A stretch of DNA of 63,500 nucleotides, counting the filler, from Hausera hauseri (taxonomy: Eukaryota), in the NCBI GenBank assembly GCA_046269625.1. It is 13 parts of 13 records of this genome, joined end to end, with 100 filler letters (N's around TTAATTAATTAA, not from the genome) between each part and the next. Parts side by side here need not be neighbours in the genome. Positions count along the whole stretch, not along the records: positions 12,897 to 19,371 come from JBJURY010096320.1; positions 19,472 to 23,790 come from JBJURY010637775.1; positions 23,891 to 28,667 come from JBJURY010439360.1; positions 28,768 to 33,981 come from JBJURY010305832.1; positions 34,082 to 38,976 come from JBJURY010400257.1; positions 39,077 to 45,532 come from JBJURY010099320.1; 7 more parts are not named here. One strand, written 5' to 3'. Each line of letters begins with the position of its first letter. The stretch's first letter is position 1. The notes below the pieces were generated by a model. The model was not told the origin of the DNA and made no database searches. It saw only the letters and a list, made by a program, of their open reading frames with translations. Below are positions 1 through 63,500 of the stretch, in pieces. Both the position numbers and the translations under genes were made by a program.

Positions 1-471
1 GGAAATTCGATATTATTGATGATTGCACACTTGCACACATGTTTTTGCACTGCACACCACCCATCGAGGTGCATTTCAATGTGCTCTATCTAACTGCACT
101 TGACCCCAATCAATTTCATTAATCGTACGCTGCACAATTGCAGAAGTGCGTAAAGTGGAAAAGTGCTCCTGCACACCGATCAATAATCACAGCACACTCG
201 AATTGTGCACTGATTGAAAGCATATCGTCTACTGCACACGCCCGTACATGTGCCATTTTGATATCATTGATTTAAAATTTATACGAGAAAGGCCTATGTG
301 CATTCTAGGCGGCACGGTTGCTGGGCACTTTTTGGATCGATAGTGCACAGTGTGCACTGTCGATCGGCACATGTGAAAAATCGATTTATCGATTACCCCC
401 GCCCCCTCCGTGGTGCGGCAGAACGGCCATTTTCCTCCTACTTCATATCTTTGAATCTGCTATTACTATTG

Positions 472-3400
472 CTAGAGGTGGCCTATTTTGATGTTCTTCT
501 TTTTTTTCAAATAGCTTAGACCAATTGCTTCCCTAGGTAATTTTTTGACGGTCTTCCGTACTAGGCTAGTGGCTCTGTTAAATTCGTTTTCTCTAGTCGG
601 ATTTAATTTAATGGCCAAATACACTAATACTTTTCTTATTTCTTCTATGATATTATCTACCATAATTTTCTCGACCACTGTCTTATCGGTTAAAGTGCTT
701 TTTGATATTCTAAAACGGACATTTCTCATCGTTTTGGCTGAATTATATATATAGCTTTTTTCTTTTTCATCTAGTATATCGCCACGGAGACTAGAATGAT
801 TTGCTACGCGTATTACATATTTCATGAGTTCATTTAATTCTTCATTCTCAGCACTGAATGTAGGTATGGATATCTCTCTTAATTCTCTAATCAAGTCGCC
901 ATTATAATCAATTTCTTCTCGTATTTTCCGTCTACCGATAGGACGTTTCTGCCTCACTGTAACGGATAGGGCTCCGACAGAGGGTACTAAATTTTTATCG
1001 TACTGTTCCTTGTCTTCATCTGTTTGCAAGTATTCGAAGTACATTGCTGCGTCTCGAACTCCCATAATTCGTCCTACACATTGATCAGTTTTAGCCTTTC
1101 GCGTGGCTTCTTCTTTTGTTTCCTCAGTTGTGACTACTGCCAATATAAGATTTCTTTCATGTGGGATGATCCCAACATCTGTTAGTTCTTCCAATTCGTT
1201 TAAAATTCTACCTCTAAAATAGAGTCTATAATTCAGTTCGTTACCGCCACCATTGCTTATTACCCACTGTTTTACATTTCTTACGGAGTAGCGCATAGTA
1301 AACTTACATTCTTTTACGTCCATCCATTCCGATGATATCTTTACTTTAATCACCCTTAAGAATTTAGAATATTCCCTTATTAAAAGTTTCGACACGGCAT
1401 TATAAATAGTAATTTCGCTAGATAATTTAGTCATGGTAGGAATTAACTGTCTTAACTTATTCTCGGCAATATTTACATTAATTAATTTGATTAAATCTTT
1501 TTCAGTTTGTGCCGAATCCAGAAGCATTTCCACACTGAACCTCCAATTCTGTGCGCACGTCACCGTTTCCCACAGATGTACAGGAGTTTTCAAATTCTAG
1601 GCAACTATTGCGTTTAAATACGCATCCAATTCTGGATCGTTTTCATTCCCTGGCGGTCCGTAATCAATTACTGGCGTATCCGCTGGTCAGATTGCGTTTG
1701 TATTGCGCATCATTTCTCTTAATTCGCGTAATTTTTGTTGCATTTTAATCATTTGTGTCGTTTGGAAGCAACGTCCGTCTCCAGAAGTTTGATGCAATAA
1801 TGTTAGCAACTGGCACAATTCGTCGGCCTCGATCAATACTTTTTTTGGTAATTAATTAATTCAGAGGCTACGTCTCTTTACCATCTTTGCCCAAATTGTG
1901 ATTTGTCAGCTATTTCTCTATGCGTAATAGCATAATTATTTCTATAAACTTCTGATTCTTTGGTTAATTTATCTATTGCTGCTCTTTTTTGATCAGTATG
2001 AATTTGCATTTTCCGAACATGACGTATTTGGGTCTGTAACTGTCGCATCTTTTCGTTACTAATTTCAGCCATTTCGACTAGGACCAGATTACCTATATCT
2101 TCTAAGACTTTAGAGTCCGGATCGATCTCTGCTATTAGTTTCTTTATGAAGCTTGTTTGTTCAACTGTGAGTCTGTGATCTTCCTTTATTTCAAATAATT
2201 TGGCAAGCCATTTTTGATTCGTTCCAAGTATTCAATTAGCTGGGTTTTGCATGAACTTAAACACATTTGCAATAGAGTTCTCATGATCTGTACATATCTG
2301 TAACATTTTCAGTTCTTGCGTTGTAATCTCGTTTATTTGCTTTTCCGTTAAGCGTTGAATTTCTATTAGGCGACGTCTTCTGATTCTTGGGTAGAGTTTA
2401 CATGTCAACTTCTGATTCGACTTAAAGAGCGTCATTTCTCCAGTTTTGCTCATCATTTCTAACTGTCTCAGTTCGCTGAAATGTATTCAAATATCTACTT
2501 TTGCTCTCATAGTGTCCACGTTTCGTGAAGATTCTTCCAATTGTTGCTTCACTATTGGTTCGCTTTCTGGAAACGCTTTCATACGTCTCCCATTAGTTGA
2601 CTCAGTCTCAATATTAATTCGGACCATTCCTTTAGTTGATTAGCTATTACAGGTTTATCCAGTATTGTTTTGTCTAGCGTTTTGTAAGCGTCGTTTAATT
2701 CGTCATCAGAGCCTTTTATAAAACCCGTGATCTGGTTGGCATACTTGAATTTATTTTTGTTCTTATCAAACTCCAGGATACATGCCTTAATTATATTCTT
2801 GGTTTCCTCATTATTCATGCACATAATTCTATTTTTCACACGTTAAATTTGCGACCGTTTCTCATTTACAATCTTAATACGATCCTCTAGATTCACATAT
2901 TGTTTAGATGTCATGGAAGCAATTTTTATCATCTCCATCAAAGGAGGAACTTCTACTGGGTCTATGCCAAATATTTCTAAATCAATTTCATTTCGTTCGT
3001 TAACCGATTTCTCTCCGAGTCGATCAACCATTTCAAACCTCATTCCATCCTTGATGCGCTCTAAATTTAGCGTTACTCTTTTTAGTTTGGGATTTGCTTC
3101 TAACGTGGTCAATAATGACTGGGTTTAGCCACTTTTACATCCAGATTATCCCCGTTTCTACTCCACCCTTCTGAAAACTTGACTCCACTTTTAACCCATG
3201 ATTCTAACTCGTGTTTCCATTTCGCCAACTTTTCTGTAATACGTCTTCATGTTGCTCTAAATCTACTGCTTCACTGAGTTTTCCTTGACTACATAGTTTC
3301 AAGCTTTTATATAGTCTTTCCACAGATTGCTGTTACTTTCCGGAAATGTCTACTTGTTCACTCATCTGTTTAAGTTTCTCTAGATTTTGTTGCAGTACTT

Positions 3401-4126
3401 TTGGATCAAAGAAATTAATTCTCATTTTCTTCAATTCATCAGCATTTTTCCACAAACGTCTAATTTTCCACATTTTTGATTAAACTTCTTGCTTTGTTCT
3501 GTCTCTTCTTCATTAGTAGGTAACGGACTTATATCGTTTATTTTATTTACGGATTCCGTTAATTCTTCTATTTCAACCGGTGTAACTGAATCAATTTCTG
3601 GTGTATTCAGACTGAGTTCTACGTCGCTTTCTACAACGATTTCAATCTCTTGTTTTGTCTAACTTTTCCTTAGTCATCGGAGATCGCAAATGATCCTTTC
3701 GTTTTTTCTTTAACGATGAGCTACGACCTCTATTTTTCGTAAGCTTAAGTATCAACGATTCCATAAAATTTGTTTCTTCACCAACCTCTACAGTTTTTTT
3801 CCTTTTTCGACAATGTAATCAGGTTCTGAATCTAATTTTACTTAAATCGAAGTTTTCGGTTCATTCAGTTTTTCTGGCACTTTATTAATCGCAGCAACAT
3901 TCTTTTTTCGTGCCATGTCAATGAGTTTTGGCAGGGCTATAGAGCATTCGTATTCAGTTTCTGGCTCACGAAGGCCATGATAAACTTCTAATAGTCGTAA
4001 TTTGTGCTCATACTCATTCCTAGCCATTAAGACTTTGGAGTTATTAATATCAGCTTGGCCTTTTAAAAAACGTCACAAATCTTGTATTTCGATAATCATG
4101 CTAGTATTTTTACTGGTACCGTAGAC
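472..4126 (-). pseudogene. Decayed large coiled-coil polyprotein of a Gag-type retroelement (copy 1); C-terminal 373 codons still open
   Basis: ORF pieces 3842-4027, 2843-3112, 2579-2839, 2232-2456, 1878-2072 and 472-1593 are collinear with, and clearly homologous to, the contig-2 ORFs (ARNEYEHKLRL.EVYHGLREPETEYE; TLEANPKLKR; MAEIS.EK.RQL; RLYFRGR). Several stops and frameshifts. Confidence 0.75.
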
Positions 4127-4226
4127 NNNNNNNNNNNNNNNNNNNNNNNNNNNNNNNNNNNNNNNNNNNNTTAATTAATTAANNNNNNNNNNNNNNNNNN
4201 NNNNNNNNNNNNNNNNNNNNNNNNNN
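4127..4226. other. Artificial contig-joining linker (44 N + TTAATTAATTAA + 44 N); the same linker recurs 11 more times
   Basis: Identical 100-bp linkers at 4127-4226, 8588-8687, 12797-12896, 19372-19471, 23791-23890, 28668-28767, 33982-34081, 38977-39076, 45533-45632, 49762-49861, 54745-54844 and 58824-58923. The palindromic core gives a stop codon in all six frames. Confidence 0.97.
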
Positions 4227-7200
4227 AGGTATACCAACATTAATTGGGACTAAATTTTTATCGTATTGTTCGTGATCTTCGTCTGTCTGTAAATACTGAA
4301 AAGACACTACTGCGTCTCGGACTCCTATTATTCGCCCTACTGGCTGTTCGGCCTTTGCCTTCCTTATAGCCTCTTCTTTTGTCTCATCGTTAGCGATGGT
4401 CACCACTACCCGGTTTACCTCATCCGGAATGATTCCAACCTCTATCAACAGTTCCGGCTCGTCAAGCATCCTTCCTCTAAAATATAATCTATGGTTTACC
4501 TCCTAGTTGTAACCATGATTCTTTATCCATAACAATACATCCTCCACGGATGAACGCGTAGTAAACTCTTGTTCCCTTTCATCCATCCAATCTGCCGTTA
4601 TTTTTACTTTGATTCTTTCTTCGGGTCTGGTCTTTAGAAACTTAGCATATTATTTGATTAGCAGTTTTGGCGCGGCATTGTAAACTGTCCCTTCGCCGGC
4701 TAATTTGGTTAAAGTGGGAATCCACCGTCTTAATTGTTTTTCAGTGAGGTTCACATTGATTACCCTAAATAGTTCCTTTTCAGTTTGAATCGGGTCTAAT
4801 AGCATTTCCACACAGAATTTCTGTTCTGGCGAGCATATCTCTGTTTCATTCAAATGCACAGGTGTTTTCGGATTTTCGGCCATGATGGCATCTAGATATG
4901 CTTCCCAATCCGGTTCATTCCCATTATCCGGTATTGGATAACTTCTCGGTAGTGTGTCAGTCGACTCCCTTGCACCCGTCATCTCTACGGTTGTTCTAAG
5001 TTCGCGTAGCTTCTGTTGCATTATGACCATCTGGGTGGGTCGGAAACAGCGCCCATTTCCTGAAGTTCGGCGTAGTATGGTTAGCAACTGGCATAATTCT
5101 TCGGCGAATATAAGTCCTTTTTCCTGGTAATTAGTCAACTCGGAAGTTACATCTCGTTGCCATCCTTGTACAAATCGCGACTTGTCAGCCTTCTCTGCTT
5201 CGGTAAGAGCATACTTAACTCTATACGGTTCGAGTTCTTTGGTTATGTGACGACAGTCATTGTGAGAAAATATGACTGGTGAGAAAAACATGAGAGACAT
5301 TAAATCGCTATTGAATGTAAATAATAATTTTATTATCACTGCCAATATGATGTAAATACTGCGGTATATTGTGAACATTAAATTGTTTAGTAGTCATACA
5401 TATGTTGGAAATTGGCCTATAATGCATAAAAAAGATAATTAAATGAAAAATAAGCATACGTACAGATAAGAGCATGTATATAAGCAGAGCATAAACAAGT
5501 AGAAGTCGAACCAAATTTTGCGACTTAGAATCGAAACGACTTATTCAGAACTAATTGACAGAAGACAGTTTTCCGCGACTTAGAATCGCTCAAATATTCA
5601 TCGAAACTCGATTGCTTACGTTAACATTCATTGACAATTCATTGATCACTGATTTTCCACGTGTTTGGGGTATTTGAATAAAGGTATCAGTTATTGCTGT
5701 TATTTTTTAAAATCCGTTATAGTTTTTTTTTCATCGGCTCTTAAAGCTGATTTGTACTACCCTAGGTTAAAATCTGACTAAAAGTTAAATAGATAAGACT
5801 AGAGTAATCAATCTGAGACATTTGATTCTACGGCACGCAGTACAGGCATTCAGTTTTAAATTCTTAATCCTAAGGCACAAGCAGATTACTCGAGAACGAG
5901 TAATCCTAACCTGCTCAAAGAGCGAGTCCATAAATTAGAGATAATATTGTTATAGTGGGGGACGAATAAGGGCCACCCTAACCGTAACAGTTAGTTCGTC
6001 CAATCTCATCGCTCTCTGCTTGGTTTTGATATTAGTTTTTTCCACCTGTCGTATCTGTGACAGTAGCTGTCTTAATTTCTCATCACTGATCTCTGCCATT
6101 TCCACCATCAATTGTACTAAGTCGTTCATCTCATTAATAATTTTGGAATCAGGGTCTATTTCATCCAGTAGCCTTTTTAGGAACTTGGCTTCTTCAAACT
6201 CCAGATATTGATCATTTCTTATTCTAGTTAATTCGGTATGATACCTTTGATCGGCTCCAGGCATTCCTTCCTGTGGTAGATGTAAAAATGCTACTATCTC
6301 CTTGAGGATCGACTGGTGATTAGGACAAACGTCTAATGCCTTAAGGTCACGTACGGATATTTCTCTTATGGGCTTGGTGACCAATTTTTGAATTCCTTCT
6401 AGTCGGATTTTTCTTAATTTCGAATAAAGGTCATGCATCCGATTTTGTTTTTGTGCAAAGTTTGTTTCTTCAATCGTTTCGTATATATTCTCAAGTATCA
6501 TCATTTCTTGTTTTTTGTCCATAAAATCCACTGAACGTAAGGATTCGAATTTCGTTCGGATATCAATTTCTGCTTTTATCGTATCTAAATTTTGGGCGTC
6601 TTCTTCCAACCGCCTCTTCACTCTAAATTCGCTTTGCGGAAATTCGTTCATCCGACTACTTGTTAGTTTGCTCAACCTTGTTATTACTTTCGACCACTCA
6701 TTCATTTGATTCTTGATGTCTAATTTTGCTAATATTGCTTTGTTTATCATCTTTTTGGCATCTTCTAGTTCATCATCTGGGCCTTTGAGGAAATCAAGGA
6801 TCCTACAGGCATAGTCGAACTCGTTTTTATACTCATCAAATTCGAGGATACAAGCTATAATTATTCTCTGTGTCTCATCATTATTTGGGTACATAATTCT
6901 ATTCCTTAGACTATTTATCTGCGACCGTTTTTCGGCTTCGAGTTTGATACGACTTCCCAGATTAGTATATTGCTTTGTCGCCTTAGAAGCGATTTTTATT
7001 ATTTCCATCAAGAGTAAAATATCTATGGGGTCTATACCCAGCACCTCCAAATCCGTTTCAGTCCTTTCTTTAACCGGTTTCTTTTTTAATTGCTCAACTA
7101 TCATGAATCTAATTTCGTCCATTACACGCTTTACATTTCGTACCGCTCGCTTTAATTTCGGGTTCGCTTCTAATGTTGCTAACAACGACTGAGCCTGATT

Positions 7201-8587
7201 AACTTTAATTTCCATGTCTTGTGTGGTGTTATCCCACATCTCTAAGTTTTCTGCCTCGACTTTCGTCCAGCGTTTTAATTCACTCTTCCATTGTGTTAAC
7301 GTTTCTTTTGCAACTTCATCGGTTTGATCCAAATCTATGGCTTCACTTAACTTCCCTTCGCTATACAGTTTCATCTTTTTATACAGTCTCTCGACGAACT
7401 GCTGTTCTTTGCCCGAAATATCCACCTGTTCACTTATCGCTTTTAGTTTCTCTAAGTTCTGTTGTAATACCTCTGGGTCGTGACAATTTTCCCTCATTCT
7501 TTTTAGTTCTTCGGCATTTTTCCACAAGCGCCTGATTTTCCACTTTTTAGGATCAAGTTTCTCCTTTTGTTCTGTTTCTTCCTCACTAGTAGGTATCGGG
7601 CATACATCGTTTATTTCATCTGCAAGTTTTATCAGTCCTTCTACTTCTCCGGGCGCGACTGACTTAATTTCTGGACGGTTTGAGATGCGTTCGATATCAC
7701 TTTTAGGTGCAATTTCAACCTCTTTCGTTGTGCTTGACTTGCACATGGGAGATCTTGATCTATCCTTGCGTTTTCGTTTCAGTGAGGGACTACGACCTCT
7801 GTTTCTGGTCATTTTAAGTATGAGCGGCTCTAAGAATTCTTCCTTCTCTTCGACGTCTATTTCCTCAGTTTTCTTTTCCACAGTATACTCAGGCTTTACT
7901 TCTGTAGTTGTTTTATCCAGAGTCTCAGATTTCTCCGTTTCACCTAACTCTTTGCTGATCTTAAGAAGGTTCTTCTTCCGTACCATATCAGTAAGCTTTT
8001 GCGGGGCGATAGAACGTTCATACTCTGTTTCTGGTTCGCGTAGACCGTGATAAACTTCCATAAGTCGTAATTTATGCTCGTATTCGTTTCTAGCCACTAA
8101 GACCTTGGGGTCATTGGTTTCCGGCTGGGCTTTTAAAAAACGTCGTAAATCTTGTATCTCGATAATCATACCTGTGTCTCTGCGGACGCCGTAAATTGCT
8201 TCTAAATTTTTATTTCTAATTACGTTCGTTTTACTGGGTTCTACAAACGAGACGTTTCACGGATTCGGACAGGACCTCGCTATGTGTCCTTCTTGCCCAC
8301 ATGTAAAACATACTAGATTGCCGTTTCTTCTAACTCTTTGACGACCATCTTCATTTAATGGAGATTTAGATCTGCTCGGATTTCTATTGTAATTTTGCTG
8401 TTGTGGAGCCTGTCTAGGGTCTCCATACTGACGATTATCATAATTCCGGTTATCGCTCTGTCGGTTTCCACTGTTAAAATTCCTGGGGCCGTCTATGCGT
8501 CTGTCCGCACTATAATTCGATTTATTCGAAGAGCTATTCCGGCCAAAATTCTGACTGTATCGATCGTTCCTACGATCATAATTATCG
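4227..8587 (-). pseudogene. Gag nucleocapsid (CCHC) plus large coiled-coil polyprotein (copy 2), interrupted by a solo LTR
   Basis: The minus frame from 8586 reads an N/R/D-rich region then CFTCGQEGHIARSC (CX2CX4HX4C), an in-frame TGA at 8259-8257, and the 739-aa ORF 5950-8169. Coding resumes in frame below the 5246-5989 insertion (…DELT|KELEPYR…). Further stops at 4650 and about 4503. Confidence 0.8.
5246..5989 (+). mobile_element. Solo LTR (744 bp) with 4-bp target-site duplication GTTA
   Basis: Begins TGTGACG and ends CGTAACA (imperfect inverted termini). Flanked by GTTA at 5242-5245 and 5990-5993. Removing it restores the host reading frame. Internal TATAA (~5478) and AATAAA (~5678) on the + strand. 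Confidence 0.88.
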
Positions 8588-10815
8588 NNNNNNNNNNNNN
8601 NNNNNNNNNNNNNNNNNNNNNNNNNNNNNNNTTAATTAATTAANNNNNNNNNNNNNNNNNNNNNNNNNNNNNNNNNNNNNNNNNNNNGTTCTGTGGCATC
8701 AACCTTACATCCTATATTGAAGTAACATATAAATATTTATCCTTAATCTGAAGGGAAGTCCGATGGCGGTTCGGTATTAGAAGAATATACCTGCGCATAT
8801 AATCTGCCGGGGCTCATTGAGGGACCTCATATTATAGATTATTTCTTTACAGTATTAAAGTTTGTAGTATCTGGATTTTGTCGTTGATGCAATAGGTCCA
8901 GTTCCACGATATTTTAATCAACACATCAATTCTGCCATCAATTCCCGAGATTAAGTTCTCATAATCCCTAAACTTCATTTTTCTAAACTTCATGTTCCTT
9001 TACCGTCATCGAGGTTATATAATTCAGTTTCCCAATTCTTATAAGTATAATTCTCAGTCCTTGGTTAAAATACTTCATACATACATATAAATTCATTTAA
9101 ACATAATCTACTTTCTTTAAACAAAGTATTTCATATTATAATTGAGATTGTTACTTTGAAAGAAAGGATGTTAAGATAATCTTACTCGACTAAGATACAT
9201 TTAATTCCATCAAGAAACCAAACCAATCACTATCTCGATCTTCATAGCGATATATTCAAACATTATCACTATCATCTAATATGATCTACTACTTTATCAT
9301 TTAGATTCCCAATTTTATCTAAAATTTATTTTTTATTAGGGAAAGTCTATACCTGAAGTTAGAAATAACAAACTTTCAAAAGTTATGTACCATCTGCTAG
9401 TCATTGGCATCATAGTGTAAATCCCATCGATCTGAATCTCCTATATTTCTCATAAATTACTATTGTATAACGTTTTTACTTTGGCGTGAATTCTAATGGT
9501 CTATATACTTTATTATAAGTTCTAATACCCGGAGTCTGGGTCTCGTATTATATTTACTCCTAGTTTTCATCTATCTCGACATATTCCCCTTTATAAATTG
9601 ATATAGTGCTATAGGTTGTATTTCTCCCGATAAAAGGTAATATTCTTACATCCTTTAGATTCCCTTGAACGATAGATGTGCTTCCTGATCGCTGAAACAC
9701 GCTTCTTATTATTGTCGCGTCTTTATTCTACAACATACGTTCAATACCTCCCACCAAAATGTCCAAAAGGTACCCAACAGGTATTATGCATGCTTCCACC
9801 GCCTAATCTAATATATTTGTCCCATTACTCATCGTACATTCATTCTATACTCTGGTTTATATTTGTATATAAACTTTCTATGGTTCGGTATAAAGTCGAG
9901 TAGACGTATTTCATTTAATCCAATCGTAAACATATTCAGCCTTATTTAGTTATTTTAGTTCAAAGATCAATGAATATTATACGGGTTATACGTTACGCAT
10001 CCGTCGCAATTGTTAGTAAACAATCTTTTCGCAAAACATATCATCACCTTGTGTAACATTATAGTATTATCTACATAAAGAGATGCACATACTCACTATA
10101 ATTATCATTTTCCCTATTTTATTCATCCGTCAAAATATTTCAATCTGACATACTCCACAAAACATGATAACTCATTATCTCTTATATTACTCTTCTAATC
10201 AATCATTAGAACCCCCAAAATCCCTGGGAATCATCATCATCTCCAGGGGGCACTGTCGAATATCCATAACACGAGGAATACCTGAATTATCATATAAGCA
10301 CCATCAATGTTACCTCGATCAATATCAACACATAAATCCACCATTATCACTCTTAGTACGCAGTAACTCAACTCTTACTCTGATGAATATCGGGTAGATC
10401 ATAAGGTTCAAAATTTACAACGAATGGTCGACAGATGCTGTTTCTAGCCATAAGCAGTGATCATCAAATTTATACAGATTAACGATTCTATTCAATAAAC
10501 AACAACACAGGGTATTAACACCACTATCTTCTTACTCCCACCTCCAACTATACTAACCATTTACTAGTGCCACAATTGTTTTTTTGCAATTCCACCCATC
10601 TATCGAAACTGAGAGGGTATTCGGCACACTCGTGACCTCTATGCTCATTATTAAGGAATTGTGACTCTCTAATATATTCGGTCAGTAGTTTCGGATTCTC
10701 TGCACAGTTTTTGAAGAGTCTGTCATCGGTCATGTTCGGTGCTCTGGGCATATCTGGGCTTCCATCGTAGTCTACTGACACGTAGGGTATTGTATGCATC
10801 ACGATTTCAACTGTC

Positions 10816-10954
10816 CCGACATTTTTGGTCGCTTTACAAGACGCACTGACTGACGTTGTTCTGACATTTTCGGTCACTTTACATGACGTACTGACTGACA
10901 TTGTTCCGACATTTCCGATCACTTTACACGACACACTAACTGACGTTGTTCCGA
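10816..10954. repeat. 45-bp tandem repeat, about 3 copies
   Basis: Units start at 10816, 10861 and 10906 (consensus ~CCGACATTTTCGGTCACTTTACAnGACGCACTGACTGACGTTGTT). Gives a 15-aa repeat in ORF 10548-10934. Confidence 0.9.
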
Positions 10955-11467
10955 ATCATCATCCCATCTCCGTGGATTTTTGCATTTCATATCTTTGTCT
11001 TCGTGTCCCATCTCCCAATTTATCTCCATCATTTCAAACGTGTTCTCTAGGTCTACTGTGGATCTTCTCTTTATCATCACGCAAATATTTAGTATATTAA
11101 AATTATATTTTATAACAATGTTTTACATCAATAACATAAATAACATATTAGAACAATTGTCAACTCACCATTATTCTCCTGCATTTGGTTAAAGGAATTT
11201 GCTTCGACCATTTATTGGTTTCAGATCAGTTTATTGCCTTAGTCGTCAAAGATAGATTCAATTTGGAACTTACTATGATTTTTTTAGCTCTGATAGACGA
11301 ATACACCGTTTCTTTAAATGATTATCCGTACGAATCTCTGTTACCTTAGTATTTCTTAATTTTTATATTTCGGTTAGAAAATACGAGAAACTTACAAGTT
11401 CTCCTAGAAAATTTTCGTATGATACTCGTTAAATTTTTTTGTGTGTCTTTGTACGAATGCTTTCACC

Positions 11468-11475
11468 TATTTATA
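11468..11475 (-). promoter_or_regulatory. Candidate TATA box (TATAAATA) downstream of the CRE repeat array
   Basis: Minus-strand TATAAATA about 70 bp from the nearest CRE. Followed on the same strand by an ATG at 11211 and a GTGAGT donor at 11168-11163. Confidence 0.4.
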
Positions 11476-11541
11476 CCTATGGGTTTGATTGTTTATGAAT
11501 TCTTATTTTCGAATTCATGCGAATGATTTTTAAATTCGTGC

Positions 11542-11701
11542 GAATGACGTCAATCTGAGGATTTTGAATTAAGTTCATACGAATGACGTCAATCCGACGA
11601 TTTTTTGAATCAAGTTCATGTGAATGACGTCAATCCGACGATTTTTGAATTAAGTTCATGTGAATGACGTCAATCTAACGATTTTGAATTAAGTTCATAC
11701 G
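11542..11701. repeat. 39-41-bp tandem repeat x4, each unit carrying a perfect TGACGTCA (CRE/ATF palindrome)
   Basis: Units start at 11542, 11581, 11622 and 11662. TGACGTCA at 11545, 11584, 11625 and 11665. Confidence 0.9.
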
Positions 11702-12169
11702 ATAATTTTTAAAATTAAAAATCAGTGACTAATCTAAATTCGACTAAGTCGATTCACGAACCACACACACAAAACTCAAATTTGGTGCGCAAGAACTTCA
11801 TGTTGCAAAATAGAACTCTTGTGCACATTTCCCGAAAGCCGTATATACAATTCGTGAACCGACCCCGCAAAATAAGTGATTGAACAAAGTAAAATGAGTA
11901 AAATAATTTGTATTTTTAAAATAATTTATATTTTTTGGTGGTTGCAATTGTAAAGCAAAGAAAAAGGTTCACAAGTAATTTACAATTAACAGCATAATAA
12001 AAACGCCCATCATAGAGGCTCGACAATACATATACAAGAAAATTACAAGAAAATAAAAGTATGTTTCAAGGGGTCAATAATGTTTCACTGTGTTATCGGT
12101 CGATCAAAATATCTGTCAATAATGTTTCAATATCTGGTCAATAATGTTTCCAGGGGTTGCCAATCAATC

Positions 12170-12796
12170 CTAACATTTCTCCACCTTTTGAAAAAGAATC
12201 CGGTCCTCCGGATCACTCTGGGTACTGACATCGATAAAACTGAGATTTCTGGGTTTGATTGTCAAAGTCGCATCATTCACTGGGTTCATCCAATGGCATA
12301 ATCGCTGGGTACGGTTGTCATATGTATAGCAGAAATGATAATAGACTGATGGTTGTCTGCAGTATGGACATGAAATACCGTTCTGAAAAGTCATTTGGAG
12401 AGCGTCCTCTGGGTCAATCGATTTGAGAGATTGGGATCGGAGTTTGTTGAAACAAGTTGCACATAGTTTGTGATTACATTGAAATTGAACTACTGTTATT
12501 CTTTCAGTGAGACATATAGTACATTAGTATGTAGGAAACTGGTCATAGTAGTGAGATTGTAATGTTGCCCATAGATCAGGAGGGGCTAGATCAGGTATAA
12601 GATCGATTGGGCATTTGCTGTAGACAGGAAACCAATCTTCTTGCAAAGATATTGGTAATGGTGGGCTATAAGAAATAGTTGGTGTGGGTATTATTGTAGG
12701 TACAGGTACTGGCAATTCGGGTAATGGTCTAGTAATTTGTTCTGGATGATAACGTGGGTGTGGTATTGAAGATGGTTGTCGTAGGAGAGTCATAAC
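12170..12796 (-). pseudogene. Pro-rich protein with C3HC4 RING finger, one in-frame TAA, 5'-truncated by the gap
   Basis: ORFs 12524-12793 and 12170-12394 are in the same frame. The intervening sequence reads *CTICLTERITVVQFQCNHKLCATCF…GISCPYCRQ. Confidence 0.75.
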
Positions 12797-12972
12797 NNNN
12801 NNNNNNNNNNNNNNNNNNNNNNNNNNNNNNNNNNNNNNNNTTAATTAATTAANNNNNNNNNNNNNNNNNNNNNNNNNNNNNNNNNNNNNNNNNNNNCTGC
12901 GCTGTCGTCGAGTAGAGCCTTTATGGTGTTTATATGTAAATTGTGAAAAATAAAAAGGGAATAGAAAGGAGA

Positions 12973-13028
12973 TGTAGTGCCGGGGAAGGGTTGGACCGCA
13001 CCAGTGGCGGACACACTCTGGCACTACT
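12973..13028. mobile_element. Short LTR-like remnant of the TGTAGTG…CACTACA gypsy family
   Basis: GC-rich 56 bp bounded by TGTAGTGCC and GGCACTAC inverted ends. Same terminal motif as the LTRs at 18079 and 35680. Confidence 0.5.
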
Positions 13029-13722
13029 TTTTTGTGTTAAATATAGCGAATTTGGAAACTTGCTCTAAATGAACAGTGATGCTCTTAAAAGGGACTGGAG
13101 TGGAAATGCCATTTATAAACTCTTTAATCCACTTAGACATCGGAATAATAAGAGGCCGTGGTACGTCAGATTTGTGTTCGTGTCGTCCATTTGTCGACAG
13201 TGATGGAAATTGCAGTTGAGAAATAGCAACAGCACGTAGTTGGCCATCCTTAAATGGTTTACTTCTTACTTTAAGAACAGTCAATACTGTACTCTCATCA
13301 CCAGTGTTGATTAAAAAATTTAAATTATCTGGATAATCGAAGAAAGTGAATTTTCTATGACCCAAATATATCTCCAAAAATTGTACCAAATCTTCCCCTG
13401 TCGTATTTTTAATAATTTTTGTTATTTCTACGCAGTAATGTCGATTATGTGGTGATGATTTTATAAACGGAACGATATATTGGGACGGTATGCTTCCATA
13501 TTCATCGGGTACGTTAAAGATATCAGAATCGGATACGGACTTTGTGATGAAACTGACACTTTTAACCAACCTAGAATTCGAATATGAAGCTTCGGATATT
13601 CTATTCTTAGGTACAAATTGCATGTAGACGTAATCACCTGGACGCTTTACTTGATCCTGTTCAATTCTTATTCCATTTTTAGGTTGTGTGGATTGCTTTA
13701 AAATTTTCAAAAATCGTTTCAA
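13024..13722 (-). CDS. Unidentified 232-aa ORF fragment (possibly RRM-like), probably a captured host gene piece
   Basis: Open frame with no ATG start, co-oriented with neighbouring gene fragments. Weak RRM-like pattern (YCVEITKIIKNTTGEDLVQFLE). Confidence 0.3.
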   Translation of the reverse strand: MKRFLKILKQSTQPKNGIRIEQDQVKRPGDYVYMQFVPKNRISEASYSNSRLVKSVSFITKSVSDSDIFNVPDEYGSIPSQYIVPFIKSSPHNRHYCVEITKIIKNTTGEDLVQFLEIYLGHRKFTFFDYPDNLNFLINTGDESTVLTVLKVRSKPFKDGQLRAVAISQLQFPSLSTNGRHEHKSDVPRPLIIPMSKWIKEFINGISTPVPFKSITVHLEQVSKFAIFNTKK

Positions 13723-14328
13723 ACGTAATTAGCGACAATAGTAATGTTAAATTAACAAAGGTACTTACATTCGTTGAGGCTGGTTCCAACCAAGCAGGCC
13801 TTTCGGTATAATTATGATTTTGACCCACAGTTAATGCTGGTTTCATTTTTTATCAGACCGATTGTCACTGATGGAAAAGGGTGCCTTTGAAAAAGACGAG
13901 TTCTTTTCAGTACCATTTTATCTGATGACAGTTAATCGCGAATTTAATATCCTATTGATATCTTCGCAAAAGGTTTCTCCCTCTTTATCATCATTCAATA
14001 ACACCCTATACGAATCCCATTTACGATCTTCGACTTCCCTTTTAAATGTTTTAGACATCTTTAGAAACTTTTCCAGCCATGCGGTCTGTCGAGCATTATC
14101 AAGATCGCAGTAAACTGCAAGATTCCGTGTAACATATAACAAGACCTCAACATGTTAGTTAAGGCGTTTAGTGGCCAATAAAAATATTCTCATCAATACT
14201 AATTCGTTGAAATTAATGGAAAAATTCTTGGACAATTCCAGAACCGATATATTCGGTCGGCGATTTTGTCGAGGAATAATATTCGATGGAAGCATATCGC
14301 GAGATACATTATCGGGAATCGGTTTCAG

Positions 14329-16437
14329 TTCAGCGACTGCTAACTTCTGTTTTTGTGGTGCAACAGGTTTTGAAACATAATCGTATTTATCAAGAGCTCT
14401 AATCCATTTACACAATCCCTCACACGCTGTACTATCGTTTCGAAATATTTTAGGATCAAAATACGGATTTGGAATGTAGTTATCGCGCAAACATTTCATA
14501 TATTGTGGATTAATTTTGTTAATATTGTAATATTTCAGTCTTTCCAAAAATTTGATATTGCTAAGAATTTTTACTGAAAGTGGGCAAAAATCTACGATCA
14601 CTTTCCCAGGGGATAGGTCAGGCTTTCCATCTGGTTTTTTACCTAACATCATACAGGCTGCTTCTAAGACAAATTTGATAACGCTTGGTGGATTCTTCAT
14701 AGTTCGCACTAATGTTGTGTCATTTAGTTTAAGAGTATTTAAAGAAGCTAATGCATCGTTTAAAATTGGGAGTGCTTCTGCTAAATCAGCTTCGCATTCA
14801 TCTTTAATGACGTGGCTTACAGATTCTTTTTCATTTGCTACTGCCTGATCAGCAACCAACAATTCCCGTTTGACTTCTACCTCTACTGCATCTTGTTCAA
14901 CCTTTTCTAAAAATCGATCTGTTTGTCCTGATGTTTCAATTAGTTGAGGTTGTAAAGCTTTTAAATTCATTTCTCAGTGTGAGTAATTCATTCCGTTTAA
15001 CATTAAGTAGTTTCTTGCAAATTTTAATTAACTCCAGATATGACGTTGGAGTTACGTAATTATGCCTTCTTAAGGTACTAAGAAATTTCTTGGACAATAG
15101 TCGAACACTTTCATAATAAAATCTACATAGCGATAATTGCATCTCTCGTATTGTCATTCATTTCAATATCTTCCAAAAATTTATTGGCAGCCATTTCTAG
15201 TGCATCTTGGGGCCAAACTAGGAAACGTATTCAGTCGGTTTCTTAATGCGTCTCCGATAATACTCATTGCCAATACAATGTGTAGATTTTGTTTAACTCG
15301 TTCTGTAAAGTAGTTATAAAATGCCATTGGCGTTGAATCAATTTTTCGACCTTCCATTCTTGCGGTACTTTGAATTTTCTCCAAAAGTTCTGTCTTCTCA
15401 TTGGCTGCATATAAATTTGGAACATCCCCGTGTTTAGAAGCACTGATATATCCTCGATGAATGACTGCTGTTCGACTAGGTTGTCAGAAAAGAGGAATGT
15501 GATTGGCTTTGCATCATATCCAGCCTTTGTTAAAAGCTTTTCTAATTTATCACGCCATTCGTAATGGCCATAATTCAGAGTTATTTTTATCACAGAGTTC
15601 ATATTCCGCCATCGTGTTGCCATTTTCGACGCACTCTGCCTTTCACTAAGAATCAAATGACCGAGAATTTTATCAATATTTGTCTTAAAACAATCGGCAG
15701 ATGTTGATTTGACAATGTCGAAAAATTTTGTTCGGTCTTCATCCATTGTTAATCTATCGTAGAATACTCGGTGTACCTCATGGACCCAAAGTCTCATTAA
15801 TTTGTCTGTGTTGGTCATATGTGTACTGGGGATCAATAAAACGCCTTTAATAACTCTGGCGAAGTCTCGAAGAATAAAAACGTAGAGATTTAGCTGGTGG
15901 TGGTAAAAAGTTCAAAATGGTTTCTTTGTAAACAGTCATTGTTGTAGTAAACAATATCTTTCCAAGTCTACAAGATGCAGAATCAAATCCATGTTCAAAA
16001 CGCCAATCGACAAAAACGGTAAATATGCGAGTCATTGTATCATCCGAAAATTCGTTTATACACAGAATATTGAAGTGCCGTACCATGCGATAACTTATGT
16101 CATTTCAACCGCAACCCGGTAAACCCATTGCATCCATGAGTAAAGAATCAACAAGCATCAATTTACTAGTATCTTTCTTATCATACCAACGACCAAGATT
16201 AATCCACTGTCTTAATAACTGGATAAGAGATGGAGCTCCATATTTTTCTTTTGCGGGCATACTGAGGTCATCAAGGAAAACCACGCAACGTTTTTTAGGA
16301 GGTGGACCATAAACGCCTTTGCGTCGCCTGTCTAGTTTAGACATGATTATATCCTGAGTCTGCTGATGCTCTGCCAGAAAAATTTATGTTATGTGCCAAA
16401 TATCTGTCCTTTGGCAAGTGAACAATATAATTATTGT
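14329..16437 (-). pseudogene. Axonemal inner-arm dynein heavy chain fragment (DNAH3/7/12-like; AAA3-AAA4-stalk), intronless, frameshifted, internally deleted
   Basis: INFSGRASA…TQDIIMSKLDRRRKGVYGPP…FLDDLSMPAKEKYGA; RLWVHEVHRVFYDRL; NLHIVLAMS; RRHNYVTPTSYLELI; ECEADLAEALP…MKNPP; ACEGLCKWIRAL. Confidence 0.92.
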
Positions 16438-17330
16438 TCAAAATACAATACACCACAATTGACCATCAAGGCTGATTCGTGGAGTCAATTTCGATTTGTT
16501 CTCATAACGGATTTTCTTCGCTTGACGAGTTGCCAAATCAAAATAAAATATATCACTGCACCGTTGAAAACAATAAACCAAACCCAAATTGAATGACGTC
16601 TTTTTCACACCAGTTACCAACAAACCATTGGCAGTAGGATGACCAAAAACTGAACTGATATAATATCCAGAAAAAACAGTATTATTATCGATTATCTCAA
16701 CGGTTTCCTTCTAGATATTTGACATACAAATAACAAGATTTTCAACATAAGGTAATTGTTCACCAAATATCGTCTTGAATTTAGATTTCTCGTACGAAAT
16801 TCGATTCTTTACCGTCAGGTATTGTTTGGAAATGTAAAATGACTTCCGGCTTTTTCATTTCAGCAACGTAAACAAGTTGTTCATTTTCAGGCAACTAGTC
16901 AAAACTACCAAAATTGGATGTATATTTATAAATGGAGCCATGAGTATCAAAGTCGACCAGATTGAAGGATTTTATTAAACACTCCGATTTCAAGATAAAG
17001 ACAATATTCGTTTTAGAATCCTTTTTTTATTTCATCGGAACTGTTCTTTAACAGATAAATAGCTCGATAACCCGAATATTTTGATGGAACATCTCATACT
17101 TCATCATCTTGCAATATTGGAGGACTGCTGAATAGTAATTTTCCATCACTGTCTACGGTATAATTGATATATAATGTTCTTGATCTAGCCGACAAAAAAT
17201 CATTTAACGTCCACAGAGATGATATTTGATATGATCTTCCAAATTTCTGACACCAATGTCGTTTCCGCATTATAGACGCATAATTTAATTCCAAAGATGA
17301 TAAGAACAGATTTGATGATTTCTTTGATGA
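16438..17330 (-). pseudogene. APEH: Acylamino-acid-releasing enzyme N-terminal propeller fragment, intronless
   Basis: Reads KSFNLVDFDTHGSIY…FG; LVYVAEMKKP; FGEQL; FNLGLVYCFQRCSDIFYFDL…PRISLDG. These match recalled APEH motifs KSFNL…HGPVY…FG, LLYVAEKKRP, FRLGIRFCTNRRS and PRLSPD. Confidence 0.75.
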
Positions 17331-17871
17331 TGAACCCATGAATGGATTAGTTAAATCCAAATAAAGAAGAAGTCCACATTAGAATAATTCTTTATTTAAA
17401 CTTTTAAATTTCAAAATCCTTAATCAATTGCTTACATCAAACCATATCTTTCAGTCAAAATAACTATAAAATAAGTAAAAACAATTCACAAAACTCAACT
17501 CTATTAACACTAATGTTTTTCAAAAATAGGCATATTCAATAGTAAATGCAAAAATGACAATAATAATGAACAATGAGAACATCAATTTTATACAGGAATT
17601 AAATCACACCTGTCTGGCCAAGTTAAGCAAACGAGTGGCATGATCATCTTTTCATAGAATTTCTTTCTTGTATTGCAACATAAAATCCGCTGAATTTGTA
17701 TCCGCGACAGATTAGCCATTTCACCCCTTCACTCTTGACTCTGCTAATAATAGCAACATGTATCTCTGTCATAGCAGTGAAATCACTTCCATATGTGATT
17801 TTCAAATTTTCATTTTGTTCTGAACTATGGTCTTAACACCGTCTTGCCAAATTTGTAAAACACGGTTCGGA

Positions 17872-19371
17872 TGTTAGTAAACTGAGGAATTTTATTGTTG
17901 GGCCGATGAAAACAAATTGAAAATCTTGTTATTGCCGCTTCTTTCTTTCATTCTTTTGAAGTCTTGTACAACAACACGACAACGAAACAATTCAACCATT
18001 TTTTACGTGTCACACGGCGGGGAAATTCTCGTCACCGATCCGCTAACCCCTCCAGTGCAACTGTACTTCAGACACTACATCACCGCCGTGGCAAAATGAA
18101 GAATATAAAGAAAAAATAAATGTACCTATTCGGTTTTGGTCCGTGTTAGATGTTGGACTCCATCTATGAACTTCTCACTGCTCTAAGTACTAAATGTCAC
18201 TTGGCGTGACCTGTTAGATGTTACTGGTGCTTGCGGAGTTTTTTGAGGGAGAGATACTGTCGATTTTGTGGTGTTTTGGGAGAATACTTCATGAAGAGGT
18301 GAAAATGGAGAAGAAACTAAAAGAGGAAACGGATCACGCGAAGATGGCGAGACTGGGAATGGAAGCAAATCGTGCGATGAAGGTTAAGTGAGTGGTGGAT
18401 GTGCAGGCGATGACGGCAAAGTAGGTGTTGAAAGAGCAGTAGACGATGAAGGAAGTGAAGCAAACTGCTTGTGACGTAACAGCGATTACTGTGACGGATC
18501 AAAAACGTCAAGAAAATTAGATGATGGCTAAAGGGTAGAAAAGTTAGAGTTGGGATTTGAAACAATGCTGTTATCCTGGTCATCGTCAACGAAGAAAGCT
18601 GGCTTAAGATTAAAAATGTGTACATTTTGGGGTTTGTCCTTGCGTAAAATAGTAGCTGTATGCGAAGAAAGGTTGAGTAGTTTGTAAGTGTCAACGTATT
18701 GAGGCCGAAAACCAGAAGCTGACGGATCCTTTAGCCATACAAACTTGGCTAAATATAAGTCCTCTGGAATATAAGATTAGTCTTTGTTTATAAGACAACA
18801 AAAGGCGTTTGAGTTTGGGTTTGTGCCGCACGAATAACGTATCTGACGGACTTTCACAGAGATTGGAAAGCTCAAAGAGGGCACGAATTGGTGTTCCAAA
18901 GAGAGCCTCAGCTGGAGCACAACCTGTGGTGGTGGATGGCGTGTTGCGCCAACCAAGTAGGACAAGAGGAAGAATTGAGGTCCAGTTATGATTGTTGTTC
19001 GCCAGGATTTTTAAGGAAATCTTCATGGTGCGGTGAAATCTCTCCAGAAGACCATTTGCTTAAGGATGATACGGCGTCGTATGGAAATGGGTTATCCCCA
19101 AGTGCTTTACAAGAGATTTGAAAAGATCAGCTTCAAATTGCGGACCTTGGTCCGTTATAATTTGACGCGGTAAGCCAAAATGGCAGACGCATGTCTTGGT
19201 AAATTCATTTGCTACCGAGTCGATACTGGTTGACCGAAGTGGAACGGCTTCCGGCCAGCGAGAAGCGCGATCCATCATTAATAAGATATATTGATAGCCG
19301 TTATCGGATGTTAAAGGGCCGACAAGATCCAAATGAACAATGTCAAAAGGAGGTGTTCAAGGGAAGTGGTA
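17872..19371 (-). mobile_element. Ty3/gypsy 3' end: integrase core, Ser/Pro-rich tail and 3' LTR starting TGTAGTGTC at 18079
   Basis: DLVGPL…MDRASRWPEAVPL…TDQGPQFE…TTPYHP..NGLLERFHRT; LPLVLLGWRNTP. LTR start matches that at 35680. The far LTR boundary (~17872) is uncertain. Confidence 0.88.
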
Positions 19372-19471
19372 NNNNNNNNNNNNNNNNNNNNNNNNNNNNN
19401 NNNNNNNNNNNNNNNTTAATTAATTAANNNNNNNNNNNNNNNNNNNNNNNNNNNNNNNNNNNNNNNNNNNN

Positions 19472-19730
19472 AAAGCTCATCTTCACAGGATATTAGCGGC
19501 TCCAACTGCACAATGCACATGCCAAAACAGTCCCCAGGCACTGGAGCATGTTCTCCAGACATGTTTCATCCTCTTTAAGGACCCAAATATGTCCGGAACA
19601 AAACAGCATGGAAGAAAGTTGTGGGGCAGCCGCGAGGATCTCCTGCTGACGACCAGATTCATAGAGGCAACCCACTTTCTTGTCTAGACTCTGAGCATAA
19701 GAAACTGAACGAAGAAGAAGATGAGGAAGT
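19472..19730 (+). mobile_element. 3' end of a non-LTR retrotransposon (I/Nimb-like C-terminal zinc finger, GAA-rich tail)
   Basis: HLHRILAAPTAQCTCQNSPQALEHVLQTC…KLWGSREDLLLTTRFIEAT followed by GAAGAAGAAG. Confidence 0.55.
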
Positions 19731-21816
19731 ATTGTTATTATTATTTAATACGTTTCGTAAGGTAATATCAGTTAAGTTTGTAATGTCAAGATTGAACCAA
19801 GTCTTGTAGCTTGGGGCAACATTATTTTGTACTTCATCTTTCCCAGCTAGGACCTCGTAACAACCAATACCCCTCCGTTAAAGTGTCGTTGTTCTTATGA
19901 GCTGCTGGTTATCAGTGTAGATACATGTTGTGAGAAAGACTTGCCAACAGATTGACTTTACTTAGGAGGCAGAGTTATTTGTATGATCAAAGGCATGCTA
20001 CATATCGTGACATGGCATCGTTTATTTTGAAGATCTGAACTGAAAACACATATTATGTTTTATTGTATTGAATGTTACCTATATTGTCTTTTTTCGCATA
20101 TTCATTTTTTGTTCTCAAATCTAGAGCCTCAGCCTCGTGTATGATCATAGGAATCTGTTTTCAGCTTAACTTTTTTGAAGGAAATCGAAAGAAGACTGGC
20201 CATAGCCATGCAGAGGTTAATCAAGATGCCCAACATGGCATGGCAACTTGAAGTAAACCTTCTAAGCTCATTATTTCCCCCATGGTGACCTAAGGAGGTG
20301 AATCAAAAACAATTACACAAAAAGATTAAATGATCAGAAAGAAAGTGTTACAGAAATGTTCTCAGAATGTCATGGACAAAAGAGAAGCTAAATGCCTATC
20401 ACAAGACCTGAATGTCACAGATAAACAGTATCATGTCACAAACACTGTACTTTAGTCAGTTAAACACCTGGGAAAATCAAACAACAGTAATGGAAAGCAA
20501 GGTTCTTGACATTGGACACAAGACATTAAAGAAAAAGTGTCAATATGAAGCTGCAAGAGGCAGATGAGCTAGCAATAGTTTAGTCTTTGGTGGAGGCGAG
20601 GAGTACGGCTGTATCTGAAAGTATATGATAAGAAGAAGGTCATTCTGCAAACTAGTGTTAGTGTTACATGAAGTTGATAAGAAAACATCTGCTCACCTCT
20701 AGCCTAAAGTAATAACAACATCAGTCATTTACGATGCTAAGCCCTAACTTTAACACGTGTGTTACCCTCCAGCTTGCTCCTTATAGAGCATATAGTATAC
20801 AGTGGTATCAAATTAGAAATAATTAATGTAGGTCTGTGTCATTCACTGACAGGAATCACTCCCTTGTCCTCCTCTCAAGAGTTCTCTCCGTCCGTACAGT
20901 GATGCGGAAAAGGATATACTGCACGCAACAATAACAGGCTACCTCACTAACTTGACAATTTTGTTTTCTGGAGGATCGCTTAGTCACCGTGACAATACAA
21001 ACCGATGATTAGACTTAGACGATATCCTGGTGGTGCACTGCACATCCTGTTGTTGAGTATAAGTCTATGATATGATGGTCTACTCTGTATAAATAAATAG
21101 TACTAAAAGTGTCTACGAGGACGGGAAACTTTCGCCATTATAAGTGGAGTCACACACTTCGTAAAATGTATTCGTCTACATGATAACATATACTAATTCA
21201 TATCACAAACCTACAGCAGTAAGTTTAACTGTAGCAGTGCACCAAAGTTCAGAAGATAGCTAGCCGGAGATGGACTCGGGGTCAAAGGTCATGACGTAAT
21301 CCGGTCAATTTGTGCTGCCGGTTCACCCGATCAGCCCAATTGGGCCGTTCTGTTCTGGCTGTCAAAATGCCTCGAGATATTACGCCTTGTGGAAAGTCCC
21401 GAACGTCCATTTGACGCCTAAAGGCAGACGCATAGGGAAATGTGGAGTTAGTATCCACATTTTTCCTTGACACCGGCACATGATTGGGTTATGTTGTCAG
21501 CAGAGAATTTCTCCGGTACCCATTCTTGACACTGGGTGGACCCCTGGAGTCATTTCGGTCGAAAAAAAATCCACTGCTCACAGCTGGAACTGAATCCCCG
21601 ACCAGGAGATCGGCAGACACGCACACTAACAACTATGCCACCGCGGCTCCAGAAGTCCGAAAAATGAAAAGGGTTATTAAAGATGGCTGTTGGTGCCACG
21701 AAAAAGGCAAATTTGAGTGAGCGTTGATGCTTTCCAACAGTCACGGTGACATTCTACGAGGGTCGTAGTGCTGGTGTAGAGTTAAATAAGGCCTCCTAGA
21801 GAATCTCACACATCAA

Positions 21817-22060
21817 GGGGCTCAGTGGTCTCCAGGTAGCACGTCCGCCTCGAGTGGTAGAGGTCCAGGATTCAAATCCCAGTGGAATCACTTGGGATTT
21901 TTTCTCCCGAATCTTCTAATAAAATATACTCCTGATCTCCGGGTAGTGAGATCGGACGTCCGTGTACATTGTCGTGCACGTTAAAAATCTAGTGACAATT
22001 GAAAATCGAAAGAGTAGGCCTAGCGGCCGCTGTCCTAACAAAATTCTAGAAAAACCTACT
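21817..22060 (+). mobile_element. tRNA-derived SINE-like element
   Basis: GGGGCTCAGTGGTC…GGTAGC (A box region) and GGATTCAAATCCC (B box). No complete cloverleaf. Body contains GCACGTTAAAAATC. Confidence 0.55.
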
Positions 22061-22959
22061 CAATTTACAGGGTCCTCGCCAGTGCAATTGAGTAAGTGCA
22101 CTGATCCGAGATTCTTCAGAAATGAGAAGAATGGAGCATTTACGGATTTATACCCTACGACTAAAATCATACATTCTGCGGCGATGATTTCACACAGTCT
22201 CAAATGTACGATGTTAAATGATGAACAAGTGATCAATATGTGAAGCTGATTGGATTATGTCTAACCGAGCAGGACTACGTATTTTGTGTTGTGTATACGC
22301 TAGAAGCAAACATTTTTGTCGCCTCATAGGGTCTACTATAATGTGTTTTATGCCTCGTATCTAAGTAGGCCAAAATCTCCCCCACGTTTGTTTGTTTATT
22401 CAATATATCTACCATCTGGTCAAATGAAAACTTTACATTTCGGCAGAACATAATTTTAGCTAATATTTAGTGTATTGTTTGTATAACCTTTTGAGCAGCC
22501 AGCTTCATAATATATCGTCGAGTGCTTGTTAAAGCCAGCACAGTGCCACCATCAACACTGTCTGTTGTTTGCATTGAAAATCTACCCTCGCAAACACACA
22601 CGTAGATGCAAATGGAAATAAAGCATTGTGACATTTTGATACGATAGATTAAAAAAAAAAAAAACAACAAAAATTTTAAATAGTGGGGCCATTCTAAAAC
22701 AAAGGCGGAGGAGGGGGACCTTTTATTAACCGTTAAAATTTGTGTAGTCCTCAAACATGAGGCATTCCTCGTGTGTGAAAATCAAAAGCAGATCATTATC
22801 ATTGATATTAATAGAAGATAGCCAAAATTGAACCTTTTGGTACTCCTGAGGAAATATTTTAAGGTTCTGGCACTGTGTTCTCTTGCAGAACATACCACAT
22901 CCCGCCTTTAGTGAAAACACTGAATCAGCAGGATGATATTAGGATGAAAACTGTATTTC

Positions 22960-23340
22960 TGCAGTTTCAGAAACAGTAATATGTGATCAGTTTTATCAAC
23001 AGCCTTGCACATGTCAATTAGTAGTACTCCATTATTATTGTTATTGTTGGTATTTTAGTGCTACATTTCGGTTAACTTGATTAATAGATGATCGCAGAAG
23101 AAGAAGAAGGTTAACAATGATAGGCAGAAGTGTTTAGGGCGAAAACCAGATTAATTTTCACGTAGGAAACTGTAATTAGTAAGCTGCTACAGTACGCGTT
23201 TGTAGATATGGCGTTCAAGAGGTTTTGTAAGAATAAGAACAGAGAGATGGTCCTATATTTTTTCAGCAAGTTTTCAGTCTCCTCTTTTCAGTTTCGGTAT
23301 CACAAGTCACAATTTGAGACTGTCTGGACATTTTTTTAAT
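22960..23340 (-). mobile_element. Decayed non-LTR (CR1-like) reverse transcriptase fragment
   Basis: Remnants YRTISL (YRPISL), SGFRPKH and LIDMCKAVDKTDH (D.SKAFD..DH). Confidence 0.6.
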
Positions 23341-23710
23341 GAACAGACAAAGATTGTATATATATATACATACGTGAGTTGACTTGTTACCATCGACGCG
23401 ACCACTTTCAGTCTGTAGGACCATCTTCACTGCATGACGTTTTCTTAGGCAAATATTTAATTGAGAGAATATGTCTGTAATCGATTGTAGAGAAAATGTG
23501 GTGAAGGATGCTCCATTTAGGTACTGTATGACAAATTGTGTAATTAGTCAGCAGCAAGTCAGTTTTTGTCCGTGGAGGTGGAGACAGAGGAAAAGACGTG
23601 GGCAAAGGTATCGGCCATAAGAGTGGTAATTTTGACACTCATGAAGCGTTTTATCAATGAACTGATCTATGGCATCCCAGATTTCTGACGAATTTCTACC
23701 GTTTTGTATT

Positions 23711-23715
<5 letters not shown>

Positions 23716-23790
<75 letters not shown>
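23716..23790. repeat. (CT)n microsatellite at contig end
   Basis: Uninterrupted TC/CT run up to the gap. Confidence 0.97.
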
Positions 23791-23890
23791 NNNNNNNNNN
23801 NNNNNNNNNNNNNNNNNNNNNNNNNNNNNNNNNNTTAATTAATTAANNNNNNNNNNNNNNNNNNNNNNNNNNNNNNNNNNNNNNNNNNNN

Positions 23891-37038: not shown

Positions 37039-38060
37039 CAGTAGGACCCCGCTTAACGCGTAGGATACGTTCCATCAAAGTAGAGCGTAATGCAAAACAG
37101 CGCTAAATGAGGCTATCTTAACATGTAAATAATGGGGTTAGGGGAAGATGCATAGGAAATTGGTTATGTATTGAATTTAATAATTATGTTTTTTTTTAAT
37201 AAAAATTAAACTAAACATTTATTTCTTACAAAAATAAAAACAATATAAACGAATATACATATAAAAACAAATAAAATTATAAGTCAGTCAGATCATTCAG
37301 TCTATTCTGTGTTTCCAATTTTCTGCCTTTTTGTCAAGAAGGCATCTAATGTAGTTTGCGTTTTCCTTTTGCGTTCTGTTAGAAGTTGTTGATAAGTGGA
37401 TAAAGCATCTATAACACCCCGTCTTGCTTTTGAACTCCTGTCAAAATTTGGATCATTTTCAACAAATTGGTCCATAATTTCAGTTATAGTGGTCAAACTC
37501 CTTTTTACAAACGCCATCGAAAGTTCTTTTTGCTCTTCTTCGAAATCACTACTATCAATATTTTTGTTTTCTTCTTGCTCAGTTAATTCCTTGAGGTCAT
37601 CATTAGAAAGACTAGCTGATGTTTTTTAAACTATTTCTTTGACGTCTTCCACATTTACCTCATCTAAACCGCTTTGTTTCGCTAATTCCACTATTTCTTC
37701 CGCTATTTCATCCATATCGACAGAGTGTCCAATGTCTTCGCTCTTACTTAAATCTGGCCAAATGTTCTTCCATACTCCTTTCAAAGATCTTTCTGTTATC
37801 TCATTCCAAGAAAGGTTTATATTTGCTACAGCATTCATGATATTGTAGTTTTTCCAAAATTCTCTTATTGATTGCTTCTCTTCTCCGTCTGTTTTTTCAA
37901 ACATCTGCTTAAATGTTCGCCGCAAGTAATAAGCCTTAAAATTGGATACAACGCCTTGGTCCATTGATTGGATTAAGGTAGTTGTGTTAGGCGGCAAGAA
38001 AACCACTTCGACTGGAATGCATGTTGTTAAGTCTGATAAATTTTTTGGGTAGTAGTGCTC
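37039..38060 (-). mobile_element. Tigger/pogo transposon 3' part with TIR
   Basis: VVFLPPNTTTLIQSMDQGVVSNFKAYYLRRTF; C-terminal QTTLDAFL; TIR TA|CAGTAGGACCCCGCTTAACGCG at 37039. Confidence 0.88.
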
Positions 38061-39076
38061 TTTGTTCAAGTTTAACAGACGGGCAGAAGTGTTCAGTGAA
38101 CCAATCCTTGCAAGCATTTCTATATTGTTAATCGTCATAAAATTTTGTACTTGCATAACTAATTTTCATATCCTTTAAAACAACAAAATAACGATTTTAC
38201 CAATCTAGTTCATAGTGGAATGTAGAATTATATGTCAATGCAATGTAAGTCCTCCATATTTTGGAAGAAACTGAGTGAATTTAAAGCAGCATATTTATTT
38301 AATGAAATCTTATAAGGCTTTTTATGAAGTAGATAATCTAATTTTGGGAAGTTACATAAATTATCTTACAAAATATGACTGGAAATGGTATTTATTATTC
38401 CAATACTTGCTAAATATGTGCATTCCTATTACTCTATACATATAGTACTTTAAAATAATGAATTCGTGAAATTCTTGTCTCGCCATTCTTCAGATTTTCA
38501 TCTTCAGCACTGTGTGATTGTAGATACGAAATACTGATGACATTATATATGTGCATGAACATTTTAACGGTTGGAAATTGGTCAGGACAATGTTAGTTCC
38601 CTTATAATTAAAATTAAAAATAGTTTTGCTTATACATTAACATCCATCTTCATCAATTTTGAATAAGATTAGTGCGATATCTAAAATATAAGCAAAAAAT
38701 GAAGGACATCTCAAACGATGCCAACTCGTTTGTCATTAAAGTTGAGTTTAGTAAGAATACATCTCGCGACAAAATAACTGGCAAAAATATATTTAGTAGT
38801 GATGTTTTTTCCTGCATAAATAATAACGCAGATATAAAGCCATGATGTTACTACATTATCTACTGTCTGCGCTACAGTGTATGGAGGTCAAATGATATAT
38901 AAAAGAAACTACAGTAGGGTAAATTCATTTTCTCATGTTCAGTGGAGTGCAACAACCAAGAACGACTTCTCATACTNNNNNNNNNNNNNNNNNNNNNNNN
39001 NNNNNNNNNNNNNNNNNNNNTTAATTAATTAANNNNNNNNNNNNNNNNNNNNNNNNNNNNNNNNNNNNNNNNNNNN

Positions 39077-41594
39077 ACAGGAATCTGGTGGTATGCTTTG
39101 GCTAAATCGATTGTTGAATAAACTGTGGTAGAATTAAGCCGATGTAATAAATCTTTCATCAAGGGTAGTGGATACGCATCCATTATGGTCAAAGTATTAA
39201 GCTGGCGATAATTGCCGCATGGTCGGAAAGGTACATATTTCTTTGGACAATGCGGAGAGGCGAAGCCCATGGGGATTTAGATCTACGAACAATACCTGAT
39301 TTTTCGAGTTCGAAAAATTCCGCCTCTATTGCCTGCCTGCGACGAAGTGACAATGGACGAACCTTTTGTCGAATTGGTCTTTGGTGGCGTGTAATTATAT
39401 GATGGTAAATGTCGTTTACAGGAATGAAATTCCGATCTTTTTGAAGTATATGAGAACAAGAAGTATTAATGAATTGTTGTAAGCTTACGGGTAGTTGCTG
39501 GAATATTGTGAGTGACGATGAAACACGGCTGCTGGCAGTACTTGGTGTATGTTGATTGATTGCTGGTGACGAATCGAGTGGAGTTTAAAGTAGAATGGGC
39601 GAGTCCGGGACCTTATTGGAGTAAGTGTAGTGGTTCAATGATTTTACTAAAGATACCAGATCGTGAATGTCGACACTAAGCTGTGACTGACTATCGACGT
39701 TGTCCTTTCGAAGCTTACGATGTAAAACGTAATAGTTAAGAGTATTAGTATGAGACATAGATCGTTTAAAAATTGATTGCCTGCTTAGAGTTGGCTGTGT
39801 TGTCGTCGGGGTGCTGTCTATTCCTCTGATACAGTCTTCAGGTGTATTTGATTTTATGCATTGTTGGTTACAATCGACTAGCAAGTTATAGTGAGACAGG
39901 AAATCAGAGCCAAGTATTGCCGTCTGGACGTTAGCGACTGTAAACGTCCAATAAAATGTTAAAGAAAATTTTGACAGAGTAAAAGATAATTTACAAGTTC
40001 CTACAATATGAAGTGGTTGACCGGAGGCGGTGTATAAAGGTTTTGTTTTAAATAAAGAATGCTGAACCGGAAAAGAAAGTGGTAGTAGTGAAATCGTTGC
40101 ACCGGTATCGTCGAGAAAGTCTATCGATTGAATGTTAGAAGTGGAGATAGCAGCTTTCACTGTAAAGACTGCAAAATAAGTGTGTTGGCAAGAGGAATTA
40201 GGTAAGTTGCCTTTGCCAGAATCTGCCGAGAATACTGGCGGTGAAATCAGTTTTTTTTTGCATTGGTGAGTTGGGACGGTTAATGTTAGAGAAACTGGAA
40301 CGTCTATCAGTGTGTAGTTATTGCTAGTTTTATAGTTACAGCCTGAAATACAATTCGGAACATTAGATCGAAATTTTGCATGATAGATGCAAACTATTTT
40401 ACCTGAGTGTAGATTCGACGAATAATATCTACACCCTAAACAGCATTTATTTGCTTTGTTATTGAATTGGTTATGGTAATAACATATAAATGACCGCTTT
40501 GGGGACGGTGTAAGATTTCTGGAAGGAGAACGTGTTTGATGAGGCGAGGGGAATTTCGTCGATGTAAAGAAAGGTCATTCAGCTTATCATTGATGGTGTT
40601 GATTGTGCGTTGTAGTGCCGCATTTTCGGCGCGTAATTGGTTCAATTGGTGCTCGGTGGATGTATTTCGTTGATTGTCATCGGTCGTAGTAGCGGCTGAT
40701 ATGATGGGTTGTGATTGTATTTGTAAGACTTTGTGTGCTTTATCGGCCAATGCAGCTAGTTTATCAAAAGCTGTAGCATCCTCAACAACAGTAAGTAAAG
40801 CCATAATTTGAATGAGTAAAGCTTAAGGAAATATCGGCGAAGTAGATCCTGATTGTGTTCCTTGGTGACACCCAAGGTACAAAAGTGGGCCAACGAGGTG
40901 CGCAAGAAATCACTCGGTTTTTGTGTACCCATTGCGTTTTCATTAAAAAGCGTTGTATTATCTAGTCAAATGGTGGTTCTGTCAGTTTTAATACAACATT
41001 GAACAATGGCGTATAATGATCAGGGTGTTGAAAGAAGTCCAGTAAGTTATAAATTGAGGCCTTTATGGAATTCGGTAGAAGGTAGAGTAGATTATGGGCT
41101 TTTGTTAACAAGTCTGTAATGCCGTTGGATTGTAGCCAAAGTTGATGGAAGTGGAGTCAGTCCTACTAGAATTTTCATATTCTGTAAAATACTCAGAGCA
41201 ATGTGAGGGTGTAACTGTAGGGTTTTTGTGAGGAAAGCTAGTGTCGATTGTAGGTGGTGGATGGTTTCATTTTGGATTGTAGAGAATGGATTTGGGTTTT
41301 GTGGTAACCTTATCTGTGATGTCACTGGTTGGTGAAGAAATCATACTGCCGCGGATTCTAGGGTGAATGTGGATACAGAGGTAGTATTGTGAGGATGTGA
41401 TGTGTGGGAGGTCAATTAGAATGAAACCATTGTAAGTCAAATAGAAATCATTGAAGGCGGTGGCTTTATGAATGAGATCATATAATTGTAATGTGTCGAT
41501 ACGTTGTGTAATATGTGCCGTATGTATTAATTTATTATTTACAAAACGGTGGATGGGAAATGACGCTGGTAAACAACAAGCTGGGTAGTGTGGT
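39077..41594 (-). mobile_element. Ty3/gypsy element 5' part (gag, protease, start of RT), same family as 30730-33981
   Basis: ALLTVVEDATAFDKLAALADKAH (cf. ALITVVEDSTALEKLAELDDKAY); FLDDTGATISLLP; ILGSDFLSHY; FRPCGNYRQLN…YPLP…IDLAKAYHQIP. Confidence 0.92.
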
Positions 41595-41599
41595 ATTTC

Positions 41600-42360
41600 C
41601 ACACATTTTATCAGGTTGATTCTGAGTAAGTGATAACTTTGTGTATCTTTGAATGGAATAACGGTCGATTTCTTTTTAACAAAGAAGTATTTACCACTGT
41701 ACAGTGACTCGCGTAATGCATTTCAGGATTCCGTACCTGGTTTGTAGATCGGTGGGAAATATGCACCTATGGAATTAAATACTTTTGTCAATGCCTGCAA
41801 ATGGTATCTCTTTCCAGAATAGGTTGGAGGAAATATTGGGAAAAAAGCTAAAAGAAGAAGTGAAGAGAATTTTGGAAAATTACGTTGAGTTAGTTTTCCT
41901 CCGCCTAGGAATAAAAGCCCAATGGGCATACAATACGTCATATAGACATCGTGATGAAGCGTATCTGTATCTCGAATTATTGATCAAACGCTTCGAGACA
42001 TTCGTAACCGCGTCAAATTACCGGTGTCGGATGCAATCATGTACGCCGCTAGATGGAGGGTGGATAAAGCCGAATCATAAGATTATTGGCCAATATTCTG
42101 CAATAATTCACAATCGTTTTTGATGGATAATAATTTCTCAATGTGCGAAAGAATAGTAGCAAGACCATCCTCATTATCCGTGCCAGCATATCGCATGGCC
42201 ATTACAAAACTTGGCCCCACTAGCAACGGAAGGTAACTCTCATTGGCCGTCAGACTATACTTTTCAGCAAAATCCGTCGGTCAGACTTGTCGAAAGGAGT
42301 CGAGATGCCCTTCGGGCAGTTCGGAAAAGTTGTCTTTAAACGTGTATTCCAATCTTTCCT
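41600..42360 (-). pseudogene. ANAPC1: Anaphase-promoting complex subunit 1 fragment (PC-repeat/C-terminal region), intronless
   Basis: MAMRYAGTDN…AYMIASDTGNL…IGLLFLGGGK…LLAFFPIFP…RYHLQAL matches recalled APC1 motifs GFRFAGS, MAGSGNL, LGLLFLGGG and RYHLQAL. Confidence 0.85.
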
Positions 42361-43130
42361 AAAGTTCCGAGAGAGAAAGATGAAAGCGTATATAATATAA
42401 AACGCTTGTAATTAGTATGGCAAAATGTACAATATCGTTATGAAAACCTGTCTTAAAGTACCCCTCGGAACTGATTTCAACGGTAAATATATAGCGTTGG
42501 ATTCCGTTCATTTCAAAATTTTCAAGCAATTTAGCAAGGGTTTTGAGTTCGGAAGTATTGTCCTTAGTAACAACGGGTCGATAAAAAATCAGGTATTGAA
42601 GTTTGAGAAGCAATATATCCGAAATGTCGAATAGCGACCCTTTTCCATTATCAATGAGCCATGTAAGGATGACGTCTGTAGATAACGGTTTAACGCTTTT
42701 CTTTGACGGTGGTCTCTCAAATCTCGGCAATGAGTATTTATCTCGACAACTGCATGTGTTGTTTAAGTTACGTGGCCACCGTTTCTTATCCAGTAATTCG
42801 AAAAGTTCTGTACACGGATAATCGGTAATCGAATCAAGACTACGAACGGTAAAATCGGTCGGAAAATCCTCTTACACCAACGTTATATAATATGCAATAT
42901 TGTATCTGACAATCTGGCATGGTAGCATTTTAATGAAGGGTTATGGATAAATATAGGCAATCCTCTAAATGTAAACGATTTATCTTTCTGTTTGGTTAGT
43001 GTTGGTGTTTATGACAAGAAATATGTCAATGGATAGGTTATCAGCTGATAATTAGGTAATTTTCCAGTTATTAGAATTCAAGTGAAAAATTGAAAAATGC
43101 GTTTCTCTCGGAAAATCATTGTGTAATTGA
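42359..43130 (-). pseudogene. Unidentified gene fragment, weakly ABCA-transporter extracellular-domain-like
   Basis: CSCRDKYSLP…STDVIL…ISDILL…KTGFHNDIVH loosely resembles the ABCA ECD2 pattern. Weak. Confidence 0.25.
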
Positions 43131-43159
43131 CCGATTTGGTACTTGGATACACAAGAACA

Positions 43160-43640
43160 TGCATGTCCATCGTTATACGTTACCTGATAAACAAAACAAT
43201 GGACCTTTGACGCACACGGAGTACATGTCGTATAATTATTTTGCCAAATTCCCTGTGGTCCGGGATCACGACGGCCACAAAACTGGCAAATCACACAATT
43301 TTGACATTTCCAACTTCCTTTTGGTACTTCGTTTAGGGGTGGTTCCAAACAAAATGTATAATAACTAATGTCAGAATTGTCACACAACAGCAGGAGATTT
43401 TCCTCGGCAGCTTGACCACATCCTTCACAGACTGTACAGTCTAGACAACGCCAGCCTTTTTCAATGTTAACTTCCAACAGTTTGTTAAATGCAGCACAGT
43501 ATGAATGGTAACACTGACTACACTGAACACCACAAAACAACGGTGCATTGACACCGTACGACCTGCTGGAAACACGCATGTCTTTATCCAACGCAAAAGA
43601 ATTGTCGGCGCGACAAATAACAACGGTTGTAGGATGCTCG
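43160..43640 (-). pseudogene. KMT2C: KMT2C/D (MLL3/4, trr/lpt-type) tandem PHD-finger fragment
   Basis: QCSQCYHSYC…KGWRCLDCTVCEGCG…LLLCD..DISY.TFCL.PPL..VPKG.WKC..CV.C..CG…WQNNYT.C.PCAS. Several Zn ligands are lost. Confidence 0.88.
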
Positions 43641-43806
43641 TCTTTTTTTGCATTTTTACATTCCACCTTCAGAGTGCGGTAGAGATGGTCATCAATCCAT
43701 TGCATAAATTTATACGTTGAAGAATTACAATCCATTATCCAGAAATCACGAGTTCTGAACGTGGGGCACTGATAATTGCCGTTACTCGTGCTGGCTGCTG
43801 CTGTCA

Positions 43807-44452
43807 TATATTTATTTGGTCCAGTAGTTTGGAAAAAATTGAATGGCAAAAATTGAAATCCAGCCTTAGTCATTTCCAACTGATAAATCATACCATTGTA
43901 ACTTCTCACGGCACAGCCATTATCAATTGTTACGATTCCAGGAGTAGTGAAATTTCTATCATTACAAACCGAACATGTTTTGAGAATGAGAATGGTATTC
44001 GGTGTTGACAAACTCCATTCAACACCAACAAATACCGTTTGATCTGAATTAAGTGCAAATGGTTTATTCATTTTACTTTGAGAGTTGTTATCAGTGTAGA
44101 AATTCATGGTCAAATTTGTTGGACTTAAATTATAACTAGGACGAGGCAAATGAGAACCAAGTCGATCATTTTGTGTATTGTTGAAAGGGGTAACCGTGTG
44201 ACAGCTTACTTGGATTGCTTTCGACGGTACAAGACTCAAGCGATCCGTTACGTAGAAGCGATTTAACCAACAAGTATATTGTATATATGTACCCATATCT
44301 GTATAATTGGGGCTACGAATAAAATCAAGCACAATATAAACAGGGTACGTTGCATTACTTGATATAATTGCTTTTGAACTACATTCCGGACTAATTGATA
44401 CAAGACTTGAATTAATATATGGAACGGTATAAAGATGCCAATAAATACCCAT
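43807..44452 (-). pseudogene. Zona pellucida (ZP)-domain protein fragment, in frame with the PHD fragment in ORF 43052-44452
   Basis: LTMNFYTD…DQTVFVGVEW…LILKTC…IDNGC…FQFLPFNF is a typical ZP-C pattern. Confidence 0.7.
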
Positions 44453-45632
44453 CGATATATTTGTGAAAATAACGGTTGGCGAAGTTTCTTCAATTTTTTG
44501 CTATTCGCCGCATTTTATCCAAACCAGATAATTTGTACATCGATTGATCGGACTAGTTATTTGCAGTTTGTACCATTGCAAGAGAGTTTAGCCGATGAAT
44601 TGCTTTTAGGATAATCGTTTGGTACAATTAACTGTGGATTCTTTACGTTTCCGCACGTCAGTCCACAATAATATGTGGCGATCGATTTCGTTAACGAAGA
44701 ATCATTGTTTCAAAAATGGATGAAATATCTGTTATATATGTCGTCCAAATTATTTCCAATAACAACACAACTCATTGGCGATTCTTTAATAACTGATATT
44801 CATAGTAACTCAAGTTTTTTTTGGAATTTTAAATCCAATATTTGCACATTCTGAAGCTTAATTTGATTCTTTAAATAGATAGTCATCCAAATGTGTAAGC
44901 AATGTAAATTAATTTTAGTTTCAATATTTGATTGAATATTAGTTAAAATGTTACGTAAAAAACAACTGCGGGGTTCCCCAAAGACAATAACCGAACTCAC
45001 CAGTATGATTCTGTATACGGAAGTCCAGCGAATCGATGCTTTTAATACCAAAGAATCTGCTCTAAAATACTTCTGACACCAATTGTTGTTTGTGAGAAGT
45101 ACACGTGTATAGGTCGCTGGTACTTCCAAGTAAATAAAGAAATTTAAATGCTCAAAAATTTTAACCAAGTTTTGTTGGTGCATTGAAACGTAACTTATCA
45201 AACTTCTATGCACCAACAACGTATTGTCATTTTGTTGAAATATGGCAACTTTGTAATTCATTATCACCAACGACGAGCTACTTTGTCCACCGTTTCCCAA
45301 TGTACCATTGAAAAGACAAAACGAATTAGTCAGTTTGATTTTTATTTTAACCATTTAATAATTGAAATCACTTTTGCTCTCAGTTATCGTGTGTTTAAAA
45401 CAATTATGTTAGATAGCATAGAATCAAGCAATATATAGAGTTCGGCCTTTATCTAGGAACCTTAGGCAGTTGTTTCGTAAACTAATTTCCATGTTGTTAA
45501 CTAGCATTATTAAAGATAAGAAAAATTACATGNNNNNNNNNNNNNNNNNNNNNNNNNNNNNNNNNNNNNNNNNNNNTTAATTAATTAANNNNNNNNNNNN
45601 NNNNNNNNNNNNNNNNNNNNNNNNNNNNNNNN

Positions 45633-46855
45633 TTATTCTTTTTCAAATTAATATACGTGATTTGTATATATTTTATTGTTGTTTGTACTGACTTTATACT
45701 TGGACCTAGTATATCGGGCTGTGGTATCTGTCTTTTATATTCAGGGTGTACATATTTGGAGACGGATGGTAATCTTACATCAAATGGGGTTTGATTTTCA
45801 TAAATTTTGTGGAATGTCGTGTTTATTTTCTGTTCTTTCTTAACATAAAGTATGGGATATATTTATTTAATAGTTTATCATCTGAATATGCTTCATTCTA
45901 TTCTAATAATTGTTGATCTTTCGTAAATGCTCATCACTTGTCTGTAATTTTTCATACGTTTGTGACAAATATGTGTTTGTTTTGCGAATATTATCTTTAT
46001 TCACAGCTTGAGTTCTTGTTTTATGCGTGATGTCGATTTTCGTTGAAGTTGGCTGTTCCTTCCCTTGCTGATCGAAATTTATTTTAGTAAAGTTCTACAT
46101 ATAGGCTACGTAGTATAGTTTTGTTGTTCAGGATTTTGCTGGACTAAGAATTGCTCGTTTAGTGTTTGTGACGTCTCTGGTTTCAACAGTGACTCGTGAG
46201 CTACGAATTTCCTTCCCGATATATGATGTCTGATTCTATGGTTGTATCTCCAGGCTTTTCCGCCACGTTATCATATTTTGATTTTCATTTTGGGTTTTTA
46301 TATAAAACATGTATTCCTGGGTCGAGGTGTTTAAATTCCGCCGATGTGTTATGGTATTGTAGATTTCTTTCTTTCATGAGTTTGACGTTTGAAATGACTT
46401 GATCGTGTACTTTTTCGAAATTATGGAATAGTATTTCATGTGCTTCTGTCCCATAATATATTCTTGATTGTTTTAATAAAATATTGTCCAACGGCAGTGT
46501 TGGTTCATGCCCAAAGATAATTTTATAGGGACTGAGTACTGTTGACGTTTGACATGTGGTTCGTAATGCTGACAAACAGAATGGTAAAAATATATCCCAG
46601 TTGTCGTGTGTATCATTGACATACATCTTCATAATCTCGTATAATGTTGTATGCGACACTTCATTTCCTCCGTTGCTTTGCGGGCGGTATACGCTTGTTT
46701 TCCTGTGTGTAATCCCATGTCTTTGACACATGTCCTCAATTTTCTTGTTTAGGAACTCCCCGCCGTTGTCGGTAAGGATTTCTTGTGGAATACTGAAAGT
46801 TGTGAAATATTTTCTGACGAGAGTGTTGGCTATATTTTCACTTTGTTTTTCAGTG
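45633..46855 (-). mobile_element. Gypsy-type integrase core with long C-terminal tail (different family)
   Basis: IPQEILTDNGGEF; TSVYRPQSNG.NE; WDIFLP…ALRT…SPY.IIFG. Confidence 0.8.
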
Positions 46856-46869
46856 GTACATTATGAACA

Positions 46870-47167
46870 TCACTTACATCATTTACATCTACTGGTGGTA
46901 AACCTTTAATCCCTCTATGTGAAGTATGGTTATAAGCACATTGATCCAAAGTACATTGATCCAAATTTTATTTCCTTGACTTGCTAAATATCGCGTCAGA
47001 CGATTTCGTAATGTTTTATTAAATTGTTCTACTAATGCAGCTTCGTATTGTGAAAATACCGAATAATGATTTATATCATATTTTTTCAAAACAGCTTTAA
47101 CTGCAGAATTGTAAAACTCTTTACCTAAATCTGTTTGAATATGTTGTGGTTGTTTTTTACAAAACAT
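46870..47167 (-). mobile_element. Polinton/Maverick-type integrase fragment
   Basis: PQHIQTDLGKEFYN…INHYSVFS…AALVEQFNKTL…GNKIWINVL. Confidence 0.75.
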
Positions 47168-48657
47168 TTACATTTCATTACATAAAATTACATCAAAATA
47201 GAAACCAATTTAATTTCAATGAAATAAAAATAAAAATCAGTTTAAAATAACGACACAACTGGAAAGGTAATTCAAGTCTAAATGTTTATGTTCAACATTA
47301 AATTAACTTGCAATCAATTTCAATCCAGATTATTTATTTTGTGCATCGACTTGAGATCGGATTGTTTATTTAATATGTCGACTCGAGATTATTGAACACA
47401 TGCTAAAATCATTGAAGTTTACTATGCCCATCAATGTCAAAATGCTTGTCACATACCTTTATGCAATTCGCTCTTGATTATCTTTAAACGTGAGAAAGAT
47501 TACATATCGAAGACCAGCAGATCGATAGAAGAAACTCCATCACTGGGTTTAAATGTGGAAAAAGAGGATATGTTGTCAAATTTTGTCAGAAAGTGGGAAA
47601 TGGGATCATTTCATCTATCATTTAATTTGTAAGGTCTTTAGTTCCGACTGAGAAATCCTACCTGCAGATGTTTTGTTCGAACAATAAAGTGCTTGATAAT
47701 GAAACAAATAGTAATTGTATTGGATGTGATTATAGGAATAAATGCAAATGCAATAATTAAAGGAATATGGGTCGATGGAAAACGAGCCACGTTTGGATAT
47801 AAAATGATATTCAAGTTTGTGCTAACGAAAATCATCAGCTTACAATAGAAGGCAAGAATTTCTCAGCAAAATTTGACGGGAAGTGTGCATAGGTTCGTTG
47901 TCTGACCGTGAAACTGGTTTTCAATGGTATAACTTCAAAGTAACAAAAGCGATGGAATTTAAAAAGGTTATCAATACAATTATTAATCTAACGGAATTTA
48001 AACATTGATCTAACTTTATGTTTGCTCTAATGAATGACTGGATATGTGCGTATTGGAGTATCGTATTTGTTTTCAATATAAGGAACAAAATATATTTTTT
48101 CTATCCATTTATCGATGATTACGGTTGAAAAAGCTCGATCTATATCGAAACATTTTGAAATTGTAGGAAAACACATGAAAACGTCGTCATCTGATTCTGA
48201 AGGATTAGTACATGCAAATTCAAGTGGATAGTACTTTATGGCGTTATCATACAGTGGTGATCAATGATAAATGTATGCAGTAACGGAAATGGGATTGAGA
48301 CTAAATATTACGCCAATGGTAATTGTTAGAGTTGAAATATGGGATAAAACGCGGAGTCTGTGAAACACCATCTATTTCAACATCCTGTTGTACATCAAAA
48401 CGGAGTTCTCCTTCGTCGAGTTGGTGATTTGGAATTCCGATGATTTCTTCGGATTGCATTGTTGCCATCTAGTCTAAATAAAAAGAAATCTACCGAGTTT
48501 ATTTGATAAAAAGAAACATTATTAATTCGTGTAATTTTATTTTGATTTTTTTGTTGGCGTTCATTTACGGAAAGGCCTTTTTTATAAAATTTGAAATGTG
48601 TTTTACGAAAGTTAATAATTAATATACAATTTAAATTTTATCAATCGAGTTTCCCTT

Positions 48658-49761
48658 TCACATTCTCCCACCAGGGCGAATGCCTGAGCCTAACATTTCT
48701 AACGTATCATTTGTAGTTTTCGGAACTTTTGTGAGTTGCTGTGGGTTTACGTCCGTCTGTTTGTTAAATTTCCGCAGCCATTCTATATTTCTGATCAACG
48801 TCGTACCATTATCTCTTTCTAACGTATAACGTCTGTCATGGCGTTTCTCTAATATTTTCATTGGGCCTTCGTATTTTTCTTCATTCTTTTTCCTATTTTC
48901 TTTCTTTACTAGTACCCAGTCTCCGATATTGAATTTGCGCACTGTGATGTTCTTGTTGGGGTATATCTTGGCATTTGACGTTCAGTGACTTTTCCCAAAA
49001 GTCTCGACGTGACGTTGGTGGGGGCACGTACCATTCTTTACTTATCTTCCTGCAAAAGACAACTTCTGCTGGGCTCCCCCCAATAGTGTTTTGTTCGGTA
49101 GAGTTAAACGCGAATTCTACTTCAGGGACTAGAAGAATCTCGTTGCTTTTCCGGCCATGCGCCAGCATAGCGCCGATGTATTCCATTATCGTTCTGAACT
49201 GCCTCTCGACCATTCCATTTGCTGAGTGTGGTAAAGACTTGAAAACTGGAGCGTCGTGTTGTGTCTCTTGGCAAATGTTTTCATACTTTCTGAAGTAAAC
49301 GTCTTCCCGCGGTCAAGGTATAGTATTCGGGGAGCAACGAATTTCATGATCCATTTCTCTTCTACTACTTCTAATGTTGTGGCCTCATCTTGCTTAGCGA
49401 CGGTTGTTAGTGATACGTGTTTGCTGAAATGGTCTACGATCGCTAGTATATATATCTGATTCCTGACTTGTGTATCTCTTCGATGAACTTTTCTCTTTGC
49501 ATGTTGGGTATCCATATTTTACCTTCGAGTGTAACGACCCGGTTGTCCTTGATTTTGTAGTTTGTATCCCTGTCATCAGCAATGTCTTCTTTGATACGGT
49601 GTATTTCGTCATCGTTCGTTTGCCAGATGAAGTCATCTAAATTTGAGAGTACAGACAGAAACTTTGTTTTTATTTTTCCTTTCTTTGCATTCGCGTGAGT
49701 CCACTTGCATTGGGCGCATTCGCTACATTCGTTCCGTAACACCGCATCCGCATTTCCGTGG
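48658..49761 (-). mobile_element. Gypsy-type integrase fragment (third family), internally deleted
   Basis: ILAIVDHFSK; LDRGKTF; SSLYH..ANGMVERQFRTI; SPAEVVF; FNIGDWVLVK…YEGP. A purine tract followed by TG at ~48662. Confidence 0.8.
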
Positions 49762-49861
49762 NNNNNNNNNNNNNNNNNNNNNNNNNNNNNNNNNNNNNNN
49801 NNNNNTTAATTAATTAANNNNNNNNNNNNNNNNNNNNNNNNNNNNNNNNNNNNNNNNNNNN

Positions 49862-52345
49862 AAATGCGTTGGTGAATTGGAAGATCATAGGGATCTGCTC
49901 CTGCTAGACGATAGAGAAAAAAACATGATGTTTGGATCAAGAACTTTGAGAGTCTAGTCACATCCCAAATTACGAAACACACAACAAAAATCGAAATATG
50001 CAAACGATGCTTTTCCCATTTCAGCGGCAAGTTAACTGTGGAGAAGCTGAAGGAGCACAAGATGTACTGTAACAACAATTACTGCATTATGCCAAAATTC
50101 CCCAAGGAGGACTACAATGAATTCAAGGAGTTTGAGAAGAAGATCAAGGTCCCAATAGGAATCTATTGCGACTTTGAAGCTATGCTCAGGCCAGTTCACA
50201 GCTGTAGCCCTAATACTCAACATAGCAGCCCAACGGCATACAAATATAATGAACTCTAATCATATTGCATGTATGCGAAAGGACTGGACAATCAACCAAG
50301 TCCAGGTGCAGTAGTATATTTCATGAAACGACTTGAAGACATAGCTAATAGGCTTGAAAACATGCTTCAGCAGCATAAGGCTAATATGAGCATGTCGAAG
50401 CAGCAAGAAGAATGGCGCAAGGCAACAACGTGTTACTTGTGCGACAAGTTCTTCATCAAGTATAACCATAAAGCCAGGGATCATTGACATTTTACAGGCA
50501 AATATCGAGGTGCAGCATGCAACAACTGCAATCTGCGTTGCAAAACATGAAAATATGTGCATGTAGTGTTTCACAATCTCAGGGGCTATGATTCCCACTT
50601 TATTGTTCGGGAAGTGGGCAACATTGATGGGAACATTGATGTCAATCCCAATAGTGAGGAAAAATACAGCATTTTCACTAAGCATGTTGGAAGAATAAGG
50701 CTTCGCTCCATTGACAGTTATCGTTTCATGTCGTCTTCACTGGATAGTTTAGTGAAGAACCTCCCTGCCGAAGAACTCAAGGAGACCAAGCGATTCTTTC
50801 CCACTAACTTTGACCTAGTTAAAAGGAAAGGAGTATTTCCATACGACTATATAACATCATGGGAAACACTACATAAGACTTCATTACCGCGCAAGGCTGG
50901 TTTTTATAGCCATTTGTCGGACTCTGATATCAATAATGAAGACTACCAGCATGCACAGAACGTCTGGCAGGCATTCCATTGCAAAACAATGGGGTAATAC
51001 AGCGACGTATACCTCAAGACGGACGTGCTGCTTCTGACAGATGTCTTTGAGAGTTTCAGGATGTTACAATGAAGAGCCATGCATTGGATTTGGCTCATTT
51101 CTTTACGGTTGCAGGAATGAGTTTGGCAGCTATGCTGAGATATACTAGTATTAGGCTGCAGATCATTAAGGATTTCGACATGATCCTTATGATCGAGAGA
51201 GGCATTAGAGGCGGAATATGCCAAGTCATTCATCGGTATAGTGAGGCCAACAACAAGTATATGGCCCATTATGATCTATCCAAGGAATCATCATATATAT
51301 CATACCTGGATGCCAACAACTTGTATGGATATGCAATGAGCGCCCCATTGCCATATGATAACTTCAAATAAGTTCCGAATCTTGAAAATATCCCTATATT
51401 AGACCTTGGTCCCACTTGAGATACGGGCTACATACTGGAGGTGTATATAGAATGTCTGGATTCTATCCACGCATGGCATCAACAGCTGCCTTTCCTCCCT
51501 GAGAGCAGGTCTCTGCCCCATGGAATGCACAGAAAGCTGCTCTGTCATCTGGGTAATAGGGAGAGGTGTGTAGTCCACTGCATTAATCTCCAACAGGCAG
51601 TTAGACATGGATTCCGCATCACAAAAATCCATAGAGCCCTGCAGTTCAGTCAGTCCATGTAACAGCTGCCTTACATGGATCTCAATACTAAGTTGCGGAC
51701 AAATGCAAGAACGACTTTGAGAAGGAGTAGTTCAAGCTTTACAACAACAGCGTTTTTGGCAAGATGATGGAGAATATCCACAACAGGATCAACATCGATC
51801 TGGTCAATGAGTGGAAGCGGGGAAGAAGCTTATTGCCAAGCCTAACTTCCACAGCAGCACCATATATACTGAGAACTTGGTCAGCATCCATATACTCGAA
51901 ACATCCTTGGTATTCAGTAAGCCCATATATGTGGGTATGGAAATATTGGATCTGTCAAAGACCTTGATGTATCAATTCCAGTATGACATCATGGGCCCCA
52001 AGTTCAAGTCCGTGCAGCTGATGTATATGGATACTGATAATTTTATCTATCAGATCCATACAGATGATAATTATAAAGACTTTGCCCAATTGGCCCAACA
52101 TATGGATACTTCGGATTATGCGAAGGATCATCAAAATTATTCAATTGCCAACAAGAAGGTCCTAGGGAAATTCAAAGACGAGGTGAATGGAGCAATCATC
52201 TCGAAATTTGCAGCTCTCAGATCTAAAATGTACGCGATTGATATATGTGGCCAGATCAAAAAGAGAGCTAAAGGCGTTCAAAGTGCTACATTGGCCAAGA
52301 AGATCAGTTTTGAAGATTATGTGAGAGTTCTGCAGGAGTAGACTC
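49862..52345 (+). mobile_element. Polinton/Maverick protein-primed family B DNA polymerase pseudogene (with endonuclease VII-like insert)
   Basis: IYCDFEA; CYLC…RDH.H.TGKYRGAAC..CNL; FHNLRGYDSH; KGVFPYDY; YLKTDVLLL; RGIRGG; YLDANNLYGYAM; KL.NNSVFGK; YMDTD; GKFKDE; KRAKGV. Confidence 0.93.
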
Positions 52346-52379
52346 ACATCAGGTCAGAGATGGGAAGGGTCCAATCTAA

Positions 52380-54232
52380 GGATCATAACATCCAAACTAT
52401 CCAGTGAAGACGACATGAAACGGAAACTGTCTATGAAGCAAAGCTTGATTCTTCCAACATGCTTAGTGAAAGTGATGTATTTTACCTCACTATCGGGAAT
52501 GAAATCAATGTTCCCATCAATGTTCCCAACAATGAAGTGGAAATCATATCCACTGAGATTGTGGAACACTACAGGCACATATGTGCATGTTTTGCAACGC
52601 ACATCGCAGTTGTTTCATGCTGCAGCTCGATATTTGGCTGCAAAATGGCAGTGATCCCTAACTTTATGATTATCCTTGATGAAGGATTTGTCGCACAAGT
52701 AACATGTTGTTGCTTTGCGCCATTTTTCTTCTTGCTGCTTCGACATAATCATATTATCCTTATGCTGCTGAAGCATGTTTTCAAGCTAATGAGTCATGTC
52801 TTCAAGTCGTTTTATGAAATGTGCTGCTGCACCTGGACCTTTGAATAGAAATGGTTCATTGTCTAGTCTTTTGGCATACATGCAATATGATGAGTGTTCA
52901 TAATATTAGTATGCCGTTGTACTGCTATGTTGATGATTAGGGTTGTAGCTGTGAACTGGCCTGAGAATAGCTTCAAATTCGCAATATATTACTATTGGGA
53001 CCTTCATCTTCTTCTCGAACTCCTTGAGTTCAATGTAGTCCTCCTTGGAGAATTCTGGCCTGATGCAGTAATTGTTGTTACAGTATATCTTGTGCTCCTT
53101 TAGCTTCTCCACAGCTAACTTTCCGCTGAAATTCAAAAAGCATCGTTTGCATATCTCGATTCTTGTTATGTGTTTCGTAATATGGGATCTGACTAGACGC
53201 TCAAAGTTCTTGATCCAAACATAATGTTTCTTTTCTCCATCGTTTAGCAGGAGAGGATCCCTATAATCTTCAAATTCAACATCGCATATCGGCAGGGGAT
53301 AGAATTTGTCCTCATCATCCAATCCAATGATGTTGATGGACATGTTGTTGATTCTACTGAACTTCTTGACTTCATCTATGGATGGAGAGAATGTGATACA
53401 TTGGAAGTCATAGTTGTGCTGCACATCCTTATATAGCCAAACTCGATCTGTTGCATGTTTTTGATCTCGTACGAATTTACATAAAATGCACACATGAAAC
53501 ATTTATTGTCATCATTAAAGACATTAATGCATGCTTTTTATTAACGATCCATTCTGTAAGCTTTATATATGAGCTGCCCCGCATGGGAGAGTACTTGTGA
53601 ACATACACAAGCAATCTCTTGATGGTTGCAAGAGACAATCCCCTCTTCTTACTCTTGTTCTCATCGGCTTTACGGATCAGCTTCGCATGCTCTTCATGCA
53701 GCCATTCTGCTATAGAAGTGTTTTCCAATATGTGCCTATTTTTGGTCTTGAAGGCCCTTTTGGATTCTCCGCCCTCAACATTGATGCATGTGGCCTTCAG
53801 TTTCATATTCCTCTGAATAGCTTTGAATTCAGCCATGTTGTCCTGAAGTATTCGCTCTGTTTCTTCCTTTGTGTATAAGAGGAACTCTCGGAGGGTTGTT
53901 TGACCAGTTACATTAATAACATATCTGCGGCATTTTCTCTTTAATACTGCCGCATCCACTGGCCGCTGTCCTTGGCTTTTTGATGGAGCCGGTTCGTCTG
54001 ATGTGGCCGTGCCTGGTGCTGCTGCGCCTGATGGGCCTTATGTGCATGATGCGGCTGTGCGTTTCCATTCTCTAATATGCTTCGCAGCTGCTGCACCAGA
54101 TCCAGCAGAATAATGCGAAGCAGAATACTGCGAAGCATCATACTGCGATGCATCATACTGCGAAGCAGATTCATCAATATTATGTTGCTCATTATAGATG
54201 GCCTTCTTTGATTTTGACGCGAAGTGACTCAA
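52380..54232 (-). mobile_element. Second, inverted Polinton polB copy (N-terminal half)
   Basis: RGSSYIKL..WI.NK; HYVWIKNFERLV…CKRCF; IYCEFEA; VVFHNLSGYD; FIDSFRFMSSSLDSL. Homologous to 49862-50750. Confidence 0.9.
54105..54170. repeat. 15-bp tandem repeat (~4 copies; ASQYD/ASQYS peptide on the minus strand)
   Basis: GCAGAATAATGCGAA, GCAGAATACTGCGAA, GCATCATACTGCGAT, GCATCATACTGCGAA. Confidence 0.85.
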
Positions 54233-54844
54233 ATGATGTTTGCGATCATAATAATACTGTATGTAATCTGCACCGCATACAATCTTGCATCCCGGACATA
54301 TATAATATTTGATCCTTTTGGATTTGTGTCAATAATACCGCTGCATCATTTTATGACACTGTTGCAGATTATGTGCTTTGGATGTGCAATAAGCATAAGA
54401 ACCGCACATCTGATTTGCTTTTGGGACATTTGTAGTCATTGGTATATTACTGTTGAATATTTCTTTTCCATTTTGTTAACGAATACAGATGCTGTGTAAG
54501 CTAGTTTTAAAATTCCACGTAACCGGTCCGGCACACTACCTCACATGTAAGACATACATAGTATTGAGTCCTATTGTGTTGGTATCCAAAATAATGCTGC
54601 ATTACACTGTGGAAATTTTTCTCCTCGTGTTTCTGCGCCTTGCAAAATTTCTAGAAGTTGCAAGTCTAAACAAATCAATTATTTGAGGAGCACAAATAAC
54701 AAAAGTCACCATTCTTGCAAGTTAATTCATGAATATTTAAATATNNNNNNNNNNNNNNNNNNNNNNNNNNNNNNNNNNNNNNNNNNNNTTAATTAATTAA
54801 NNNNNNNNNNNNNNNNNNNNNNNNNNNNNNNNNNNNNNNNNNNN

Positions 54845-55040
54845 GCCAGTATCGTTTATCTCAGTGTTTCATGATGTCACCATGGTCTCCACTGTGAAGG
54901 GGAAAGAAAAACTAAACCTAAGTGTATTAGGGAATATAATAAACATATGGTAGTGGTTGATTTGGAAGACCAAAAACTACAGCTATATTTGGTGGAAAGA
55001 AACAATGTACAAAGTGGTATCTCAAATTATTTAGACTGCT
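54845..55040 (+). mobile_element. piggyBac transposase C-terminal fragment
   Basis: KPKCIREYNKHMVVVDLEDQKL..Y matches KP..I.DYN..MGGVD..DQ. Confidence 0.65.
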
Positions 55041-56543
55041 CCTCAATACCTCTGCTTAAAAGAATCAAAGGCTTTTGAACAGAATTCAGAAATCCCAACA
55101 ACTCCTGTTGACCAAAGCTATTTCAATAGATTCTGTTGTACAAATCAAAACATGAAGTTACCTTTCTGTACATATGGACAATGTCTTAGTTAGAGAAAAT
55201 GAGTAGAGGAAAATCTTTCTTAAATAACAGTGTGAAGGTTCACGAGTCACGGAAACTATCAATGAAAACACTGCTAGTTTCAAAAAGACAGCATCAATAA
55301 GATCCAACCAATAATACAGCAGCAAAACTCTACAGTAATGAGAGCTGCTAAACCTAGTCTTTGGTCAAAACCTGCTACAAACAATGGATGTGCTTAGACA
55401 ACCATTTTCATTTGTATCTCCAGTTTGTCTGTCCTTATTTTTATTTAGCCCAGAAAAATATGTTGAAAACTGAACTTATTTAGTCCACATGTCCGATCTG
55501 GCTTTAGCCTAAACAAAAATGTAGAAAGTCATGGTTGGTTAACTCATTTGATCAAATTTCCAAGCATATTTAGACAGCAGTAGATGTCTCTAAACATCTC
55601 AATGCTGGACGGAGGAGTGGCACACAGAGCAGGCGCTGATGAAAGACAGTCCAAACGATTTCTATTTGGAGTTTGCGACAAGCCGGAGGGGACAGATGTG
55701 GAATAAAACAACTTATTAGATGAGAGCAAGTTGTCAAATATTTTGTGCCTGTGTGTTCAGACATGTATCATTTCCAAGATGAAACATTGAACAGGAGAGT
55801 TCTGACATTTATGGTCAAAAGGGAGGCCAGCCATTCGTATCAGGCTGTACCAGGCTGAGTTGACAAAAGCCAGGCCTCTTAGGTTTCCGTGTAGGGGAAT
55901 GTGAGGCAATAAACTAGTTCAGCTCCAAAATGTTGGGAGACACCAAAACTTCAGGGGACAAAATCTATGATTCTGTTCCAAGATTATGGGGGAAATTTCA
56001 CGTGTTAAAATCCATAATTTACCAGGTGTCAGTCCTACATAACGAATATTTGTATGAATTTATACATGTTTGCGTTTTAGGAAATGGACAAGCTGAAAGC
56101 TTACGAGGAGCCTAAATCTACTATAATTTTTTTCCTGTCTTTTATATATATATATATATATATATAAAGCCACTGTTATGTAATATGTTCTTGTCTGTGT
56201 GTGTGTTTCCAGATATTGCAGCAAGATGTCTGACAGTGAAGATGAAAGGAGTATCCTACTTTAGCTGGTTAATCATGAATTATACATGCAGAATTATTTT
56301 ACAATTTATTCAAGAAGGAAAGAAGGCATGGAACATAAACAGAGAATGTAGAACTTCTGTAGAACATTCTTTGTTTTGGTTTGGTTTCACCCTAACCATA
56401 AATAAGTGTATTCACTTGCTACTGATAATATGTTGCTTTCAGGACAATTATTATCATAAATCAGTGTTTAGTTATGTCACATCTTGATAAGATGTGCATG
56501 ATCAATTACACACTGAATATCACACTTAAAATTTCATGATAGT

Positions 56544-58715
56544 ATGATTATAACTTTGTTCAACAAAGGCCTAAAACAAAGGGAAATCATCTGTGTACTG
56601 ACTGCACATGGACATAAAATAAGGTAAGGTTTAAATTCTCAAAGCATGTATTTTATTTTTTACCTATTTATATAATTATAAAACAGTAGATCTTTAATAG
56701 CACATGTGTTATGAATTTTTTTAACAGTGAAAGGCGTTTCAGAATAGTTTTAAAACATCTAGGGTTGAATCGGAGATGCGCTGATCGACCTTTCACTGAA
56801 ATTTACAGAGCTGTAGAAGTAAGCTTTAAAATGGTGGTGTCAAACTCAGGTCCTGCTAGTTTTCATTGTTTATCTTCTCCAACACACCTGATTTAGTGAT
56901 TTAAATACCTCTCCAATTATACAAAAGCCTGTTGAACATCCATTCATGAAAATCAGGTGTGTTTAGGTAGGGAAACTACAAAACATGCTGGATAGCAGCC
57001 CTTGAGGACCAGAGTTTGACATCTGTGCTTTAGAACATTGACTCCTCAAACAATTCGTACAATCAAAGAATATGAGTAGCTTTATTCATTTTTTAACATA
57101 GTTCTTTTTTTTGTGCTTAGAGCGAGATGAAACAGTGGTCACCTGAACAAGGAATTAGAGCAATGCTAAAAAGGGTCCGTGATGTCAGAGGAGTGCAGCC
57201 TTGTTACAGGTTAGTTTCCATACTATGTAATTCATCTAGTCAAGTATCTTAATTTATTATTGATGAAATTAAAAGACAGTAAATTGTTACTGTAGGGACA
57301 ATGTTGCTGAAATAATGAAAGATATTGATGCAAGTGGTCTTCAGAGGAGATCCCCTGGAAAGAAGAAAATTCCCCGTCGAAATTACATCAGCTGTGGTCC
57401 AAATGACACCTGGCAGATTGATGGTCTTAATGTTATGTTTTTTTTAATAACATTTTACATGGTACTGCTCTCATAAACCACTTTTAATTTATTTTCATTG
57501 TCATACAGGCAATGATAAATTAAAATTCTTTGGAATGTGGATACATTTGTGGATAGATGGGTAGGTTTTTCACATTTTGCATTTTCCTATGTTTGTTACA
57601 TTATGTGAAAGTGTAGTTATTTTAAGACTGTGATAATGACCTTCACCTGAAGTTTATCAAAACCATGGTGTCAGTACATGATTCAGTCATATGCTGTTTG
57701 CGCACATGGCTGTTTCTATGTTTCTGTATTTACAGATTTTCCAGGAAAGTTCTTTGGTTAAAGGTGGGTACTTCCAACCGCAAGCAAAAATTTGTGGCAA
57801 GATACTTCTATGAGGCTGTTCAAGAACAGGGGGGTATGTACTGCATTTTATGCAATTAGTTGGATTTCATTTCATATACATATATTAAAAAGAAACTGAA
57901 TTTTTAACTTTTCTCCTCATTTACTAATTATTTTGTGTATTTAGGCTGTCCTCAAATGATTCGAGGGGACAGGGGACAGGAGAACCTTGTTGTGGGACAA
58001 ATGCAGACGGCATTTCACATGCGAGATCTAGGAAATCAGGCATGGAGGTGCTTCAGAATGGGGACATCAGTGCACAATCAGGTATTATTATTTTAGTGAA
58101 ATATTTCAAAAATTACACCCTGACAACCATAAAACGATTGTCGTGTTTCTGTTTAGAGAGCTGAATGTTTCAACAGCATTTTGAAGCGAACATGGATTAA
58201 AAAATGGGTGACAACCTTTGAGGTAAAGCAAATGATTCATGCATAAAATATGTTAACAGTCTAATCGATCAAAATTAACTTGTGCATATACAAATGATGT
58301 AAACACAATTAATTTTATTGATTGATAATACTTTATTGATCCCAAGGGGAAATTACACATATTAGTGTTTGTGTTACATACAAATACATACTGTATGTAT
58401 ATATTTGTTAATGAATTTAAGAAAATTATCTGTCAAACTTAATTTTTAAGCAAAGTCAAAATGTCGTTCTGAGGGGATCTTGTCTCCCTATGTTTGACTG
58501 GCAGTACTAAGATGTGAAAATACAACTAAAAAAACATCTGTAAACTGTAATTTCTCAATTTTAGCCCAATATGACATTTATTCTAAAACATAAGGTGTGA
58601 TCTAGTTGTAGTTGCAAATCAAAACCTGTTCAATACTTAAAAATTCACATTCACAACTTGTCTTATTCAAAACCAGGCCATGATGGAGTCTGGCATCCTT
58701 GAACTGGACAACCCC
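56544..58715 (+). CDS. Spliced DDE integrase/transposase (IS3EU-like), at least 9 exons, 3'-truncated by the gap
   Basis: GT-AG exons ~56544-56623, 56728-56818, 57121-57209, 57296-57423, 57509-57560, 57736-57833, 57945-58081, 58157-58222 and 58677-58715 join in frame: …RRNYISCGPNDTWQIDGNDKLKFFG.WIH..IDGFSRKVLWL…GCPQMIRGDRGQEN…GTSVHNQRAE. Confidence 0.82.
56832..57027. mobile_element. hAT-type MITE inside an intron
   Basis: Inverted ends …TGTCAAACTCAGGTCCT / AGGACCAGAGTTTGACA…; near-perfect 8-bp TSD CTTTAAAA/CTTTAGAA; internal inverted repeat AACACACCTGATTT/AAATCAGGTGTGTT. Confidence 0.75.
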
Positions 58716-58923
58716 GTAAGTCAAGGTTTGTCACATAATTAAGCAATAGGAAAGTAAGCAATCTGGGAATTCTTTTGGTTTCATTTGTCATTATTAAAAT
58801 TTGAGGTTGTGAATTGTTTTAGTNNNNNNNNNNNNNNNNNNNNNNNNNNNNNNNNNNNNNNNNNNNNTTAATTAATTAANNNNNNNNNNNNNNNNNNNNN
58901 NNNNNNNNNNNNNNNNNNNNNNN

Positions 58924-61178
58924 TTAATCTTCTCAGTTTTTCGAGGTACATTTAGAATTTCAAGAGCTCCAACGCTCGATTCTTCCGTCAATTCACTATT
59001 ATCCGTCCTTTTACTGGGTTTGCTATAATTTCTCGAATCCAATTCTTTACTCCTTACTATATCCGAGTTCGCATTAGATTCAAACTTGATCAAGGAACTT
59101 TCAATATTGTTTCCATTATTTACTATTACCGTACTTGAGTCAGATTCAGAACTCACAGTCTCATCTCTTTCACTACTAAGATCAATGGACGGTGTCCTTA
59201 AACAGTTTTCACTAAATTCATTTGCAATATAGATACATTCATTTTCCAACAGACTTTCGACATCCTTTAATTTTGACACTTCGGCCAAATCTATCTCGAC
59301 TATTTTTAATTCAGCATACAATTCACTTCCATCATCTTGACAATACTGATTACTACAACTAGCTCCTTGTGAGCGACCGCCATATTTATTTATAAATTTC
59401 TTCTCTTCATTTTCCCAAAGTTTGAATACTTCATTATCATCATCTTGATTGATTTCTTCTTCTAAACATCCATATTCACGCATCATCTGTTGAATAGTTT
59501 TTGTTTGTTCTGGATACTCCATTTTTCTGCAATAACTATCACTTTTAGATTTTTCTTTTAATTTCTTATTATTTATTCCAAACATACTAGCTTGATTTCC
59601 ATGTAATACTTTCAACCTATCTAATTGGGTACGCATCTCATCCCTTTCGGCTCTCAATTGTTTCAATTCGAACTCTACGTTTACACTATTCGAATTTTGA
59701 TAGTTTTCAACAGTACTATCATAGTTTCCCCTTTGATTCAATACATTATCATAACATTCACAGTTCCCATAATTCTCCGAATCATCCAGTTGTGTCTCGA
59801 AATTCGGATTATTTTGCATAAGGGTTAGTTTATTAGGGATCATCAACAATGGACATTTCTTCCAAACATGTCCTATCTGATTACAATGGTAACAAAATCT
59901 ATTTTCACTCGACGTACTTACTTGGGCTGGACAGTTTCGAGCTACATGTCCCCATTGTGCACAAATACTGCACTGCTTAGGGTGCTGAATATAAGGTGGC
60001 ATTATTACTGGTATTCTTCTAATTTCTGGGCAAGATTTGGCAATATGTCCAAATTTCTTGCATTGGTTACACTGAATTGAACCTCTATAATTAACTTTGT
60101 CCCTTTCTAATGCCATTGCTTGTTGTTGTATAGTTTGTGATCGAAGAGGATATCGTTTTTGCTGTTCTAGAGGGTTGATCCATTGTGTTCTATTGAGATT
60201 TGCTCCAGCGGCCATGTCTTTAATAGGAGTGCTCATTCTTTGTGGTTGTAAATTTGCTCTTATAGGTGATCTTACGGTATTTGGGTCAATATTAGGAAAC
60301 AAATTTTGATTAATGTTCTGGTTAGTGCCAACACTCCAGCGAGGCGGACCCCAACGCGGCATCGACGGAACTTGCCAACCGGCCTGCCCATATGACCACG
60401 ACGGAGTCCGCCACGCTTGGTTAGTCAGCTTAAAAGTTCGATTTGGGTTTTGCTGTCTATAGTTACTATTTGAACTATGATTATTATTAAGTGAGTTTTG
60501 ATTAATTTGATTTAATTTGTTCTCCACATTTTCGAAATTTATAGCTTTTCTTATTAGTTCACTCAGAGTAGAGACGTCACTTTCAATCAATTGTCTCTGT
60601 AACTTAGGACTATTAAGTCCAGTGATAAAACAATCTATTAAAATAGGCTCCATTGCAAATACCTTAGGTGCACTTTTATCATCTTTAACAATGTCTTCCT
60701 TCTCCAAGGCTTCCTTGTATCGCTTACCAAGTAACTGAAGAGCAAAAGCAAATTTATTAACAGATTCCCCTGGTAATTGAACTCTAGACCGTAGACTTCT
60801 TAATTTTGCATTTGAAGATGGATCAGGGTCTAAGTTCCTTCTAAGTACATCGACAAATCTATCCCAACTCATTTTCTCCTTTTCCTCAATTTGTAGATAG
60901 GCTTGTAAAGCAATTCCCTCCAAATGTGCAACTAAACGTTTAATTTTCTCCTTATCATTCCACTCCAATCCATCTGCTTGCGCCGCGTAGACTAACATAA
61001 AATCATCAAATTCTGTAGTTTCCCCCGAGGATCGTCCTAGATTTAGGTTTGCAAAAGTGGACATTCTCTGTACTTGCAAGTATTTAAACTCTTCTATAGG
61101 GGTAATAACACTATTTTCAGTGACCTTTTTTATAGTATTTTCACTCACTACTACCTTTTTGTCAAATAGCCTCTTCAA
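58924..61178 (-). CDS. Intact Gag-like ORF of an LTR retrotransposon (capsid-like region, three CCHC knuckles, coiled coil, acidic extension); first ATG at 61064; runs into the gap
   Basis: W.DKEK…HLEG.AL…Q.PGESV..FA..L…FITGL; CNQCKKFGHIAKSC, CSICAQWGHVARNC, CYHCNQIGHVWKKC. Confidence 0.9.
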
Positions 61179-61220
61179 TTTATTAGCCAGACCAGGCGAA
61201 TTATTAAATTCAAAAATCGG

Positions 61221-61238
61221 GTCCTGGCGTGGTCGCCA
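61221..61238 (-). promoter_or_regulatory. Primer-binding site TGGCGACCACGCCAGGAC (tRNA-Arg-like)
   Basis: 18-nt sequence starting TGG, 4 nt after an LTR end …CCTAACA. Its complement ends …CGTGGTCGCCA like a tRNA-Arg acceptor end. Confidence 0.75.
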
Positions 61239-61242
61239 AATT

Positions 61243-62230
61243 TGTTAGGTTTTTGTCAACACTTATAGTTAGTATTTTCGGAAAGTGTTAACTCTTTTCC
61301 CAATTATTTTATACCCCGAACAGTAACTAATTACTAATCAATTTTGTAGCTTCCTTTGTAGTTAACTAAGAAAACCCGTCTACTTTAGTGTTCGACAGTA
61401 CAAAACTTTAGGACAGTCGCGATAAGCAGGGGATCTTATCCGAACCTAAATGCGTTATTTTTCCTCCTCGATTTCTAATACAGAGTACCTTTAGGGAAAT
61501 ACCACCAGTACCGTTCTCAACCCTCTGACTTCACAACCGACGAATGGGTCAATATACGTATATCTCAAGGATGACAACACACACAAAAAAATTACAAGGG
61601 CTTTTCAAATTTTATCAATTTGGTATTATCAATTAGGAACACGTTAATACCAAACAATCAAACAGACGCAGCAACCCACTGGGTATTCTGCACTCTATCT
61701 GATACACACAAATCTATTTACCAAACAGTCGATTTGTCTTTGACCCCTCTAAATTAACACAAATAGAGATCAACTTCACACAAAGGAAAGAAAAATTATG
61801 ACAATTAAAGCGTATTTAAAATACCAAAAGAAACTCCTTCGTTTATACAAAAAGAAACTTTACCCACTTTATAACAGACACGATCGGCACTGGATTCGTT
61901 CCAAGATACTATAAATTCGCACTCAATAACGGAAACATAAAATCTTTATTAACACTCGTAGTTGTATTGTTTTGTTGTGTTCGTTAGTTTATATACTCAC
62001 ACAGAAAAAATTTAATTACAAACAGACAATACACAGATAAAAAAAGAACAAGCTTCGATGACAAAGAAAACTAATCAGTCTTCAGTGAGAACCACAGCAA
62101 GTGTTCTAGACTAACGCAGTTACTCCGTCTCCATGAGATTACAGAAAAAAATCTCGTTCACAATATCACGATCAATCAAAGTTAGTACAATTGTGAGAAC
62201 TCTCATCTGGAACACAAGGGGGGCCTAAGA
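61243..62230 (-). mobile_element. LTR (~990 bp)
   Basis: Non-coding block ending CCTAACA immediately before the PBS. Candidate start TCTTAGG at 62230 (one mismatch to the inverted end). Outer boundary uncertain. Confidence 0.6.
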
Positions 62231-62257
62231 TAACGTCTTCCACTGACGAATTTACGG

Positions 62258-63499
62258 TTAAGGCGAGTCGAGAGTAATTTGATCAGTCCACGAGGAAAAA
62301 TCGTTGTTGTCTGGTAATTGTTTGTTCCGTTGTGCCTCGACCACCGCATTGTGGTACGTACTGAGGGGGAGAGAATTCATATCCACACTGTCAGCATCTG
62401 TTGGTACACTATAATGTATTGATTGGGACTCTAAGGGTGGATTTTCCAAAAATGAAAAATGGGACCAGGAGCAATGTGGTATATGTATGGGTTGCTTATT
62501 AGGAAGTTTTGTGGATATATTAGGTAAGTTCCGTGGGCGCCATGGTTGAAGAAGGTAGTTGGATTGGCGTCTTTCTGTATATACATCATGGGCTATGAGA
62601 ATCATATACTCAGCGTTCATTTTTCCTGGTACAAAATATTCGACGGACTTGTACAGTGTTGAAAAGGGTTGAAATCCATTTTTACTGTGATTAAGATCGA
62701 TATATCCTAGGATTATTGTTCGAGGAAGATGTAGGAGGTTGAGGAAAAATTGTGGGTCAAAAGTTACCAAAAGTCTGCCAAATATGGCCCGTTGGATGTG
62801 TGCTCGACAGAGAACAAGGTCTGGTGCTAAATCTAGCTCATCTAGAGATATGTCATGATTGTGCTTATCGACATTATCAATTTTCTCACGTGGACGTAGT
62901 AATGTTTTATACCTTATGTTAAGGGTTTCAGTAGGATCGACGGAGAGGTCTGCTAAATAGACTTGAATGGGTAAGGGGAGGCTTCCCGAAAAGGCTAGGG
63001 TATAGCCCACAAAAATAAGGTCCTGAATTGAATAGGTATCAGGAACTCGGATGTAGGAATGTACAGTGGAGTTTGGTGGTTGAGGTAGCCAATCTAGTTC
63101 GTTAAAGGTCATACCTCCGTTAGGGAAAATATCCAAATAATGGTGCCAAGTAGGGGTGTCCATATATTCCAATTCTATGTACAACAGGGATTCTTCCCTA
63201 ATTATTATGGTAAATAGCTCCGAGAGCCAAACATCTGCAGTTAATAAAATAGATTTGTACGAAGTCACGTAAACATTAAGTTTTGGTATCGGTGGTCTAC
63301 AGATGTGTACAATGACAGATCCTGACGATACAGTCAATAATAAATCTGCGGGCTGTAATGGAAAATTGGGGATGTTTAAATGCTGTTCAATAATGTTTCG
63401 TAGCGGATAAGGGCCGTAATAAATAGTCCAGTGTATGATTAATATACATCGATTTTGAAGACTATTGCCTTTGTATTTGTTCGGAATAGAAAATACAGA
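62258..63499 (-). CDS. C-terminal part (>400 aa, open to the window edge) of an unidentified protein ending just before the LTR
   Basis: ORF 62258-63337 has no upstream stop to the window edge. No recognisable motif. Confidence 0.6.
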   Translation of the reverse strand, partial: SVFSIPNKYKGNSLQNRCILIIHWTIYYGPYPLRNIIEQHLNIPNFPLQPADLLLTVSSGSVIVHICRPPIPKLNVYVTSYKSILLTADVWLSELFTIIIREESLLYIELEYMDTPTWHHYLDIFPNGGMTFNELDWLPQPPNSTVHSYIRVPDTYSIQDLIFVGYTLAFSGSLPLPIQVYLADLSVDPTETLNIRYKTLLRPREKIDNVDKHNHDISLDELDLAPDLVLCRAHIQRAIFGRLLVTFDPQFFLNLLHLPRTIILGYIDLNHSKNGFQPFSTLYKSVEYFVPGKMNAEYMILIAHDVYTERRQSNYLLQPWRPRNLPNISTKLPNKQPIHIPHCSWSHFSFLENPPLESQSIHYSVPTDADSVDMNSLPLSTYHNAVVEAQRNKQLPDNNDFSSWTDQITLDSP

Positions 63500-63500
63500 C

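Follow-up and report, generated by a model that had tools for sequence, protein, structure and literature searches.

The window analysed here, a stretch of 63,500 nt of Hausera hauseri DNA (GCA_046269625.1), consists of 13 contigs with N spacers between them, and positions count along the whole window. In three of these contigs, C4 (12897..19371), C7 (28768..33981) and C9 (39077..45532), pieces of ten unrelated host genes lie decayed, end to end and co-oriented at the place where related gypsy elements have their LTR. C8 (34082..38976) carries a further related element. One public run, here called X1, was the source of contigs that were searched for C4 sequence. The features of the four contigs are as follows.

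C4, 18615..19371, minus: gypsy integrase of the upstream element, with stops and frameshifts (Pfam rve, E 8e-13; tblastx match to the C8 integrase)
C4, 18080..18614, minus: Ser/Pro-rich tail, 3' UTR and short polypurine tract (from sequence and the similar layout of C8; summed X1 depth 1719-6457)
C4, 18004..18079, minus: LTR start, TGTAGTG and about 70 GC-rich nt
C4, 17400..18003, minus: AT-rich segment, either subfamily U3 or a further mRNA piece
C4, 16462..16779, minus: APEH fragment, tool-aligned part (PDB 7px8, weak, E 0.011, the only match)
C4, 14329..16444, minus: fragment of the axonemal dynein heavy chain DNAH3, decayed and internally deleted
C4, 13819..14151, minus: CHD6-9/Kismet fragment (homology searches)
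C4, 13147..13831, minus: fragment of a quasi-RRM RNA-binding protein (homology searches and RRM-like features)
C4, 12973..13028, minus: LTR end, a 56-nt GC-rich unit ending in CACTACA, with its own terminal inverted repeat
C4, 12897..12972, minus: probable start of the pre-gag ORF of the downstream element (weak DNA match to the C7 pre-gag)
C7, 29285..29957, plus: talin head (F0-F2) fragment (homology searches)
C7, 30037..30387, plus: MPEG1/perforin-2 fragment, aligned part, which may extend to about 30600
C7, 30709..30830, plus: GC-rich hairpin island, probable LTR remnant (66% GC against a background of 36%)
C7, 30831..33981, plus: pre-gag domain, gag, protease, RT and RNase H, broken (RVT_1, E 9e-10; RT_RNaseH_2, E 2e-22)
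C8, 34082..35679, plus: integrase, tail, 3' UTR and purine tract of a related element (Integrase_H2C2, rve)
C8, 35680..35990, plus: LTR start TGTAGTG, about 130 GC-rich nt, then a foreign gag piece in sense, from another retrotransposon family
C9, 43820..44464, minus: ZP-domain protein fragment (atlas feature score 0.94; best named matches agree, 10/10)
C9, 43175..43651, minus: KMT2C/D PHD-finger fragment (E 2e-40; Pfam PHD)
C9, 42329..43177, minus: Drosha fragment (E 1e-15)
C9, 41621..42250, minus: APC1 fragment (E 2e-12)
C9, 39077..41560, minus: pre-gag domain, gag, protease and RT start, broken (weak RT match; pre-gag domain)

A gypsy order is supported by protease-RT-RNase H in C7 and C9 and by zinc-binding and core integrase in C4 and C8; RNase H and integrase never share a contig, and no contig holds a whole element. 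Domain searches confirmed the integrase of C4 and C8 and the RT and RNase H of C7, with only a weak RT match in C9. The single gypsy family of the initial annotation is better described as related families, as the integrases of C4 and C8 are 65% identical and the gag-pol regions of C7 and C9 65-69% identical. The integrase contigs (C4 and C8) are tied to the gag contigs only by a weak DNA match between the right end of C4 and the C7 pre-gag (p=0.007, one of ten pairwise tests), for which the protein match was not significant.

The chains run APEH-DNAH3-CHD6/9-quasi-RRM protein in C4, talin-MPEG1 in C7 and ZP-KMT2C/D-Drosha-APC1 in C9. Searches recovered DNAH3, APEH (weakly), talin, MPEG1, the KMT2C/D PHD fingers, APC1 and ZP at the places and on the strands initially annotated; two pieces of C4 that had been left as unknowns were identified as CHD6-9/Kismet and the quasi-RRM protein, and a questioned ABCA-like piece of C9 turned out to be Drosha. 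The ZP piece gave no homolog in a word search, and its identity comes from the atlas only. The APEH fragment probably begins near 17330, judging by its motifs; at APEH site 16651 eight X1 contigs differ, and one X1 contig skips 310 nt. No significant PDB match was obtained for 17400..18003 of C4 in the sense frames tried, nor any identification for 44500-45532 of C9 in the frames tried.

All ten identified fragments of C4, C7 and C9 lie on the element-sense strand, as had been proposed (chance p=0.001), and a Pfam scan of nine antisense frames of the chains gave no match. The pieces are internal coding stretches of 0.3-2.1 kb, a slightly wider range than the 0.5-2 kb first given, and neighbouring fragments abut within tens of bases. 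Internal deletion, at first ascribed to every fragment, was demonstrated for DNAH3, which differs in length from its homologs only by deletions (-5, -2, -258, -19 and -99 nt), and for MPEG1 relative to human MPEG1. The three gene-gene joins of C9 share one frame (chance 1 in 27), and an in-frame fusion of these pieces was set aside because the pattern is not repeated in C4 or C7.

Approximately 7.1 kb of fragment coding sequence was aligned to protein homologs, and intron-sized insertions were absent, where 8-10 introns would be expected even with exons as long as those of Macrostomum (mean 721-858 nt). The fragments thus look intronless, as annotated, when judged against protein homologs. No intron mark was seen in X1 among the joints and loose ends listed (15 of 22 joints and 6 of 422 loose ends), and the single long parent contig in X1 runs uninterrupted. 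Exon sizes and retrocopy data were absent from the passages of PMC11410931 and bioRxiv 2025.12.11.693146 that were available.

This absence of visible parent introns, and the fact that TGTAGTG...CACTACA amounts to a short terminal inverted repeat, would suit DNA-level capture from intron-poor genes, with a Helitron or Pack-TIR element as the agent. Such elements are marked by a hairpin-CTRR end, or a TIR with target duplication, and by genomic fragments on either strand, none of which was seen at the chains. The ten fragments are all sense, introns or intergenic DNA were not recognised, no target duplication or flanking repeat was found around the chains, and the inverted repeat coincides with the LTR start after the purine tract in two families. 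Ends of this kind bracketing the arrays had been named beforehand as an observation that would count against an RNA route; no Helitron-type end was found near a chain, and a hairpin-CTRR scan of eight contig strands gave one match, inside integrase. We therefore regard DNA-level capture as very improbable.

The chains could also have piled up from independent cDNA insertions, by break repair with cDNA or as LINE-made retrocopies, at a repeat locus with a strand bias, for instance a piRNA cluster, and later been trimmed by deletions, the LTR position then being incidental. The contigs are indeed repeat-rich and decayed, nested mariner and pogo-type pieces are present in C8, and in planarians the piRNA clusters show a strand bias, with sense genic sequence abundant in some of them (bioRxiv 2026.01.28.702291). 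Against this, no run of nine or more A and no poly(A) was found in any chain, target duplication and 3'-end anchoring are lacking, the fragments abut closely, and the chains start and stop at LTR coordinates in C4, C7 and C8, whereas in C9 the boundary is the point where pre-gag begins. The other contigs of the window showed no comparable chains in a Pfam control scan of 132 stop-free segments, which returned transposon domains, one RING finger and one low-complexity match; Pfam detects just three of the ten chain genes. An accumulation of this kind is improbable.

C4 was matched in one public run only, X1, at 0.39 of words, and no RNA run was among the matches listed. X1 contigs cover each of the 30 bins of C4, although no single listed piece extends across all of it. 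The window may have been assembled from X1 itself, in which case the support of X1 for C4 is not independent. Copies in X1 that are 83-95% identical share a gene-gene junction, an internal deletion and an LTR junction: record 1 (83%) runs across the CHD/RRM junction, the large dynein deletion recurs in record 3 (about 95%), and record 4 joins the 3' UTR to the 17400..18003 segment, with 44 differences in 418 nt. An intact dynein is also present in X1 as a 402-nt contig (depth 22.6), about 10% diverged from the C4 copy. Among 22 codons examined 17 changes were replacements and 5 silent, and the intact gene sides with the homologs in 15 of the 17 amino-acid differences; the C4 dynein piece is a dead copy of the intact gene that has decayed neutrally. 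Because diverged copies share junctions and the intact parent dynein is about 10% diverged, the chain is old, multi-copy genomic DNA. The short contigs, the single run matched at 0.39 of words and the want of a listed piece across the whole of C4 are what an assembly chimera or cDNA contamination might leave behind. The fragments, however, carry stops, frameshifts and roughly 10% neutral divergence, and separately assembled, diverged contigs bridge three kinds of junction, so that chimeric assembly, foreseen as an objection, is the least probable of the readings considered.

The order integrase-LTR-host chain-LTR remnant first described for C4 holds: its chain of 5.1 kb lies between the polypurine tract with TGTAGTG (18079) and CACTACA (12973), the reverse complement of TGTAGTG. 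TGTAGTG was taken as the LTR start because it follows the purine tract at an equivalent position in both C4 and C8 (p<0.004 for the region), two families 65% alike. The gag-side LTR remnant that had been described is clear in C4 and partial in C7, and no GC-rich remnant precedes gag-pol in C9. A TGG-started tRNA primer site was not found after the LTR end in C4 or C7, and the GC islands gave no tRNA and no Rfam match (Rfam gave none at E<=1 in 32.6 kb). In C8 the gag piece after the LTR start is 70% identical over 179 nt to gag of another contig, C13, and is possibly a fourth, short chain. In the window, every contig of this gypsy clade that shows an element end carries a chain there (three clear, one weak, n=4).

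Precisely where the LTR of C4 begins, X1 depth falls 21-fold, from 4914 down to 236, and it amounts to 236, 101 and 25 in the bins of 17400..18003. About 1700 would be expected past the LTR start if its first 76 nt were shared across the family, and since only 236 was observed the LTR interior appears not to be conserved across the family, allowing that LTR depth is possibly under-counted where short or GC-rich contigs were dropped.

These data bear on a closely related reading, in which complete mini-LTRs of about 55-120 nt exist and the chain makes up everything between the two LTRs of a non-autonomous LTR-chain-LTR unit (of the type of Bs1 or Tan et al.), in tandem with coding elements and sharing their LTRs, by the same enzyme and RNA route. 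The right unit of C4 forms a hairpin of its own, 56 nt long and with inverted ends, four element ends bear GC-rich islands of 55-130 nt, alignments of whole units score above full shuffles in three of ten pairs (p 0.002-0.014), and diverged copies share junctions as secondarily transposed retrocopies do (PMC5131818). Yet once the terminal 9 nt were fixed the interiors resembled each other no better than shuffled sequence did (p 0.15-0.31), the right unit has no purine tract before it, X1 depth shows no conserved 76-nt LTR, and the chain lacks the gag-side and integrase-side sequence that known LTR retrocopies keep inside. We consider mini-LTR units rather unlikely.

Our preferred reading, to which we give a probability of about 0.6, is that the chains, with two to four identified genes each, were made by the element reverse transcriptase jumping serially through co-packaged mRNAs. 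Host mRNAs would be packaged in the element particle, and minus-strand cDNA running off the 5' end of the element RNA would find little or no repeat for annealing, because the terminal repeat is, as we infer, very short or poorly conserved. The cDNA would then switch to sites inside mRNAs, with skips both within one mRNA and from one to another, and would land at last on the 3' end of element RNA, copying U3, purine tract and integrase. If the run-off product were normal strong-stop DNA, an element with a chain-laden LTR would result and C4 would represent the LTR common to two elements in tandem; with a full-length minus strand as the run-off, an element-chain-element dimer would arise directly. 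The chain would be carried along in later copies, decaying neutrally. No function of the chains is indicated. The serial template jumping proposed at the outset thus gains from the signs of RNA origin, the placement from LTR start to LTR end in C4 and the multi-copy status; the LTR remnant is patchy, and mini-LTR units fit equally.

LINE-made processed pseudogenes have a 3' poly(A), target duplication and 3' anchoring, all absent here. Strong-stop DNA of yeast Ty1 can prime on mRNA and yield element-mRNA-element products, and Ty1 chimeric cDNAs are usually poly(A)-anchored. Unlike these laboratory-selected chimeras, the fragments described here are natural and internal, and are fixed and amplified in an animal genome. 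They resemble the chimeric cDNAs and retrosequences of Ty1 in having multiple switches between element RNA and cellular mRNA, as described in parts of PMC5131818 and PMC5454406.

In LTR-mediated retroposition by template switching, as presented in the available part of Tan et al. 2016 (PMC5131818), the retrocopy is internal and flanked by discontinuous element sequence, and two-gene retrocopies make up 2/15 Drosophila cases. Partial processed host sequence joined to an LTR element, chimeras of at least two parents and re-amplification with shared switch points are common to both; here, by contrast, the chain lies downstream of integrase and purine tract and upstream of gag, at the LTR and beside gag-pol, with up to four identified genes. 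Maize Bs1, as described in the same part of that source, holds three captured genes inside an LTR element and likewise combines a multi-gene exonic chain with switch points common to its copies; it is one family with an internal chain and a maintained hybrid ORF, whereas several different, decayed chains are found here at the LTR. The traits shared with both are thus sense partial host CDS fused to the element, no poly(A) or own target duplication, and secondary copies with shared switch points, and the internal position between 5'- and 3'-side element sequence was not found, save under the mini-LTR reading. As far as these accounts go, multi-gene LTR retrocopies are already known, so that the premise of normally one gene per retrocopy was too strong; what is distinct is where the chains lie, at the LTR and outside gag-pol, and how often they seem to occur.

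Terminons, in the passages of PMC6431247 drawn on, also form co-oriented arrays with host genes between neighbouring retroelements, but they are Penelope-like, telomeric and furnished with hammerhead ribozymes, unlike the gypsy-type RT, RNase H and integrase and the null Rfam result here. Planarian Burro, described in the same passages, is a giant flatworm gypsy element with host-like domains; these are domesticated inside a long polyprotein, in contrast to dead mRNA pieces at the LTR. Searches of the openly accessible literature listed no account of flatworm elements with chains of several host mRNAs at the LTR position.

The pre-gag domains of C7 and C9 match each other (E 3e-5) and share a conserved HxHxRIRG[G/S]M end. 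The model (pLDDT 49) has a predicted strand-strand-helix-strand-strand-strand order, from which the domain is possibly ubiquitin-like, such domains being beta-grasp folds that end in RGG; Pfam, PDB sequence and fold searches gave no match. Relatives of gag were absent from 415 metagenome contig candidates and from 1574 protein database candidates (longer proteins only), and an integrase search of viral contigs gave no locus. A 17-nt junction pattern occurred at 118 metagenome loci, where tblastn gave no match to element proteins, and was taken as chance.

Possible, though doubtful, is a flatworm gypsy clade without conserved LTR interior or tRNA primer site, in which strand transfer would routinely proceed via host mRNAs and each lineage would retain gag-pol but assemble its LTR anew, out of a newly made chain of host transcripts. 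Such a clade would be a genome-wide sampler of the stem-cell or germline transcriptome, and a ubiquitin-like leader would free Gag from fused upstream sequence.

Gene capture by LTR elements has so far been known as a rare accident that replaces the inside of the element. If it were instead a routine outcome of strand transfer that loads the LTR of coding elements, it would represent a different failure mode of reverse transcription, and it raises the question of how gypsy priming proceeds without a visible tRNA site. The chains would then be a fossil record of the mRNAs that enter the particle. Hundreds of multi-gene pseudogene chains would have been seeded, which may confuse gene annotation, and they may feed small-RNA pathways against host genes or supply material for exon shuffling.

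Chains, or runs of host gene fragments at the LTR position of gypsy-type elements, were carried by C4 (12897–19371), C7 (28768–33981) and C9 (39077–45532), and C8 (34082–38976) belongs with them. The window consists of 13 contigs, 4–6.5 kb each, separated by N spacers. Frames were translated with X for stops, and ten host genes were identified:

C4, minus strand, after the integrase: APEH (E 0.011, the weakest of the ten identifications)
C4, minus strand, after the integrase: DNAH3
C4, minus strand, after the integrase: CHD6-9/Kismet
C4, minus strand, after the integrase: quasi-RRM protein
C7, plus strand, before gag: talin
C7, plus strand, before gag: MPEG1
C9, minus strand, before gag: ZP domain
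C9, minus strand, before gag: KMT2C/D PHD fingers
C9, minus strand, before gag: Drosha (by homology; initially annotated as ABCA-like)
C9, minus strand, before gag: APC1

The APEH assignment was additionally supported by motifs that we take to be its own. Among the dynein and CHD matches listed, the best were flatworm sequences (61–63%; Schistosoma, Mesocestoides and a tapeworm cluster) and all others stood at 55% or less, which makes a flatworm the probable host.

All ten fragments were sense to the element, as initially claimed (chance 0.001), and nine antisense frames of the chains gave no Pfam matches. Adjoining pieces were 0–180 nt apart. The fragments had been called intronless, and no intron-sized insertion relative to protein homologs was present across the ~7.1 kb aligned; the 832 DNAH3 homolog residues mapped showed only deletions. 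Mean exon length in Macrostomum is long (721–858 nt; PMC10468722), and 8–10 introns would be expected over the aligned spans if this length, which may not be the host's, applies. Neither poly(A), target duplication nor a Helitron end was found at the chains. Together with the strand bias and the internal coding pieces, this points to mRNAs reverse-transcribed by the element's own enzyme. Independent insertions at a strand-biased locus fit worse and are improbable, and DNA capture, also a worse fit, is very improbable. The ZP, KMT2, Drosha and APC1 pieces (41621–44500) all lie in a single reading frame, stop-free for 482 codons over ZP-KMT2-Drosha, an arrangement absent from the other chains.

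Integrase was confirmed in C4 and C8 (65% identity to each other) and RT and RNase H in C7, with C9 protease and RT weak (C7/C9 65–69%); these are related families, not the single gypsy family initially described. Both C4 and C8 have a short purine tract, then TGTAGTG, then a GC-rich stretch. The CACTACA end of C4 lies 5.1 kb beyond the TGTAGTG start and is preceded by a GC-rich hairpin of 56 nt that carries an inverted repeat at its own ends. The 76 nt past this LTR end resemble the start of the C7 pre-gag region (which precedes gag in C7 and C9) at the nucleotide level (p=0.007 in one of the ten pairwise comparisons made), with no significant match as protein. In C7 a GC-rich island of 120 nt separates MPEG1 from the pre-gag ORF; no such island occurs in C9, where APC1 lies within ~60 nt of the pre-gag ORF, and the LTR-end-like motif claimed there was not upheld. 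With ends fixed, the islands were no more similar than shuffles, and sequence inspection found no tRNA primer site after the LTR end. The main rival reading, in which the chain is the interior of a conventional non-autonomous unit flanked by two mini-LTRs (complete LTRs ~55–120 nt), is unlikely. On the opposite strand, 12945–12972 is a long purine run abutting the inverted end motif and mirroring the true purine tract, which may reflect codon content alone. In C8, a sense gag piece of another family (35814–35990, 70% to C13) begins 130 nt after the LTR start and is possibly a fourth, short chain. Next come a mariner in sense orientation, truncated at its 5' end, and a pogo-type insertion.

C4 was compared with a public sequencing run (X1), which shares 0.39 of its words and may itself be the window's source. 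At 80% likeness, 3411 X1 contigs matched, covering 30 of 30 bins. Summed depth was 1700–13400 over the integrase and 3' UTR, 236 and 101 in the two bins past the LTR start and 4–53 (mean 33) over the rest. The drop at the LTR start, to 236, was 21-fold; sharing of no more than the first 76 nt among copies would predict ~1700. Most copies having this 3' UTR therefore diverge right after the terminal motif; loss of short contigs could contribute to the drop.

Single X1 contigs had depths near 7–10 or 22–29, perhaps reflecting three haplotypes or a pool of animals. Those of depth 22–39 were without the window's dynein frameshifts, and 15 of 17 amino-acid differences in one 402-nt contig agreed with ten homologs (replacement to silent 17:5; p=0.002; the 22 codons comprise 23 listed sites, of which 21 belong to its 40 differences and 2 lie in the following contig). 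The window dynein is thus a dead copy, ~10% diverged, of an intact gene belonging to the same organism or a very closely related one. The low-depth contigs are further copies of the C4 chain. One (83%) spans the CHD/RRM junction, another (21 differences in ~460 nt) has the large dynein deletion in common with C4, a third joins the 3' UTR to the same downstream segment via a diverged 70-nt LTR start, and eight differ at one APEH site. Junctions are thereby crossed by individual contigs, none of the pieces listed extending over the whole C4 stretch; artefact fits worse and is the least probable reading. None of the X1 joints (15 of 22) or loose ends (6 of 422) that were listed marked a parent intron, though such introns may exist.

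The initial observation is real and larger than first reported, and the chains most likely arose as proposed with it, by a variant of a known process. Host mRNAs would be co-packaged with element RNA, and minus-strand DNA leaving the RNA 5' end would jump serially through them, perhaps at microhomology and assisted by a terminal repeat that is either very short or not conserved, before landing on an element 3' end (probability roughly 0.6). Serial jumping is favoured because the chain, past the purine tract and ahead of gag, sits where such DNA must jump. Misdirected strong-stop transfer would give a chain-laden LTR, C4 then being a tandem junction; full minus-strand run-off would give an element-chain-element dimer. 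X1 depth at the C4 right end (76 nt only) was 50–60 versus 4914 in the 3' UTR, which slightly favours unlike partners.

Tan et al. 2016 (PMC5131818) describe template-switch retrocopies that lie inside LTR elements, two genes having contributed in 2 of 15 cases. The paper cites maize Bs1, which combines three genes, and yeast Ty1, where multiple switches occur, and it notes secondary amplification. The present chains resemble these in partial sense sequence and switch points common to copies, but would count as internal only under the mini-LTR reading. Enzyme, ends and cargo all set Terminons and Burro (PMC6431247) apart from them. Searches of the open-access literature turned up no description of such chains at the LTR position.

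A Pfam scan served as control: 132 stop-free segments, each at least 55 aa long and drawn from C3, C5, C6, C10, C12 and portions of C1, C11 and C13, yielded transposon domains together with a single RING finger and a single low-complexity match; chain segments added as positives were recovered (4/4). The scan is shallow, since Pfam by itself picks up 3 of the 10 chain genes. The RING finger (C3, 12173–12523, minus strand) adjoins short tandem repeats and may be an exon of the host or an accessory gene belonging to a large element. C1 and C2 (472–8631) contain two related sets (65–67%) of long coiled-coil ORFs, not recognised by Pfam, in which a zinc knuckle and a weak UBX-like domain occur; they may represent the gag region of a giant element resembling Burro. 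C11 carries Polinton/Maverick-type DNA polymerase B remains (49862–54744) and a 900-nt inverted duplication (86% identity), and a stop-free ORF of 413 codons upstream of the C13 gag (62258–63499, minus strand) had no family match.

The small pre-gag domain (30831–31050, plus strand, C7; 41327–41560, minus strand, C9) terminates in HxHxRIRG[G/S]M in both contigs, recalling the end of ubiquitin; if a ubiquitin-like domain is real, host deubiquitinases could release Gag by cleavage. No function is indicated for the chains themselves, and it is a tentative, rather doubtful extension that this gypsy clade may routinely rebuild its LTR from host mRNAs.
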